DNA of 64,000 bases from Candidatus Methylomirabilales bacterium (GCA_041599135.1 JBFHXD010000001.1:7473-71472), one strand, 5' to 3'. Counted from the first letter of the stretch, positions 1 to 64,000 are shown. Numbers and translations are program-made. Notes: a model not told the origin generated them from the letters alone.

Positions 1-1
1 C

Positions 2-544
2 CTGATCCCGCTCCGGCGCATTTTCCGCCTCGACGCCTATCTCACCCAGTCACATCTCGAGCACCTCGCCAAGCTCATCATCCTCACCGGCCTCATTGTC
101 GGGTACGCCTATATAGTCGAAACGTACATTGCGTGGTACAGCAACAACGTGCCCGAGTGGCAACGGTTTCTCTATCAGGTTACCGGCGAGTACGCCATTC
201 CCTTCTGGATCATGATCCTGTTCAATTCACTGATTCCTCTGCTCTTCTTCGTTAAACGGATCCGGACGAGCACGCCCTGGCTGTTCGCCATCGCCATCTT
301 GATCAACATCGGGATGTGGTGCGAGCGATTCGTGATCATCGTCACCGGGCTGGCCCACGAGTACGACCCGTACTCCTGGGGGCTCTACTTCCCGACGTGG
401 GTGGACATCAGCATTACGCTGGGTAGCTTCGCCTGGTTTTTCTTCTGGTTTCTCCTTTTTGCGAAGTTCTTGCCAGTCGTCTCCATCGTGGAGGTAAAGG
501 AAGAGTTGCCGCCTCCCATGAAGGCAATTACAGTGGAGGGATAA
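2..544 (+). CDS. actC: Alternative complex III subunit ActC-like (NrfD/PsrC-family polytopic membrane subunit), 5' end cut by the window edge
   Basis: Frame 2 is open from base 2 (LIPLRRIFRLDAYLTQSH...IVGYAYIVETYIAWYSNNVPEW). The C-terminus is strongly hydrophobic. It is followed without gaps by ActD-like, second NrfD-like and cytochrome c genes. Confidence 0.75.
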   Translation: MIPLRRIFRLDAYLTQSHLEHLAKLIILTGLIVGYAYIVETYIAWYSNNVPEWQRFLYQVTGEYAIPFWIMILFNSLIPLLFFVKRIRTSTPWLFAIAILINIGMWCERFVIIVTGLAHEYDPYSWGLYFPTWVDISITLGSFAWFFFWFLLFAKFLPVVSIVEVKEELPPPMKAITVEG

Positions 545-545
545 G

Positions 546-1061
546 ATGGCGCGACCGTCCGCCGGACTCGTCGGGAGCTTTCGCCATCTGGATAGCCTGC
601 TCCAGGCTATTGATCGGCTCCGCCAGGCGGGCTTTCGGGACCTGCAGGCTTTGTCCCCGGTGCCCCATCACGCCATCGACGAGGCCCTCCACAAGCCGCC
701 CAGCCCGGTGCGGGTATTCACCCTTATCGGCTGCCTGCTGGGCGCCACGACCGGTTTCGCTTTGACCATCGCCACCTCGCTCCACTATCCGCTCATCACC
801 GGCGGTAAGCCGATCGTGTCAATCCCCCCATTTCTCATCATCGTTTTCGAACTCACTATTCTCTTCGGCGGGCTGTTGACGCTCGGGGGGATGCTGCTCA
901 ATGCTCGCTTACCGCGAGTACAGATCGTGCCGGCGTACGATCCGCGCTTCTCGGAGGACCGGTTCGGCCTATGGGTGCGCTGCGAGGCGAGCGATTTCGA
1001 CACCGTCACGCGCCTGCTCGAAAGCGCGGAAGCGGAGGAGGTCCATCGTGTTGGCGAGTAG
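546..1061 (+). CDS. actD: Alternative complex III subunit ActD-like (DUF3341 membrane protein)
   Basis: GGAGGG RBS lies 6 nt upstream. The 171-aa product has a soluble N-terminal part plus two TM helices (FTLIGCLLGATTGFALTIA, FLIIVFELTILFGGLLTLGGMLL), typical of ActD. It sits between two NrfD-like genes. Confidence 0.75.
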   Translation: MARPSAGLVGSFRHLDSLLQAIDRLRQAGFRDLQALSPVPHHAIDEALHKPPSPVRVFTLIGCLLGATTGFALTIATSLHYPLITGGKPIVSIPPFLIIVFELTILFGGLLTLGGMLLNARLPRVQIVPAYDPRFSEDRFGLWVRCEASDFDTVTRLLESAEAEEVHRVGE

Positions 1062-1097
1062 GTGGAACGACCAGTGCGGGCCGGTGAAGGAGGTCTG

Positions 1098-2342
1098 ATG
1101 CCACAGCACTGGGAAGAGCGGTGGAAGGCATCGCGTCCGATCGCCCCGGCCCTCATCCGGTCCTTTGTCGGCCTGCTGGTCGTCGGCATCGGAACCTTCC
1201 TCGTCGGTCTGTTTCTGGATCCAATGCGGGCGTGGCAGATCTACCTGGTGAACTTCCTCTTTTGGGGTGCCCTGGCCCAGGGCGGTGTGGTCTTCGCCGC
1301 CATCTACCACGTGGTCGAGGCAAAATGGGGGCTTCCCATTCGACGCCTCGCCGAGGGCATGTCGGCGTTCCTTCCAGTCAGCTTGTTCCTCTTCCTTCCT
1401 CTCTATTTCGCATTGGAGCTGTTCTTTGGCCAGATACAGGAACTCAACCCGAGCCGGGGAGCGTGGTTCGATTCGCGATTCATCTTCGTTCGGGGCGGCC
1501 TCGGCCTTTCGTCTATGACCGTGTTGAGCCTGCTCTTCGTCTACTATTCCCTTCGACCGGGGGTTGGTGTTGCCCTGGAGCGGGGGTTCCGGCTTCGGCA
1601 AGGGCTTTACCGCTGGCTCACCGCGGAATGGCAGGGAGAGCAGATAGAGGTCCATCGGTGCGTGCGGGGCACGGACTTCCTCGCCGCAGGCGTGCTCATC
1701 GCCTATCCGATCACCTACAGTTTCATGGCCTTTGACCTGATCATGGCGCTCGACCCGTTCTGGTACAGCTCGCTCTTCGGCGCCTATTACTTCGTGAGTA
1801 CCTTCTACCTGGGGCTGGCTGGCGTGACCGTAGTGGCCGTGCTGGGCCGATGGTACTTCGATATGCCACCGATCACCACCGCCCATCTCGTGGACCTCGG
1901 GAAGCTCCTCTTCGGGTTCAACCTGCTGTACGCCGCGATGCTCTGGTCGCAATACGTTGTTATCTGGTACGGCAACCTTCCCGAAGAAACCCACTTCGTG
2001 GTCCTTCGCCTGTGGGAGAACCCCTGGTTCCCGCTCTCCTGGGCGGCCTTGTTTGCTGCCATCTTTATTCCATTCGTGATATTCCTAAGCCGCAAGGCCA
2101 AGGAGACCCCCGGGATCATGGTCGCTGTCGGGACGCTGATTGCCGTAGGATTGTGGCTCGAACGGTATGTGTTGGTCGTCCCGTCACTGTGGCATGGGAA
2201 GGGAGTCCCCTTCGGCTGGATGGAGATCGGGGTCACTCTTGGATTTCTCGGAGCAGCCGGTTTGAGTTATGTGCTTTTTCTCCAGTACTTCCCGATGCTT
2301 CCCGTTGTGAAGGCGTCGGTCGACGGGCCCTTAAGCCATTGA
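1098..2342 (+). CDS. actF: Alternative complex III subunit ActF-like (second NrfD-like polytopic membrane protein)
   Basis: ORF 1062..2342. I prefer the ATG at 1098 because it is preceded by GAAGGAGG-N5. About 10 predicted TM helices. Position is within the act cluster. Confidence 0.7.
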   Translation: MPQHWEERWKASRPIAPALIRSFVGLLVVGIGTFLVGLFLDPMRAWQIYLVNFLFWGALAQGGVVFAAIYHVVEAKWGLPIRRLAEGMSAFLPVSLFLFLPLYFALELFFGQIQELNPSRGAWFDSRFIFVRGGLGLSSMTVLSLLFVYYSLRPGVGVALERGFRLRQGLYRWLTAEWQGEQIEVHRCVRGTDFLAAGVLIAYPITYSFMAFDLIMALDPFWYSSLFGAYYFVSTFYLGLAGVTVVAVLGRWYFDMPPITTAHLVDLGKLLFGFNLLYAAMLWSQYVVIWYGNLPEETHFVVLRLWENPWFPLSWAALFAAIFIPFVIFLSRKAKETPGIMVAVGTLIAVGLWLERYVLVVPSLWHGKGVPFGWMEIGVTLGFLGAAGLSYVLFLQYFPMLPVVKASVDGPLSH

Positions 2343-2383
2343 GGGAGGCGAAGTCGTTGAGGAGATGCTTTCAAAGACGGCAG

Positions 2384-2884
2384 ATGAAGTACCTGTGGCG
2401 TTCCTTGTGTGGTGCGGCGGGGATTGTCGTGCTTGGGGTCGGCCTTGCCTACGGGTGGCCATGGAGCACCGACATGGATAAACAACCCTCCATTCGGCCT
2501 CTGGAAGAGCCGCGGCTCCCGCCACCCGGATCAATCCCGAGGCAAGGAAAAGAGCCGTCGATGAACCGCATGGAAGCCGGGGAGCAGTTGCGCAATCCGA
2601 TCACTCCTACAGCTGCCTCCGTTGAAAACGGAAAGCGCCTGTTCGAGATCTACTGCGCCCTGTGTCACGGCCCTGATGGGAAAGGCGGTGGCCCCATCGC
2701 CACGAAATTCGTCCCCCCTCCCGACCTCACGCTTGACATGTTTCGACAACGCCAGGACGGTTTCATCTACGGAACGATCCGGGATGGCGGGGCCCTCATG
2801 CCGGGCCAGGGAGGAGCCATCTCCCCTCGTGAACGGTGGGACATCGTCAACTATCTTCGGCATCTGCAAGGGAAACTGAGATAA
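2384..2884 (+). CDS. actE: Membrane-anchored monohaem cytochrome c (ActE-like)
   Basis: In-frame ATG at 2384 inside ORF 1850..2884. N-terminal TM/signal segment (LCGAAGIVVLGVGLAYGW). Single CALCH haem-binding motif and a distal Met region (GGALMPGQGG). Confidence 0.75.
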   Translation: MKYLWRSLCGAAGIVVLGVGLAYGWPWSTDMDKQPSIRPLEEPRLPPPGSIPRQGKEPSMNRMEAGEQLRNPITPTAASVENGKRLFEIYCALCHGPDGKGGGPIATKFVPPPDLTLDMFRQRQDGFIYGTIRDGGALMPGQGGAISPRERWDIVNYLRHLQGKLR

Positions 2885-2888
2885 CGAG

Positions 2889-3563
2889 ATGACGGTGACA
2901 TTGGCGATTCTTGGGCTCTTCCTGATGGCGGGAGGGGTTGCCGCTCAGCCAGAGCCCGCAGGGACGGCGGCTGCCCGGGGAGAACAGACATATAGGAGCG
3001 TCTGCTGGACATGCCACGGTCTGTACGGCCGGGGAGACGGCCCGGCTGCCCAGTATCTCGCAGTCCGCCCTCCCGATCTTACCGACCCGCGGGTGCTGGG
3101 GGACAGGTCTGATCACGAGATCGTCCGGCTCCTGACCGAGAGAAAAGATCGTCCCAATGCCGCGCATATGCCCATGGTGACTGTCACCGAGACCCTGAAG
3201 GAAGATGCACTCCGTGATGCCATCGCTTACATGCGGACCCTGGCGGTCCCGGGCAAACATGTGAGTGTCCTGGCGGGCAAGGATATTTACAACACCTTCT
3301 GTCAGGCGTGTCATGGGTCTCGAGGAGACGGAGAAGGACCTGCCGCCAAGAACCTGGTGGGCGTGAAGCCAAGGGATTTCACAGTCAAGGATTTTGTCGT
3401 CGAAGGGCGTGAGGAGGAAATTTCCCAAATCATCTTTCGAGGGGCCGCAAAAGCGTTTCATGGTTCCCCCTACATGCCCGAGTGGAGCACGACATTATCG
3501 CGCCAACAGGTCCAGGACGTTATCGAATACCTGAAGACCTTCAAAAGCCGGCCCCAACCGTAA
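2889..3563 (+). CDS. Dihaem c-type cytochrome, exported
   Basis: Signal peptide MTVTLAILGLFLMAGGVAA. Two CxxCH motifs (CWTCH, CQACH), each in a class-I cytochrome c-like half. Confidence 0.8.
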   Translation: MTVTLAILGLFLMAGGVAAQPEPAGTAAARGEQTYRSVCWTCHGLYGRGDGPAAQYLAVRPPDLTDPRVLGDRSDHEIVRLLTERKDRPNAAHMPMVTVTETLKEDALRDAIAYMRTLAVPGKHVSVLAGKDIYNTFCQACHGSRGDGEGPAAKNLVGVKPRDFTVKDFVVEGREEEISQIIFRGAAKAFHGSPYMPEWSTTLSRQQVQDVIEYLKTFKSRPQP

Positions 3564-3891
3564 TCGCCCCTCTTCTGGCTCGAGCCTCCCCCCCCATTTT
3601 TGTATCCCGTGCCTCTGATCCACGGCCTCTATGGGCCCCCGGATTAAGAGATAAGGAAGCAAATTGGGTGGGACACGGGCTGGTCCCGTGTGGCACAGTT
3701 GCCCCAGGGGATATCTCCGTACAAAAATGGGCCAGTAGCTCTGATCGGCATCAGGAAAAAGCCTGCCGTGGGACATCTCTGCCCCAATTAATCCTTACGC
3801 TATTTACGTCTGCTGCCATCCAATTGAGAAATACCCTTTAAAAACAAATACCTATGACGTGATGGTCTCTCCTTACTCGATGAGCGGGACG

Positions 3892-3907
3892 TGGCACTGC
3901 CCTTGCT
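3892..3907 (+). promoter_or_regulatory. Sigma-54 (-24/-12) promoter
   Basis: TGGCAC-TGCCC-TTGCT matches TGGCAC-N5-TTGCW exactly. It lies about 60 nt upstream of ATG 3966, which has a GGGAGGA RBS. Confidence 0.65.
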
Positions 3908-3965
3908 CCACGACCCCTCAAACCACGACCGTAGCTTTGGGGTACCTCAGGACGGGAGGACAGGG

Positions 3966-4508
3966 ATGGACCGACACCCGGCAGGTCGCATGCGACAGCT
4001 CATCCGCTGCCATCGTATCCTTGACCGTCTCACGAACAGCCGGATCGGATATAACGCCAGCCAGCTTGCCGAGGAACTCGGATATACCCCGAAAACGATC
4101 TACCGAGATCTGCGAGCCCTCCGGGAGGCTGGCGTCCAGATCTGGTACCAGGCCCGCTCTCGGCGGTTTCGCCTGGTGAAGAATGGACTGGTCGGGGCAC
4201 ACCTCGGTGAGAGAAGCAACGATCCGATCGAAAGGGACGTCGCCATTGGGGACCTTCGAGTAGGACTGCGGGAGGCCCGGCGGTACCTCGGTGTCCCGCT
4301 TCACTCTCTCAAGGAGCTCCTCCGTCGCCAGGAGATCGCGATCGTTCGAAATGGAGGACAAGTACAACTGAAGGTCGGGGATCTGGTCAGGTATAAACAC
4401 CTCAGGGAACTCGACACACCAGAGCTGAGGGAGAGGTCCAACAATGGTCAACCCGATGCGGAAAGGGTTACCCGGCGGGGGCTGCCCGTACCTCCGTCGG
4501 CAGCCTGA
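3966..4508 (+). CDS. HTH transcriptional regulator (DeoR/HTH_11-type N-terminal domain plus C-terminal excisionase/MerR-like HTH)
   Basis: ORF 3891..4508. The ATG at 3966 is chosen because the sigma-54 promoter overlaps the longer start and a GGGAGGA RBS precedes 3966. N-terminus reads YNASQLAEELGYTPKTIYRDLRALREAG. C-terminus reads LGVPLHSLKELLRRQEIAIVRNG. Confidence 0.6.
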   Translation: MDRHPAGRMRQLIRCHRILDRLTNSRIGYNASQLAEELGYTPKTIYRDLRALREAGVQIWYQARSRRFRLVKNGLVGAHLGERSNDPIERDVAIGDLRVGLREARRYLGVPLHSLKELLRRQEIAIVRNGGQVQLKVGDLVRYKHLRELDTPELRERSNNGQPDAERVTRRGLPVPPSAA

Positions 4509-4704
4509 CGTCACCGGAACTCTGGTCCCGGCGTACTGCCGCGATCCTCTCTCACGGTTCAGCACGGTCCCGGGTTTCTGGGAGTACTGGAACCGCTGTA
4601 CGACAGCAAAACATATCCGTTGCCCGCTGTATAGACGCCATCGCCGGCGCAGCCACGAGACCGGCCTCAGGCAGGGAATGGAACACCGGACAATGACCCG
4701 GTGA
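4444..4704 (+). CDS. Candidate small basic Cys/Trp-rich protein, possible substrate peptide of the downstream radical SAM enzyme. Speculative.
   Basis: 86-aa ORF with GGGAGAGG-N7-ATG. Its TGA overlaps the GTG start at 4701 (GTGA). G/C-rich third codon positions. 4 Cys and a PGFWEYWNRC cluster. The start lies inside the regulator gene in another frame. Confidence 0.25.
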   Translation: MVNPMRKGLPGGGCPYLRRQPDVTGTLVPAYCRDPLSRFSTVPGFWEYWNRCTTAKHIRCPLYRRHRRRSHETGLRQGMEHRTMTR

Positions 4705-5861
4705 TCAGCAAGTGCTCGCGGAAGTCACTGGAGGCAAGAGCTGCCATGAATCTGTCACCAGAGCTTGCCGAGAAAATGATCGCTTCCCAGTACGTGTATT
4801 CAAACGCCCCGCGTAACGTCTACTGGGAGATGACGATTGCCTGTGATCTTGTCTGTAAACACTGCCGCGCCGAGTCCATTCCCTGCCGCGACCCCCAGGA
4901 GCTGACCACGAAAGATGGAAAGGCTCTGATGAGGGATGTCAAGAGTATGGGCAGCATGATGATTCTGACGGGCGGAGATCCCATGAAGCGGGACGATCTG
5001 CTTGACCTCATCGCCTACGCCCGGGACATTCGATTGCCTCTCGGAATCACGCCGAGCACGACTCCCACCCTGACCCGAGACATCGTCCGCCAATTTCGAA
5101 TGCTCGGGGTCGCGGCCATGGGGATCAGCCTTGATGGCCCCAATGCGGAGGTTCACGACACCTTCCGGGGAGTCCCGGGAACCTTCGAACACTCCATCAA
5201 AGCCCTCACATGGGCACGGGAATCTCACCTCCAAGTGCAGGTGAACACCACCGTCACCCAGGAAACGCTCCCCCACTTGCCCTCCATGTACCGCCTGTTA
5301 CGGGACGAGGCATGTCCCCCGGTTCGCCGGTGGACCCTGTTTCTCCTCGTCCCGGTCGGCCGGGGAGCCACCCTGGGCCTCCCTTCGGCCGAGGACGTGG
5401 AGAACCTCTTCGCCTGGGTCTACTCTCTCTCCACGAATGCCCCGTTCCACGTGAGCACGGTGGAGGCTCCTCATTATCGACGGTACTGGATTCAACGAAA
5501 GCTCGCAGAGGGGATGTCGTTCGAAGAGATCCAGCGACTGGGAAAGCGAATGGGCTTCGGGATCCGTGACGGAAACGGAGTCATCTTTGTCTCCCACAAG
5601 GGGGAGGTGTATCCCGCAGGCTTTCTCCCCTCTCCGTTCCTCGGCAACGTTCGCGAGCAGCCGCTGTCCGAAATCTACCGGAACTCACCCTTGCTGATGG
5701 CACTCCGGGATATGGATCGCGTAAACGGAAAATGTGGACGCTGCGAATTCCGCTGGATCTGCGGGGGATCGCGCGCGCGGGCCTACGCCGTCACCGGCAA
5801 CTACTTGGCGGAGGAGCCCCTGTGCGCCTACGAACTCCAGGGAGGGAATGGTGCAAATTAA
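4701..5861 (+). CDS. Radical SAM / SPASM-domain enzyme (resembles the uncharacterised TIGR04053-type family)
   Basis: CDLVCKHC (CxxxCxxC) radical SAM cluster motif, a GGDP SAM-binding motif, and a C-terminal Cys-rich SPASM region (GKCGRCEFRWICGGSRARAY...PLCAY). An alternative start is ATG 4746. Confidence 0.85.
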   Translation: MISKCSRKSLEARAAMNLSPELAEKMIASQYVYSNAPRNVYWEMTIACDLVCKHCRAESIPCRDPQELTTKDGKALMRDVKSMGSMMILTGGDPMKRDDLLDLIAYARDIRLPLGITPSTTPTLTRDIVRQFRMLGVAAMGISLDGPNAEVHDTFRGVPGTFEHSIKALTWARESHLQVQVNTTVTQETLPHLPSMYRLLRDEACPPVRRWTLFLLVPVGRGATLGLPSAEDVENLFAWVYSLSTNAPFHVSTVEAPHYRRYWIQRKLAEGMSFEEIQRLGKRMGFGIRDGNGVIFVSHKGEVYPAGFLPSPFLGNVREQPLSEIYRNSPLLMALRDMDRVNGKCGRCEFRWICGGSRARAYAVTGNYLAEEPLCAYELQGGNGAN

Positions 5862-6543
5862 CAGTTGTTCAGAGTGTGGGGCAAAACGGAGTTGCCTGTT
5901 GGTCAGCCAGCTCACTCCCGAAGAGATCGAGACCACGAGGGGGATCCGCCACATCCGCAGCTACCTGGCCCGACAGACCCTGTACCACGAGGGGATGCCC
6001 GCCTTGGGCATCCACATCCTCTGCTCGGGTCGGGTGAAACTCTCGCGGGGACACGATGACGGACGGCAGCAGATCTTGCGGATTGTGGGTCCGGGAGAGA
6101 TCTGTGGGGAGGAAGCCCTCTTGGACGGGGCACCCTACACGAATACCGCTGAGGCGCTCGAAACCTGCCAGAGTGCCTTCATGAGACGCGAGGCGTTTCT
6201 CGACCTTCTCCAGAATCGGGACCGAATCCTCCTCCCTCTCCTCCGTCACATTTGCCAAGTGTTGATACAGACCCAGGTTCGGCTCACCCATGTGGCCCTC
6301 AGTGATGCCCGGACGCGGATGGCTGCGCAACTGTTGGATCTCGCAGAACGCTATGGAGAGCCAGAGTCGAAGGGAACCACCCTTCGCTTGGCCTTGCGTC
6401 GGGGCGAACTGGCTGCTCTCGTCGGCGTCAGCCCCGAGACGGCCATGCGGCTCCTGAGCCAATTTCAGCGCGAAGGGCTTCTTGAGGTGCGCGGCCGTCG
6501 CCTCACGCTTAAATCCCCGGAGCGACTCCGGGGCCTGCTCTGA
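5848..6543 (+). CDS. Crp/Fnr-family transcriptional regulator with an N-terminal Cys cluster
   Basis: ATG 5848 is preceded by GGAGGG and overlaps the radical SAM gene by 14 nt. cNMP-binding-like beta-roll (LYHEGMPALGIHILCSGRVKL) and a C-terminal HTH (RGELAALVGVSPETAMRLLSQF). N-terminus reads CSECGAKRSC. Confidence 0.85.
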   Translation: MVQINSCSECGAKRSCLLVSQLTPEEIETTRGIRHIRSYLARQTLYHEGMPALGIHILCSGRVKLSRGHDDGRQQILRIVGPGEICGEEALLDGAPYTNTAEALETCQSAFMRREAFLDLLQNRDRILLPLLRHICQVLIQTQVRLTHVALSDARTRMAAQLLDLAERYGEPESKGTTLRLALRRGELAALVGVSPETAMRLLSQFQREGLLEVRGRRLTLKSPERLRGLL

Positions 6544-6571
6544 GAGGCGAAGAGGGAATGGGGAGGACGAA

Positions 6572-8032
6572 TTAGGAAGGGTCGTCAGTGCCGGAGGATT
6601 CGCGCTTTCCGGAGATCCCGAGTTCCTTCATTCGCTTTCGCAGGGTGTTCCGGTTAATCCCCAAAAGCTGAGCGGCCTTGAGCTGATTCCCGCCCGCCCG
6701 TTCCAGGGCAGCCTGCAGGAGGGGACGTTCGACCAACGAAAGGACGTGCTCGTACAGCTGCCCCTTCTTCTCCTGGCCTATGCGCCTGAGCTCTGCCCGG
6801 ACTTCGCGCCCGAGTCCTCCCGGGGTGAGAGCATCTTCGGTCCCTGAAGGGCGAGTCGCGGCCTGCAGGGCTTCAGGTAAGTGTTCCGGGAGGATGAGAC
6901 GCGTCCGGGACAGGAGACAGGCCCGCTTGATCACATTCTCGAGTTCCCGGACATTGCCGGGCCAATGGTAGCGGAGGAGGCACGTGATGGCTTCCGGGCA
7001 GATCTCTTTGTGGTCGTCTCCGGCATACAGCCGGAGGAAATGCGTGATCAGCAGAGGAATATCCTCCCGACGTTCGCGCAGCGGTGGGAGCGAAATGGTC
7101 ACCACGTTCAACCGGTAAAAGAGGTCCTCCCGGAAGATACCCCGGCTGACCAGAGCCTGGAGGTCCCGGTTGGTCGCGGCCAGAATGCGGACGTCCGCGG
7201 TGATGGGAACCTCACCTCCTATCCGCTCAAAGCGCCGTTCCTCGAACACACGAAGGATCTTTGTTTGCAGCGCCGGTTCCATTTCACCAATTTCGTCGAG
7301 GAAAACGGTTCCGCCATCCGCCAGCTCGAATTTCCCCCGCCGGGTTGCCAAGGCGCCGGTAAAGGCCCCTTTCTCATGGCCGAAGAGTTCACTCTCAAGC
7401 AGGTCTTTGGGGATGGCAGCACAGTTGACCGTCACGAAGGGACCATGGCATCTCGGGCTGTTTTTGTGGATCGCCCGAGCGATGAGCTCCTTGCCGGTTC
7501 CACTTTCACCCTCGACGAGGACTGTCGCATCGCTGTCCGCCACCTGCCCCACCAGCTTGAACACCCCTTGCATTTCCGGACTCGTTCCCACGATCTCGTC
7601 CAGTTCCTGTCGATCCTTGAGCTGCGCCTTGAGTCGGTTGAGTTCGCGGGTCAGCGTCTGGACTTCTAACGTCCGACGCACCAGCAGGGTGAGTTCCTCA
7701 AAATCAAAGGGCTTGGTGATATAGTCGTATGCCCCCCGTTTCATGGCCTCGACGGCTGCCTTAAGACTGCCGAAGGCGGTCATGATGATCACCATCGCTC
7801 CGGGATGCCGGTCTCGCAACAGCGAGAGGGCCTCCAGCCCATCCAGGGTAGGCATCTTGATGTCCATGAGCACCAGATCGGCGCTCACCCGCTCGGCCGT
7901 GTCGACCGCGGCCTTCCCATCCGCGGCCGTGTAGACGTTGTACCCCGATCGCTCTAGCGCCTTTTTTAGCGTAAAGCGGACACTCTCTTCATCGTCCGCG
8001 ACGACAATTCTTGCTCGTGCAACCTCTGCCAC
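6572..8032 (-). CDS. Sigma-54-dependent response regulator (NtrC/AtoC family: REC + AAA+ + Fis-type HTH)
   Basis: Receiver domain (VVADDEES...LVLMDIKMP), Walker A GESGTGKE, GAFTGA sigma-54 contact motif, and C-terminal QLKAAQLLGINRNTLRKRMKELGI. Confidence 0.92.
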   Translation of the reverse strand: MAEVARARIVVADDEESVRFTLKKALERSGYNVYTAADGKAAVDTAERVSADLVLMDIKMPTLDGLEALSLLRDRHPGAMVIIMTAFGSLKAAVEAMKRGAYDYITKPFDFEELTLLVRRTLEVQTLTRELNRLKAQLKDRQELDEIVGTSPEMQGVFKLVGQVADSDATVLVEGESGTGKELIARAIHKNSPRCHGPFVTVNCAAIPKDLLESELFGHEKGAFTGALATRRGKFELADGGTVFLDEIGEMEPALQTKILRVFEERRFERIGGEVPITADVRILAATNRDLQALVSRGIFREDLFYRLNVVTISLPPLRERREDIPLLITHFLRLYAGDDHKEICPEAITCLLRYHWPGNVRELENVIKRACLLSRTRLILPEHLPEALQAATRPSGTEDALTPGGLGREVRAELRRIGQEKKGQLYEHVLSLVERPLLQAALERAGGNQLKAAQLLGINRNTLRKRMKELGISGKRESSGTDDPS

Positions 8033-8054
8033 AGCAATTCCTCAGCAGCTGGGA

Positions 8055-8086
8055 TGCTAGGAGGCTAGTAGCGTCCTAGCCTGACA
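8055..8086. repeat. Octamer palindromic array (family A), minimal copy
   Basis: TGCTAGGA GGCTAGTA | GCGTCCTA GCCTGACA: two forward and two inverted octamers back to back in the kinase/regulator intercistronic spacer. Confidence 0.7.
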
Positions 8087-8091
8087 GCATG

Positions 8092-9246
8092 TCATTGGTG
8101 CGCCAGAGGGAGGAGGACGGTCACTACACATCCTCCTTCCTCCGCATCGGTAATCTCGATGCTTCCCCGGTGATCCCCCATGATCCGATGACAGAGGGCC
8201 AGGCCGAGACCCGTCCCCTTCGGCTTGGTTGTAAAGAAGGGATCAAAGAGATGTTGCCGGGCCTCAGGCGAGAGACCGGGACCCTGGTCGATTATCCTCA
8301 CCACCGCCACGGATAGCCCAAAGCACCGAGGAGAGCGGCGTTCGTAGCCGGTCTCGAGGGTGAGCCCGCCCCCCTTCTCCATTGCCTCAGCCCCGTTCCG
8401 AATGAGATTGAGAAAAACCTGCCGGATTTGATCGGGATCGGCAGCGAGAGGGGGAACTTGGGGATCATAGACACGGCGAACCGTGATGCCTTGCCGCATG
8501 AGCACCGGTTCCTCGAGAGCCAGGATTTCTTCCATGATCTGGTTGACATTGCACTCCACTACCCGGGGAGGACTGGGTTGGGCAAGAGCAAGCATCCCCT
8601 CCACGAGCGAATTCAACCGATCGACCTCACGGATGATAATGTCGGTATATTCCTTCAAGGCAAGAGGGAACGAGGATTCCGCCTCAATGAGCTGTGCAGC
8701 CCCCCGGACCCCCATCAGCGGATTGCGGATCTCATGGGCGATGCCCGTCACCAGTGTTCCCAGGGCCGTGAGACGGTCTGCCCGGCGAATCTGCTCTTCC
8801 AGTTCTCGAATCCGGGTAAGGTCCCGCAGGAGGAGAACCACGCCTCGGGGCTCTCCGCTCTGGTCAGCCAAGAGGGAGGCGATGGCGCTCACCGAGACCT
8901 TGCCCAGGGGTGTGTGCACGCTGGCCTCGTGCTCTGCATGAGCCCGCCCGGTCTCAAAGGCGCGATCGGCGAGGGCGATGAGGGGAGAGGAATCCCCCAA
9001 GACGCTCGTGAGAGGCTTGCCGTGGGCCTTCGTGGCCGAGATCCCCAGGAGCTCCTCCGCCGCCGGGTTGAGAGATGTGACCCTCAGCTCGCGGTCGACG
9101 ACGACCAGCCCATCCTGCAGGCTCCCCAGGAGGTCCTCGTAGTAGGCCTGCATAGTGGTGAAGGCCTGCTGGAGTCTTTCGATCATCTTGTGTTCATGCA
9201 CCGGCCGTTTCCTCTTGCCTTTTTCGAACCGCCTCGAGGCCATCAT
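8092..9246 (-). CDS. PAS-domain sensor histidine kinase (NtrB-like)
   Basis: PAS region (DGLVVVDRELRVTSLNPAAEELLG), H-box HEIRNPL, N-box NLIRNGAEAM, G-boxes DQGPGL and GTGLGL. Lies directly upstream of the NtrC-like gene. Confidence 0.9.
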   Translation of the reverse strand: MMASRRFEKGKRKRPVHEHKMIERLQQAFTTMQAYYEDLLGSLQDGLVVVDRELRVTSLNPAAEELLGISATKAHGKPLTSVLGDSSPLIALADRAFETGRAHAEHEASVHTPLGKVSVSAIASLLADQSGEPRGVVLLLRDLTRIRELEEQIRRADRLTALGTLVTGIAHEIRNPLMGVRGAAQLIEAESSFPLALKEYTDIIIREVDRLNSLVEGMLALAQPSPPRVVECNVNQIMEEILALEEPVLMRQGITVRRVYDPQVPPLAADPDQIRQVFLNLIRNGAEAMEKGGGLTLETGYERRSPRCFGLSVAVVRIIDQGPGLSPEARQHLFDPFFTTKPKGTGLGLALCHRIMGDHRGSIEITDAEEGGCVVTVLLPLAHQ

Positions 9247-9293
9247 ACCCTAACCTGTTGCGCCCATACAAGCAACCTGCCCTCGCTGGTATC

Positions 9294-9322
9294 TTGACAG
9301 TCCCGGGGGCTCATGATACAAA
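9294..9322 (+). promoter_or_regulatory. Possible sigma-70 promoter for the acetyl-CoA synthetase genes
   Basis: TTGACA (9294-9299), 17-nt spacer ending in TGa, and -10 TACAAA (9317-9322), about 90 nt upstream of ATG 9412. Confidence 0.3.
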
Positions 9323-9411
9323 GACGAGGCTCCTCGCCCTCACCCGCGAGGTTTGCGCGCTGCTTCTCACGGAACGACGTTCCGCCCCCAGACCGCTAAT
9401 GACGAGGTCAT

Positions 9412-10746
9412 ATGCCTCCCCCTACTCCTTCCTTTAAATCGAAGGAGGCCCTTCAGGCACTCTTCTGCCCGAGTAGCGTCGCCGTGATCGGGGCCTCCAC
9501 GGCACCGGAGAAACTCGGATATCAGATTTTCAAGAATCTCCTGGACGCAGGCTTCCCCGGCAAGGTCCATCCGATAAATCCCAAGGCACCCGAGATCCTC
9601 GGATGCCCGTGTTTTTCGAACATAGACGCTGTTCCCGATCAGGTCGACCTGGCCGTCATCATCATTCCTGCAGCGCTCGTCGCCGACACCATTCGGCGGT
9701 GCGGCAGCCGGGGGGTGAAGGGAGCGATCGTGATCAGTGGCGGCTTTAGCGAGACCGGACCCGAGGGAGAAGTGCTGCAAGAGCAAATGGTCCAGGCAGC
9801 CCAGGAGGTCAAGGTGGCGGTCATCGGACCCAACTGCCAGGGGATCAATAACCCCCACCACCCCCTCTGCGCCTCTTGGCCCCTCCTCACGCGGCGAGGC
9901 CGGGTGGCAATCATCTCCCAAAGCGGGACTGTCGGCGCAGCCCTCATGGACTGGGCTTCCCAGGAAGAGCTGGGAGTTTCTACCTTTGTGAGCCTAGGAA
10001 ACAGGGCCGATGTGGACGAGGCCGATCTCATTCACTACTTCGCTCAAGATCCCAATACCGATACGATCGCGATCTACATGGAGGGGGTGAAGATCGCTCC
10101 CAAGTTCCTCGCAGCCGTCAGGCAATGTCAAAAACCGCTGGTGATTTTGAAGGCGGGACGGACACCCAAGGGACGCAAGGCCGCCGAATCTCATACGCGG
10201 TCGCTGGCTGGACGGGACGAGGTGTACGAGGGGGTCTTCCGTCAGTTCAGGATTTACCGCGCGAACGACTTGGAGCAGTTGTACGATTTCAGCAAGGCGC
10301 TCTCCTATCTCCCCCGTCTCAAGGGCCCACGGCTTCTGATTGTGACGAGTTCAGGTGGCTCTGCCATCCTCGCCACCGATGTGGCAGAGATGACCGGGCT
10401 CGACGTCGCGCCCCTTCCGGATGCGGTGGGCGAAAAACTCCGTGAGGTCCTCCCAAAGCACTGTATTGTCGGCAACCCCTTGGATCTCACTGGGGATGCT
10501 ACGGCACAGATGTACCGACAGGTGGTGGAAGCGGCCGCCGCGCAGTACGATGCGATCGCCCTGATCTTTGGGGATCCGATTCCTGGAGCGTCAGAGGTGG
10601 TCGGTAGGGATCCTCTTCAACTCGTGATTTATCTGGGGGGGGCTGAGGTGGAGCGACAGGAGCGACTCCTCTTTCACCGAAAAGGGATCCCGGTGTTCCC
10701 CACGCCTGAACGTGGAATTCAGGCCCTGAGTCAACTGCTCCGATAG
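9412..10746 (+). CDS. ADP-forming acetyl-CoA synthetase / acetate--CoA ligase, alpha (CoA-binding + ligase-CoA) subunit
   Basis: N-terminal CoA-binding fold (VAVIGASTAPEKLGYQIFKNL) and succinyl-CoA-synthetase-like flavodoxin domains (ISQSGTVGAALMDW, LKAGRT). Followed by the ATP-grasp partner. Confidence 0.8.
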   Translation: MPPPTPSFKSKEALQALFCPSSVAVIGASTAPEKLGYQIFKNLLDAGFPGKVHPINPKAPEILGCPCFSNIDAVPDQVDLAVIIIPAALVADTIRRCGSRGVKGAIVISGGFSETGPEGEVLQEQMVQAAQEVKVAVIGPNCQGINNPHHPLCASWPLLTRRGRVAIISQSGTVGAALMDWASQEELGVSTFVSLGNRADVDEADLIHYFAQDPNTDTIAIYMEGVKIAPKFLAAVRQCQKPLVILKAGRTPKGRKAAESHTRSLAGRDEVYEGVFRQFRIYRANDLEQLYDFSKALSYLPRLKGPRLLIVTSSGGSAILATDVAEMTGLDVAPLPDAVGEKLREVLPKHCIVGNPLDLTGDATAQMYRQVVEAAAAQYDAIALIFGDPIPGASEVVGRDPLQLVIYLGGAEVERQERLLFHRKGIPVFPTPERGIQALSQLLR

Positions 10747-10755
10747 CAATCCATC

Positions 10756-11451
10756 ATGACACTGGCCTTGGGCAGAGCCATCCAGGAAGGGCGAAATCTT
10801 CTCGAGCCGGAGGCCTACGAACTTCTCGCCGCCTACGGCGTATCGGTCCCTCCTCACCGGTCTGTCAGCTCGGCCGACGAGGCTGAAAAATCAGCCACCG
10901 AGATCGGTTACCCGGTGGTCGCCAAGATTGTCTCCCCGGATATCCTCCACAAGACCGAGGCGGGGGGGGTCCTCCTGAATCTTCATGATGCAGCCGCCGT
11001 CAGGGCGGCCTACGCGCAGATCACCGATCACGCACGGCAGGGGAAGGCGGCGGTTTGGGGTGTTCTTATCAGCCGAATGGCCTCTCCGGGGACCGAGGTG
11101 ATCGTTGGTATCACCCAGGACCTCCAATTCGGACCGGTCGTGATGTTTGGCCTGGGAGGCATCTTTGTTGAGGTCTATCAGGATGTCAGCTTCCGGCTCA
11201 TCCCTCTCGCCGAGCGGGATGCAGCCGCCATGGTCCAAGAGATCAAAGCCGTTCCTCTACTCCACGGCGCGCGGGGAAGAAAACCCGCAGACCTGGGGGC
11301 TATCACCGACCTCCTCCTGAAAGTATCACAGATCGCCCAGGAGAACCCGGAGATCGCCGAGATGGATCTGAATCCGGTCCTGGTCTACGAAAAGGGTCTC
11401 ACCGTCGTGGATGCCCGGGTTCTCCTCCACCAAAGAGCGCCCACCACCTAA
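10756..11451 (+). CDS. ADP-forming acetyl-CoA synthetase beta (ATP-grasp) subunit
   Basis: LLEPEAYELLAAYGVSVP...GYPVVAKIVSPDILHKTEAGGVLLNL is typical of the ATP-grasp_5 domain of ACD enzymes. 9-nt gap after the alpha gene. Confidence 0.8.
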   Translation: MTLALGRAIQEGRNLLEPEAYELLAAYGVSVPPHRSVSSADEAEKSATEIGYPVVAKIVSPDILHKTEAGGVLLNLHDAAAVRAAYAQITDHARQGKAAVWGVLISRMASPGTEVIVGITQDLQFGPVVMFGLGGIFVEVYQDVSFRLIPLAERDAAAMVQEIKAVPLLHGARGRKPADLGAITDLLLKVSQIAQENPEIAEMDLNPVLVYEKGLTVVDARVLLHQRAPTT

Positions 11452-11462
11452 CCCGACACCGA

Positions 11463-11795
11463 TCACTCACCCACGCCGGGCCTCACCATTGAGGTAATGA
11501 CCTCTTTTAAGATTCCGGCTCGTTCCTTGAACTCTTTGAGGCGATTGATCTGGGTCACGAGGGCTCGTTCCGCCTCCACCGCTGCGCCGAGAAGGTCGCC
11601 GTATTTTTGCAGCGTATCCCGGTACACCTCTTCCTGAACTGTCCGGATTCGCCCTTTCAGCTCCTCGACGTTTTGATGCCGGCCGGTTGCCATCACTTCC
11701 TCGCTGACGGTTCGCATCTCCTTTGAAAAATAATCCACAAGAGCCGAGAGTTCAGTCCCCAACGTTTCTACCTTGTGCAATTCAGCCTCTACCAT
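11463..11795 (-). CDS. Hypothetical coiled-coil protein
   Basis: 110-aa ORF, entirely helical and charged in character. No recognisable motif. Convergent with the acd genes. Confidence 0.45.
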   Translation of the reverse strand: MVEAELHKVETLGTELSALVDYFSKEMRTVSEEVMATGRHQNVEELKGRIRTVQEEVYRDTLQKYGDLLGAAVEAERALVTQINRLKEFKERAGILKEVITSMVRPGVGE

Positions 11796-12015
11796 CGCCC
11801 CCCTCCTTGCTCGATTTTTCCTCTTGCCTCATCAGCCTCATAGAAACCGGGCAACCCTGGGAGGATACAGCTCCCCTTCGACACTTTTGGAGAAAATGAC
11901 GCAGACGGTACGCCTGGGTCCTTGGGTCTCAGAGATATCGGGAGCACATATGCGATGAAGGCCCGGCAGGAACAGCCGGGCAAGAACCGCTAGGAGATAA
12001 GAACAAATAGTGCAG

Positions 12016-12458
12016 GCCGGAGTGGGCCTATAAGCCGGGTTCTGTATTCGCCCACAGGCGAACGGTGGTCATCCCTCTGGGTTCCGCATTGCTACGGAGC
12101 TCTAGCGGCCTACCCATTCCGCCTGCCTTTCGGCCATGAGAGCGGGCCACTCTCTTCCTCGTCCTCGCTCGATGAGGAACAACCAGGAAGCGGAACCTAT
12201 TTGGCCTTGCTCCGGGTGGGGTTTGCCAAGCCAGCCCGTCACCGGACTGCTGGTGCGCTCTTACCGCACCTTTTCACCCTTACCCCGCGGGCAGCTCCCT
12301 GCAAGAAAAAGGGCTAGAGCTGCTGGCGGGGCGGTATGTTTTCTGTGGCACTTTCCCTGGGGTCACCCCCGGTGGGTGTTACCCACCACCCTGCCCTGTG
12401 GAGCCCGGACTTTCCTCCCCGATCAACGATCGGAGCGACCACCCGGCCTACTCCAGCC
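12016..12458 (-). ncRNA. rnpB: RNase P RNA, bacterial type A
   Basis: The reverse complement contains GAGGAAAGTCCGGGCTCCACAGGGCAGGGTGGTGGGTAACACCCACC...GGGAAAGTGCCACAGAAAACATACCGCC and a 3' ACAGAACCCGGCTTATAGGCC. The P1 stem GGAGTAGGCC/GGCCCACTCC closes the molecule. Ends are accurate to +/-5 nt. Confidence 0.92.
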
Positions 12459-12464
12459 AGTTGA

Positions 12465-12493
12465 AATATAGCTATTTCAAGACGACATGGCAA
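12465..12493 (-). promoter_or_regulatory. Sigma-70 promoter of rnpB
   Basis: Minus strand: TTGCCA (12493-12488), 17-nt spacer, TATATT (12470-12465). The predicted start lies about 7 nt downstream, at the P1 stem. Confidence 0.6.
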
Positions 12494-12763
12494 GAAGAGA
12501 ATCATTCCGCTCACCCAGCGGCATTCTCCGCGGTGGGCGCAGTGCAGTGGTGATCGAGCTGTCCGCTTTTCGGCAGCCGCTTCGAAATCGTCACCGGAAG
12601 TGCGGAGACGCTCTTTGGGATGTCTTAAATTTCCGCAACTTCCGACATCAGAGTTTGGTACAGAGGTTGCGACGGTGGGCGTGGACCTCATTCGGATTTC
12701 ATTATGTAAACCGCATGAGGCGTGCATAGCACGGTTCAATGGTGACGTTTTCTGGAGGAGCCC

Positions 12764-13855
12764 ATGGATCTCAGACACACTACGATCATGATCCACTCGG
12801 GCCGGGCCTCTCGCATCCGGCTACTTCAGCTGTCCCATCAAAAAATCCAAGTCGCCCTCTTCCTCGGCATCATCGCCGCATTTGCTCTCGCCTTTCTCCT
12901 GTTCCACAATGTCACCCTCAATCTCAAGCAGAGCGAACTCCGACGCCTGCAGCACACCGTCCAGTCGCAGGACAGCCTGTTGGAGGCAACGCTACAGCGA
13001 TTCGCACGAGAGCTGGGGCGTATGAAAGCCCTGGACAAGGGGGTCCGCCGCTGGGCCGGGATAGAGCCTGGCCAGAGCGAGACGACCGGCACCGCAGTAG
13101 GCGGAGGGACCTTGGACCTGCAGCAGGTCTTAACAGAGGGGACGGTCCGGGCCAGCAAGGTCACTATTCCAGAAGGTTCCACGCTCCGGCAGATTGCCGA
13201 ACTCCTCGCGGTGGAAGGACTCGTGAACGTGAACCGGTTCTTCGAGTTGGCCACGGATCCGTCCGTAGCCAGTTCGTACGTCCCGGAGGCAGAGACACTC
13301 GAGGGATTCCTCTTCCCCGACACCTACCACTTCGTTCAGGGACAGGGAGAGGAGACCATCATTGAGGCCATGGTCCACCGGTTCTACCAGGGTTTCCCCA
13401 TCGAGGATGAACTCCGGGCGGGCCAGCGTGGAACGAGTCTGTATGAGATCGTGACGCTCGCCTCCATCGTTGAAAAAGAGGCGGTGGCCGATCGGGAGAA
13501 GCCGATCATCGCAGGGGTCTTTTACAACCGTCTGCACAAGGGCATGCGCCTGCAGGCCGATCCGACCGTTCTCTATGGAAGAAATCGCCGGGGCCGTATT
13601 CGTACGCGGGACTTACGCGCAAAACACCCGTATAACACGTATATCCACCATGGTCTCCCCCCCGGACCCATCGCCAGTCCGGGCGCCGCTGCGCTAAAGG
13701 CCGTCCTCGAACCCGCCCACGTTGACTATCTCTACTTCGTCTCCAAGAACAACGGGACACATCATTTCTCCAAGACGCTGAAGGAACACAATCGGGCCGT
13801 TCGGAAATACCAGTTGAGCGGACGACGGTTCCGTCGGGGACGGAGAGCCAGTTAA
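12764..13855 (+). CDS. mltG: Endolytic murein transglycosylase MltG (YceG family)
   Basis: N-terminal TM anchor and the YceG signature block (VFYNRLHKGMRLQADPTVLYG...YNTYIHHGLPPGPIASPG...YLYFVSKNNGTHHFSKTLKEHN). GGAGGAG RBS. Confidence 0.9.
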   Translation: MDLRHTTIMIHSGRASRIRLLQLSHQKIQVALFLGIIAAFALAFLLFHNVTLNLKQSELRRLQHTVQSQDSLLEATLQRFARELGRMKALDKGVRRWAGIEPGQSETTGTAVGGGTLDLQQVLTEGTVRASKVTIPEGSTLRQIAELLAVEGLVNVNRFFELATDPSVASSYVPEAETLEGFLFPDTYHFVQGQGEETIIEAMVHRFYQGFPIEDELRAGQRGTSLYEIVTLASIVEKEAVADREKPIIAGVFYNRLHKGMRLQADPTVLYGRNRRGRIRTRDLRAKHPYNTYIHHGLPPGPIASPGAAALKAVLEPAHVDYLYFVSKNNGTHHFSKTLKEHNRAVRKYQLSGRRFRRGRRAS

Positions 13856-14026
13856 CCCCGACCCGAAATTCTATTGCCCGGGAACCTCCACAAAGGCTGC
13901 CATATCTTGAAGTGCCACGGTGCCCTGCGAGCTTATTTCGGATCGGGGTTAATGCGCTCACCCCAAACCTGGACTTGGACGGGAGTCTTCATTAAAGTAG
14001 CAAAGTGAGCGGAAAGGGGGACCCGG

Positions 14027-14299
14027 ATGAAATGGGTGGTAGTGGCAGTCATCGTGGCGTTTTTGCTCCTGGTCCTCTTCCGTTCCTTGCGGGCCCTGAC
14101 CCTGGGACAGGCCACGATCCATATTGCCCACATGCAGACCAACGAAGACGCCCGACAGGTTGACAACGTCCTCAAGGGGCTTCGCGGAGTGGTCGAGGCC
14201 AGGGTCGATCTTGAAGGGCAACGCGTACGGATCACGTACCGAAAAGGGAAAATCGCCGTTGAGGATGTGATGCGGGCACTGCATGGCGCCGGCTACTGA
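14027..14299 (+). CDS. Membrane-anchored HMA-fold-like protein lacking the metal-binding CxxC
   Basis: TM helix (WVVVAVIVAFLLLVLF), then a ferredoxin-like HMA pattern (IHIAHMQTNEDARQVDNVLKGLRGVVEARVDLEGQRVRITY...VMRALHGAGY) with HMQTNED where GMTCxxC is expected. Confidence 0.5.
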   Translation: MKWVVVAVIVAFLLLVLFRSLRALTLGQATIHIAHMQTNEDARQVDNVLKGLRGVVEARVDLEGQRVRITYRKGKIAVEDVMRALHGAGY

Positions 14300-14400
14300 T
14301 CGCAATGGTCATTCCACGGCCTGCCTCGGACGACGGCCGAGTTGAAAGTGTAGTCAATACTTGGTACAGTAGCGCCACCCCGAACAAGGGGAGCTATCGC

Positions 14401-14610
14401 ATGAAGGTCATCATCCGCCGTCCCCGCCGAGAAGTGGAGATGTCGGGGAGCCGTCGGGTCCGGGACCTGCTGCAGGAGCTGCAGATCAACCCGGAGACGG
14501 TTCTCGTCGTCCGGGGAGAGGACCTGCTAACCCCGGATGAGGTCATCAAGGATGAGGAGACCGTCGAGGTGGTCCCGGCCATCTCGGGAGGGTCGACCCA
14601 TGAAGTGTAA
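14401..14610 (+). CDS. ThiS/MoaD/TtuB-like ubiquitin-fold sulfur-carrier protein with a C-terminal extension after GG
   Basis: ATG 14401 is preceded by AAGGGGA. The 69-aa beta-grasp-like sequence ends ...VEVVPAISGG-STHEV. It overlaps the TtuA-like start by 11 nt. Confidence 0.6.
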   Translation: MKVIIRRPRREVEMSGSRRVRDLLQELQINPETVLVVRGEDLLTPDEVIKDEETVEVVPAISGGSTHEV

Positions 14611-15520
14611 AGTGTGCAGCGAAAAAGCGGTCATCGATATCAGGCGTCATAACGCCGCCTTTTGTAAAGGCTGCTTTATCACGCACTTCGAGCGCCAAGT
14701 CCAAAAGACCATCGAAAGTGAGAAGATGCTTTCCAAAGAGGACCGGGTCCTGGTGGCGGTCTCTGGGGGCAAGGACAGCCTGACGCTGTGGGAGGTCCTC
14801 CAGCGGATGGGCTACCAGACGACGGGTTACCATATCGTCCTCGGGATCGGGGACTACTCCCCCGCCGCACGGGACAAGGTCGAGGCCTATGCGAAGCAGC
14901 ATGGGCTCCCCCTCATTGTTACCGATCTCAAAGCAGAGTACGACTTCACGGTCCCGGAATTGGCTCTTCATACGCCTCGCGTCCCCTGCTCGGCCTGTGG
15001 CCTCAGCAAACGCTACCTGATGAACTGGACCGCCCTCGAGAAGGGCTTTAGCGTCTTGGTGACCGGACACAACCTGGATGACGTCGCCTCCATGCTTCTC
15101 GGCAACCTGTTCCATTGGCACAATGAACAGCTGGCCAGGATGGAACCGTCTCGAGGAGCCACCCACCCAAGATTGGTAAAGACATGCAAGCCCTTGGTGC
15201 GCCTCACCGAGCGGGAAATCCTTGCCTACACCATGCTCCGAGGGATCGACTATCACGAAGAGGAGTGCCCCAATGCCGAGGGGGCAACCTCACTGTTGTA
15301 CAAGGACTTGTTGAACCAGCTCGAGCATGCCTCGCCGGGAGCCAAGCAGAGCTTCTACTTCGGCTTCTTAAAGAAGGGCCGCCCGGTCTTTGCCACTGAC
15401 GTCAACGGCGGAGACCTGAGGGAGTGTGAGGTCTGCGGCCAGACCACGACCACCGAGGTGTGCGCCTTTTGCCGGATGATGGACCAGGCCCGTCGAACAG
15501 CAGCGCGGCGGAGTTCCTAA
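14600..15520 (+). CDS. ttuA: TtuA/Ncs6-family tRNA 2-thiolation ATP-pyrophosphatase (PP-loop)
   Basis: In-frame ATG 14600 (MKCKVCSEKA). N- and C-terminal zinc-finger Cys pairs (CKVC...CKGC; CEVC...CAFC). PP-loop SGGKDS. Central Cys triad region (PCSACGLSKR). Confidence 0.8.
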   Translation: MKCKVCSEKAVIDIRRHNAAFCKGCFITHFERQVQKTIESEKMLSKEDRVLVAVSGGKDSLTLWEVLQRMGYQTTGYHIVLGIGDYSPAARDKVEAYAKQHGLPLIVTDLKAEYDFTVPELALHTPRVPCSACGLSKRYLMNWTALEKGFSVLVTGHNLDDVASMLLGNLFHWHNEQLARMEPSRGATHPRLVKTCKPLVRLTEREILAYTMLRGIDYHEEECPNAEGATSLLYKDLLNQLEHASPGAKQSFYFGFLKKGRPVFATDVNGGDLRECEVCGQTTTTEVCAFCRMMDQARRTAARRSS

Positions 15521-15796
15521 CCCCACTCGTGTCACCATTGAATTTCCCTTACCGCCCACCTTTTGCCCTTTCCGCATGAACGGCTCAGCCTTTGGCCGCT
15601 TTTCGCAGTCGGGACGTTGCATTTTTACGCTGCAGGAACATACACTTTCCTCGACATGTTCGCAGACACCAGAAATAACTCTTGGATGCGTTTCCGGATT
15701 TTCCGGATCCCGGAAAACTGTGCTACCGTGTATGATGGTCAAGGAATGAAAGCGGCAGCGGGCCATCAGGAGAGCTGGAGCAGAGGAGGATAAGGG

Positions 15797-17074
15797 ATGC
15801 TACCGAAGGTGGCCATTGGGCGACACTGTTGTGCGCAGTCGACCAACCTCGAGAACTATAGACCGCTGGTCGGAGATGCCTTGATCGACGAGGTCAAGGG
15901 ACTCGCCGCTGAACTAAAGGGTGTCCGCATCTGCCACATCAACAGCACCGTGGCAGGCGGGGGTGTCGCGGAACTCCTCGGACGCCACATCCCCCTCCTG
16001 CAAGCGCTGGGCATCTCGGCCGACTGGCGATTGATCCACGGCGCACCTGCTTTCTTTCAAGTCACCAAAGGATTTCACAATGCCCTGCAGGGCGGAGCGT
16101 TTTCCCTCACCCAAGCGGTGCAAGCCACATATCTCGATCATAATCAGGAAAGTGCCGATCTCTTGGAAACGGACTACGATATCTACATCGTCCACGACCC
16201 ACAGCCTGCAGCCATCCGCCACTTTGTCCAGGACCCCAAAGCCGTGTGGATCTGGCGCTGTCACATTGATAGCTCAGAACCCAACACACAGGTTTGGGCC
16301 TTCCTTCGCCCCTTCATCCAGGAGTACGATGCGGTGGTCTTCACCATGGCAGAGTTCCTCCCGCCGGATCTCCGGGTTGCCCGCGTCGCTTTCATCGCTC
16401 CGGTCATTGATCCCCTGAGCACGAAAAACATGGATCTGCCCCAGGAGATCTGTCAGCGAGCCCTGGCCGATTCCGGCCTCGACCTGCACCGCCCCATTCT
16501 CCTTCAAGTCTCCCGATTCGACCCCTGGAAGGACCCCCTGGGGGTGATCCGGGTCTATCATCTCGTCAAGGAGGTGAGGCCAGAAGTCCAGTTAGCCCTT
16601 ATTGGATCCATGGCAGGCGATGATCCGGAGGGGTGGGCACTCCTTGAAATGGTGAACGAGAAGGCGGTCAAGGATCCCGATCTGTATATCTTTACGAATC
16701 TCACGGGCGTGGGCAATATGGAGGTCAACGCCTTCCAGCGGGGCGCTGACCTGGTGATCCAGAAATCATTGAAAGAGGGCTTTGGCCTGGTGGTGTCAGA
16801 AGCGTTCTGGAAGGGAAAGGCCGTCGTGGCAGGCAGGGCGGGAGGGATCCCCATGCAGTTTCCGCCGGAGTTTCGAGACTACCTCGTCGAGAGCGTGGAA
16901 GAGTGCGCCGAGAAGGTCTTGAACCTCATCACCAACCCCGGAGTCCGGGCCGCTTTTGGCCGGGCCGGGCGAGAGCGGGTCCGGCAGGAGTTCCTCCTCC
17001 CACGACTTGTCCGGGATGAGCTGGCTTTGATTCGGGACGCGCTGAATGCCGATCTAACGGCCGGGAGCGACTGA
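15797..17074 (+). CDS. treT: GT4 glycosyltransferase, TreT-like trehalose synthase
   Basis: The N-terminus closely follows the archaeal/bacterial TreT pattern (HINSTVAGGGVAELL...LGISADWRLI...FFQVTKGFHNALQG). C-terminal GT-B EX7E region (QKSLKEGFGLVVSEAFWKG). Confidence 0.7.
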   Translation: MLPKVAIGRHCCAQSTNLENYRPLVGDALIDEVKGLAAELKGVRICHINSTVAGGGVAELLGRHIPLLQALGISADWRLIHGAPAFFQVTKGFHNALQGGAFSLTQAVQATYLDHNQESADLLETDYDIYIVHDPQPAAIRHFVQDPKAVWIWRCHIDSSEPNTQVWAFLRPFIQEYDAVVFTMAEFLPPDLRVARVAFIAPVIDPLSTKNMDLPQEICQRALADSGLDLHRPILLQVSRFDPWKDPLGVIRVYHLVKEVRPEVQLALIGSMAGDDPEGWALLEMVNEKAVKDPDLYIFTNLTGVGNMEVNAFQRGADLVIQKSLKEGFGLVVSEAFWKGKAVVAGRAGGIPMQFPPEFRDYLVESVEECAEKVLNLITNPGVRAAFGRAGRERVRQEFLLPRLVRDELALIRDALNADLTAGSD

Positions 17075-17114
17075 GGGTGAGAAAAGGGACCAGGAAACGG
17101 CCGCCGCCACAGGC

Positions 17115-18317
17115 CTAGACGTCGCTGGCGATAATGAAGAGGGGCTGATGAAAGAGCGTTTCGTACTTCGGCCGGAGTCGCTCGACGTTGTAATACTTGT
17201 TAATATCGACAACCTTCTTGCGCCCGCTCACCACGTCAATCGGGACGGTGTTGTCGTAGCATCCGTTGCGGAAGCTGACGAGACGCCCCGACGTGCCTGA
17301 CAGCACCAGGTCCAAGGCGAGGTTACCATAGGCCATAGGCACGATCGAATCGAGCGCATCGGGATCGCCACATCGCACCAGGTAGCCGAGCCGCTGGTTT
17401 ACGAAGTTGATTTGGCGCCCGCGGTTGAACTTGGGGGAGAGCTCCTTGAGCCGAGCCGCCACCTTGTCGCCGATCCCACCGAGCTTGCGGTGGCCATACT
17501 GGTCTTTTTCTTCGCCCTCGAAGGTCATTTCCTCATGCCCTGTCATCACCGCGCCCTCGGATACTAAGACGACGGCGTATTTGCTCGAATGACGATTTCT
17601 GTCATAGACGAGGAGCTCGGTTAGGCGCTCGATGTCAAAGGGATGCTCAGGAATCACACAACGGTCGGCCGCCCCCGCCATCGTCGGCAACAGGGCGGTG
17701 TAGCCGGCGTACCGCCCGAAGACCTCAATGACGAGGAACCGCTCGTGTGACCCGGCGGTCGTTCGCAGTTTGTGGGTCAACTCGATCGTTCGGGTAACAC
17801 ACGTGCTAAAGCCGATGCAATAGTCGGTCCCGGGAACGTCGTTATCCATCGTCTTGGGGACCCCCACGATCTTGACACCCTCTTCGTGAAGGCGTTGCGC
17901 ATAACTGAGGGTATCGTCGCCACCGATGGGAATCAGGAAGTCGACACCCAGGAACTCCAGGTTTTTGAGAACGTCCGGGGTGACGTCGTTGATGTTCCCT
18001 TCGTACTTGGTCTTCAGGTGGTCGGGGACGAGAATTTTCGGAAGGCGGCTCGGCCGGGTTCGCGAGGTATGGATAAAGGTTCCCCCCGTCCGTCCGGCCC
18101 GGTTGACGACTTCTTCAGTCAGGACTTGGACCTGGGCGCTATTGTCGGCCTCCTTGTCCGGAACCAGCTCGACCAGTCCGGCCCAGCCGCGTCGAATTCC
18201 GAGTACCCGAAATCCCTCACGCAAGGCGCGAATGGTGATGGCGCGGATGGCTGGATTGAGCCCCGGAACATCACCTCCGCCGGTCAAAATTCCGATCGTG
18301 CCTCTGTGCGCTGCCAC
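17115..18317 (-). CDS. pfp: Pyrophosphate-dependent 6-phosphofructokinase
   Basis: PfkA-family N-terminus GILTGGGDVPGLNPAIRA. GGDDT (Asp instead of Gly) and PKTMDND (Lys instead of Gly) are the established PPi-specificity signatures. Confidence 0.88.
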   Translation of the reverse strand: MAAHRGTIGILTGGGDVPGLNPAIRAITIRALREGFRVLGIRRGWAGLVELVPDKEADNSAQVQVLTEEVVNRAGRTGGTFIHTSRTRPSRLPKILVPDHLKTKYEGNINDVTPDVLKNLEFLGVDFLIPIGGDDTLSYAQRLHEEGVKIVGVPKTMDNDVPGTDYCIGFSTCVTRTIELTHKLRTTAGSHERFLVIEVFGRYAGYTALLPTMAGAADRCVIPEHPFDIERLTELLVYDRNRHSSKYAVVLVSEGAVMTGHEEMTFEGEEKDQYGHRKLGGIGDKVAARLKELSPKFNRGRQINFVNQRLGYLVRCGDPDALDSIVPMAYGNLALDLVLSGTSGRLVSFRNGCYDNTVPIDVVSGRKKVVDINKYYNVERLRPKYETLFHQPLFIIASDV

Positions 18318-18685
18318 GCGAGCAATCCTCCTCGACGCCGCGTCAATCGAAGTTCATCTCAGTCCGGCTGTCCATCCAGGAACCGCATCCCTTTTTGCTT
18401 TTGCTGCCTTTCAATGGTCCGCGATCAAGAGTGTCTTCCAAGAAGCGCAGTGAGCAACTTCAGTGCCAACGCACCTGAGTCAGTATCCCTCGCCGTGCTA
18501 GGCTTGTCAAGCACACCGAAGCCGACCTGGAATGACCTTCGGTAAGCACGAGGGTTCCGGGCAAGGCACGGCATCCCTCAACCTGGACTTCGCACAGGGT
18601 CTCGGCTAAAGTGAGCAAGGGCAAGCCCTACGCCCTAGCAGGGGCTTAACGAGCCGGCGGGTGACCGCGTTGACGAGATGCAGAG

Positions 18686-20446
18686 ATGCCTGAACAGCGG
18701 AGAGTCGCGTATTTTTCGATGGAGATTGCTCTCGAGGCGGGAATGCCGACCTTCAGCGGGGGTCTCGGCATCCTGGCCGGAGACACCGTTCGCTCTGCCG
18801 CTGATCTGAACGTCCCGATGGTCGCAATGACACTCCTGCATCGCAAAGGGTATTTCTACCAGCGGCTCGATGCCAGTGGATCGCAACGCGAGGAGCCCGT
18901 GGAATGGATCGTCGATGACTTCCTGGAAGAAACGTCAGCACGGGCGTCCGTGGTGCTCGAGGATCGGACGGTTCACCTCCGGTCCTGGAAATACGAGGTG
19001 GTTGGCATTGGCGGATTCAAGGTGCCGGTTTATTTCTTGGATGCCGACCTCGCGGAAAACTCTGCATGGGACAAAACGTTGACGTACTTTCTGTACGGGG
19101 GAGATCAGCACTACCGGCTTTGTCAGGAAGTGATCCTCGGCATTGGGGGCATCCGAATGCTCCGTGCCCTTGGGTATGAAAAAATTGAGCGATTTCATAT
19201 GAACGAAGGCCACGCTAGCCTTCTAACGTTAGAGCTTTTGACCGAGGAGGCCAGAAAAGCCGGCAGACATTCCATCGGCCGAGAGGATATTGAAACGGTG
19301 AGAGAAAAATGCATCTTCACGACCCACACTCCCGTTCCCTCCGGGCACGACCAGTTTCCCATGGATCTCGTAAGCCGAGTGCTCAAGTACCGCAAAGGTC
19401 TTTTTGACATGAGCGATGCGCTCTCCGCGGACGTGATCCGTCGGGTTCTTCGCCATGACGAACATCTGCTTGACATGGAAAGTATGTTTCGTCCTGAACT
19501 CACGCTCAACATGACATACCTGGCTCTCAATCTCAGCCGGTATATCAACGGCGTCGCGAAAAAGCACGGGGAAGTATCGAGACTGATGTTTGCCGGATAT
19601 ACCATTGATTCCATTACGAATGGTGTCCATGCCGCCAACTGGATGGCACCATCCTTCCAGGAGCTCTTCGATCGCTATATCCCCGGATGGCGACAAGACA
19701 ACTTCAGCCTTCGCTATGCGCTCAACTTCCCCAGACAAGAAGTGTGGCAGGCTCATACGCAGGCCAAAAAACGCCTGATTCATTCTGTCAACCGCGAAGC
19801 CAACGTGGGCATGGATGTGGATGTGTTGACGATCGGCTTTGCACGGCGCGCCACGGCGTACAAAAGAGGCGATCTTCTCCTCCAGGATCTGGAGAGACTC
19901 AAGAGCATTGCCGCAAACGCCGGCCTGTTTCAGGTGATCTACGCGGGCAAAGCGCATCCCCAGGATTACGGCGGCAAAGAACTCATCAAACGCATCTTTC
20001 AGGCCAAAGATTTGCTCAGGCACAATATCAAGATCGCGTATCTTGAGAACTACGATGTGGAACTGGCGAAGATGATGATATCAGGTGTTGACGTGTGGTT
20101 GAATACACCCCAGCGACCCCTTGAGGCGTCGGGAACCAGCGGGATGAAAGCGGCGCTGAACGGTATCCCCAGCTTGAGTATTCTGGATGGGTGGTGGATT
20201 GAAGGCCACATTGAGGGAATCACAGGCTGGGCCATTGGGGAACACGGACGGGAAAAGGACGGAGAGAATGACCGATCCAAAGATGCCTCCTCACTGTACG
20301 ACAAACTGGAACAGATCATTATCCCGATGTTCTATCAAGATCGGAATCGCTTTATCGATGTCATGCTCCACGCCATTGCGCTCAATGGCTCGTTCTTCAA
20401 TACACACCGGATGATCCAACAGTACGTGTTGAAAGCCTATTATTGA
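18686..20446 (+). CDS. glgP: Alpha-glucan (glycogen/maltodextrin) phosphorylase, short GlgP family
   Basis: [26 protein letters not shown]-terminus and the PLP-lysine block [14 protein letters not shown]. Confidence 0.9.
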
Positions 20447-20511
20447 CGCTATCCCGAAAGAACCAACCATTTTACTCAGAGACCTTTCCGTCAACGTTCC
20501 GCTGTGATAGC

Positions 20512-21321
20512 ATGGCCCGGCGGAGGCAGATGATGCGGACTGGACCCTTTGAAGCAGGTGAGAAGGTTCTTTTGATCGATCCGAAGGGCCGCAAGTACCT
20601 TCTCACGCTTCGGCCGCACAACAAGTTCTCGAGCCACCTGGGGACCATCTCCCACGACGAGATCATCGGCCGTGAGGAGGGGACAGCGCTGTATTCCTCC
20701 GGAGGCGCTACATTCATCGCTTTCCGCCCCACCTTTGCCGAGTATACCCTCAAGATGAAGCGGGGGGCTCAGGTCCTTTACCCGAAGGATATCGCCACGG
20801 TCCTGATCTGGGGCGATATCTTTCCCGGCGCCACCGTGGTCGAAGGAGGAGGCGGCTCGGGGGCCCTGACCATCGCTCTGCTGCAGGCCGTGGGAGAAAA
20901 GGGGCAGGTCATCACCTATGAGGTCCGGGAAGATTTCCTGCGGCAGGCGAGGGTCAACGTCGAGACCTTCCTCGGAAAGGTTTCGCATTGGGTCACGAAG
21001 CTAACGAATATCTACGAGGGCATCGATGAGGTCTCGGTGGATCGCGTCGTCTTAGATCTGCCCGAGGGATGGCGTGCGGTCACGCATGCCGCGAACGCGC
21101 TCAGGCCTGGTGGGCTTCTGCTCGTCTTCTTCCCAACAGTTCCCCAACTGCAGGCCATGGCAGACGCCATCGAGCAAGAGCCCCGCTTGAAACTCCAGGA
21201 GGTTTTCGAGGTGGTCCACCGTCCCTGGCGAGTTCAGGGACCGAGCGTTCGACCCGAGCTCCGCATGGTCGCCCACACCGGGTTTTTCATGTTAGCGAGA
21301 AGATTGGCAGGAGGAGGGTGA
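20512..21321 (+). CDS. trmI: tRNA (adenine58-N1)-methyltransferase TrmI
   Basis: In-frame ATG 20512. GCD14/TrmI pattern (KGRKYLLTL...HLGTISHDEIIG) and SAM-binding VVEGGGGSGALT. Confidence 0.85.
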   Translation: MARRRQMMRTGPFEAGEKVLLIDPKGRKYLLTLRPHNKFSSHLGTISHDEIIGREEGTALYSSGGATFIAFRPTFAEYTLKMKRGAQVLYPKDIATVLIWGDIFPGATVVEGGGGSGALTIALLQAVGEKGQVITYEVREDFLRQARVNVETFLGKVSHWVTKLTNIYEGIDEVSVDRVVLDLPEGWRAVTHAANALRPGGLLLVFFPTVPQLQAMADAIEQEPRLKLQEVFEVVHRPWRVQGPSVRPELRMVAHTGFFMLARRLAGGG

Positions 21322-21331
21322 GGGAGGGGTG

Positions 21332-24300
21332 TCAGCTTTCTGGACGCTGGAAGACCTTATTGTAGATCGCGCGAACCCGAGATGTGTGAGCGGCAAAATC
21401 TTGGAGAAATCGCTCGCCGGGCGGCCCATCCCCCTCCAGTGCATACCCGAGCCGGCGGGCTAGCTTCTGTAGCTTGGCAGGGGCCTTGGGGATGGTGTTG
21501 ACTGAGAGATCGGCGACGATCCGAAGCCGGTTCTCTGCCATTCGCAAGAACCGGTAGGATTCGCGCAAGGTCTGGTACTCGTCGGTCGCGAGCATCCCTT
21601 CCTGATGAAGGGCATCGAGGGCTTTGTGGGTGTTCGGCTCCCGGAGGGCTACGCGATCTTTGCCCTGAAGCAACTGCAGATACTGCACAATGAACTCAAC
21701 CTCGACCATCCCCCCCGCACCAAGTTTGAGGTGCAGCCCTGTGCCCCGCTTCACGCGTTCCTCCTCCATCCGGTGGCGCATCACATGGATCCGCTGGCCC
21801 AGATCGGCAGGCACCGGTTGCTCATACACGAATGCGTGTATGAGATCTCGGAGGCTTTCCGTGAGCTGCTCGTCTCCCGCCACGACTCGGGCCTTGACGT
21901 AGGCCTGTCGCTCCCAGCTTTCAGCCCGCCGCTCGAAATGGTCGCGGAACGCTGCCATCGACTGTGCGAGCGGTCCTTTGCTCCCCCCGGGTCTCAGCCG
22001 GCTGTCGACTCGATACGCTGATCCCTCTCTGGTAATGACCGTGAGATTTTTGGTCACGCGATCTGCCAGCTTGCTGAAGAATTCGATGAGGTTCGTGGAG
22101 GCCTCCGGCGACGCGACCCGGTCATCGTACACAAAGGCGACGTCCAGGTCGGAGCTGTAGTTCATCTCGGCGCCCCCCAGCTTTCCCAACCCGAGAATGG
22201 CGAACCCGCTGTGTTCCATGACATGGTAGCGGGAACCCAGCTCTTCCCACGCCAGTTCCAACGCTCCAGTGAGACAGACCTCTGCCAACCGGGTCAGTTC
22301 CGCCTGGGTATCGATGAGGTCCGCTTCCCCCAGCACGTCCCAGGCTCCGATACGCAGCTCTTCCACCTTTTTGAACCGGCGGAGGACATCCAATTTCCCG
22401 CTTCCGGGCGGCGGCGCCCGCAAGACCTCCTGCAGCTCCCTGAGCATCTCCCCACGAGACGTCCGATACTTCAGGCTGACGGGGTCGAGGAACAGATCGA
22501 TGAGTTCGGGATGCTGAATCAGCGTACGGGCGAGGAAGTCGCTCACCCCGAAGAGCCTGAACAGGACGCCCAACGCCTCCGGCTTCTCTGCCAGAATGGA
22601 GAGAAAAACCCCCTGGGCCCCGACGGCTGCCACCAGTCGTTCGAAATGATTCAGGGCCATGTCGGGATCGGGGGCATCCCGCAGGGCCTTCATCAGATGC
22701 GGTGCCACGTGAGCCAATGCCCAACGCCCCGCCTTACTGTAATGGGCAAAGGGGGGTCCATCCCGTAGGAGCTGAAAATTGCGATAGGCCCGCTCCAGAT
22801 CCTCGAAGCTGATCTCTTGCAGCCTTTCTCGAATTTCACTGGCGGGGACGCCTCCTTCGAAGAAGAGGGCGATCTCATCCCGCTCCGCGACCCCAGGTGG
22901 CGCCTCCGGAGGACTCAACAGGGCGTCGTACACGCGCCGAACCGCGTGGGTGTGCGTCCGGTAGTCTCGCAGAAAGTCTTCCACCGGCTCGGTCGAGATC
23001 CGGCTGTGGTATCCCGAGCGTCGGGCCAGGTGAAAGAGCTGTCGTGCATCCTCTGGGAGGGTGTGGGTCTGGCGGTGGTGCAGGATCTGGAGCCGGTGCT
23101 CGACCGTCCGGAGAAATACATACGCTTTCACCAACGCAGTGCAATCTTGATCCGAGAGATACCGTCGCTGGGCCAGTCGGTGGAGGACTCTCAGCGTGTT
23201 AGGCTCTCGGACCCAGGGGTCGCGCCCCCCATGAAGAAGCTGGAAGGCCTGCACGACGAATTCGATTTCCCGAATGCCCCCAAAACCCCTTTTCACATCG
23301 CGGTAAAGCTTCCGTTCCTGCCGGAGGCTCTGCTCGATCCGCGCCTTCATCGCCCGGACCTCCTGAACCGCCGTCTGGTCCAGGTATCTCCGGTAGATAA
23401 AGGGAGTAATCATCTGGAGAAACCTCCGGCCCAGCCGTTCATCTCCCGCCACAGGCCGGGCTTTGATCAACGCCTGCCGCTCCCACGTCTGCCCCCACGA
23501 TTCATAATAGGTTTCGTAGGCATGAAGCGAGAGACACAGATCCCCCTGCCCCCCGCCGGGGCGGAGACGGGTATCGACGCGAAAGACGGAGCCGTCGGGC
23601 GTGACCGTCCCGATGCCCCTCACGATCATCTCAGCCAGCTTGGCAAAGTACTCATGGTTCGAGATCCTGCCCTCCCCTCCGTTCGCCCGCCCTCGCACGC
23701 CGGTCGTCTCTCCCTCGGCCTCATACACGAAGAGGATGTCGATATCCGAACTATAGTTGAGCTCCTCCCCGCCGAGCTTCCCCATCCCTAAGATACAAAA
23801 GGCACCCTCCTGCGCTTGACCTTGCGGCCCGAGCACTTGGGGTGTCCCGTACCGTCGGCCCAGCTCTTTCTGACAGATTTCGTAGGCCGCCTGCAGGGTC
23901 ACTTCTGCCAAACGGGACAGCTCCTGAGTGATCCCGGCGAGATCTTGATTACCCAAGAGATCCTGAAGGGTGATGCGAAGGACCTCGCGCACCTTGAACC
24001 GCCGGAGTGCTTCCCACTTTCGCTCCACGCTCGGAAGGCGATCGGTCATGGACACGAGGTCCCGGGCGAGATCCGCCTTTTGTCCGGGCAACCGGAGGAC
24101 CCCTGGTTCGAGGAGCCACTCAAAGAGCTGAGGGTGGCGGATCAGCACATCAGAGAGGTACTGGGAACTGCCAAAGACAGTCAGCAAAAGATCCAAGATC
24201 TTCTGTGAATCCCCGAGAAGGCTGAGGAGAAAACCCCGATCGATCACGACCCCAGAGAACCGCTCCAGGTTGTTGAGCGCCATATCGGGATCGGGGATAT

Positions 24301-24451
24301 TGGCAAGGGTTTCCAAAATGGCAGGAAGAATGCGGGTGAATGCCTGTCGGTGCAAGGGATGCTGGCCCAGGGATTCTAGGTTCTTCGTGGCCCGGGCAAT
24401 GTCGGCAATACCGACCTGCTTGAGGTGGTCAGGGAGATCAACTTTTTCCAT
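21332..24451 (-). CDS. glnE: Bifunctional glutamine synthetase adenylyltransferase/adenylyl-removing enzyme GlnE
   Basis: 1039 aa with two nucleotidyltransferase halves, each carrying GKLGGxELNYSSDxD (ILGMGKLGGEELNYSSDIDILFVY; ILGLGKLGGAEMNYSSDLDVAFVY). Confidence 0.95.
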   Translation of the reverse strand: MEKVDLPDHLKQVGIADIARATKNLESLGQHPLHRQAFTRILPAILETLANIPDPDMALNNLERFSGVVIDRGFLLSLLGDSQKILDLLLTVFGSSQYLSDVLIRHPQLFEWLLEPGVLRLPGQKADLARDLVSMTDRLPSVERKWEALRRFKVREVLRITLQDLLGNQDLAGITQELSRLAEVTLQAAYEICQKELGRRYGTPQVLGPQGQAQEGAFCILGMGKLGGEELNYSSDIDILFVYEAEGETTGVRGRANGGEGRISNHEYFAKLAEMIVRGIGTVTPDGSVFRVDTRLRPGGGQGDLCLSLHAYETYYESWGQTWERQALIKARPVAGDERLGRRFLQMITPFIYRRYLDQTAVQEVRAMKARIEQSLRQERKLYRDVKRGFGGIREIEFVVQAFQLLHGGRDPWVREPNTLRVLHRLAQRRYLSDQDCTALVKAYVFLRTVEHRLQILHHRQTHTLPEDARQLFHLARRSGYHSRISTEPVEDFLRDYRTHTHAVRRVYDALLSPPEAPPGVAERDEIALFFEGGVPASEIRERLQEISFEDLERAYRNFQLLRDGPPFAHYSKAGRWALAHVAPHLMKALRDAPDPDMALNHFERLVAAVGAQGVFLSILAEKPEALGVLFRLFGVSDFLARTLIQHPELIDLFLDPVSLKYRTSRGEMLRELQEVLRAPPPGSGKLDVLRRFKKVEELRIGAWDVLGEADLIDTQAELTRLAEVCLTGALELAWEELGSRYHVMEHSGFAILGLGKLGGAEMNYSSDLDVAFVYDDRVASPEASTNLIEFFSKLADRVTKNLTVITREGSAYRVDSRLRPGGSKGPLAQSMAAFRDHFERRAESWERQAYVKARVVAGDEQLTESLRDLIHAFVYEQPVPADLGQRIHVMRHRMEEERVKRGTGLHLKLGAGGMVEVEFIVQYLQLLQGKDRVALREPNTHKALDALHQEGMLATDEYQTLRESYRFLRMAENRLRIVADLSVNTIPKAPAKLQKLARRLGYALEGDGPPGERFLQDFAAHTSRVRAIYNKVFQRPES

Positions 24452-24501
24452 AGGTTATGCCTAACACAGGCCAAACCATTTGTAAAGGAGATGGGGGGCC
24501 T

Positions 24502-24517
24502 TGGCACGAACCTTGCG
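24502..24517 (+). promoter_or_regulatory. Sigma-54 promoter (copy 1 of an identical pair)
   Basis: TGGCACGAACCTTGCG is a perfect TGGCACG-N4-TTGC match, 58 nt upstream of ATG 24575. Confidence 0.7.
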
Positions 24518-24574
24518 ATTTACCCGGGCCAGCGACCGGGGTACTGGTGCTTGTCCTAACCCGAGGAGGAAACG

Positions 24575-24772
24575 ATGAGCCTCACCGTGTGTAGCCGGTG
24601 TAGTGGGGAGGTTTGGATCGGGTCTATCGAGGCGCCGTGCTGCGAGAAGGAGCTCTTGGTGCGTTGCTGCTCCGGGTGTGGTGTCTTCGACGTCGTGTCG
24701 CCGGAGCACGAACAAGAGGCCCGAGAAATTGCCTCCATGCTAGACCACGACATGCACAGGGACGTGCCGTAA
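24575..24772 (+). CDS. Small Cys-rich (zinc-ribbon-like) protein
   Basis: GAGGAGG-N5-ATG. The 65-aa product has CxxC...CC...CCxxC (CSRC, PCC, RCCSGC) and an acidic tail. A sigma-54 promoter lies directly upstream. Confidence 0.5.
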   Translation: MSLTVCSRCSGEVWIGSIEAPCCEKELLVRCCSGCGVFDVVSPEHEQEAREIASMLDHDMHRDVP

Positions 24773-24860
24773 TTTGGCTAGAATTCGCACCGCTACCGAC
24801 ACACCGCCGACAGGTTACCTCGTAAACTATTGATTTTATGGAAGTCTGGGCCAACCATTA

Positions 24861-24876
24861 TGGCACGAACCTTGCC
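24861..24876 (+). promoter_or_regulatory. Sigma-54 promoter (copy 2 of an identical pair)
   Basis: TGGCACGAACCTTGCC has the same 15-nt core as at 24502. It lies 38 nt upstream of ATG 24914, which has a GGAGGA RBS. Confidence 0.7.
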
Positions 24877-24913
24877 ACATGTATTCGGGCCGAATCATGC
24901 TGGAGGATACCAC

Positions 24914-25585
24914 ATGGCTTATGATACCCCCATCGGTGGCTACGCACGTCACGACGCGTACTTACCCGTAGAGTGTACTGCTGGAGGGGCGGGAAGGCCC
25001 CGCCGAGTGCTCTCCGGCAAGACGCGGTCCGTCGGTGCCGGTGGACTCGAAATCCTGCTGTCCGAATCCCTGCCGCCCGCGACGCCCTTGATCATCCGGA
25101 TCTTCGGGGGAGACCCCGTCCATGGGTACGTCGCCTGGGTCGACCAAGGCAGATCCAAAGATCCGGGAAGCCCAATCCCCCATGGGGTGACCTTCCAGCA
25201 AGCGGTCGATCCAGACCTGGTCCTCCAATGGCTCTATCGTGCCGAACGGCAGTCAAGCGCTCGAGCCCCGGTCCAGTTCCGCATCGAGGTCCACCATCAA
25301 GGCGAGGCCGGGCAGGGGACGTGCCTCAATCTCAGCCGGGGTGGCATGTTCATCGCCACCGATCAGCCTGCATCTCCAGGATCGGATGTCTCGCTCTTTT
25401 TCACTCTGCCGGGGATGTCCCACCGTTTCTCGATCCTCGCGCGCGTGGTCTGGAACCATGGTAAGGAGACGAGGCTAAGTAGACCACCTGGGATTGGCGT
25501 TCAGTTCCTCGACCCGAAGCCCGCGGAGGCTGCCTTGATCGGGTCTGTCGTCGACCGCATCTGCGAGAATCTCCCAACGGGCTGA
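24914..25585 (+). CDS. Tandem PilZ-domain protein (probable c-di-GMP receptor)
   Basis: ORF 24830..25585. ATG 24914 is chosen because the promoter lies inside the longer version. Two PilZ-like halves (RHDAYLPVEC...GAGGLEILL; RAPVQFRIEVHH...CLNLSRGGMFIAT...GIGVQFLD). Confidence 0.7.
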   Translation: MAYDTPIGGYARHDAYLPVECTAGGAGRPRRVLSGKTRSVGAGGLEILLSESLPPATPLIIRIFGGDPVHGYVAWVDQGRSKDPGSPIPHGVTFQQAVDPDLVLQWLYRAERQSSARAPVQFRIEVHHQGEAGQGTCLNLSRGGMFIATDQPASPGSDVSLFFTLPGMSHRFSILARVVWNHGKETRLSRPPGIGVQFLDPKPAEAALIGSVVDRICENLPTG

Positions 25586-25699
25586 TCATCGGTGCGCAGC
25601 TCTCTTGCCTTGCGCAGATTCATTCAATCAGCTCGAGTCCTGCCGACAACGAAACACAGCCTTTCCCCGCTCGATTTCCGATCTCCGCCGGCGCCCCCA

Positions 25700-25728
25700 T
25701 TGGCAAGGGGAACAAATCCCGGTATAGT
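25700..25728 (+). promoter_or_regulatory. Sigma-70 promoter upstream of the SDR gene
   Basis: TTGGCA (25700-25705), 17-nt spacer, TATAGT (25723-25728). This predicts a ~155-nt leader containing the octamer array. Confidence 0.5.
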
Positions 25729-25756
25729 GACAGCTGTCGGCTGCCAGCAGCCAACA

Positions 25757-25874
25757 GGCTGGAAGGCTAGCAGGCTAGAATGCTAGGAGGCCTTGGTGCT
25801 TCTAGCCGTGACTGTTAGCGTCTCCCGAGTTCGGTTTTTCGAGCGTCAAAGCGTTCTAGCATCCTAGCCTGTCA
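25757..25874. repeat. Octamer palindromic array (family A)
   Basis: Forward GGCTGGAA GGCTAGCA GGCTAGAA TGCTAGGA (25757-25788) and inverted GCGTTCTA GCATCCTA GCCTGTCA (25851-25874). The arms can pair over 15 bp with one mismatch. Confidence 0.75.
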
Positions 25875-25889
25875 GCCCGGAGGTTGGGC

Positions 25890-26606
25890 ATGTCGCTTGA
25901 CGGAAAAGTGGCGGTGGTGACGGGCAGCACCCGCGGCATTGGTCTGGCCATTGCCGAGGCCTTGCTTGCTGAGGGGGTTTCAGTCGTTATCTCCTCACGC
26001 GGACAGCGGGATGTGGATCGGACGATTGCAGAATGCCGTGGGCGCGGCAAAGGGAAGGTGGCCGGCATCGCCTGCGATGTCCGGGACTGTGACCAGGTCC
26101 AGCGACTGATCAACTTCGCAGTCCAGGAGTTCGGAGGCCTGGACATCCTAGTCAACAATGCTGGGGTCGCCCACTTTGCCCCTGTCGCTGATCTCAAATT
26201 GGAGGAGTGGCGTGAGATCATCGACACGAATCTCACCGGAGTCTTTTACTGCTGCCACGAGGCCATCTCGCACATGCGTTCCCGTGGGGGTGGCTACATC
26301 ATCAACATCGGTTCTCTGGCCGGGACAAACGCCCACCCCACGATGGCCGCCTACAACGCCTCGAAGTTTGGTCTCCTCGGTTTCAGCGAGGCCCTCTTTC
26401 AGGAAGTCCGGACCGATGGGATCCGAGTCAGCCATATTCTGCCCGGCAGTGTGGAGACCCAGTTCAGTGCCACCGGCACGGACAAATCGGGATGGGCCAT
26501 CCTGCCCGAACACATCGCGGATACAGTCGTCTATCTGCTCAAGTCGCCGCCCCGCACGATGACCACGCGGATCGAGATGCGACCGACAAGGCCCCGGCGG
26601 GGCTGA
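25890..26606 (+). CDS. Short-chain dehydrogenase/reductase (SDR, FabG-like)
   Basis: TGSTRGIG cofactor motif, NNAG, and catalytic YNASK. ATG 25890 is preceded by GGAGG. Confidence 0.9.
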   Translation: MSLDGKVAVVTGSTRGIGLAIAEALLAEGVSVVISSRGQRDVDRTIAECRGRGKGKVAGIACDVRDCDQVQRLINFAVQEFGGLDILVNNAGVAHFAPVADLKLEEWREIIDTNLTGVFYCCHEAISHMRSRGGGYIINIGSLAGTNAHPTMAAYNASKFGLLGFSEALFQEVRTDGIRVSHILPGSVETQFSATGTDKSGWAILPEHIADTVVYLLKSPPRTMTTRIEMRPTRPRRG

Positions 26607-26656
26607 GCAGGGCGGACGGCACGAGGCGCGGTCAGCGATGAAGCCTCGGCTATCCT

Positions 26657-27301
26657 ATGATTCTGCTCGAAGAGGTCAGTTTCGATGTCATTGTGGCCTG
26701 CTGGCTCAGAGCAGAGCTTTCCTCTCCTCGGTTTCGTCCCCGGCTCGTGAAGGCCCTGAGACATTTGCGCACTTCTCCCCGTGTGATTGAGAAACCACGC
26801 TTGACCAGTCGCCGGGAAAATTTCCTGCGACAAAGAACGCTCGCGCTGTACCGGGGAGACATCTCAAGAACCTTTCCCTCGGATACCCGGTGGTGGCGAA
26901 GTATGATCACTCCCGAAGAATTTCGGAGGCTCCGGGTCATTAACTACCCAACCTGGACCTTCCTCTCGCGCGACTCTGGAAGACTCTCAACGGCGGCGCA
27001 CGTGATCTCAGGGGAAGCCGTCTCCATCAAGGGGAAGGACCGATTGGCCCGGGAAGCCCATGCGGTGATCACAAACGTGCACGAGATCCGAGATCGGCTG
27101 AAGGTGGCCAAGATCCTCAAGCATCAACTCATCTTGATGGGACGGCCCAAGGGGAGGACATGGACGATTCTCGAAGGCAACAAACGAGGGACGGGCCTTT
27201 ACATGCGATGCTTTCTCGCAAAGGCCGAGCCTTTTCCCCCATGCCTTCACGTCTTGGTCGGTCTCACCGCCAAGCCTTTTCCGTGGCTTCGGGTCCGCTA
27301 A
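26657..27301 (+). CDS. Hypothetical protein, compositionally atypical orphan
   Basis: 214-aa ORF with no clear RBS. It has many A/T-ending and AGA/AGG codons compared with its neighbours. No recognisable motif. Confidence 0.4.
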   Translation: MILLEEVSFDVIVACWLRAELSSPRFRPRLVKALRHLRTSPRVIEKPRLTSRRENFLRQRTLALYRGDISRTFPSDTRWWRSMITPEEFRRLRVINYPTWTFLSRDSGRLSTAAHVISGEAVSIKGKDRLAREAHAVITNVHEIRDRLKVAKILKHQLILMGRPKGRTWTILEGNKRGTGLYMRCFLAKAEPFPPCLHVLVGLTAKPFPWLRVR

Positions 27302-27309
27302 CACTCATT

Positions 27310-27891
27310 TTACGAACCGCGCCCATTGCCCCTGGCATGGAGGGAACGTTCAGCGGCGGCGAGATTCTGCTCTACCTCCGGCATGTTGGGATTCACAGCT
27401 AAGGCTCTTTTAAAAAGCTCCTGAGCCTTCTGCAACTGGCCCAGGGCCAAACAACAGAGTCCTTCCCCACTCAAGGCACCGAAATGGTAGGCATTTCTGG
27501 CGACGGTAGCTTCACAGTCCGCGATCGATTCCGCATACTTCCCCATCAGATAGTAGGCCGTCGCCCGCTTATTATATCCTTCGGCAAATTCGGGGGCCCG
27601 CTCAATCACCCGCGTGAAAGTCGCGACCGCCTCCACCCAGGCTTCTCGCTCCAGGGCCTGGATTCCCTCCTGCAGTAACGTATCGATCGCGAGATCACCA
27701 GATCGGCACCAGATCTGCCACAGCGAGTGTTCCGCGATGGTTCGCACTCCCCAGTCCTCATCCCGCAGGGCCTGTACCAGGGGCTCCACGGCCCCCGCAC
27801 CCCCGATCGCCCCCAAGACGTCGGCGGCCTGACGACGTGCTTCCATCCCCCCTTCCTGTAATTGCTTGATGGCGTCATCTTCGGACATCAC
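27310..27891 (-). CDS. HEAT-repeat + TPR-repeat protein
   Basis: HEAT-like unit (RRQAADVLGAIGGAGAVEPLVQALRDEDWGVR) followed by TPR units (AEGYNKRATAYYLMGKYAESIADCEATVARN...). Confidence 0.7.
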   Translation of the reverse strand: MMSEDDAIKQLQEGGMEARRQAADVLGAIGGAGAVEPLVQALRDEDWGVRTIAEHSLWQIWCRSGDLAIDTLLQEGIQALEREAWVEAVATFTRVIERAPEFAEGYNKRATAYYLMGKYAESIADCEATVARNAYHFGALSGEGLCCLALGQLQKAQELFKRALAVNPNMPEVEQNLAAAERSLHARGNGRGS

Positions 27892-27913
27892 ATCCCCACA
27901 ATCTGCAGTGACA

Positions 27914-28063
27914 AGCTAGAATGCTAGGACGCGAGTATGCTGGAAAGTCAGAAAGCTCCGACGGAGTCAATGACGGCCAGTGTCCCCTGCTCGCCCGACC
28001 GGCGTCCCAGCGTCCCAGCCTCCTAGCCTACCAGCGGCTGATGGCTGATTGCTGACGGCTGAT
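27914..28063. repeat. Octamer palindromic array (family A) plus a GGCTGAT heptamer run
   Basis: Forward AGCTAGAA TGCTAGGA CGCGAGTA TGCTGGAA AGTCAGAA AGCTCCGA (27914-27961). Inverted GCGTCCCA GCGTCCCA GCCTCCTA GCCTACCA (28002-28033). Then GGCTGAT GGCTGAT TGCTGAC GGCTGAT (28036-28063). Confidence 0.75.
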
Positions 28064-28066
28064 AAG

Positions 28067-28774
28067 CTAAAGATTCCGGAGCGCGAGGGACAGGTGCGCC
28101 ACATGCCGATATACCTCCCGAGCCCCGTGTGCCCTGAAGGCATCTACTGGAAACAGATGGGCGATGCCGATGCCGAAATAGCCGAGCTCCGTGGCCACGG
28201 TCACATCTTCGGGGATGCTGGTGAGAAGAAAACTCTGGGCGGCAAAAGTGTCAATCGGCAGCCCAACTGTCTCTGGACAGGCGACCATCTGTCCGCGCCC
28301 CCGCGGAGCTCGCTCGGTCCCGATCACCCATCCGAAGAGACCCTTGAGCCCTGCCTCATCGAGTTTGCCCTCCGCGATCCCGAACTCCGTTTCGGACAGT
28401 ACGAACAGTTGTGTCTCTCGAGAGGCCAGAATCTGCAAGAGCTCCCGAGCGCCTTCCGAGACGACAGGGCGTGAGGCAGCCACAACCTCACGAAATTCTG
28501 TGGAAGCCTGAGCCGCCTGTTCCGCTGGACGGCCGTGTTGGGCGAGCAGGCGCACAAGCTTCACCTCCAAAGGAAGCACCTCATGGGCCTGATAGAACCG
28601 AAGGGCCTCTTTCGCCGAGATCTGATATCGGTGCTGGAGAAACCGGCCGAACTCCCGCCGGTACAGGATACCCGGGTTGAAGATCACGCCTTCAAGGTCC
28701 ACGAGCCCGAATCGAAAGTCGAGAATCCGCATCCCCATAATCCCAACGGTAACTGGGAAGCCGGAAGAGATCAA
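28067..28774 (-). CDS. HAD-superfamily hydrolase
   Basis: Motif I-like LVDLEGVIF, Rossmannoid core, LFVLSETE and a late Asp-containing region. The nucleophile motif is divergent. Confidence 0.6.
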   Translation of the reverse strand: MISSGFPVTVGIMGMRILDFRFGLVDLEGVIFNPGILYRREFGRFLQHRYQISAKEALRFYQAHEVLPLEVKLVRLLAQHGRPAEQAAQASTEFREVVAASRPVVSEGARELLQILASRETQLFVLSETEFGIAEGKLDEAGLKGLFGWVIGTERAPRGRGQMVACPETVGLPIDTFAAQSFLLTSIPEDVTVATELGYFGIGIAHLFPVDAFRAHGAREVYRHVAHLSLALRNL

Positions 28775-28837
28775 CTCCCTTTACACCCACACCGGTGACA
28801 GAGGGACGAGATACACTCACGACAGGCGGACCGAACA

Positions 28838-28867
28838 CAAAAAGGGCCCCGCGATTCCGCGGGGCCC
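28838..28867 (-). terminator. Rho-independent terminator after glnA
   Basis: Minus strand: GGGCCCCGCG-gaat-CGCGGGGCCC (perfect 10-bp stem) followed by TTTTT, 25 nt after the glnA stop. Confidence 0.8.
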
Positions 28868-28891
28868 TGGAGGGGGAAAGACGGCAGCAAC

Positions 28892-30304
28892 CTACAGATC
28901 GTAATACAGGACGAATTCGTAAGGATGGGGACGGAGCCGGACTGGGTCTACTTCTTTCGTTCGCTTGTACCAGAGCCATGTCTCGATGACGTCCTCGGTG
29001 AAAACATCCCCCTTCAGGAGAAATTCGTGATCTCGCTCGAGGGCATCCAGCGCCTCCGCTAACGAGCCGGGGACCGCCGGGACCTCCGCGAGCTCTTCGG
29101 GCGGCAACTCGTAGATATCCTTGTCGAGTGGGGACCCGGGATCGATCTTATTCTCGATCCCGTCAAGCCCGGCCATAAGCATGGCGGCGAAGGCGAAGTA
29201 ACCGTTACAGGTGTTATCGGGGAAGCGAACCTCAACGCGCTTTGCCTTGGGGCTCGGGCTGTACATGGGGATCCGTATGCCTGCCGAGCGGTTCCGGCTG
29301 GAGTACGCCAGATTCACGGGTGCCTCATACCCCGGCACCAACCGCTTGTACGAGTTAGTCGTCGGGGCAACAAAGGCGCACAGCGCCGGGGCATGGTGGA
29401 GGATGCCCCCGATATAATAGAGCGCCAGATCGGACAACCCGGCATAGCCGTGGCCGGCGAAGAGGGGTGTGCCCCCCCGCCAGAGGCTCTGGTGGGTGTG
29501 CATGCCGGAGCCGTTATCGCCGAAAAGCGGCTTCGGCATAAATGTGACGGTCTTCCCGTGCTTCCGCGCCACGTTCCTGACAACGTACTTGTACGTCATG
29601 AGATTGTCGGCCATCTTCGTGAGGGGGGCAAAGCGCATGTCGATCTCTGCCTGGCCTCCGGTGGCCACTTCGTGGTGCTGCGCTTCCACCTTGATCCCCA
29701 TCTGCTCCAAAATGAGCACCATCTCGGTCCGGATATCCATGAATTGGTCGGTGGGTGCGACCGGAAAATATCCCTCCTTGTAGCGAGACTTGTAGCCGAG
29801 GTTGGGCCCTTCCACCCGTCCCATGTTCCACTGTCCCTCGATGGAGTCCAGAAAATAATATCCGCACTGTGGCTGAAAGTCGAACCGGACGTCGTCAAAG
29901 ATGAAGAACTCGGGTTCCGGCCCGAAGTACGCCGTATCGGCAACGCCAGTAGCCCTGAGGTAGGCCTCGGCCTTTTGGGCGACGCTGCGGGGATCCCGGG
30001 TGTACTGTTCTCGCGTGATCGGGTCCAGGATGTTGCATATCAGGCTGAGCGTGGGGACGGCCGTGAAGGGGTCCATAACGGCCGTCTGTGGATCCGGGAG
30101 GACAACCATGTCACTGGCGTGGATCGCTTGCCATCCCCGGATGCTCGACCCATCAAAACCCACTCCTTCCTCAAAGGTGTCCTCGTCGAGGCTGCTGATG
30201 GGGACGGTAAAGTGTTGCCACATGCCCGGGAAATCCATGAACTTCAGATCAACCATCCTGGCCCCGTTATCACTGGCGAACTTGATAGCCTCTTTCGGCG
30301 TCAT
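28892..30304 (-). CDS. glnA: Glutamine synthetase type I
   Basis: 470 aa, with the GS-I blocks [33 protein letters not shown] and [16 protein letters not shown], and an adenylylation-loop Tyr ([11 protein letters not shown]). Confidence 0.97.
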
Positions 30305-30326
30305 GATTCCCCCCAGATTCGCTTAC

Positions 30327-30415
30327 CGTTAACCGACGTCCGATGACCGTTCACCGACGACCGATTACAGAAAGGAAAGCCGGCCGACCTTACGGTCGTC
30401 GGTCATCGGTCAACG
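30327..30415. repeat. Heptamer palindromic array (family B) in the glnB-glnA spacer
   Basis: CGTTAAC CGACGTC CGATGAC CGTTCAC CGACGAC CGATTAC (30327-30368), then an inverted GTCGTCG GTCATCG GTCAACG (30395-30415). There is 11/11-bp pairing between 30353-30363 and 30393-30403. Confidence 0.8.
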
Positions 30416-30425
30416 GTGCACAAAA

Positions 30426-30868
<443 letters not shown>

Positions 30869-31043
30869 AGCCCTTTTTCGCATCTGAGAACCTGTAAATC
30901 CCTGGAAATTTAATGGGAACCTAGAAACCAGCACATCTGTCTTTCCCTTCTCACCCCCTTCTTTCATGCCCACGGATTAGGCAGATCTCTTGTCCTTGCC
31001 CGTTTGATCGGCAGGATCCCAGTAAAGCTGTCAGCGGTCGATT

Positions 31044-31097
31044 CGATGACCGATCACCGCTAACCGATGACCGTCTCTAGTCGGTCGTCGATCAACG
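31044..31097. repeat. Heptamer palindromic array (family B)
   Basis: CGATGAC CGATCAC CGCTAAC CGATGAC (31044-31071), then an inverted GTCGTCG ATCAACG (31084-31097) that overlaps the stop codon of the galT-like gene. Confidence 0.75.
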
Positions 31098-32102
31098 GTC
31101 AGTAGTTAGCACGGCATCCCGCAGGTACTGCGCCGCCTCTTCCGGCGGAGTGGGGTTGATGTAGAAACCGGTTCCCCATTCAAAGCCGGCCAGCCGGGTC
31201 AGCCTCGGCGTAATCTCGAGGTGCCAGTGGTACTGGACCGGTTCGTCTTCCCGGAGGGGAGCATTGTGCATCACCAAGTTATACGGAGGATCCGACAACA
31301 GGCGCTCGATCCGCTGCAAAGTTTCCTTGAGGATGCGGGCAAGGCTCCCGTGTTCCTGTTTCCCGATATGCTCAAAGGCGGTCTCGTGGATACGCGGGAC
31401 GATCCAGGTCTCAAAGGGGAATCGCGGCGCAAAAGGGGCCATGGCCACGAAATGATCGTTTGCCGAGACCACTCGCCCCCCATGAGTGAGTTCTTGTCGG
31501 ACGATATCACAATAGACGCAGCGCCCCGTATCAGCATAGTACTGCTTCACCCCGTCCACTTCCTCTTGTACCCGTTTGGGGACGATGGGAGTCGCGATCA
31601 GCTGAGAATGCGTGTGCTCCAATGAAGCCCCCGCGGCCTCCCCGTGGTTTTTAAAGATCAAGATATACTGAAATCGGGTATCCTGCTTGAGGTCGAGGAT
31701 GCGGTCGCGATAGGCCCATAGTACCTCCTCGATCTGTGGCTCCGGCATTCCGGGCAGGGTTTGATCATGGTCGGGGGTTTCGACGATTACCTCGTGTGCA
31801 CCGATACCGCTCATTTTGTCGTAGATCCCCTCCGTCTGTCGGTTGAGATCCCCCTCATCTATGAGGGCCGGGAACTTGTTGGCGACGACGCGGACGCGCC
31901 AGCCCGGGGTGTTTGGGGATCCCCCGTCGCTTCGGTAGACCAAGATCTCAGGAGGGGTTTTCTCTTCATTGCCAGGACAAAAGGGACAGAAGCCGCGCCG
32001 CCGGGTGGGGGGCTCCATGTCAAAGTCGGAAGGACGCTTCCCGCGCTCTGTCGAGATGATCACCCAGCGGCTGGTGACCGGATCCTTACGCAGCTCCGGC
32101 AC
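31092..32102 (-). CDS. galT: GalT-type (HIT-superfamily) hexose-1-phosphate nucleotidyltransferase
   Basis: GTG 32102 is preceded by AAGGGAGG-N7. This RBS overlaps the upstream TAA, so the longer ORF to 32324 is rejected. Zinc motif CPFCPGNE, active-site HTHSQL (HxHxQ), and PELRKDPVTSRWVIIS N-terminus. Confidence 0.8.
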   Translation of the reverse strand: MPELRKDPVTSRWVIISTERGKRPSDFDMEPPTRRRGFCPFCPGNEEKTPPEILVYRSDGGSPNTPGWRVRVVANKFPALIDEGDLNRQTEGIYDKMSGIGAHEVIVETPDHDQTLPGMPEPQIEEVLWAYRDRILDLKQDTRFQYILIFKNHGEAAGASLEHTHSQLIATPIVPKRVQEEVDGVKQYYADTGRCVYCDIVRQELTHGGRVVSANDHFVAMAPFAPRFPFETWIVPRIHETAFEHIGKQEHGSLARILKETLQRIERLLSDPPYNLVMHNAPLREDEPVQYHWHLEITPRLTRLAGFEWGTGFYINPTPPEEAAQYLRDAVLTTDR

Positions 32103-32116
32103 GGAGATGCCTCCCT

Positions 32117-33046
32117 TTACTGAAGTGAACCGAGCAACGTGACGACCGCTTGCTGGACCGCGAGATCGGACCCGTCCACCGTTAGGGTTGCCGCATGGGT
32201 CACCCCGTCCCGTGCTCCTGCTTGCAAAGCCGCTTCGAGCATCGCCGCTTCTTCCTCCGGCGTGTGCAAGAGGTGGCGCCCAGTGAGAGCCTGAAGGCAG
32301 GCCACCACACCATAGGCTCCCCAATTGGAGATGGAGCTCACGACGAGCGCATCGGTCCCGATGTCACAGCCGATACTCCCGCGGCAGGGACACCGACACC
32401 GCCCGGACCGCAGGGGAGGGCTGACCTCGGGACCGAAAAGGAGACCGAAGCCCACCTCATTGCCCCGATCCCCGACTGCCACCGTGAGAATTTGCCGGTC
32501 CTTGGCTCCATCGAACAGCCCCCGAACCGACGCATGATGAGCCGAGACATCCCGCCCCCGCATGTCGTGGGTTACCCCCTTGGGGTTCGGACCGAGCTTT
32601 TCCACGCTGATGATCGCCCTTGGTTTCAGCTCCTCTAAAAAACGATATCCCGCTTCCTCTTGGGCGCATGGGAACGCCAAGAGAGGGTACTCCACTCCCA
32701 TCACCTTGAGTGTCGCCCGAAGCGGTTCCAAATTTCTCTCCTCCGAGATCACATAAGGCCGCGCCCCCAAACCCAGGTGAAGGGCCCGCGCCAGCACCGC
32801 CGCTCCCAACGGGCCGTCCGTCTCACCGAAGGGAAGCTCCGGAGGAGCCCCTGCGCCCGTGAGGAGGAGTGGCGTATCATCCGACCGGATCTCCTCGGCG
32901 AGCCGCGAAGCTGCTCGGAGGGTCAGCGGACCCTTTTGGAGCCGCCGCGCCGCTCGATACAACCGTTGGACATCTCCTCCAGAAGTGCCCCGCGGAACGA
33001 GACAGATCTGGTCGGTGACCCCTCCGAGCTTTCCGACGCTCCCCAA
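32117..33046 (-). CDS. DUF4392-like protein (C-terminal-domain family of D-glutamate cyclase)
   Basis: LLLTGAGAPPELPFGETDGPLGAAVLARAL... and SVEKLGPN...GVTHDMRG match my recollection of the DUF4392 signature. Assignment is from memory, not from a search. Confidence 0.6.
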   Translation of the reverse strand: MGSVGKLGGVTDQICLVPRGTSGGDVQRLYRAARRLQKGPLTLRAASRLAEEIRSDDTPLLLTGAGAPPELPFGETDGPLGAAVLARALHLGLGARPYVISEERNLEPLRATLKVMGVEYPLLAFPCAQEEAGYRFLEELKPRAIISVEKLGPNPKGVTHDMRGRDVSAHHASVRGLFDGAKDRQILTVAVGDRGNEVGFGLLFGPEVSPPLRSGRCRCPCRGSIGCDIGTDALVVSSISNWGAYGVVACLQALTGRHLLHTPEEEAAMLEAALQAGARDGVTHAATLTVDGSDLAVQQAVVTLLGSLQ

Positions 33047-33058
33047 CGTTTCACCCTC

Positions 33059-33571
33059 TCACCGCACGGCCACCCGAGCTTGAAGGCGATTGCTGACCTG
33101 TCCCCGCTCATCGACGACAAAGACTTCATAGACTCGTGATCCGCCGATTTTCTCTAATTGCTTGTCGGGACCCACCGCCCCTCCTTCAAATCCTCGCGCT
33201 TGTGAGCGGAGGACCGGGGCGGAGGGGCGTTCAATGCTGACGGTGATCGTCTCCCTCGCCGTCCCTTCCGTTCGTCCGAGGTACCGGCCCCGGCTGAGCA
33301 GCTGATTCTCGAGTCCCGTGGCCACCGTAAAGTCTGTGACCTCTCTTATTACGCCGTAGTAGACGTCCACAATATCTCCATCGATGTCTCGAAAATCAAA
33401 GAGTAAGGTTACCTCCCCCCCACTCTCCACCACGGGCGGCTCGATCCGAAAATTGCTGATGCGGGGAACGCCGGGACCAGGCGCGGTAGGCTTGTATTTC
33501 GAACAGCCGCCCCAGAGTCCCAGTACAATAACACATCCCACGACGGTCAATCCCCGAGCCGCTTGTCTCAT
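33059..33571 (-). CDS. Lipoprotein of unknown function
   Basis: Signal peptide with lipobox LGLWGG-C. Beta-rich mature part. 4-nt overlap with the hyuB stop. Confidence 0.6.
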   Translation of the reverse strand: MRQAARGLTVVGCVIVLGLWGGCSKYKPTAPGPGVPRISNFRIEPPVVESGGEVTLLFDFRDIDGDIVDVYYGVIREVTDFTVATGLENQLLSRGRYLGRTEGTARETITVSIERPSAPVLRSQARGFEGGAVGPDKQLEKIGGSRVYEVFVVDERGQVSNRLQARVAVR

Positions 33572-35151
33572 GTGTTCCCCTCCGTCTTCCTCCCGTATCC
33601 CCCTCCTCCGGGGGTTCGAATGCTGATGACATCGCCGGCACCGATGCGCATGTGAAACTTGGAACCGAGGACCTCCTCTCCGCTTGAGGTGATGAGAATG
33701 CTCTCGCCCGCCTGACCTGCATCTCCGCCGCGCAGCCCATAGGGGCGAAACCGCCGCCGGTCAGAGAGGAGACCGACCGTGGCGTCTGCCAGCAGTTGAA
33801 AATCACGGCGGATCCCATCCCCCCCCCGAGATCTCCCCTTCCCTCCTGATCCGCGGCGAATCTCGTAGCAGAGTATCCGAACGGGATAGGCGTGTTCCAA
33901 GGCTTCGATCGGAGTATTCCAGGTATTGGTCATATGGGTCTGCACAGCATCCAGGCCGTCTCGCGTCGGCCGTGCTCCCATCCCTCCGGCAATCGTTTCG
34001 TAGTAGGCAAAATTGCGCCCGCGTTCCGGATCATACCCTCCGATACTCAAGTTGCTCATGGTCCCGGCGCTAGCTGCAGGGATACGATCGGCTAGAGCCG
34101 TGGCTAGGGCTCCCAAGAGCACATCCACGATCCGCTGAGACATCTCGACATTCCCACCGGCCACGGCTGCGGGAGGCATGGCGTTGACGACCGTCCCCGC
34201 CGGAGCCACAACGGTCAAAGGGACCATGCATCCTGCATTAGAGGGAATGTCAAAGTCCACGAGACAACGGAACACATAGAAGACGGCCGACAGCGTGACG
34301 GCGTAGACCGCGTTGACACTGCCCGCCACCTGTGGCGACGTCCCGGTAAAGTCGATGAGGGCATGATCCCCGCTCACGGTAACCGTCACGGCGATGCGCA
34401 CAGGCTCGGTCGTGATCCCGTCATCGTCTAGGTAATCTTCAAAGGTATAGCGGCCATCCGGAATTTGGCGAATGGCTTCCCGGGTCATCCGCTCGGCATA
34501 CGACTTGAGTTCCTCCATATAGTAGATCGTCTTTTCTGTCCCGTACCGGGCGACGATTTCTAAGAGGCGTCTCCTGCCCGTTTCGTTCGCCGCTAGCTGA
34601 GCCTCCATGTCCCCCTCCCGCTCGTGGGGAGTCCGGACATTGGCCAAGAGGAGATCAATCACATCCCGTTGCAGCGTCCCCCCTTTCACGAGCGTGACCG
34701 GTGGGATCCGAATCCCCTCTTGAAAGACCTCCGTCGCCACCGCCATGGAGCCAGGGGCCATCCCCCCCACGTCAGCGTGGTGCGCCCGGTTGGCGACAAA
34801 GAACAGCGGGGACCCCCGTTCGTCCCCGAAGACAGGCGAGATGAGTGTGATATCAGGCAGGTGGGTCCCCCCCCGGTATGGATCGTTCAGGATGATAGTA
34901 TCCCCAGGGCCCACTGGCCTTCCTTCCATCGCACCCTTCACCGCCAGTGGCATCGACCCCAGGTGAACCGGGATATGGGCCGCCTGGGCGATCATGTCGC
35001 CTCCTGCATCGAAGATGGCGCATGAGTAATCGCGGCGCTCCTTGATATTGGGAGAGTGTCCGGTGCGACAGAGCGCAACGCCCATCTCCTCGGCCACCGA
35101 GGCGAGAAGATTCTTGAATACTTCGAGCTTGATGGGATCGTAGCTTCCCAC
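33568..35151 (-). CDS. Hydantoinase B / 5-oxoprolinase-family subunit (HyuB)
   Basis: DPIKLEVFKNLLASVAEEMGVALCRTGHSPNIKERRDYSCAIFD... and ILNDPYRGGTHLPDITL are hallmark HyuB blocks. Confidence 0.9.
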   Translation of the reverse strand: MGSYDPIKLEVFKNLLASVAEEMGVALCRTGHSPNIKERRDYSCAIFDAGGDMIAQAAHIPVHLGSMPLAVKGAMEGRPVGPGDTIILNDPYRGGTHLPDITLISPVFGDERGSPLFFVANRAHHADVGGMAPGSMAVATEVFQEGIRIPPVTLVKGGTLQRDVIDLLLANVRTPHEREGDMEAQLAANETGRRRLLEIVARYGTEKTIYYMEELKSYAERMTREAIRQIPDGRYTFEDYLDDDGITTEPVRIAVTVTVSGDHALIDFTGTSPQVAGSVNAVYAVTLSAVFYVFRCLVDFDIPSNAGCMVPLTVVAPAGTVVNAMPPAAVAGGNVEMSQRIVDVLLGALATALADRIPAASAGTMSNLSIGGYDPERGRNFAYYETIAGGMGARPTRDGLDAVQTHMTNTWNTPIEALEHAYPVRILCYEIRRGSGGKGRSRGGDGIRRDFQLLADATVGLLSDRRRFRPYGLRGGDAGQAGESILITSSGEEVLGSKFHMRIGAGDVISIRTPGGGGYGRKTEGNT

Positions 35152-35160
35152 GAGCCCCCT

Positions 35161-37137
35161 CTACACGTCCTGATTTGTGAGGAGGAGATTCCCTTGAGCG
35201 TCCACCGAGGCCTCCCACCCTGATGGGATAAGCGTGGTGGCACTCATCTCCACGACCAGCGCCGGCCCACCAATCCGGTTGCCCGCCCGCAACGCCTCTC
35301 GGGCGAAGACGGGGGCCTCCACCCAATGATCCTCGAGAAAGATCCGGCGCGCTCCGACGCAGGCCGATGCCGGATCCGCTGAACCCTCGTCCACCCCGGG
35401 CAGGGGTGGCTTCTCGACCTCGCCCCTGGCCCGAAGGCGGAGCGTCACGCTTTCGGTCTCCCGCGTAGGATTCGCGTAGCCATAGCTTCTCTGATGCATT
35501 TCGTGAAATCGCGTCGCGAAATCCCTTGCGAAGGGCACACGCAGCTCATAGGACTGTCCGAGGTAGCGCATGTCCACGAAAGTTTCCGTCGTGATTAAAT
35601 GCTCGGGCACCCCCTCATCTTTCATTTCGCGGAGCCCCTGCTCCTTGAGCAGGCTCACGATGGCCTCGAGCTCATCGAACGGCGTCGTGGCTGTTGGCCG
35701 CAAAATCGTCTTGGCGTAATCCTTCACCACGTCGGCCACCAACATCCCGTAGGCCGACAGTAGTCCTGCATGCATCGGGACCAACACCCGAGGGATAGAG
35801 AGGCAGGCGGCCAGGGAACAGGCATGCAGCCCTCCCGCGCCGCCGAACGAGACTAAACAGAACTCCCGAGGGTCGTAGCCTCGCTCCACGGAAATGACCC
35901 GGATCGCCTTTTCCATGACCGCATTGGCCACGGTGATGGTCCCTTCCGCCAGTCGAAGCGGGTCGAGCTTTATCTGGCGGGCAAAATCCGTCATCGCTGC
36001 CTCGGCTCGTTCCACCTCGAGCCGCATCTTCCCTCCAAGAAACCGGTCCGGATCGAGTCGTCCCAGGCAGAGGTGCGCATCCGTGACCGTGATCCGGTCT
36101 CCCCGACCGTAGCAGACCGGTCCGGGATCGGCCCCCGCGCTTTGCGGGCCGACGCGCAACGCGCCTCCCTCATCGATCCAGACTAACGACCCGCCTCCTG
36201 AGCCTACAGTGTGGATATCGAGCAGAGGAACGCGAAGCGGCAGGCCCCCAACGGCGGCCTCGGTCGTCACACTTGGGTCGCCGTCAACCAGAGAGACATC
36301 GGTCGAGGTGCCGCCCATGTCGAACGTAATCACTTTCTCAAAGCCCGCGTGCCTCGCGACGGAGGCAGCTCCCACGACGCCCCCTGCCGGACCCGAGAGG
36401 ATGGTCCGGACCGCCTCCTGGCGAGCCGTCGCCGCAGAGATACTGCCTCCATTGGACTGCATGATCCGGAGACGTCCTTCCCCGACCTCTGCTTCGAGAC
36501 GGCCGAGGTATCGTTCCATTAAGGGCGAGACGTAGGCATTCACCACGGTAGTCGCGCACCGCTCGTACTCGCGGTACTCTGGCAGAATCCGGTGAGACGC
36601 CGAAACCGGTATTCCGAGTGCCACGGTCCGTTGCATGACTCGGGCCTCATGACTCGGGTTGGCATATGAAAAAAGGAAGCAGATGGCGACCGACTCGACC
36701 TGCTCTTTGGCCAGGTGGCCTAACAGAGGACCCAGACGCTCGTCATCGAGAGGCTCCAGGACCTGTCCTCGACAGTCCATCCGCTCTCGGATGCCGAAGC
36801 GGAGCGAACGGGGAACCAGCACCGTGGAACGCTCAACCATAAAATCGTAGAGGCGGATGCGATCCTGGCGGGCGATCTCAAGCAGATCTTCGAATCCTGC
36901 CGTGGTAATCAGGGCGACTTTCGCTCCCCGCCGCTCGAGGAGGGCATTGGTCGCCACGGTGGAGCCATGAACAAGCTGCCATCCTTCCTGTCGAAATGCC
37001 TCGTCAGAAAGTCCCTCGAGCACACCCCGGGCCGGGTCGGGTGGAGTGGAAAGCACCTTGCGCGTCCAGAGTCTCCCCTGGGTGACAAAGACGAGATCGG
37101 TGAAGGTCCCCCCCACATCCACGCCGATCTTCATCAT
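35161..37137 (-). CDS. Hydantoinase A / 5-oxoprolinase-family subunit (HyuA)
   Basis: MKIGVDVGGTFTDLV (ASKHA ATPase N-terminus), GPAGGVVGA, and FDMGGTSTDVSL. Confidence 0.9.
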   Translation of the reverse strand: MMKIGVDVGGTFTDLVFVTQGRLWTRKVLSTPPDPARGVLEGLSDEAFRQEGWQLVHGSTVATNALLERRGAKVALITTAGFEDLLEIARQDRIRLYDFMVERSTVLVPRSLRFGIRERMDCRGQVLEPLDDERLGPLLGHLAKEQVESVAICFLFSYANPSHEARVMQRTVALGIPVSASHRILPEYREYERCATTVVNAYVSPLMERYLGRLEAEVGEGRLRIMQSNGGSISAATARQEAVRTILSGPAGGVVGAASVARHAGFEKVITFDMGGTSTDVSLVDGDPSVTTEAAVGGLPLRVPLLDIHTVGSGGGSLVWIDEGGALRVGPQSAGADPGPVCYGRGDRITVTDAHLCLGRLDPDRFLGGKMRLEVERAEAAMTDFARQIKLDPLRLAEGTITVANAVMEKAIRVISVERGYDPREFCLVSFGGAGGLHACSLAACLSIPRVLVPMHAGLLSAYGMLVADVVKDYAKTILRPTATTPFDELEAIVSLLKEQGLREMKDEGVPEHLITTETFVDMRYLGQSYELRVPFARDFATRFHEMHQRSYGYANPTRETESVTLRLRARGEVEKPPLPGVDEGSADPASACVGARRIFLEDHWVEAPVFAREALRAGNRIGGPALVVEMSATTLIPSGWEASVDAQGNLLLTNQDV

Positions 37138-37940
37138 CTGTCACCCTCGCCAGACGCTTTTCCATCTTCGTCCAGCAGATCGGTGATGAACATATGACCA
37201 GGGGCATGGGTGATCATGAGCTCGGGTTTCGCATGCATGGCGACAGCCTGCGGGGTCACACCACAGGCCCAGAAGACCGGATGTTCTCCTGGACGGATCG
37301 AGACCGGGTCCCCGAAGTCGGGTTGGCTCAGGTCGACAATGCCAATCGCTTCAGGGTCGGCCAGCTGGACCGGGGCCCCGTGGGCCAGCGGGAAGCGAGC
37401 GGTTACCTCGACCGCTCGCGGGATGAGGGAAGCCGGGATCGGACGCATCGAGACCACCAACGGTCCGGAAAAAACACCAGCCGAACGGCACGACCGATTG
37501 GTGATGTACATCGACACATTCTTCCCTTCCTCGAGATGCCGGACCGGGACACCCGCCCTTTGAAGCGCAACATCAAAGGTGAAACTACAACCTAAAAGGA
37601 AAGCAACCAAGTCGTCCCGCCAAACCCCACGCAGATCGGTCACCTCCTGCGCCAGCTCGCCACCTCTGTACACGCGATATTTCGGGAGATCAGTCCGGAG
37701 GTCCGCGCCTGGCGCAACCGCCTTCGTTTCCGCCTCGCCTGGATCGGTGACCTCCAGCAGAGGACAGGGCTTGGGATTACGGTGACAGAAGACGAGGAAG
37801 TCGTATGCCAGCGCCTGTGGCAGAATCACCAGGTTGGCTTGCACGTAGCCATCGCAGCAGCCGGCCGTGGGGCCTTGCCACTCGCCGGACCGGATCTTCG
37901 CTCGCATTGCCTTCGGATGAAGATGATTGGTGAGGCGCAT
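37134..37940 (-). CDS. DUF1445 / UPF0317 putative hydro-lyase (N-terminal-domain family of D-glutamate cyclase)
   Basis: RAKIRSGEWQGPTAGCCDGYVQANLVILPQALAYDFLVFCHRNPKPCPLLEV is the characteristic DUF1445 N-terminal block. 4-nt overlap with the hyuA start. Confidence 0.75.
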   Translation of the reverse strand: MRLTNHLHPKAMRAKIRSGEWQGPTAGCCDGYVQANLVILPQALAYDFLVFCHRNPKPCPLLEVTDPGEAETKAVAPGADLRTDLPKYRVYRGGELAQEVTDLRGVWRDDLVAFLLGCSFTFDVALQRAGVPVRHLEEGKNVSMYITNRSCRSAGVFSGPLVVSMRPIPASLIPRAVEVTARFPLAHGAPVQLADPEAIGIVDLSQPDFGDPVSIRPGEHPVFWACGVTPQAVAMHAKPELMITHAPGHMFITDLLDEDGKASGEGDR

Positions 37941-37946
37941 ATTCGC

Positions 37947-38369
37947 CTATCGGGTCTCTTTGCTCTTGGTGATGAGAATGGTCGTGGTGTAGCGTCGGGT
38001 CTGGCCCTGCTCATCAGGGATGACGGAGCCGCCGGGAAAATGATTCACCCGGACCTCGAGCTCTGGTACCGCTGCATCCTTACTTCCCTTCAGGACGAAC
38101 CGGTACGTCTCCGTCCCGTCGGGATCCTGAGTGCGTTCAGGTGTCTTCCCGGTCCTCGATTCATAAAACCGGGCGACCGAAATGCTCACATCGTTCGAGG
38201 CAAAGAGATAGCGCTGAGCCGGCCCTTGGGTGAAGCTTTCCACAAAGGTCGCCTTGGGATAAATGGGGACTCCCAGAGTCTTTTCCGAGGGTCGCCTCTG
38301 CGCATGGGCAGATACGCCGAGGAGCAGCACAAGACCGAGAACGGCTGCACATCGTGTGCTGGGACTCAT
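37947..38369 (-). CDS. Secreted protein of unknown function
   Basis: Signal peptide AAVLGLVLLLGVSAHA-Q. 140 aa. G-rich RBS. First gene after a terminator. Confidence 0.55.
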   Translation of the reverse strand: MSPSTRCAAVLGLVLLLGVSAHAQRRPSEKTLGVPIYPKATFVESFTQGPAQRYLFASNDVSISVARFYESRTGKTPERTQDPDGTETYRFVLKGSKDAAVPELEVRVNHFPGGSVIPDEQGQTRRYTTTILITKSKETR

Positions 38370-38511
38370 CCCCTCCCCCTTTCTCCATCACCTGTATTTC
38401 CCGGGGAAGCCAGAGGTGAGAGGAGATCCCCCCGGCCTCACTGGATATCCCCAAGATAGGAACAGGATGGCTGCGACGCAAACCTTTTTTAGAGGAGGGA
38501 AGAGGTCCGAA

Positions 38512-38549
38512 CAAAAAAAGGGGGCGGAGCGTGATTGCCTCCGCACCCC
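38512..38549 (-). terminator. Rho-independent terminator
   Basis: Minus strand: GGGGTGCGGAG-loop-CTCCGCCCCC (10 bp, one bulge) followed by TTTTTTT, 27 nt after stop 38576. Confidence 0.75.
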
Positions 38550-38575
38550 TCGGCTCTCAGCACGGACTACAGGAG

Positions 38576-38836
38576 TTATCCTAAATTCTCGACCGTCGTC
38601 TGAGGTCGCGCCGGTTGCACCGCTGCGGCCTCCCACCACGCCGAGATGCGCTTGGGCTGGGCGACGACCGCCGGCCTCGTGTACACAGTGAAGAGACTCT
38701 GGGCACAATCTGCGCAGTAGGCAGTGCCCTCGGGGGCATACGCGCAGGTCGGGCAACAGAACTCGCCACAGTGAAGGCACCCCCACTCTTCTATGATCGA
38801 CTTGAGTTCGAATCCGCATCCACACATCCGAGGCAT
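38576..38836 (-). CDS. Small Cys-rich zinc-finger (B-box-like) protein
   Basis: AAGGAGGAG-N4-ATG. The 86-aa product has 9 Cys in the first 44 residues (CGC...CLHCGEFCCPTC...YCADC). Confidence 0.6.
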   Translation of the reverse strand: MPRMCGCGFELKSIIEEWGCLHCGEFCCPTCAYAPEGTAYCADCAQSLFTVYTRPAVVAQPKRISAWWEAAAVQPARPQTTVENLG

Positions 38837-38901
38837 CGACTCCTCCTTGGCAATTAATCTTTAGAGCAAAAGTCACGGGCCGCGGTGACCGCCGCGCCCC
38901 G

Positions 38902-38936
38902 AATAAAAAGCCACGGGGCAGCGTCTACCCCGTGGC
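38902..38936 (-). terminator. Rho-independent terminator
   Basis: Minus strand: GCCACGGGG-tagacgctg-CCCCGTGGC followed by TTTTTATT. Confidence 0.75.
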
Positions 38937-38957
38937 TCAATCCGCAGGCCCGCAGTG

Positions 38958-39038
38958 CTACGGGCCGCCCGCCAGGGGGCAGACGCCACGTACACCTACG
39001 AGCACAACTCCGATGATCCGATCGAATCCGGCCACCAA
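38958..39038 (-). CDS. Candidate 25-26-aa hydrophobic peptide (below the ORF-track cut-off)
   Basis: AAGGAG (39048-39043), then in-frame TTG 39038 and GTG 39035. Product is (M)VAGFDRIIGVVLVGVRGVCPLAGGP, ending at TAG 38960-38958. Flanked by its own promoter and terminator. Confidence 0.3.
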   Translation of the reverse strand: MVAGFDRIIGVVLVGVRGVCPLAGGP

Positions 39039-39061
39039 TGGGCTCCTTGTAATGATCAACT

Positions 39062-39091
39062 TTAATACCACGTGACGCGTCTTCATGTCAA
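39062..39091 (-). promoter_or_regulatory. Sigma-70 promoter of the small-peptide/sRNA unit
   Basis: Minus strand: TTGACA (39091-39086), 18-nt spacer, TATTAA (39067-39062). Confidence 0.55.
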
Positions 39092-39171
39092 GTCCTTATT
39101 TCTGCTGGGCTCGTCCCCTATCCCGATCCTCGGCGGCCACGCCAACTGCTCATGCGGTCCTCCCCTTGCCG

Positions 39172-39969
39172 TCACGGGCGATTCCCGGAGACCGGCTTTT
39201 GCGCGTAGTTCGCCGCGGCCTTCAGCAAAGCCCCGAACAACTTCAGATGGTGTTGATCCCGGAAGCCCAAACGTTCGGGGTGCCAGTGGACTCCCACGAC
39301 GAACGGACTCCCGGTGACCTCAATCGCCTCGATCATGCCATCAGGAGAGACTGCACTCACCCTGCAGGTTTGGCCAAGCGCCTTGATCAATTGATGATGG
39401 TGACAGTTGACGCGCAGCGATGCTTCGCCAAATATCTCGTGCAAGAGAGTCCCAGGTGTTACGGTCACGGAGGGCATCTCACCCTGTTCCTGCCAGCTCC
39501 CATCGTGGAAATCCATGGCCGTATCACAGTACGCCAGGTCTTGATACAGGCTTCCCCCGAGGGCCACCGCGATCAGTTGCATGCCCCGGCAAATGCCCAA
39601 GACCGGCATCCCGCGCTCGACGGCCCCCCGCAGAAGTTCGACTTCGAAAAGATCCCGTTTCTCGTCAATGGCCCCGCACTTTTCGAGGACGAACTCTCCG
39701 TAAAAGGAGGGATGAATGTCCTCTCCCCCCGAAAAGAGCAGGCCATCAGCAAAATCGAGATATGCCCCAATGAGTTCGCGATCGTATCCCGGAGTGGGCA
39801 AGATATAGGGTACCCCGCCACCTTCCACCACCCACCAGGAGTACGATCCTCGGACTCTATCTTCGTGCCCACCCCCCTGCTCCTCAAGGGAGTGCCTCCC
39901 GCTCGTGATACAGATGCGCGGCCGCACAGAAGGCGACTCCGGATTGACCTCGTGCCTCTCTCCCCTCAC
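39172..39969 (-). CDS. Peptidase C26 / class-I glutamine amidotransferase-like gamma-glutamyl hydrolase (PuuD family)
   Basis: GICRGMQLIAVALGG (nucleophile Cys) and the HHQ and WHPE blocks. The GTG start overlaps the upstream stop (GTGA). Confidence 0.8.
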   Translation of the reverse strand: MRGERHEVNPESPSVRPRICITSGRHSLEEQGGGHEDRVRGSYSWWVVEGGGVPYILPTPGYDRELIGAYLDFADGLLFSGGEDIHPSFYGEFVLEKCGAIDEKRDLFEVELLRGAVERGMPVLGICRGMQLIAVALGGSLYQDLAYCDTAMDFHDGSWQEQGEMPSVTVTPGTLLHEIFGEASLRVNCHHHQLIKALGQTCRVSAVSPDGMIEAIEVTGSPFVVGVHWHPERLGFRDQHHLKLFGALLKAAANYAQKPVSGNRP

Positions 39970-41570
39970 CGCTGCGCTCCTACGCTTCCCTTCATGCCAG
40001 CTCCAAAACGGCGTAGTACACGCCCGGCGCGCGCACCGGTGTGTTCTCCCTCCTCAACCGTGATCACGCCGTTCACGAGCACATAATGAATGCCGTCCGG
40101 GTACTGGATCGGGTCTTCGTAGCTTGCCCGATCCCTCACCCCCTCGGGATCAAAGAGGACCAGGTCCGCATAGTAGCCAGACGCGACGAGGCCCCGACTA
40201 GCCAGCCCAAAGCGACGGCACGGATCGAATGTCATCTTCCGCACTGCGGTGGGAAGCTCAAGCAGGCGCTTTTCGCGAACGTAATACCCCAAGACCCGCG
40301 GGAAGGTGCCGAAGGTGCGGGGGTGAGGCCGGCCCCGGCTCAGCGGACCGACATGGGCCCGGGTCCCGCTATCGGAGGCGACCATGACGTAGGGCCGGCT
40401 CAAGATCTGCTCAAGGTTCTCTTCAGACATAGTGAAAAAAATGGCGTCGACGCGTGCCTCCTCTTCCGTGAGGAGATCGCACGCAAACTCGATCGGTTCT
40501 TTCCCGGCCAACGTGGCCGCCTGATCGACCCGCATTCCTTCGTACCGCCTATTCTCCTCACGAGTCACCTCGGCGATCATGATCTGATCCCATCGCCGTT
40601 CAGCCAGTTCCAATCTCAGTCGCTGCCGGACCGCACGATCCCGCAATCGGGAGACCTGATCCTCCCTGCGGCCCTCCAGCACCCACGACGGCATGACGGC
40701 CTGCAGCCCCGTGTTCGACGCCGTGTAAGGATAGCGATCAGCGGTCACGTCCTGCCCGAAGGACTGTGCCTCTTCGATGAGGTGGAGGGCTTCCGGCAGT
40801 TTTCTCCAGTTTCGCTCGCCGGAAGTCTTGAGGTGGGAAATCTGGAGAGGAATGTGAGCCTGCCGAGCCACATCGAGAATTTCCCGGATCGCCTCCAAGA
40901 GCCCGTCCCCTTCGCTCCGCATGTGGCAGGTGAGCACGCCCCCTTCTTCGCGAGTGACGCAAGCCAGCGCCACCAACTCTTCGGGCTCGGCAAAGCAGGC
41001 AGGGGCGTACACGAGGCCCGTCGATAGGCCGAGGGCCCCCTCCCGCATTCCCTCGCGGACTGCCTGGATCATTGCCTCCATCTCCTTCATCTCAGGCGGC
41101 CGGGCCACTCCCCCCATGGCCGAGCCTCGGATGGTGTTGTGGCCGAGGAGCAGACCAAAGTTGATGGAGAACCGCTCGGCGGTAAGGGTCTGGAAATACT
41201 CGTGGACCCCCTGCCATCGGTGGTCGAGGCCAAACAGCTCCCGGTACGTTCGGGCGCGCTCCTCTCTCCACTCCCCCCAGATCGGCGCGGCAGCATAGCC
41301 ACAGTTGCCCCCGATCTCTGCGGTTACCCCTTGGCGGACCGCGCTCTCCGCGCGCGGATTCAAGAGCAGATAGTAATCGGAGTGGGAGTGGGCGTCCACG
41401 AACCCGGGACAGGCGATCAGCCCCTCTGCCCGAATAATTCGCCGCCCTTCGGTTTCAGAGACCTTCCCGACGGCAACGATGCGATCCTCCTTGAGCGCGA
41501 TGTTCCCGACATAGGCCGGCGAACCGCTCCCATCTACAATCGTTGCACTCGCGATGACTAGATCGAACAT
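39966..41570 (-). CDS. N-acyl-D-amino-acid deacylase (D-aminoacylase, amidohydrolase superfamily)
   Basis: FDLVIASATIVDGSG...PGFVDAHSHSD metal-binding start. 534 aa. The typical D-aminoacylase C-terminal beta-barrel segment is present. Confidence 0.85.
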   Translation of the reverse strand: MFDLVIASATIVDGSGSPAYVGNIALKEDRIVAVGKVSETEGRRIIRAEGLIACPGFVDAHSHSDYYLLLNPRAESAVRQGVTAEIGGNCGYAAAPIWGEWREERARTYRELFGLDHRWQGVHEYFQTLTAERFSINFGLLLGHNTIRGSAMGGVARPPEMKEMEAMIQAVREGMREGALGLSTGLVYAPACFAEPEELVALACVTREEGGVLTCHMRSEGDGLLEAIREILDVARQAHIPLQISHLKTSGERNWRKLPEALHLIEEAQSFGQDVTADRYPYTASNTGLQAVMPSWVLEGRREDQVSRLRDRAVRQRLRLELAERRWDQIMIAEVTREENRRYEGMRVDQAATLAGKEPIEFACDLLTEEEARVDAIFFTMSEENLEQILSRPYVMVASDSGTRAHVGPLSRGRPHPRTFGTFPRVLGYYVREKRLLELPTAVRKMTFDPCRRFGLASRGLVASGYYADLVLFDPEGVRDRASYEDPIQYPDGIHYVLVNGVITVEEGEHTGARAGRVLRRFGAGMKGSVGAQR

Positions 41571-41573
41571 GAC

Positions 41574-41594
41574 CGATGACCGTTTACCGATGAC
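41574..41594. repeat. Heptamer array (family B), short copy
   Basis: CGATGAC CGTTTAC CGATGAC directly abuts the D-aminoacylase start codon (41568-41570). Confidence 0.6.
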
Positions 41595-41635
41595 GGCTCG
41601 ACTGATCTCGTCGAAGTCCGACGACGGAGGACTGG

Positions 41636-42487
41636 TTACCAGGCAAACAAAGCATTTTGATTCGTTTTTCGGGTGCTTCGGCGCCCCCGATATCGGACCG
41701 TGTCCACGGGGGAGCCATCAGGGGCCCGTAACGTCGCGGCATCCCCATCGTTATTCCAGATGGGACCACGGGACTGCCAGTAGAGCACGATCTGCTCCTG
41801 CGGATCTGTCAGGTCCGTTCCCCGCCCACTCAACAGCAGCACCGAGTAGCCGGGCTTCAAGGTCAGGGCCGGAAAGGTGTAACGGTGGCCATGGCGGTCG
41901 GTGACGGTGTAGCCGCCAATGTCCACCGCGTCATCGTCAACGTTCGCGATCCGGACATACTCTCCATTCGGATTGCGGCGATCATTCCCTGGCGCGTTGG
42001 CCTTGAGCGAGGTGATCTTCAGAGGCCCGATGATGGACTCCCAGATGCCGCGCCGAGCAGCCCGCGCCTGCCGCTGAAGTTCGAGCAATCGGTCGTAGTG
42101 TTTGTGGTTGGGGGGAATCACCAGGAGATGGGCGAGCCCCGCCTCGATGAGCCGCGCATTCACCATTTCCCCATGAACATACACATATGCCAGCAGGCGA
42201 CTGTACTGATCTTCCCGAGCCTCATCCTCCTCCAGCGTCACCAGCCGCCCTTCCGTCAGCCGTCGATTCAGGGCGGTCGCCATCTCAAAGTACGGCTCAT
42301 GCCGTTCGGGAGCATTGATGCCTAGATACCGGACCCGCCTGCCATCTTCGAGCACAACCGTGTCCCCGTCGATCACCTGCCGGATTTTGGCTGAGACTGC
42401 GACCCCCGGCACAGCCTGCACGAGTACCACGAGCAGCGCAAAGATCGGGACCGCTTTCCATTGATTACAAGAGGGCAATCCTGTCAC
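41636..42487 (-). CDS. Secreted staphylococcal-nuclease-like (SNase) protein with a C-terminal lamin-tail (LTD) domain
   Basis: GTG 42487 is preceded by GAGGAG-N7. Signal/TM AVPIFALLVVLVQAVPGVAVSA. SNase block VIDGDTVVLEDGRRVRYLGINAPE. LTD block NAPGNDRRNPNGEYVRIANV. Confidence 0.75.
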   Translation of the reverse strand: MTGLPSCNQWKAVPIFALLVVLVQAVPGVAVSAKIRQVIDGDTVVLEDGRRVRYLGINAPERHEPYFEMATALNRRLTEGRLVTLEEDEAREDQYSRLLAYVYVHGEMVNARLIEAGLAHLLVIPPNHKHYDRLLELQRQARAARRGIWESIIGPLKITSLKANAPGNDRRNPNGEYVRIANVDDDAVDIGGYTVTDRHGHRYTFPALTLKPGYSVLLLSGRGTDLTDPQEQIVLYWQSRGPIWNNDGDAATLRAPDGSPVDTVRYRGRRSTRKTNQNALFAW

Positions 42488-43199
42488 GGTATTTCTCCTC
42501 GAGTCGGCGATTGTGCTCGTCCCCTCCCGGAAGATTGGCACTCAGATACACCGGCGGGGTCAGGCCTTCGACGAGATAGTGTTCCACCACACGGCAGATG
42601 AGGCGGTTCATCAAGAAGATTCCAGTGACGGCCGAGGTGGGACCGACCTTGCCCTCCCATCCGGGATAGGCGACAGCGGCATCTCCTGTCTCTCCACCGT
42701 TATCCAAGCACAGGTCGGCAACCTCGAAGAGCCGTTTCCCGCTCGGGTGCCGGGCCGGCACCGCCTGGGAATGCACCAGGGACGTCAGGGCAATCACGAA
42801 GAGTCCTCGCTGTTTGGCCTCAAGGGCGATCTCGACCGGCACCGCGTTGATCCCGGAGTTCGACACCACAATCAACACTTCCCCGGGTCGCAGGTGGTGA
42901 CGATCGAGGAGGATTGATGCCATCCCTGAAAGCCGTTCCATCTTGCGGGTCACGGCCGGAGGGGCAAGCGGAGTGAGAAAGGTCTCGTGAATCAGATTGA
43001 CTGGAACAAGCCCGCCCGCTCGATGAAACGCCTCCTGCGCAACCGCGATGGAATGACCGCTCCCGAAGACGTGCAGAACGCCCTCCTGTTTGAGCGACCC
43101 AAAGATCGCCTCCGCGGCCTGCTCTAACGCTGCCCCCTGCGTCTCTTCGATTTGACCGAGGAGTTTGAGCACTGTGGCCGTGTACGGGTGCTGCTTCAT
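42465..43199 (-). CDS. SIS-domain sugar-phosphate isomerase/etherase-like protein (UPF0309-like)
   Basis: In-frame ATG 43199. VLHVFGSGHSIAVAQE and LIVVSNSGINAVPVEIALEAKQRG are SIS phosphosugar-binding blocks. Confidence 0.7.
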   Translation of the reverse strand: MKQHPYTATVLKLLGQIEETQGAALEQAAEAIFGSLKQEGVLHVFGSGHSIAVAQEAFHRAGGLVPVNLIHETFLTPLAPPAVTRKMERLSGMASILLDRHHLRPGEVLIVVSNSGINAVPVEIALEAKQRGLFVIALTSLVHSQAVPARHPSGKRLFEVADLCLDNGGETGDAAVAYPGWEGKVGPTSAVTGIFLMNRLICRVVEHYLVEGLTPPVYLSANLPGGDEHNRRLEEKYRDRIALL

Positions 43200-43209
43200 G
43201 CGCCTCTCA

Positions 43210-44367
43210 TCACGAAAGCCCTGAAAACCCCTTGCCGGGAACGATCTTTCCCAGCGGAACCGCGTGCCTCGCTCCGGTCGCCGCAGGAACGTTTCCCGGC
43301 TGTCCAGCAAAGGTCAGATAGGCGAGGACGGCAAAAGCCGTCGCCTCAACCGCCTTGGTCGGATATCCCAGATCATCGCTGGGAAGGACAGGTCGGGGTT
43401 GCAACCGCGCCTCGATGGCATGTCTGAGCCAGCGGTTTTGAACACCCCCACCGCACAACACAATCTCGTCCACAGCGTGGCGCGGGAAGATGAAGGTCTC
43501 GAGGCTTTTCGCGATCCCCTCCACCGTCAGGGCAGACACCGTCGCCACGAGATCGGCCGGCGGGATTCCCTCACGGTCCGCCCCGACCAGGATTTCGTCC
43601 ACCATTCGAAGCCCAAACTCTTCCTGACCCGCACTCCGGGGAGGAGGCCGGTGGAAAAAGGGGTGATCTACCAGTCGCCGCAAAAGGGTTTGATGTATCT
43701 TTCCCGATGCCGCCCACGCCCCGTCGATATCGTACTCCAAAGATCCACCACTCAGTCGCCGAACGACTCCGTCGATCAGGACATTGCCTGGCCCCGCGTC
43801 GAAGGCCGCGATCCCGGCGACAGAGCCATCGGGAGGGAGCAGAGTGAGATTTGAGATGCCCCCGAGATTGACAATCACTCGGCACCGTTCGGGATGTCGA
43901 AAAAGCACATAATGGGGATACGGGGTGAGGGGAGCGCCCTCGCCGCCAGCCGCCATGTCCCTGGGCCGAAAGTCGGCCACCGTCGAAAGTCCGGTTCGCT
44001 CAACAATGATAGAGGGCTCACCAATCTGCAGGGTCGAGCGGAGCACCAGGTCTCCCTCGACTACCGCGGTCGGAAGATGGCAGACGGTCTGACCGTGGGA
44101 TCCGATGAGGGCCACATCGGCCGGGGAGAAGCCAGCCAGCTTCACGAGATCAAGAGCCGCTTGCGCGAAAAGCTCCCCGAGCAATACGTTGAGATGACAG
44201 ACCTCTCGAAGGGCATCAGGATGTGTGGAGAGCCGGAGGATTTGATCTCGAATGCCTGAGGGATAGGAACGGTGCTCAAAGTGAAGCAGCGTGACGTGCG
44301 GATGGTGAGCCTCCTCGGTGATCTCCACTAACGCGGCGTCGATCCCGTCCGCCGAGGTCCCGGACAT
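43210..44367 (-). CDS. anmK: Anhydro-N-acetylmuramic acid kinase
   Basis: MSGTSADGIDAALVEI N-terminus, NLGGISN, and the DAGPGN AnmK signature blocks. Confidence 0.9.
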   Translation of the reverse strand: MSGTSADGIDAALVEITEEAHHPHVTLLHFEHRSYPSGIRDQILRLSTHPDALREVCHLNVLLGELFAQAALDLVKLAGFSPADVALIGSHGQTVCHLPTAVVEGDLVLRSTLQIGEPSIIVERTGLSTVADFRPRDMAAGGEGAPLTPYPHYVLFRHPERCRVIVNLGGISNLTLLPPDGSVAGIAAFDAGPGNVLIDGVVRRLSGGSLEYDIDGAWAASGKIHQTLLRRLVDHPFFHRPPPRSAGQEEFGLRMVDEILVGADREGIPPADLVATVSALTVEGIAKSLETFIFPRHAVDEIVLCGGGVQNRWLRHAIEARLQPRPVLPSDDLGYPTKAVEATAFAVLAYLTFAGQPGNVPAATGARHAVPLGKIVPGKGFSGLS

Positions 44368-44381
44368 GAGCCCAATGACCT

Positions 44382-45560
44382 TCAGGGACGCCTCCCTCCT
44401 GCAAATTCAGCCTTGACCTGGTCCAGGGCGTCGCGGTCTTTCAGCAGATCAAGGCCGGTGAGGGCCATGGCCCTGGCCGCCAGAAGCATGCCCTCCTCTC
44501 CGGCCGCCGAGCCGGAGGCCACGGCAAATTCGGTCATGTGGCAGCTCACCTGGGACCCGCAAATCGTGATGGTGGGCTGAAGGGTGGGAACAACCTGGCT
44601 CACATTCCCCACATCGGTGGACCCCAGCTCCCCCTCTTCTGGACCCTGATCGACCTGACCTCCCAGCGCCTCAAGGTTCTGGCGAAAGAGGTGCGCGAGA
44701 GTATAGTTGATCCTATGGGGGTGATAGTCATACCCCGCACGCTTGACTTGATATCGGGTCCCGGTCGCATAGGCGGCCGCCTCGAAGCAGCCCAGCACCT
44801 TTTGGTAGAGTTCTTCCAGATACTCCATGTCTAACGCCCGGACGTAGAAGAGGGCCGCAGCATAATCCGGGATGATGTTCGGGGCTTTCCCCCCATGCGT
44901 GATAATCCCGTGGATCCGGGCATCGGAGCGGACCTGTTGTCGAAGGGCATTGATGTTATTGAAAGTCAGAATGACGGCATCGAGGGCGTTGACCCCGAGA
45001 TGCGGGACCGCCGCGGCGTGCGCGGCCTTGCCGAAGAACTCTACCGTGACATCACGCATTCCGAGCGCTTTCTTGACGATTTCGGTTCGGTTACTCGGAT
45101 GGACCAACATCGCTGCATCCACCCACTGAAACACCCCGGACTCCACCAAGGGTATCTTGCCTCCCCCCCTCTCCTCGGCCGGGCATCCCACGAGCAGGAC
45201 GCGGCCACGCACCTGACCCACGCAAGCTTTCAGGGCCAAGGCGGCCCCGACCGAGCCGGATGCAATGAGATTGTGACCACACGCGTGCCCAATGCCCGGA
45301 AGGGCATCGTACTCGGCCAGGAAGGCGATGGTGGGTCCGTCACCCGAAGCGTACGTGGCGGTAAAGGCGGTGGCGAGCCCTGCCGCTCCGCGTTCGACGG
45401 AAAAGCCATGCGCTTCCATCGTCCGGGTGAGCAGGTCAGCCGCCTGATACTCCTCAAAGGCGAGTTCGGGATTGGCATGGAGGAACCGGCTGACCTGCAA
45501 CAGCTCGGGGCTGAGTCGATCGACCTCTGTGACCACCGCCTGCTTCAGCGAATCCAGCAT
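44382..45560 (-). CDS. M20-family metallopeptidase / amidohydrolase
   Basis: EYDALPGIGHACGHNLIA metal-ligand block, GCPAEE, and a dimerisation-domain pattern. Confidence 0.85.
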   Translation of the reverse strand: MLDSLKQAVVTEVDRLSPELLQVSRFLHANPELAFEEYQAADLLTRTMEAHGFSVERGAAGLATAFTATYASGDGPTIAFLAEYDALPGIGHACGHNLIASGSVGAALALKACVGQVRGRVLLVGCPAEERGGGKIPLVESGVFQWVDAAMLVHPSNRTEIVKKALGMRDVTVEFFGKAAHAAAVPHLGVNALDAVILTFNNINALRQQVRSDARIHGIITHGGKAPNIIPDYAAALFYVRALDMEYLEELYQKVLGCFEAAAYATGTRYQVKRAGYDYHPHRINYTLAHLFRQNLEALGGQVDQGPEEGELGSTDVGNVSQVVPTLQPTITICGSQVSCHMTEFAVASGSAAGEEGMLLAARAMALTGLDLLKDRDALDQVKAEFAGGRRP

Positions 45561-45680
45561 CTGTTACTCCCTGCGATCGATTGCCAGGTCTTTTCTGAAA
45601 AACTACCACGAAACGGCTGGAAACACAATGTGGGACAGGCGCGGGACTGGGATGATAGAGCGGAGACGAGTGGTCGAGAC

Positions 45681-48155
45681 TCACTCGTACAGCGAGGCGT
45701 CCGGCATCTTCTCTTGAAAGAGACGGATCTGGGGCGAGATGGAAGGCAGGGCGTGGGTATCGGGGGCGGCGTTTACCCGAAAGTTGAGCGGGACGGGACC
45801 GGGAACAGGTACCTCCGCGCCGATAAACGGTGAGCTCTCGTCAAGACCGATGGAAAGGCGGGCACCCAGGGGCTCGTAGGGAAGCAGCCCTTCGAGCTGC
45901 ACGCCGTCCATGCTGGCACTCCCCTGGATCTGCGGAAAGGGGAGGAACGATTGACTCCCCTCCTCCTTGCCCAGAAACTCGGAAGGTTTGAGATGCACTT
46001 CGGGTTCCCGATCCACCCGATCCTGGGCAGGATCCCGGGCAAAGAGAAAGGCGGGTAGATCAGGCTGGTCGGTAAGCAGGGGCACCGTTTCTCCCGGCTT
46101 CTGGAACGCGCCTTCATACACGTGTTGGCGCAGCATGCGGAGGACTCGCTCTGCGGTTTTCCGATTGAGATTGTAAATCCGCGCCCGAGTCCCCTCAGGG
46201 CTCTCGAAGGTGATAACCAGGAGACCCGTTTCCAGCAGGGTGACGCCGTCGGATGCGATTTCGGTGTTGTCTGGATCTTCGTCCAACAGGCTTGGCTTGA
46301 GTCGTAGCCCCTCCTGAGCCACGGCTGGATGCTCTTGGAGGAACTGCTTGCTCAACCGCAGCCCCTGATACTGGGGCGCCAACAGCTCCCGGAAACGCCG
46401 CCCCGCCTCACGGGCGACTTGTGTCTCCGGATAGTTGCGCAAGATGGCGCCGAGGGTCTCGGCTCGCTGGGCGGGTGGAATCTCGTCGGCTCGTTCGAGT
46501 AACATCTCGGCAACCCGCTCTTCCAGCTCGCGGATGTGATCCGGATCAGCCTCCGCCTCCCGATAGTAGTACAGCGCCCGGTCATAGCGATCTTCCTTTT
46601 CATACGCCTCGGCGAGCAGCATACACACGTCCCGGTAGTGGGCGTCCTCTCGCGGGTGCTCGCGCAAGTACTGTCCCGCCGCCTCAATGATGGCGCTCCG
46701 AGACACGGGATTCCCGGTCAGCACACGGATGCCCCGGAGACCGACGCCGGCAGCAGCCGCTGCGCCTATCGGGATCGCAGCCGGCGTCCCGTAGAGAAGG
46801 ATGGTGGTGGGACTCTGAGCGACGGCTTGTTTCAGCGTCTCGCTCCCGCCCAAAATGTAACTCAGCGTCTTCCGAACATGTTGATACTCGGCTTCCCGGA
46901 TGCCAACCAACTGATTATAGTGGGGATCGTCCAAGAGGAGCCTCGCCTGCTCCTGCCGTAACGCGGACCATCCGTTCCCCGCCAGCTCCTCTAGCACTTC
47001 GTCTGCTTTTTCCTTCTGGCCCTCGAGTTCGTAGGCAAGGGCCATGACATCCGCGGCGATATCCCTGAGGGAATCTTCGTGATGACGGCTTGCCAGCTTC
47101 TGTGCTGCCGCCCGCATCATGGTCGGCTGCCGCCTGGTCGTGGCCAGGAGCAGGGTATAATACAGGGCCTCGTCGGAAGCGCCGGTGAACGAAAGAGACT
47201 CCAGTGAACTCCTCAGCGTCTCCGCCTGGCGATCCTGTTGCGCCTGGCGCAACGCCTTTACCATTTCCATTCCAGCTTCTGCTTCGTCGGAGACAGCATC
47301 CAGGCCAAGGGCCATTTCGAAGTAGTGTTCAGCCATCCAGAGGTCCCCGGCTTCTAGTGCCGTCTCACCTCGTTCGAGCTGTTTTTCCAGGAGCGCCTCC
47401 CGCTTCTTGGCCATGAGCCGGTTCACATCCTGTTTGACCCTTTCGGCTTCAGGGTCCTCGGGATACCGGGCCAAGAACTGTTGGTACAAGACCAGGGCCT
47501 TTCGTTCTTCCACGCTCATCCGGTGCAACTCCCCGGAGTGGAGCAGCACATCCACGGCAGAATCGATTGCCGGCGCCATCAGGGGATCCAGGACAAAGCT
47601 GGTCAGATTGACCGACCGAAGCACGCGATTCAAGACCTTGCCCACGCGCGCGAAGATACTTTCATGGTAGAGCCCGTCCGCCTGGGTGAGTTCGTCCCGT
47701 GCCAGTCGCCACGAGATCACGGCCTCGTTCTCGGGCTCCCGCACGTTGTCCATCGCCGCTTTCTGTGCCTCCAGGAATGTCTCCCGATCAGTCAGCATGC
47801 TGTGGTAGAGATCCCGAACCCTTGCACTGAGTCCCGTCACCGGCCGACCTTCCCGCCGCCGCGCCTCATCTTCACGGCGGAGAAAATCGAGATCGGTCCG
47901 AAGGGATTCTCCATTCCCCAGGTAGGCAGCGATGATGGCCTTTCGCACCGCATGATCGATCTCATCAGGGTAATAGCGCGGTGGTTCTTTTTCTGTCTCA
48001 AAGGGGGAGGAGGGTGAAAGCGGTTCGATAACCGGCCGGCCGTTTGGAGGATGGTTTGCGCCGACCGACGGCGGGCCGAGGGGAAGCAGCAGCACCCACA
48101 CTCCGATCGCGAGCGCCTGACCCCACGCACCGAGCCGCTCTTTCCCCCTTTGCAT
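45681..48155 (-). CDS. Large exported alpha-helical (TPR-like) protein of unknown function
   Basis: 824 aa, with the signal-like N-terminus LAIGVWVLLLPLGPPSVGA. Long helical repeats. No catalytic motif seen. Confidence 0.6.
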   Translation of the reverse strand: MQRGKERLGAWGQALAIGVWVLLLPLGPPSVGANHPPNGRPVIEPLSPSSPFETEKEPPRYYPDEIDHAVRKAIIAAYLGNGESLRTDLDFLRREDEARRREGRPVTGLSARVRDLYHSMLTDRETFLEAQKAAMDNVREPENEAVISWRLARDELTQADGLYHESIFARVGKVLNRVLRSVNLTSFVLDPLMAPAIDSAVDVLLHSGELHRMSVEERKALVLYQQFLARYPEDPEAERVKQDVNRLMAKKREALLEKQLERGETALEAGDLWMAEHYFEMALGLDAVSDEAEAGMEMVKALRQAQQDRQAETLRSSLESLSFTGASDEALYYTLLLATTRRQPTMMRAAAQKLASRHHEDSLRDIAADVMALAYELEGQKEKADEVLEELAGNGWSALRQEQARLLLDDPHYNQLVGIREAEYQHVRKTLSYILGGSETLKQAVAQSPTTILLYGTPAAIPIGAAAAAGVGLRGIRVLTGNPVSRSAIIEAAGQYLREHPREDAHYRDVCMLLAEAYEKEDRYDRALYYYREAEADPDHIRELEERVAEMLLERADEIPPAQRAETLGAILRNYPETQVAREAGRRFRELLAPQYQGLRLSKQFLQEHPAVAQEGLRLKPSLLDEDPDNTEIASDGVTLLETGLLVITFESPEGTRARIYNLNRKTAERVLRMLRQHVYEGAFQKPGETVPLLTDQPDLPAFLFARDPAQDRVDREPEVHLKPSEFLGKEEGSQSFLPFPQIQGSASMDGVQLEGLLPYEPLGARLSIGLDESSPFIGAEVPVPGPVPLNFRVNAAPDTHALPSISPQIRLFQEKMPDASLYE

Positions 48156-48163
48156 TCCGCCTC

Positions 48164-49198
48164 CTATTGACTTGCGGCCCGAACTTTCGAGACGTACGCT
48201 TGCAGTGCCTGGAGCTTCCCCTGGGCCTCGAGCTTCTCCAGAGAACCATCCTTCTGTGCCACGTCGGCATATAGGCGCCAGGCTTTACTCGTCCACTGCG
48301 AGAAGTGCTCCCATTGGAATGTCCGGTCCTCCGGTGGATGTGCCCGGGCGTATTCCTTGGCTAAGACTACGTAGAAGTCGGCAAATTCGACCACGTACGC
48401 ATTCCGGTGTTTACTGACTTCATGCGTCCTGATGAGGGTCTGGTATGCGTCGATCACCAACGTGTTTCCTTCCTTCAAGCGGTGCCGGTTCTCCTCGAGA
48501 TACTCCACCTTCAGACGGTCCAACCTTTCCGCCTCGATAAGGGCGAGAAATTCGTATGCGCTTCCCCGATACGTCTCCCGAAGTGTCCGCCAGGCCCCTG
48601 CCTTTCCCTCGAGGTGCGCCACAAAGGCCGTTGCGTCTCCATCCGCCGTGCCATAGCCCTGGAGGACGCGCTCAAAATCGCTGAGCGCTGCGAGGCTATT
48701 TTGGGCCTCCGGCTGCAAGGGGGAGGAGTTCATCTCGGCCACCAGACGGTAGGCGTCGATCGCCTTCCCGTATTCCCGGAGCCGTTCATACGCCATACCT
48801 TTGGTATACAGGATGATATCCGTGTAGCGACCCGGATGTTTCTGCGCGTAGTCCTCGAGGCGGATCAGGGTCGCCTTATAGACATTGAGCCCCGCGATGT
48901 CCTTGGGGGCCGAGAATCGGTAGAGATCCTCTCGTGAGAAGCGGTGGAAGTCGGTGACGATATCCAGCAGGCTTTCAGACGGGGCATACCGGGGGTCTTT
49001 TGCCACGCCCCCCGCACACCCGGCCAACACCAGGGGCAGGAGAATGACGCGACAGACAGCGAGCTGCAGACGCCACCTTCGCCAGCCTATGCGCCCACCC
49101 TGCGTTGGTCGAGCACTCTCACGGATCAGTAACCTGGTCAATAATCTGTCCCTCGCTGTCGATCGCGAGAAAACTCCGGCTCTGGCCGACCGTGACAA
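48164..49198 (-). CDS. TPR-like lipoprotein of unknown function (start uncertain)
   Basis: Lipobox LVLAG-C about 50 residues into the ORF. The annotated ATG overlaps the upstream gene by 80 nt, so a downstream non-ATG start is likely. Confidence 0.5.
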   Translation of the reverse strand: MSRSARAGVFSRSTARDRLLTRLLIRESARPTQGGRIGWRRWRLQLAVCRVILLPLVLAGCAGGVAKDPRYAPSESLLDIVTDFHRFSREDLYRFSAPKDIAGLNVYKATLIRLEDYAQKHPGRYTDIILYTKGMAYERLREYGKAIDAYRLVAEMNSSPLQPEAQNSLAALSDFERVLQGYGTADGDATAFVAHLEGKAGAWRTLRETYRGSAYEFLALIEAERLDRLKVEYLEENRHRLKEGNTLVIDAYQTLIRTHEVSKHRNAYVVEFADFYVVLAKEYARAHPPEDRTFQWEHFSQWTSKAWRLYADVAQKDGSLEKLEAQGKLQALQAYVSKVRAASQ

Positions 49199-50354
49199 GG
49201 GAAAAGTATCGCTTGGGAGCGGTTTTCGCGAGGTACCAACGGTCCCGGGGTTTTCTCGGCATCACACCCCAGGCACCGTCACCGAGATACAAGACCCCTT
49301 TCGGATCGACCTTGCCGGCTCGAATCCGGTGGGTGCGCTTGTAGACGTGCCCATGATGTTCAAAGGCGCCGTCTACGCCAAATTGCTCAAACAGCGGCAC
49401 CCAGTGCTCACGGATCTTTGCGCTGACGCCGTTGTCGAAGTTCTGCACAGACGGATAGGCCGGCACATGGTAGACCGCAAAGAGGTGGGGCACATCCTGT
49501 CGATCGGCCAACGTCCGGCGTAACCAATCCGTTTGCTCGCCATCAATGGCATGGGTGTGTCCCGAATCTAATACCACGAGGCTCAAGTACCGCCCAAAGT
49601 CTAAGACTCTGTAACTCCGCTTGTCCGGCAGGGCAAATAAGCTATAGAAATACGGCGCCTCTTCGGGCGTCTGGTTAAAGCCGCCCTTGACCTCGTGGTT
49701 GCCGATTGCGACCACTAACGGGATCAGCCGCCCGTCAGACGTCACCATGTATTTCTTCCACCCGGCCAGCCAACGATACCAGCGCCCCACCAATTTCGCT
49801 TCACCATTGGCGTAGGCGATGTCGCCGCCAATGACCGTGAACATCGGGTCCTGCTTGGCCACGAGGCGGCAGGTCTCTTCATACCATTCGTCGAACAGGT
49901 CGAAGTCGTCCATCGTATCTCCGCCGACGACGAAACGGATGGGCTTGCTCATGTTAGAGGGCATCGTACGGAATGTAAACTGGACCGAATTTTCCCCAAA
50001 ACGGAACCGGTAATCGGTCCCTGGCTTCAGGCCGGTCAATTCCGCCACGTGCACCATCCGATCGGAATGAGGCATCGGGTGGTGCGAACCTCTGAAAGTG
50101 TGCCACACCCCTTCGTCGAGCTGCTGGTACTGCACGACGTCGTCGCGTCCCCCATTGCTATGCCACTGGATCGTCATGGTGGTCGTCGGATCGCGCTGCC
50201 AGGTCAAGTAGACTGCAGGCGGATCGAATGGTGCTGCTTCTTTCTCAGAAGCGGGTTTGGGCACCCCGGCTTTCGCACAGGCCAGTGCCAGGGAGGCGGC
50301 CCCCACTAGCGCTATGAGCCTTCGCCAGGACTTCTCTGTCCTCACGCGTGACAT
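49119..50354 (-). CDS. Exported purple-acid-phosphatase-like metallophosphoesterase
   Basis: Lipobox-type signal peptide (ASLALA-C). N-terminal FN3-like domain. Metallophosphoesterase motifs GGDIAYANG, IGNHE and HHGHVY. Confidence 0.8.
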   Translation of the reverse strand: MSRVRTEKSWRRLIALVGAASLALACAKAGVPKPASEKEAAPFDPPAVYLTWQRDPTTTMTIQWHSNGGRDDVVQYQQLDEGVWHTFRGSHHPMPHSDRMVHVAELTGLKPGTDYRFRFGENSVQFTFRTMPSNMSKPIRFVVGGDTMDDFDLFDEWYEETCRLVAKQDPMFTVIGGDIAYANGEAKLVGRWYRWLAGWKKYMVTSDGRLIPLVVAIGNHEVKGGFNQTPEEAPYFYSLFALPDKRSYRVLDFGRYLSLVVLDSGHTHAIDGEQTDWLRRTLADRQDVPHLFAVYHVPAYPSVQNFDNGVSAKIREHWVPLFEQFGVDGAFEHHGHVYKRTHRIRAGKVDPKGVLYLGDGAWGVMPRKPRDRWYLAKTAPKRYFSLVTVGQSRSFLAIDSEGQIIDQVTDP

Positions 50355-50443
50355 ACCCCTTCCTTGCTCACGTATCCCGCTCAGAGGCGAACCGCGCGAT
50401 GTCGGTTTACATTAGGCACATGGGACCCCTGATCGCTTCCGGC

Positions 50444-51802
50444 CTATGTCCGGTCGACCTGCGGTCCCTCGTAGTAATCGAGACCCGAATGATCCAGGAC
50501 CTCTTCACCCACCAGGATGCGGAGTGTGTTCGTGAGTTTGAGGTGTTGGATGAACAGGTCGTGTTCCGGTTTGAGGTCAGGGCGTGCCATGGGTGCTTTG
50601 AAGTAGAACGACAACCATTCTTGAATGCCGGAGAGCCCGGCACGCTGCGCAAGGTCCAGAAAGAGGATCAGATCCAACACGATGGGGGCAGCCAGAATCG
50701 AATCCCGGCAGAGGAAATTGAGCTTGATCTGCATGGGGAGACCCAGCCACCCGATGATATCGATGTTATCCCATCCCTCCTTCGCATCTCCCCGTGGCGG
50801 ATAATACTCGATGCGAACCTTGTGATAATACTGGCCATAGAGATCGGGGTAGAGCTCGGGCTGTAGGATGGCATCCAGCACACCGCTCTTGGTGACCTCC
50901 TTGCCCCGAAATGAGCCAGGGTCGTCCAGGACTTCGCCATCTCTGTTCCCGAGAATGTTGGTGGAAAACCATCCCTTGAGCCCCAACATTCTCGCCTTCA
51001 GACCAGGGGCGATCACCGTTTTTAACAATGTCTGCCCGGTCTTAAAGTCCTTCCCGGCAATCGGCACGCCTCGTGTGTTTGCGAATTCGATCAGTGCCGG
51101 GATGTCGGCCGCCAGATTTGGCGCCCCATTGGCGAACGGGATGCCGCACGCAATGGACGCATAGGCATAGATCATTGAAGGGGAGATCTCTGGGGCGTTG
51201 TCCTTCAGCCCGCGTTCGAAGGCATCGAGCGTCTCATGCGTGGGGCCGGTCTCGGAAAAGACCTCGGTCGAACCGCACCAGATCATGACGGCTCGCTGCG
51301 CTCCGTGGGCGCGCAGGAACCCCTCAATATCGTGCATGAGTGCCTCGACTAAATCCATCTTCGTGGCGCCGGACTTGATGTGGGTCCCATGCAGTTTTCG
51401 GACATATGCCTGGTCAAACACCCCGGGCCACGGCGTGATGGCTTCCAGTTCCTTCTGCACTGGCGTGAGTACTTCGGTCGACAAGACCCCTGCGATCCGG
51501 GCCGACTGGTAGGCGTCGTCGGGAAAGATGTCCCACCCCCCGAAGACGAGGTCCTGCAGATCGGCAAGGGGAACCAGCGCCTTGATGGGGATAAAGCGGG
51601 GTTGCGTGCGCTTTCCCAGCCGGATCTTTTGCATCTGGGTCAGTGAACCATACGGCTCGCCGAGTCCCTTGTTGATCAGATAGACGCCAGCGATGAGGGT
51701 GGTGCTCACCGCCCCCAGGCCCGGCAGCAGGATCCCCAGCTTCCCCTGTGCCGGAGCGATGACTCTGGCCAGTTCAGGATAGAACGAAGTCTGTTCACTC
51801 AT
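50444..51802 (-). CDS. ino1: myo-Inositol-1-phosphate (inositol-3-phosphate) synthase
   Basis: In-frame ATG 51802 forms ATGA with the upstream stop. Blocks LLPGLGAVSTTLIAG (NAD site), WCGSTE, and GKDFKTGQTLLKTVIAPGLKARML...NILGNRDGEVL. Confidence 0.85.
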   Translation of the reverse strand: MSEQTSFYPELARVIAPAQGKLGILLPGLGAVSTTLIAGVYLINKGLGEPYGSLTQMQKIRLGKRTQPRFIPIKALVPLADLQDLVFGGWDIFPDDAYQSARIAGVLSTEVLTPVQKELEAITPWPGVFDQAYVRKLHGTHIKSGATKMDLVEALMHDIEGFLRAHGAQRAVMIWCGSTEVFSETGPTHETLDAFERGLKDNAPEISPSMIYAYASIACGIPFANGAPNLAADIPALIEFANTRGVPIAGKDFKTGQTLLKTVIAPGLKARMLGLKGWFSTNILGNRDGEVLDDPGSFRGKEVTKSGVLDAILQPELYPDLYGQYYHKVRIEYYPPRGDAKEGWDNIDIIGWLGLPMQIKLNFLCRDSILAAPIVLDLILFLDLAQRAGLSGIQEWLSFYFKAPMARPDLKPEHDLFIQHLKLTNTLRILVGEEVLDHSGLDYYEGPQVDRT

Positions 51803-53073
51803 GATAGCCTCTCTTTCTTCGACGAGGCGTCGCCAGCGGTCCACAACAGGAGGAGGAAGAATAGCGGAGCACCAATGGCCGTCAGGATCAGAAACCATGT
51901 GGCCTTTCCGAAGGCTGACAGCAGGACGATACCATAAATAAAGTCTCGGTTCGCCAGAGCGTCCAACAGCCGAGACACGCCTGGCGCCGGTGATCGCACA
52001 ATCGACGTAAAGAGAGGACCGTCTGAGCGCTTTTCGCGCATCGTATGCCAATAGGCGAACCAGGCCGAGCCCACAGTGCCAGCAACCGCCATGGTTCCCA
52101 GCAGCAAGGGCCACGGCGCCTGGACGGCAAGACTCCACCCGACCGCCATGCACGAGAACACCGCAACATGGACTGCGTTATCTCCCCAGAAATCGATCAG
52201 ACCGCCCCAGCGGGACTCTTGAAACTTCAAGCGGGCCAGCTCGCCATCGCACCCATCCAGGATGGAGTGTGCCAAAAAGAGGAGCGCACCGGTGAGTTGA
52301 TACGCCGGGCTCGAGGAGAGAAAGAAGGGAGCAGCGAGCAACCCGATCCCAATACTCACGGCGGTCATGGTGTTGGGTGTGATGCGCGTAGACACGAGCC
52401 GGCGAGAAATCGCCAGGGAGATCCATCGCTCGAAGTGACGCGACATGAAGCCTTCGGTCTCTTTGACCAGCCCGCGGAGGAGCCAGTCCTCAGCCTTGGC
52501 AACATCGCGTGGTCTGGTCAGAGCGAGCATCCCGTGCTGACCAAGCGGCTGGTCTACCGTATTGAAGGACTGCCCGAGGGCGGCGAAGAGGCCTGAAGCC
52601 GGAAGGGCACGCGACACAATCGAGGAAATCGTGTGCGAGTCGGCCGCGTCGATCACTGCCACCCCTTCGGCATCGCGATACAGCATCCCGGGCTCGACCG
52701 GCATGTTCAAGAGCCTCCGGAACGAATCCGTTTGGGCAAGGACATTCGCCGCGAGGAACACAATACGTCCGGGCGGGAGCGGCTCGATCGTCTCACCAGG
52801 AGGAAGCACCGTGGCCGGCACGCCATTAAGCAGACGCCGCATCCCAGCAGGCTCCGCGGTTTGTACTACAATCCGCTCGAACCCCGCACGACGAGCTGCC
52901 AACACACTCCGACGTAACAGGGGAAGCCCCAAGAGAACCGTGCGAGGTGAAACCTGCGTGTGTTCACCGGTAGACGGAACGATGAACAAGACACTTCTCG
53001 CAGTCGCGCGCTCTTGAGCGTTGTGGCTTGCTGTCGTCACGCCGACGAATTCAACCTTGCCCATCCCCATCAT
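51799..53073 (-). CDS. DIPPS-type CDP-alcohol phosphatidyltransferase fused to a degenerate nucleotidyltransferase-like N-terminal domain
   Basis: ATG 53073 forms ATGA with the upstream stop. ILDGCDGELARLKFQESRWGGLIDFWGD fits DxxDGxxAR...GxxxDxxxD. The linker FMSRHFERWISLAISRRLV...ITPNTMT resembles IPCT/DIPPS. The N-terminal domain lacks GxGxR. Confidence 0.8.
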   Translation of the reverse strand: MMGMGKVEFVGVTTASHNAQERATARSVLFIVPSTGEHTQVSPRTVLLGLPLLRRSVLAARRAGFERIVVQTAEPAGMRRLLNGVPATVLPPGETIEPLPPGRIVFLAANVLAQTDSFRRLLNMPVEPGMLYRDAEGVAVIDAADSHTISSIVSRALPASGLFAALGQSFNTVDQPLGQHGMLALTRPRDVAKAEDWLLRGLVKETEGFMSRHFERWISLAISRRLVSTRITPNTMTAVSIGIGLLAAPFFLSSSPAYQLTGALLFLAHSILDGCDGELARLKFQESRWGGLIDFWGDNAVHVAVFSCMAVGWSLAVQAPWPLLLGTMAVAGTVGSAWFAYWHTMREKRSDGPLFTSIVRSPAPGVSRLLDALANRDFIYGIVLLSAFGKATWFLILTAIGAPLFFLLLLWTAGDASSKKERLS

Positions 53074-54125
53074 CGTGCTGCAATCAGCGGTAACGGCCCA
53101 GGGACTGGAAGCCATGCTCCGTCTTGCCGACTGGAGTCTTGGGCCAACGCCTCCAAGGTGACACAGAGAGAGGCCTCCACCACACTTTGCCCCTTGACGG
53201 TCGCGCCACCGGTCACCTCTGCTACGAAGTCGTTTGCCACCCCCTGGAACCAGTCAGGGTGATGGGAGCCGGTCGATAAGGCAGGAGGACACACCCATCG
53301 CTGCTCGCCCACCTGGGAATTCAATGGGGTCAGCACCACGGTGTCGTCCTCGATACGCAGCATCCCCCGGCTGCCTTCCAGGCTGGCCCAGTTCCGTCTC
53401 TCCGTGGAAGCCCACGTGACAAAGACTTCCGCCGTCGCACTGGAAAACGCGAGCCGAACCGTCGCGGTGTCCTCGATCGGCCACTCCGTGTACCGCCGCC
53501 TTTCCAGTCGCGCGCTGATCTGATCCGGCACCTGGCCCATCCATGCGTACAGGACATAGAACGCATGCCACCCATGGTCCATCAGGACCCCGCCTCCGGC
53601 CACGGCGGGGTCGACGCGCCAATTTCCATCCTGGGCTTCGACGGCCGTCGCAGGCTTCGCGCGAAGGGTCTGCCAGGTGCATCGCTGGATTTCGCCGATC
53701 GATTCCTGCCGGAGAAGCTCAGACACTTTCCGGATGAGAGGCGCCTGATGCCAGTTGTGCACCGTGGACAGCACGCGGTCATTCTTGGCCAGAAGTTCGG
53801 CCACAGCATCCAGGTCTTCTCGCCGACTCACCAACGGCTTTTCGCAGAGGATATGCAAGCCATGCTGCAGCGCAGTCCGAATCAGCGCTGCATGCGTCGC
53901 GGGCGGTGTACAGATATCCACGAAGTCAACCACCTCGCCGACGAGCAGCGCATCCAGGGATTCGTACCAGCGGGCCCGAGGCAGATGTTTCTGCAGTTCT
54001 TGCCGCCGTGCCGAGCACGTATCAGCCGCAGCGACAATTTCAATATCCGGTCGCTCCAACCATCCCGGCAGGTGCCCGTGGACCGCCACATTTCCCAGCC
54101 CAATAATTGCTCCCCGCAAGGTCAT
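53070..54125 (-). CDS. Gfo/Idh/MocA-family NAD(P)-dependent oxidoreductase (inositol dehydrogenase-like)
   Basis: In-frame ATG 54125 lies 1 nt after the upstream TAG. GAIIGLGNVAVHGHLPGW Rossmann start and the ILCEKPL motif. Confidence 0.85.
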   Translation of the reverse strand: MTLRGAIIGLGNVAVHGHLPGWLERPDIEIVAAADTCSARRQELQKHLPRARWYESLDALLVGEVVDFVDICTPPATHAALIRTALQHGLHILCEKPLVSRREDLDAVAELLAKNDRVLSTVHNWHQAPLIRKVSELLRQESIGEIQRCTWQTLRAKPATAVEAQDGNWRVDPAVAGGGVLMDHGWHAFYVLYAWMGQVPDQISARLERRRYTEWPIEDTATVRLAFSSATAEVFVTWASTERRNWASLEGSRGMLRIEDDTVVLTPLNSQVGEQRWVCPPALSTGSHHPDWFQGVANDFVAEVTGGATVKGQSVVEASLCVTLEALAQDSSRQDGAWLPVPGPLPLIAAR

Positions 54126-54126
54126 A

Positions 54127-55452
54127 CTATCCAAGTCGCCATGCCTTGGCGACCGCCGCCATGGCCTCATCCAGGATGGCCAACCCCTCCAATGCGGTGC
54201 CTTCTTTGATAATCAACGGTGGATTGAGGCGAATGACGGGTGAATAACACATGGCCACCAGACCCCGTCGCAGGCACTCCTGAAAGAGCGCCCGCGTCAC
54301 CTCCGTCGGGAGGAGCTCCTTCGTTACACGATCCTTAACCAGCTCCATCCCGAGCATCAGCCCTTTGCCGCGCACATCTCCCACAAACCGGTATTTCTCT
54401 TTCAGCGCCTCGAGCCTCGCCAGCATGACCGCCCCGACGCGCTCTGCATTTGTTACAAGGTCCTCTTTCAGAATAATTTCCAGCGAAGCGAGGCCAGCGG
54501 CAGCGCCCAGCGGATTCCCGCCATAACTCGAGGAGCTGCCGCTGGGATTGGCAAATGGTTTCGCCCGCGTCAGTTCGTCCGTCGAGATGATCCCACTAAT
54601 AGGAAAGCCGCCCCCCATGCCTTTGCCGACCGCCATAACATCGGGCACGACGCCGTCATGATCGCATCCCCACATTTTCCCGGTCCGTCCGAACCCGGTC
54701 AGCAACTCATCCGCAATGAGCAGCGCATCGTGTTCCTTGGCAATCGCCTGTACCGCCCTGAGAAAGCCGTCCGGTGGGATGACATTCCCGGACGTCCCTT
54801 GCATCGGCTCGATGACGATTGCTGCGATTTCGCCCTGCGTCTGGTAGCGAATGAGGTGGCGAAGGTGTTCCGCGCAGGCAATGCCACAATCCGGATAGGT
54901 CAAATGCAACGGACACCTGTAGCAGTGGGCATACGGAGACAGGTAGAGTCCCGGCATAAACGGCCCCAAATGTTGCTTGAAGTCGTCTCCCAGGAGTCCC
55001 AACACCCCGCCGGTCTTGCCATGAAATCCTCCCCAGAACCCGACAAACTCAAACTTGCGCGTCGCCGACTTGGCCAGCCGGAAGGCCGCCTCCACCGCCT
55101 CGGCCCCCCCCGAAAACAGCTGGATACGGGAGAGCCCTTCCGGGGTGACTGAGGCAAGGAGCTCGAGGAACCGGTTCCGCGTGTCCGTTGTAAAACTGCC
55201 AAAGGTCAGGCGTTCGACCTGCCGTCGTAATGCATCGACATAGTGCGGATGACAGTGCCCCACACTGCCGACACCAATCCCGGCGATGAAATCGATGTAC
55301 TCGTTCCCATCCTCGTCGATCAGGGTGCAGCCTTTCCCCCGAGCCATCGCCAACTCTGAGTAGAGCGCGATGGACTGAAGCCCAGGGGCCATGTGTCGCT
55401 GTTCCTGCTCGACAATGTGGAGTGAGCGGGGCCCTGGTACCTTCCGACTCAT
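54127..55452 (-). CDS. Class-III (PLP) aminotransferase
   Basis: FSGGAEAVEAAFRLA, IIEPMQGTSGNVIPP, LLIADELLTGFGRTGKMWG and VMAVGKGMGGGFP (PLP Lys) are canonical class-III blocks. Confidence 0.9.
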   Translation of the reverse strand: MSRKVPGPRSLHIVEQEQRHMAPGLQSIALYSELAMARGKGCTLIDEDGNEYIDFIAGIGVGSVGHCHPHYVDALRRQVERLTFGSFTTDTRNRFLELLASVTPEGLSRIQLFSGGAEAVEAAFRLAKSATRKFEFVGFWGGFHGKTGGVLGLLGDDFKQHLGPFMPGLYLSPYAHCYRCPLHLTYPDCGIACAEHLRHLIRYQTQGEIAAIVIEPMQGTSGNVIPPDGFLRAVQAIAKEHDALLIADELLTGFGRTGKMWGCDHDGVVPDVMAVGKGMGGGFPISGIISTDELTRAKPFANPSGSSSSYGGNPLGAAAGLASLEIILKEDLVTNAERVGAVMLARLEALKEKYRFVGDVRGKGLMLGMELVKDRVTKELLPTEVTRALFQECLRRGLVAMCYSPVIRLNPPLIIKEGTALEGLAILDEAMAAVAKAWRLG

Positions 55453-56291
55453 CGGACCGATCCTCTGCTGAACCGGGCCTCCAGGTACGAGGCAATCCGC
55501 GCCGACGCCTCATCGCGGTATAACGCAAAGCTCGGCCAGGCATTCAGATCAATCAACATGACTGCTCCCTCTTTCGTCGCGATGGCATCGCCGCCGTAGA
55601 CCTCAAGACCCAGGGCCGCCGCCGCCTGTTGGACGAACGCGGCCAGCACCTGGGTATCGAAGGGGTACCTGGCTAACTGCTGCTCCTTATGGTAGAACCA
55701 TTGAAACCATGGCTGGTATCCCGGAACGTGGCCAGGATCCCCGACGCCGTAAAATTTGATCAGGTCGCCGATGATATTGGGCTGGATCACCGCTTGCGGA
55801 ATCCCGCGCTGGGCGAGATTCTGGAGGGCTTCCTGAGCCGCGGCTCGGGTCGGCGCAAAGACCACGTCACCCGCCTGAGTATTGTGAACATCGGCTCGTT
55901 TGACCCAGACCGGTTCAGCGACCTGAGGGTCTGCCGCTGCCGTCGAGACAAACACGCTCCGCGGAAAGGGAATGGCGGCTTGCTCAATGAGAGGGATCAT
56001 GCGGTCCCGGTACGTATTGAGCACCGCCGATGGACTATTCACCTGAAGGACGCCCCGCGCTTCATACCGGGAAAGTAAACGGAGGACCGCGGGGCGCTCA
56101 CACATCAGAAAGATGAATGCCGGAGGCTGATCGTCTGTCTCGCTCACCTCGTCCGGGTTTTTCAGGCTCACCTGGAATCCCCGAGCTTCCAGATGCTTTC
56201 CCGTCAGCCGAAGGATTTCCGCATCATCAAACTCCCGTCCGGGCGAATGGGTCTGCTCCCGAAAAATTCCCAAGCACCACAGATCGCTCAC
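55449..56291 (-). CDS. ATP-grasp-fold enzyme (carboxylate-amine ligase or inositol-phosphate-kinase-like)
   Basis: VWVKRADVH...VIQPNIIGDLIKFYGVGD...LGLEVYGGDAIATKEGAVMLIDLNAWPSF fits ATP-grasp B/C-domain motifs. 4-nt overlaps on both sides. Confidence 0.65.
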   Translation of the reverse strand: MSDLWCLGIFREQTHSPGREFDDAEILRLTGKHLEARGFQVSLKNPDEVSETDDQPPAFIFLMCERPAVLRLLSRYEARGVLQVNSPSAVLNTYRDRMIPLIEQAAIPFPRSVFVSTAAADPQVAEPVWVKRADVHNTQAGDVVFAPTRAAAQEALQNLAQRGIPQAVIQPNIIGDLIKFYGVGDPGHVPGYQPWFQWFYHKEQQLARYPFDTQVLAAFVQQAAAALGLEVYGGDAIATKEGAVMLIDLNAWPSFALYRDEASARIASYLEARFSRGSVR

Positions 56292-57025
56292 CGCGGCTCT
56301 CCCGACGCACGCTGCTGCGGCTGCCCTGCGCGGCTGGCCAGCATTTCAGCCAGGGAGATATCCTCGCCCCGATCGACATCCACCACGGCCGGCAGGATGA
56401 CCCCGTATACGGGCTCTCCCAGATTCAGCAGCCAGACCAGGAACTCCCGCAGCCTTTTCACTCCGAGCGGAGGGGACATACGCCGTACCCGTTCGGGAAC
56501 GAGATACATCCCCGCCGTGACGACATCCCCGGCGTCCTCGCCGAGGTATGTAACGCGACCAGACGGGTCCAACCTCACCCACAGTGGGCGCTCGTCATCC
56601 GCAAACGGTGTCACCGCCAGGACAGTCGCGTCAGGGGGAAACCGCTCAGCCGTTCGCATAAACGTGACAAACGCCTCTGGAGGACACCAGGCATCCACCG
56701 TGGAAATCAGGGCCCGGTCCAAGCCCAGTCGACTGCCCACTTCCAAGAAACTTTCAAGCGACGAGTCTGTCGTCTTTACGATGATCTCGAGGTCGAGATG
56801 GGGGAAGTGCGACCGTATCCAGTCTTCACACTCGCGTGCCTGTTCGTTGACGATGATGACCAAAGCAGAGGTCCCGGCAGCCAAAAAGTTTCGGATGACG
56901 TGTTCGATCAACGGCATTCCGGCCACGGGGACCAGAGGCTTCGGCATCGTCCAGCCGGCCTGTCGCAGGCGGACACCTGCCCCCGCCGCAATGATTCCCC
57001 CCTTTACCATCGGTTCACCGTTCAT
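56288..57025 (-). CDS. Nucleotidyltransferase (NTP_transferase family; candidate inositol-phosphate cytidylyltransferase)
   Basis: ATG 57025 forms ATGA with the upstream stop. GGIIAAGAGVRLRQAG...PKPLVPVAGMPLIEHVI is an intact GxGxRL/PKPL signature. Confidence 0.8.
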   Translation of the reverse strand: MNGEPMVKGGIIAAGAGVRLRQAGWTMPKPLVPVAGMPLIEHVIRNFLAAGTSALVIIVNEQARECEDWIRSHFPHLDLEIIVKTTDSSLESFLEVGSRLGLDRALISTVDAWCPPEAFVTFMRTAERFPPDATVLAVTPFADDERPLWVRLDPSGRVTYLGEDAGDVVTAGMYLVPERVRRMSPPLGVKRLREFLVWLLNLGEPVYGVILPAVVDVDRGEDISLAEMLASRAGQPQQRASGEPR

Positions 57026-57792
57026 AACAAGAACTCCCGCAGTCCCTCCAGGGTATGGACCACCGGGTCGTTCGGACAGCACGCCGCTGCCGCCGGAGAT
57101 GCCTCGGGCGTCAGCCAGACATGCGCCATTCCAACGCCGCGCGCACCCGCCATGTCGCGGTGCAAGGAATCTCCGACAAAAACCGCCTCGGTTGGCTCAG
57201 CTTTCAACGCCGCCAACGCGAGCAAAAAGATCTGCGGATCCGGCTTGGTGTATCCGACCTGAGCGGAGTCCACCGTGACCATCAGGAATCGGCTGAGCCC
57301 CACCTCATCGCACACCGTGGCGAGGTTGCCATAGAAGTTCGAGACGATCCCCAGCCGATACCGGTGGCTGATCTCACCCAAGAGTTGCACGCTCGCCGAG
57401 AGTCGCTCCTGCGCTTCATCCAGGAAACGCTTGGCGACCCGTTCACCAAGCATGAGATCCCGCAAGCCGAGACCGTGGGTTACATCCTGGGCAAGTCGCG
57501 TTACCGTATCCCGCAGCGAGACGGTGGCAGGAATGACGCCCACGAGCGCATCATCGGCTCTATAGAAGACCGGATCGAATTGCTCGGAGGAAAGCTCGAC
57601 CCCTTCATCCCGGTACAACCGAAAGAAGCGTTCCTTCCAGGGGGTGCCGTTGGCATCTAATGTGCCGCCAAAGTCGAACAGGACCGAGGTCCACGCGCTC
57701 TTATCCACGGTCGACCGTGAGCTCTGCAACCCTCGACTCATCTTCATGTAACGCTTTCGTGCTTGATGGCTCTTTGAGCCATGGCCAACCAA
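57022..57792 (-). CDS. HAD-superfamily hydrolase/phosphatase
   Basis: Motif I LFDFGGTLD, motif II IVSNF, and motif III/IV KPDPQIF...VGDSLHRD. The start could be one of the internal ATGs (57747 or 57741). Confidence 0.7.
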   Translation of the reverse strand: MVGHGSKSHQARKRYMKMSRGLQSSRSTVDKSAWTSVLFDFGGTLDANGTPWKERFFRLYRDEGVELSSEQFDPVFYRADDALVGVIPATVSLRDTVTRLAQDVTHGLGLRDLMLGERVAKRFLDEAQERLSASVQLLGEISHRYRLGIVSNFYGNLATVCDEVGLSRFLMVTVDSAQVGYTKPDPQIFLLALAALKAEPTEAVFVGDSLHRDMAGARGVGMAHVWLTPEASPAAAACCPNDPVVHTLEGLREFLL

Positions 57793-58795
57793 GGCGGGTG
57801 CCGTACCGCTTCAACAGCACCACCATCCCCGGCACAATCCAGATAAGCTCCCGTCCCCGGCGCACCAGGCTATAGGCCATGCCTTGGGCAGCTGGCAGGC
57901 CGAGAAGCATAAACACCCCAACCCGTGCGCCTTCTGCGCTGCCGACCCGCCCCGGGATGAATACGAGCAGGCTGTTGAGGACCATCGCGACCGTCTCGAC
58001 GGCCACCGCCGTCATCCACCCGGCTGTCGGGGTCAGGAGACGCAGAATCACATAGGTTTCCACGAGCCCCCCGCACCATCCAACCAGGCACCAGCCTGTG
58101 GCGGCAGCGAACCAGCGGCTCTGCTTGCTACTATAGAAGGTCTGGATGTTGGCATCAAGCGCTTCTGCCACTGGATAATAGGCCTGCAGTCGGGAAGACA
58201 GGGGTTTCCAGCGCGCCAACCGATGGAGGATTGGTAAAAAGGTACCTCTCCGCAGCGCCCATGCCATCAGAACAACAGCCACGCCCATTCCAACCAGGAG
58301 TGCTAAGGCGGCCAGCTCGACCGCAGTCGGCAGATCAAATTGCGACAGGCAGACCACCATGCCCGCGGTCAGAAACAGCCATTGCGACAACAGCTCGGCG
58401 TGCTTGTGGACCGTGATCGAGGCAAGGGCTTGGTTCAGTCCCAGGCTCTCGCGGGACAGATCGGCTCTCACCGGTTCTCCCGCAATATTGCCTGAGGGGA
58501 TCAAGTAGTTGATAGTATGACTCGCAAGGTACACGCCAAAGAGACTCATGAATTTCGAACGCCGCACCTGTGGATCAATGAGCACCCACCATCCGGCCGT
58601 AAAGGCGAGTTCGGCACAGACATAGAAGGCCGCCAGGGCGACAAACCACCCCCCGATTGCTGACAGGTTCGTTTGAATAGCCGACCACCCGACTGCCCAG
58701 AGCATCCAGGCGATCAGGCCGATACCGGCTAACACCAGCGCGACGTTCCCCGCCTGCTTCAGCACCTTTCGCTTACGCACGTGTCGAGGTTCCAT
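57701..58795 (-). CDS. UPF0104 / lysyl-PG-synthase-TM (flippase-like) integral membrane protein, HpnL-like
   Basis: 364 aa with about 8 TM helices and the basic N-terminus RKRKVLKQ. From memory, this is the family to which the hopanoid-associated HpnL and the MprF flippase domain belong. Confidence 0.65.
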   Translation of the reverse strand: MEPRHVRKRKVLKQAGNVALVLAGIGLIAWMLWAVGWSAIQTNLSAIGGWFVALAAFYVCAELAFTAGWWVLIDPQVRRSKFMSLFGVYLASHTINYLIPSGNIAGEPVRADLSRESLGLNQALASITVHKHAELLSQWLFLTAGMVVCLSQFDLPTAVELAALALLVGMGVAVVLMAWALRRGTFLPILHRLARWKPLSSRLQAYYPVAEALDANIQTFYSSKQSRWFAAATGWCLVGWCGGLVETYVILRLLTPTAGWMTAVAVETVAMVLNSLLVFIPGRVGSAEGARVGVFMLLGLPAAQGMAYSLVRRGRELIWIVPGMVVLLKRYGTRLGWPWLKEPSSTKALHEDESRVAELTVDRG

Positions 58796-59001
58796 GATGC
58801 ACCGGCTACTTTTCTCCTAGCTCCCGGACCGTTGGGGTGTTTCCGTCGCGGAAAGGCAATGCCGTCATAGAGCGGCGTCGTTTGGTAGGCCGGGGGACTC
58901 GCCGCCTGGAAAGACGGCTGTGAAGTGGTCCTGAGATCCGGCCTGCAGTGGCCGTTATCACAGGTAATTATACACACCGGCCGTCGTGAGGGAAAACACA
59001 A

Positions 59002-60927
59002 TCAGGCTTGGCTTTTTGACAGAGCCTCTCGGTACACACCGAGGGCCCAGAGGGGGAAATAGACCGGGTAGAGGTGGTACTTGAGGAAGAAGACGCGCGG
59101 AAAGCCGGTCCCGTTCCAGAAGGGATCATCCCAGGAGCCGTCGGCACGCTGGGTTTCGAGGAGATAGCGAATTCCCCTGGTCACGGCCGGGCTCGTCGCC
59201 TCTCCCGCCGCGAGCAGTCCGAGCAGTGCCCAGGCGGTCTGGCTGGGCATGCTTTCCCCTCTTCCTGCAAGGGCGGGATCCGTGTAACTCAAAAGGGTCT
59301 CCCCCCACCCGCCGTCCGGATTTTGGTGGTCTTGCAACCATCGAACGGCCCGTCGGACGTACGGGGCCTTCATATCCTCACCGATCGCCTGGAGGCCCCG
59401 GAGGACCGACCAGGTTCCATAGATATAATTGGCGCCCCAGCGGCCGTACCACGACCCATCCGGACACTGGGTTGCCTTGATGAATGCCAACGCCCTGGCC
59501 GCCTGGGGATGTGCGGCCGTCTCGCCGTAGGTACCGAGCGTCTCGATCCCCCGTCCAGCCAAGTCTTCGGTGGGCGGATCAAGTAACGCCCCATGGTCAG
59601 CAAAGGGGATGTTATTGAGGATGAGACGGTTGTTCTCCGCATCGAAAGAGCCCCATCCGCCACTCTCGGATTGCATGCCGAGAAACCAGGCGAGGCCCAC
59701 ATCGAGGACCTGTCGAATGTCGGCCCGATCCGGTAACCGGACCTTCTTCAGGGCCATTAGCACCACAGCGGTGTCATCGGTGTCCGGATAGAAGTCGTTC
59801 CGGAATTGGAATGGCCATCCGCCTGGAGGGAGATGCGGCCGCTTCACCTGCCAGTCACCACGTCGCAGGACCTGCCCCTGCAGTAACCACGCCGCGGCCT
59901 TGAGAAGTGCGGGGTGGTTTCGGGGGAGGCCAGACTCCACGAGGGCGTTCATTGCCAGGGACGTATCCCAGAAGGGAGAAAGGCAGGGTTGCATGCGGAA
60001 CGTGTCGACATCCTCGATCCCGAGCTGTTCAATCTCTTTCCACCCTTCGGCCATCTTGGGGTGGTCCTCAGAGTACCCCAGCGTGTGCAGAGCCATCACT
60101 GCATTGGCCATCGCCGGATAGATCCCGCCTAAGCCTCCGGGCCCCATCCGCGTCAGTGTCCAGGCTAACGCCCGCTGACGCGCCCGAGCCCGGAAGGGGC
60201 GTGGGCCCCATCGCTCTAAACTCGGGAGCAGCCTATCCAACCCGATGAAAAAGTTCTTCCATGAGAGAAGCTGGTCGCTGAGCGGGAATCGCAGATCGGC
60301 CTCGGCTCGGGACGGGACGTAGAGCTCATCGATGCCCGCCGATTCCGGGATGCGGCAGACCGGCTTTAGGTCCATAAGGATGAGGAGGGGGACGATGACC
60401 GTTCTGGACCAATACGAGACCTCATAGAGGTTGAAGTAGGACTGGCGTGGGAGCAGCATGATCTCGATCGGCATCGCCGGGACCCCCCGCCAGTCGTACT
60501 GTCCAAACAGGGCCAGAGCGATTTTGGTAAAGACATTGGCCTTGGTGACTCCGCCTTTGGCTCGGATATTTTCCCGGGCCTTGACCATGAAGGGCTCGTC
60601 GGGATGGTGCCCGATGAGTTTCAAGGCGAAGTAGGCCTTGATGGTCGCACTGATATCGCAGGGGCTTCCCGGAAACAGGTACCAACCGCCATCGGGCAGT
60701 TGCTTGCTCCGGAGATAATTGGCGGCCTTTCGATCCCGAGCTTCATCCACCCGCCCCACGAAGCGATGCAGTATGATGTACTCGGAGGTTATGGTGGTGT
60801 CTGGCTCCAGTTCACCCAGCCAATACCCCAACGGATGCTGGATGCCCAAGAGATACTCCTGCGCCCGGTGCGTGGCCTTTTCCATTACGTCGAATGTGGG
60901 GGCGTCTCCAATCGTCGAAGATGTCAA
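59002..60927 (-). CDS. shc: Squalene-hopene cyclase
   Basis: Catalytic DTDDTAVVLMAL (DxDDTA) and multiple QW repeats (QxxDGGWG, QCPDGSWYGRWG, QRADGSW). Confidence 0.97.
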   Translation of the reverse strand: MTSSTIGDAPTFDVMEKATHRAQEYLLGIQHPLGYWLGELEPDTTITSEYIILHRFVGRVDEARDRKAANYLRSKQLPDGGWYLFPGSPCDISATIKAYFALKLIGHHPDEPFMVKARENIRAKGGVTKANVFTKIALALFGQYDWRGVPAMPIEIMLLPRQSYFNLYEVSYWSRTVIVPLLILMDLKPVCRIPESAGIDELYVPSRAEADLRFPLSDQLLSWKNFFIGLDRLLPSLERWGPRPFRARARQRALAWTLTRMGPGGLGGIYPAMANAVMALHTLGYSEDHPKMAEGWKEIEQLGIEDVDTFRMQPCLSPFWDTSLAMNALVESGLPRNHPALLKAAAWLLQGQVLRRGDWQVKRPHLPPGGWPFQFRNDFYPDTDDTAVVLMALKKVRLPDRADIRQVLDVGLAWFLGMQSESGGWGSFDAENNRLILNNIPFADHGALLDPPTEDLAGRGIETLGTYGETAAHPQAARALAFIKATQCPDGSWYGRWGANYIYGTWSVLRGLQAIGEDMKAPYVRRAVRWLQDHQNPDGGWGETLLSYTDPALAGRGESMPSQTAWALLGLLAAGEATSPAVTRGIRYLLETQRADGSWDDPFWNGTGFPRVFFLKYHLYPVYFPLWALGVYREALSKSQA

Positions 60928-60972
60928 TTCGCTCTCTCCTTCTTTCTGGTCCTTCTCGCGGGACTTATATCG

Positions 60973-61632
60973 TCATTCCAAGAAAAACGAAGCCCCGATG
61001 ATGAACATACTCGAGTCGATGCCATCGTTCGGCATCCGCGTGTCGGCATTCGAAATATGAAACCACCGCCACTCGCCGGTCAGGGCCGTCCGTTCAGAGA
61101 CAAAGTAATGAAAGCCCAATCCGGCTTGGGGCGAAAAATTGAAGCCATCCCGTTGTCCGTCCACATCAAAGTCCAAACCGAGAAGGCCGCCCCCGGCCTC
61201 TATAAAGGGGATGAATGTGCCGTTGGGGAGGAAATTGTATCGGAACAGGATGGCAAATCCCCCCCCGAACCCGCTCTTGGGCTCCGTCTCGAAGAGAAAC
61301 TGTCCTTCCGCCAGCAGCTCAAAGTTGCCCCGGTACCAGGCGCCCTCCCCCCCCAGCGGGTCTGTGATGCCGATACCCCACCGCGGAGCCAGAAAGACAT
61401 ATTGGACGTCCTCAATCTCAGGGGTCCTCCCTCCGACGGGGAGGGGAATGGCATATCCGACCGCGAGGGCAATCTCCTGCTTGCCGGATCCGAACAGCTC
61501 TGCCGGGGCGGCCGCGCCTTCCTGCGTCGTAAGTGACTCCGGACCATCACCCGCTGCCCAACTCTGCCCTGGAAGAAGAAGGAGGATCCCCAGCGCCATT
61601 GCCAAGAGAAGGGATCTGTACGGCTGTCGCAT
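60973..61632 (-). CDS. Outer-membrane beta-barrel, acyloxyacyl hydrolase / PagL-like lipid deacylase family
   Basis: Signal peptide. Alternating beta-strand pattern. C-terminal WFHISNA (HxSN catalytic-type motif) and a terminal aromatic (SFFLE). Confidence 0.55.
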   Translation of the reverse strand: MRQPYRSLLLAMALGILLLLPGQSWAAGDGPESLTTQEGAAAPAELFGSGKQEIALAVGYAIPLPVGGRTPEIEDVQYVFLAPRWGIGITDPLGGEGAWYRGNFELLAEGQFLFETEPKSGFGGGFAILFRYNFLPNGTFIPFIEAGGGLLGLDFDVDGQRDGFNFSPQAGLGFHYFVSERTALTGEWRWFHISNADTRMPNDGIDSSMFIIGASFFLE

Positions 61633-61662
61633 GCGTCCTCCAGTTGAAGTGAAAAGACGGAC

Positions 61663-62292
61663 TCATTCCTCCTTCTGCTTGGCGCGCATCTTCTTCACCA
61701 ACGCATCGAACGAGCTCGTTTGGATGATCCGGTTGAACTGTGACTGATAATTGGAGACAATACTGACCCCGTCAATGACCACATCGAAGAGCTCCCAGCG
61801 ACCGCCGCGACGCTGCAGTTGATAATCGACCGGCAGGCGATCGCCCCGCTGGTCCACGAGAATCGTGTTGACCACGGCGTCTGTCCCGTTCACCGATTCT
61901 CCCGAGTACATGATTTGCTGGTCAGAAAGCGATTGCAGGACCATCCGGCTATAGGAGCGTTCAAAGAGTTCCCCAAAGAGGGCAACGAATTCTTGGCGTT
62001 GCTTCAGGGTCAGTTTCTCCCAGTGGGTATTCAGGGATCGCTCGGCCATTTCCGGGTAGTTAAAGCGGTCCGCAATCAGCTTCCGCACTGCCTGCTTTCG
62101 CGCCACGTCTTTTTCCGGACCCTGCAAGGCAGGATCATTGAGAATGCTGAGCGCCGTCTCCAGGGTATCCCGGACCTGCTCGACGGGCTGCCCCTCACGC
62201 GCTTCGAGCGAGAGCGGAAGAGCCAGGCACAGGATCCCGAGCCAGAAGACGCGGCAGATCCACAGATGATATTGTTGACGTGCTCTGCTCAC
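61663..62292 (-). CDS. hpnM: MlaC/Ttg2D-family periplasmic lipid-binding protein, HpnM-like
   Basis: Signal peptide. Ttg2D pattern (RKLIADRFNYPEMAERSLNTHWEKLTLKQRQEFVALFGELFERSY...VDYQLQRRGGRWELFDVVIDGVSIVSNY). Confidence 0.75.
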   Translation of the reverse strand: MSRARQQYHLWICRVFWLGILCLALPLSLEAREGQPVEQVRDTLETALSILNDPALQGPEKDVARKQAVRKLIADRFNYPEMAERSLNTHWEKLTLKQRQEFVALFGELFERSYSRMVLQSLSDQQIMYSGESVNGTDAVVNTILVDQRGDRLPVDYQLQRRGGRWELFDVVIDGVSIVSNYQSQFNRIIQTSSFDALVKKMRAKQKEE

Positions 62293-62317
62293 TGGTATGC
62301 CTCCGTTGGATTTTTCA

Positions 62318-64000
62318 TTACTGCTCCCCCCGTCGGGGTGGCTGCCAGGACCCCTTGGAATACACGATCGCTTGGGGCACCTCCGGCACTGCTTCGGTCT
62401 TTCTCATGCCGTAGAGGCTCCACAGCAGGGCCGGCAGCAACGTGAGCGAAGCCAGCAAGATGCTCCCCACCCCCACCGACAAGAGGAAGCCAAGGCTGAA
62501 GATCCCCCGGTGGCTGGCCACCATCAGGCTCCCAAACCCGACCATGGTGGTGGTGGCAGAGAGGAATACCGCCCGACCGGTGCTGTTGGCGACGATGGGC
62601 CCCTTCCCCCCCTGCTGCTGATACCGCTTGACAATGTGAAGACCGTTCATGATCCCGTACCCCGCGATCAGAGGGAGGATAATGAGATTCGCGAGATTGA
62701 AGTTGATCTGGAAAAGGTTCATGATCCCGAGGGTCCAAATCCCCCCTACGACGAGGGGAAGCAGGGCCAAGAGCAAGTGCGCGAGACTGCCGAAGGACAA
62801 GAGGATCACCACCATCATGGCAATCGCCGCGTACAGTCCCCCCTGCAGGTATCCTCGTTCCATGCTCATGCCGTGTTCCCAGGCGCTGATCGGGTCCCCG
62901 ATGGCATCCGGGTCCACGGACCGGACCTCACTCACAAACTCTTGGACGCCTTCCCGGCCCCAGATATTCCCCCGGGGAAACACCTTTAGGAGATAGGTCC
63001 CCCCTGTCCCGATGAACCGATCCTGCAGTTCCCGCGGCAGGTCCGTCACTATCATGGGACCCGACTCGAGATTTTTCCGGAGCACCGTGAGCTTCTTCTG
63101 AAAGTCGGCAAACAGCTCGGCCTGGTAAGCAGCCAGCGTCTGGGTCGTCTCATCAGGATTGCTGGACCCAAGCCGGCCCCTAATGGTGTCGAGCAATCTT
63201 CGAGCCTCTTCCAGCTCGTCGTCTGAAGTGGAGGAGAAGCGATCCTTATTCCCCAGTTTGAATCGTATCCGTTCGAAGGTGGTCTGGAGCCTTGCGAGGT
63301 CCACCGGTTCCAACCGTCCAAAGACGGCAGGCAGCTGTCCGAGGGGAGTTTTCAGCGCCTGAATGGCAGCCATCTTCGCCGCCGGCTTCTCCGGGAGGAA
63401 CGAAAAGATGGACTCGACCTGATCTACTGATGGAAGGGCCTCCAGGCTGGCTGTTTTGGCCCCCACCTCCTCCGGCGACTGCGCGAGGACGATCCCATAC
63501 CAGGTGGAGGTCCCCCCTTCGGCGAGGAGCCGGTGTTCCCAATCGACCGATTCCATCCCATACGCCTGAAGTTCCAAGAGGTTGAATTTGAGCTGAATAT
63601 TGCCGAGGGTCGGGAGCGAAATGGCAGCCAGCAGTCCCGCCGCGACAATGACGATTCGCGGATGATGACTCCACCGTTCGAGCCCCTTTAAAAACCCGGT
63701 CGAACGGATCACGATTCGAGTCTCCGCCCGTCCCTCTTGCAGGATCAGCAAAGCGGGGAGGACCGTGAAGGCGGCTCCGAGACAGAGAAGGAGGCCGCTG
63801 CCGGTGATAAAGCCCAGCTCCACCAGGCCCTTGAAATTGGTGAGCAGCAGGCTATAGAAGGCAACCACCGTCGTAATCGCCCCCGTTGCCGTGGTCACAC
63901 CCGCCCTCCGGAAGGTGTTTTCCAACGCCTCGCCAGGATCGTGACCCGCTGCTCGTTCTTCCGCAAAGCGCTCCAAGAGATGGACGTTATAATCGATGCC
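62318..64000 (-). CDS. hpnN: RND/MMPL-type transporter, HpnN-like, N-terminus beyond the window edge
   Basis: The frame stays open to base 64000 (GIDYNVHLLERF...). Two TM bundles flank a large periplasmic loop. Sits next to hpnM and shc. Confidence 0.8.
   Translation of the reverse strand, partial: GIDYNVHLLERFAEERAAGHDPGEALENTFRRAGVTTATGAITTVVAFYSLLLTNFKGLVELGFITGSGLLLCLGAAFTVLPALLILQEGRAETRIVIRSTGFLKGLERWSHHPRIVIVAAGLLAAISLPTLGNIQLKFNLLELQAYGMESVDWEHRLLAEGGTSTWYGIVLAQSPEEVGAKTASLEALPSVDQVESIFSFLPEKPAAKMAAIQALKTPLGQLPAVFGRLEPVDLARLQTTFERIRFKLGNKDRFSSTSDDELEEARRLLDTIRGRLGSSNPDETTQTLAAYQAELFADFQKKLTVLRKNLESGPMIVTDLPRELQDRFIGTGGTYLLKVFPRGNIWGREGVQEFVSEVRSVDPDAIGDPISAWEHGMSMERGYLQGGLYAAIAMMVVILLSFGSLAHLLLALLPLVVGGIWTLGIMNLFQINFNLANLIILPLIAGYGIMNGLHIVKRYQQQGGKGPIVANSTGRAVFLSATTTMVGFGSLMVASHRGIFSLGFLLSVGVGSILLASLTLLPALLWSLYGMRKTEAVPEVPQAIVYSKGSWQPPRRGEQ

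Follow-up and report, generated by a model that had tools for sequence, protein, structure and literature searches.

Apart from MurQ, no enzyme is known to break the lactyl ether bond in MurNAc, and the catalytic glutamates of the E. coli enzyme are reportedly Glu83 and Glu114. Workers on mycobacteria have posited an etherase other than MurQ (bioRxiv 10.64898/2026.03.23.713626). NagS (SCO4393; PDB 9eol, 9f7o, 9f7v), the GlcNAc-6-P dehydratase of Streptomycetaceae, is the sole member of its family with an assigned function, and it makes the same 2,3-unsaturated intermediate as the chemistry proposed for MurNAc-6-P (PMC12680351). The NagS orthologue group comprises Streptomycetaceae proteins with at least about 58% identity to S. 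coelicolor NagS and a divergent dmdR1 neighbour; homologues at about 30% identity are inactive on GlcNAc-6-P (PMC12680351).

We analysed a 64,000-nucleotide stretch of DNA (the window) from a methane-oxidising NC10 bacterium of the order Methylomirabilales. With E. coli-type recycling its genome shares an AmpG-family permease, NagZ (equivalog level, 262 bits against a cut-off of 207), an S66/LdcA-like fragment, AnmK, four SLT genes and three Amidase_3 genes. It differs in that a search of the genome found no MurQ, AmpD-type amidase (Amidase_2), Mpl or NagA, and in that a D-aminoacylase, a C26 and an M20D enzyme would take the places of MpaA (M14), the YcjG epimerase and PepD. The initial annotation had called for this search and had described a route lacking Ldc, Mpl, NagZ and AmpD; that description stands for Mpl and AmpD but not for NagZ, nor for Ldc in so far as the LdcA fragment represents it. 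The genome resembles Pseudomonas-type salvage (AnmK, MupP, AmgK, MurU) in having AnmK without MurQ, but no AmgK/MurU-type bypass was found in it, its NTP-transferases being GalU (two copies), GlmU and one weak open reading frame.

Gene order and conservation of the cluster

Profile searches located all six genes that had been described in series on the minus strand (Table 1). In operon order, neighbouring genes are separated by 14 nt, 10 nt, an overlap, 65 nt and a 4-nt overlap. The last of these agrees with the GTGA overlap reported previously, with the deacylase stop at 39968-39966 and the C26 GTG start at 39969-39967. The longest reading frame of the SIS gene begins at 43310; its true start is the ATG at 43199, 10 nt past the anmK stop. 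We scanned the minus strand from 38400 to 46000 and found a single strong terminator, at 38938-38908, and none within the six-gene run. AnmK, encoded by a single-copy gene, scores 339 bits against PF03702 and 435.8 bits against NF007148 (cut-off 387, equivalog level).

Table 1. Coordinates of the six genes and their terminator, counted from the first letter of the window
Feature	Coordinates	Strand	Profile, structure or basis
M20D-family metallo-amidohydrolase/dipeptidase (HmrA/PM20D2-like), first operon gene	44382-45560	minus	TIGR01891
AnmK, anhydro-N-acetylmuramic acid kinase (makes MurNAc-6-P)	43210-44367	minus	PF03702, NF007148
UPF0309/NagS-family single-domain SIS protein (SIS_2/PRK02947); candidate MurNAc-6-P lactyl-ether-cleaving enzyme	42465-43199	minus	NF002805
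SNase + lamin-tail-domain (LTD) nuclease, predicted secreted	41636-42487	minus	PF00565, PF00932
Amidohydro_3 deacylase, D-aminoacylase family	39966-41570	minus	PF07969; PDB 1m7j
C26 (PuuD/SpuA-like) gamma-glutamyl-amide hydrolase	39172-39969	minus	PF07722
Intrinsic terminator, first one 3' of the six genes	38908-38938	minus	14-bp stem (9 GC pairs), then T-run

The arrangement M20-AnmK-SIS-(SNase)-deacylase-C26 is not due to chance. Five further genera of the order have it too, with protein identities of 42-87%. Leaving the nuclease aside, it is kept across four Methylomirabilales families with gaps in some genera: M20 lies 5' of anmK in genera g1, g2, g3 and g6, and C26 follows the deacylase in g1, g3, g5 and g6, while M20 or the deacylase is missing from the cluster of some genomes (L014, L003). 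Unrelated genes, for GT2 proteins, CoA-transferases and nucleases, occur as insertions in the cluster in several genera.

Two elements of the earlier reading of this locus fall away on comparison with relatives. The SNase-LTD nuclease, whose GTG start at 42487 is preceded by GAGGAG-N7 and whose hydrophobic N-terminus is signal-peptide-like and ends AVSA|K, is absent at the equivalent position in a locus of the same genus (L023) and in g2, g3 and g6; it is a variable insert outside the pathway. The D-Glu-cyclase operon, which had been drawn into the route, is separated from the six genes by two terminators, adjoins the cluster in the window's genus only and is absent in most cluster-bearing genomes of a sister genus.

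Family, fold and active site of the SIS protein

The SIS protein (244 residues) matches NF002805 with 293.4 bits (cut-off 135) over profile positions 6-244 of 247, and matches 3cvj (E 1e-45) and NagS (9eol, E 3e-36) in the PDB. The profile comparison with MurQ that had been suggested places it in a separate family of UPF0309/NagS type with a remote profile match to MurQ; membership of the MurQ family itself was rejected, there being no TIGR00274 match at E ≤ 0.001. The predicted structure (pLDDT 98) is nearly identical in fold to NagS (Z 34.6, rmsd 1.7 Å over 244 residues, 32% identity), MurQ being the next nearest family (Z 18.6 over 204 residues, 14% identity in the structural alignment).

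The residues essential in NagS (H53, R64, E94, D179 and N228) correspond to H49, R60, E88, D173 and N222 of the SIS protein, and among 99 representatives of the family the conservation of each is 90% or more. Since the NagS catalytic residues are conserved family-wide, they do not discriminate between substrates. The hhalign comparison with MurQ (probability 94%), a remote alignment at 25% identity, brings two glutamates into register with MurQ motifs: E56 with the Glu of DAAEC, and E88 with the leading Glu of AVEGAED. NagS has Asp60 where the window protein (E56) and MurQ have Glu, and NagS S91 is replaced by Arg/Gly in the window protein.

The combination of retained NagS catalytic residues with glutamates that align at both MurQ motifs makes this UPF0309/NagS-type protein a strong candidate for, and most likely, the MurNAc-6-P lactyl-ether-cleaving enzyme that would replace MurQ. 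It shares with MurQ the SIS fold and, in the remote alignment, glutamates at both conserved Glu motifs, and its proposed reaction is identical, but it belongs to another family and lacks the MurQ C-terminal lid. With NagS it shares the PRK02947 family, the essential residues and, in the proposed chemistry, the same 2,3-unsaturated sugar phosphate; NagS, however, is confined to Streptomycetaceae and linked to dmdR1, whereas the window gene is linked to anmK. An assignment as NagS orthologue was discarded in view of the 32% identity, the NC10 host and the neighbouring anmK and nuclease or deacylase genes.

Distribution of AnmK with the SIS protein or MurQ

We surveyed 121 genomes of the phylum, 35 of them from the window's order (families f1, f2, f4 and f5). 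Within the order, AnmK is encoded in 31 of the 35 genomes and the UPF0309 SIS protein in 30, the two genes being adjacent, with the SIS gene directly after anmK, among the matches listed; MurQ was found in none of the 35. The sister family f8 has AnmK and MurQ in all eight genomes, encoded by adjacent genes, and the SIS protein in none. In the window's own genome the best match to TIGR00274 (cut-off 302 bits) reaches 22.5 bits, in a 617-residue protein on contig C7. The SIS gene thus appears to occupy the role of murQ, as had been proposed, and its linkage to anmK is kept in relatives. The accompanying statement that MurQ normally follows AnmK finds no support in the sister family, in which murQ precedes anmK. 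No protein was found in which AnmK and UPF0309 are fused. As with MurQ, the SIS gene partners AnmK and in some relatives lies upstream of NagA; the closest homologue outside NC10 (54% identity) overlaps a downstream nagA by 4 nt. On an unrelated contig (L031), a UPF0309 SIS gene stands together with AnmK and an AmgK-like/MurU-like pair.

The UPF0309 family is large (about 2,300 cluster representatives at E ≤ 1e-3), and members elsewhere are fused to or encoded beside sugar kinases, PTS genes, NanE and NagA-like deacetylases, contexts that fit N-acetyl-hexosamine-6-P substrates. Many of these contexts do not involve MurNAc, which counts against the MurNAc-6-P reading. The SIS protein might instead act, like NagS, on another N-acetyl-hexosamine-6-phosphate, as its dehydratase, isomerase or epimerase; GlcNAc-6-P formed from the GlcNAc that NagZ releases would be one such substrate. 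The AnmK product would then pass to some unrecognised enzyme, perhaps a phosphatase like MupP. The activity of NagS on GlcNAc-6-P (PMC12680351) favours such a role, as do relatives beside ROK/BadF kinases, PTS genes, GH20 and Aga-/Nan-type genes unrelated to MurNAc. Yet the inactivity on GlcNAc-6-P of homologues about 30% identical to NagS (PMC12680351) speaks against it, the cluster contains no GlcNAc kinase gene, and without AmgK or MurU in the genome dephosphorylated MurNAc would have no outlet of that type. It would also give no reason why anmK and the SIS gene are strictly adjacent, why MurQ is lacking throughout the order and why AnmK is paired with MurQ in the sister family, and we regard it as improbable.

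If the SIS protein does act on MurNAc-6-P, part of the orphan UPF0309 family would gain a function, and a step missing from metabolic reconstructions of nitrite-dependent methane oxidisers would be supplied. New routes of stem-peptide catabolism without AmpD, MpaA or Mpl would be suggested as well. The complementarity of AnmK-MurQ and AnmK-UPF0309 within one phylum poses a precise and cheap question: is D-lactate released from MurNAc-6-P?

Peptide hydrolases and a proposed salvage route

Catalytic residues are intact in all three hydrolases of the cluster. The M20 protein, with catalytic and dimerisation domains, scores 224.7 bits against TIGR01891 (cut-off 153.75), carries the motifs HACGH and AEE, and matches HmrA (3ram, E 2e-83) and an Xaa-Arg dipeptidase (7yh4, E 1e-74). 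The C26 protein (201.5 bits against PF07722; PDB matches 3fij, 7d4r and PuuD 6vtv) has the class-I amidotransferase fold with a Cys-His-Glu triad, represented by the GICRG nucleophile and HWHPE motifs; at 109 bits against the PuuD equivalog cut-off of 266 it was not taken for PuuD itself.

The deacylase matches KleDacyl (9g5m) and AfDam (1m7j) at E 1e-88 to 1e-89 (1m7j 1.5e-88), BbDam/Bb3285 (3gip) at 3.5e-74 and OngB (9kb1) at 7e-72. It has in common with these the subtype-V amidohydrolase class, the Cys/His/His metal site, the catalytic Asp and the YPY motif, and differs in an insertion (mobile) domain about 37 residues longer. Its metal-site residues H61, H63, C90, H216, H246 and D400, together with Y280-P281-Y282, are invariant in 21 orthologues, as is T287, which stands where OngB has Ser292. 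In Bb3285, Arg295 binds the D-Glu side-chain carboxylate (PMC12149444, PMC12017989). The equivalent position, 293, was assigned by extending four PDB alignments without gaps, 3 residues beyond the HMMER block and into the longer insertion domain. It holds Met in this protein and Leu in at least 90% of its orthologues, hydrophobic like the corresponding AfDam residue. Nothing at this position thus points to a D-Glu-specific role: we rejected an N-acyl-D-glutamate deacylase of Bb3285 type (EC 3.5.1.82), and the residue check proposed in the initial annotation does not favour N-acyl-D-Glu as substrate.

As judged from gene content and residue patterns, the cluster is probably a cytoplasmic operon for salvaging peptidoglycan turnover products in Methylomirabilales, with the SIS protein in place of MurQ; the broader proposal of a peptidoglycan-fragment salvage cluster is supported. 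In the periplasm, lytic transglycosylases and Amidase_3 enzymes would free anhydro-muropeptides, anhydro-sugars and stem peptides, to be imported by the AmpG-like permease and possibly also by an Opp-type transporter. NagZ would take off GlcNAc, and AnmK would open and phosphorylate anhydro-MurNAc to MurNAc-6-P. The SIS enzyme may then remove the 3-O-D-lactyl group by C2-deprotonation and beta-elimination, as in MurQ and NagS, and would most likely re-hydrate the product to GlcNAc-6-P. The stem tetrapeptide L-Ala-gamma-D-Glu-mDAP-D-Ala has three amide bonds, and the M20, deacylase and C26 enzymes could serve one each. The D-aminoacylase would take off the C-terminal D-amino acid, with D-Ala suggested by the hydrophobic residue in its pocket; C26 would cut the gamma-D-Glu-mDAP bond and the M20 dipeptidase L-Ala-D-Glu.

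Among the results that count against this route, NagA was found in none of the ten genomes of f1 and none of the ten of f2, one complete genome included, which leaves unexplained what becomes of GlcNAc-6-P in the window's genome. That the cluster is nevertheless kept in these families would fit a lyase that takes MurNAc-6-P no further than lactate elimination, with the unsaturated 6-P-chromogen I as its end product. Another enzyme, such as the D-aminoacylase-fold amidohydrolase of the cluster, would continue from there and bypass GlcNAc-6-P and NagA. NagS releases exactly this compound, which the amidohydrolase NagA then deacetylates (PMC12680351), and the D-aminoacylase fold includes OngB, a sugar-acid deacetylase. 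We nonetheless consider a pure lyase very unlikely. Genus g5 holds both a canonical NagA (297 bits, cut-off 226) and the deacylase in its cluster (AnmK-SIS-SNase-NagA-deacylase-C26), the SIS gene of the closest outgroup is coupled to nagA, Thr287 matches amino-acid deacylases at the position for which OngB requires Ser292, and glutamates align at both MurQ-type positions.

The three hydrolases could serve general D-amino-acid or gamma-glutamyl salvage. It is possible, though we rather doubt it, that AnmK and the SIS protein alone form a functional pair and that the M20, deacylase and C26 enzymes share the transcription unit for general peptide, D-amino-acid or gamma-glutamyl-amide salvage without acting on the stem peptide. 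Paralogues of the D-aminoacylase (40-46% identity) abound across the phylum, C26 and M20D enzymes act on many substrates unconnected with the wall (PuuD/SpuA substrates, Met-X dipeptides), and the insertions and incomplete clusters described above point the same way. AmpD is rare in the whole phylum and absent from all eight genomes of f8, which have MurQ, so no complementary pattern favours a special role for M20. Against such a pair, four families keep the three hydrolases together with AnmK-SIS, at 42-87% identity, the deacylases linked to AnmK group as orthologues of at least 60% identity, apart from the paralogues, and the three chemistries would map one-to-one onto the three stem-peptide bonds.

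Taken to its fullest extent, the salvage reading would make one clade of the NagS/UPF0309 SIS family a second MurNAc-6-phosphate etherase (or lactyl lyase), recruited independently, which took the place of MurQ in Methylomirabilales and perhaps in other groups. The same operon would then encode a new cytoplasmic trio fully hydrolysing the stem tetrapeptide, with the D-aminoacylase as L,D-carboxypeptidase, C26 as gamma-D-Glu-mDAP amidase and M20D as L-Ala-D-Glu dipeptidase. We offer this wider scheme tentatively, as the less probable outcome. In genus g3, a GH3 gene of NagZ size lies convergent to the cluster.

Gene cluster around anmK and its conservation

The source is a metagenome-assembled NC10 genome (Methylomirabilales), 2.69 Mb in size and 94% complete. 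Profile and PDB matches placed all six minus-strand genes of the initial annotation at the locus (Table). The M20 gene and anmK are separated by 14 nt, and the gene for the UPF0309 SIS protein starts at ATG 43199, behind a GAGAGG ribosome-binding site and 10 nt past the anmK stop. The 3' end of the SIS gene is overlapped by the nuclease start, as is the deacylase TGA by the GTG of the C26 gene. A scan of 38400-46000 placed no terminator within the cluster, a sigma-70 consensus scan of the same interval returned no promoter, and Rfam gave no match in 30000-50000.

Table. Features of the anmK cluster and its downstream region (window positions)
Feature	Position	Strand	Evidence
M20D amidohydrolase	44382-45560	-	TIGR01891, 225 bits
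AnmK	43210-44367	-	NF007148, 436 bits (cut-off 387)
SIS_2/PRK02947 (UPF0309)	42465-43199	-	293 bits (cut-off 135)
SNase and lamin-tail domain protein, secreted	41636-42487	-	PF00565, PF00932
D-aminoacylase-family Amidohydro_3	39966-41570	-	PDB 1m7j, E 1.5e-88
Peptidase C26	39172-39969	-	201 bits
Promoter-like TTGACA	39091-39086		
Promoter-like TATTAA	39067-39062		
22-25-aa ORF	38958-39035	-	GTG start after AGGAG
Terminator	38938-38908	-	first strong one after the cluster
86-aa Cys-rich ORF	38576-38836	-	zinc-ribbon-like
D-Glu-cyclase/hydantoinase operon	32117-37940	-	PRK05463, 417 bits (hydro-lyase)

Conservation was assessed by tblastn, with the window proteins as queries and loci of 14 related genomes as targets. 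Within the window's genus (g1), loci L004, L008 and L024-L026 have the window's gene order, including the nuclease, and L023 has the same order without it. Among other genera of the order, g2 (L018) carries M20-AnmK-SIS-deacylase; g3 (L002, a closed genome, L005 and L009) M20-(GT2)-AnmK-SIS-deacylase-C26, followed by a convergent GH3 gene of NagZ size; g5 (L014) AnmK-SIS-nuclease-NagA-deacylase-C26; and g6 (L017, L003) either M20-(x)-AnmK-SIS-(CoA-transferase)-deacylase-C26 or M20-AnmK-SIS-C26. In L002, a Methylomirabilis-type genome, the SIS orthologue spans positions 9504-10241. From these gene orders we take the core to be M20, AnmK, SIS, deacylase and C26, with the linkage of SIS to anmK kept in all five genera. 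The nuclease occupies its cluster position in g1 and g5 and is missing from L023, g2, g3 and g6; this secreted protein is a variable insert outside the cytoplasmic pathway, to which it had at first been assigned. An AnmK-SIS fusion was considered as a Rosetta stone, and the long g5 open frames proved to be two genes in different frames; none of 12 long homologues combined AnmK and a SIS domain in one protein. Apart from NC10 relatives, a single-protein scan for related loci returned only one Phycisphaerales locus, which has no AnmK in its vicinity.

The UPF0309 protein as a candidate for the role of MurQ

The strongest evidence for a predicted MurQ role of the SIS protein, namely cleavage of the lactyl ether of MurNAc-6-P, is its distribution across the phylum. 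The same 121 genomes were searched for the UPF0309 SIS protein, AnmK and MurQ. The window's order (families f1, f2, f4 and f5) encodes UPF0309 in 30/35 genomes and AnmK in 31/35, with SIS immediately after AnmK among the matches listed, and MurQ in 0/35. The sister family f8 shows the reverse, with AnmK and MurQ in 8/8 genomes, murQ lying directly upstream of anmK, and UPF0309 in 0/8. In family f7, MurQ is present in 66/73 genomes, and UPF0309 and AnmK in 1/73 each. This pattern indicates that AnmK is accompanied by one or the other of two SIS-fold proteins; where its neighbour is UPF0309, the lineage contains no other recognisable consumer of MurNAc-6-P. Comparative genomics lends good support to the proposed non-canonical recycling route, in which the SIS protein is a candidate for the role of MurQ. 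A literature search found no published description of a UPF0309-type MurNAc-6-P etherase.

The sole characterised member of this SIS family is NagS (SCO4393), the GlcNAc-6-P dehydratase of Streptomyces, and family homologues approximately 30% identical to NagS do not dehydrate GlcNAc-6-P (PMC12680351). The window protein matches the NagS structure 9eol by sequence (E 3e-36), and its AlphaFold model (pLDDT 98) matches the NagS fold closely (Z 34.6, rmsd 1.7 Å, 244 residues); the next family for the model is MurQ (4s12, Z 18.6), tied with GmhA. Every NagS-essential residue is present and is at least 90% conserved in 99 family representatives; being kept family-wide, these residues mark chemistry, not substrate. 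In a profile-profile alignment with a MurQ of the same phylum (probability 94%), E56 and E88 fall under the glutamates of the DAAEC and AVEGAED motifs, which we take to be the catalytic pair of E. coli MurQ (Glu83 and Glu114). NagS differs in having an Asp at the first of these two positions. Arg85, at the position of NagS Ser91, was considered as a binder of the lactyl carboxylate, an idea that was dropped because most orthologues have Gly or Ser there.

Genomic contexts of the family fit the order AnmK, SIS and, where present, NagA, that is, a MurQ-like step. Genus g5 carries a canonical NagA within the cluster (297 bits, cut-off 226), and the closest SIS homologue outside NC10 (54% identity) has a 4-nt overlap with a downstream nagA gene. 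An unrelated metagenomic contig (Logan SRR31012004, L031:1779-5759) is an independent MurNAc-salvage neighbourhood for the family; it groups AnmK (455 bits) with a divergent AmgK-like and MurU-like pair, both below equivalog cut-offs, and with a UPF0309 SIS gene. Other UPF0309 members are fused to or lie beside BadF- and ROK-type sugar kinases, PTS components, NanE and NagA-like amidohydrolases, contexts consistent with N-acetyl-hexosamine-6-phosphates as the general substrate class. The source genome gave no NagA match, nor did families f1 and f2 (0/10 each); for GlcNAc-6-P in the source genome, a lyase-only SIS reaction or direct mutase/GlmU salvage is possible. In the latter case GlmM might act as a phospho-N-acetylglucosamine mutase and supply GlmU. 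Two g6 contigs (G078:C96 and G054:C323) carry extra UPF0309 paralogues (~240 bits) beside NagA-like genes and separate from the copy linked to AnmK, which suggests a second N-acetyl-sugar pathway in those larger genomes.

Other recycling genes and the three hydrolases

The initial annotation held that the usual Ldc/Mpl/NagZ/AmpD set was missing, which is only half right. A genome-wide check for ampG, nagZ, ampD, ldcA and mpl recovered a NagZ equivalog (262 bits, cut-off 207), an AmpG-family permease gene cut by a contig end and an S66/LdcA fragment, together with three Amidase_3 genes and four SLT lytic transglycosylases. Neither Amidase_2/AmpD (found in 2/41 genomes in the order) nor Mpl, whose only matches were MurC-F paralogues, was found in the source genome. 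The same holds for MurQ and for an AmgK/MurU pair; the single APH hit matched no NCBIfam model, and the genome's NTP-transferases comprise two copies of GalU, one GlmU and a weak ORF. The absence of AmpD is wider than the UPF0309 lineages and so is not specific to them. The M20 protein was rejected as an AmpD replacement, given that Amidase_2 is rare phylum-wide, including in the MurQ-type family, and that Amidase_3 genes exist. On G000:C46:1-1646 (locus L020), an OppC/DppC-type ABC permease gene ends where nagZ starts, and import of muropeptides or stem peptides may be coupled to NagZ.

The deacylase, C26 and M20 proteins all keep their catalytic residues and, judging from gene clustering and chemistry, would each cleave one of the three bonds of L-Ala-gamma-D-Glu-mDAP-D-Ala. 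The deacylase had been proposed to act on D-Glu, a claim that its specificity position speaks against: this is Met293 in the window and Leu in at least 90% of 21 orthologues, versus Arg295 in Bb3285 (AfDam Leu298, KleDacyl Gln292, OngB Gln298), in a mapping that runs 3 residues past the aligned block and into an insertion domain ~37 residues longer than in solved enzymes. With Thr287 at the position where OngB needs Ser292, these residues suggest an enzyme like the D-aminoacylases for neutral D-amino acids, not a D-Glu-specific or sugar-acid enzyme. A homologue search with the deacylase returned NC10 orthologues only, and D-aminoacylase paralogues are common in the phylum. The C26 protein is PuuD/SpuA-like, yet falls under the PuuD equivalog cut-off. 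The nearest relatives of the M20 protein are HmrA and PM20D2, both carboxydipeptidases (Jamdar et al. 2015, cited in PMC13759103).

The D-Glu-cyclase operon and downstream elements

The downstream operon encodes a DUF1445/D-Glu-cyclase-like hydro-lyase, hydantoinase/oxoprolinase A and B, a 170-aa protein and a separate GLUCM-like_C protein; the two halves of animal D-glutamate cyclase are thus encoded separately, on either side of an ATP-dependent ring-opening enzyme. The operon occurs widely across the order, and its suggested link to the cluster was not borne out: two terminators and two small genes intervene, adjacency is confined to g1, g5 and g6 carry the operon on different contigs, and it was not found in 7/10 g3 genomes, the closed genome among them.

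A conserved 22-25-aa ORF follows the C26 gene and is flanked by the promoter-like elements and the terminator. Three related genomes keep its C-terminal motif V-V-G-V-R-G-x-C-x-x-A-x-x-P, with third-position changes that are synonymous. The ORF has no Rfam match and might encode a micropeptide or a precursor peptide. The 86-aa ORF, which has no Pfam or NCBIfam match, has its own Shine-Dalgarno sequence and terminator and is kept downstream of the cluster in g1.
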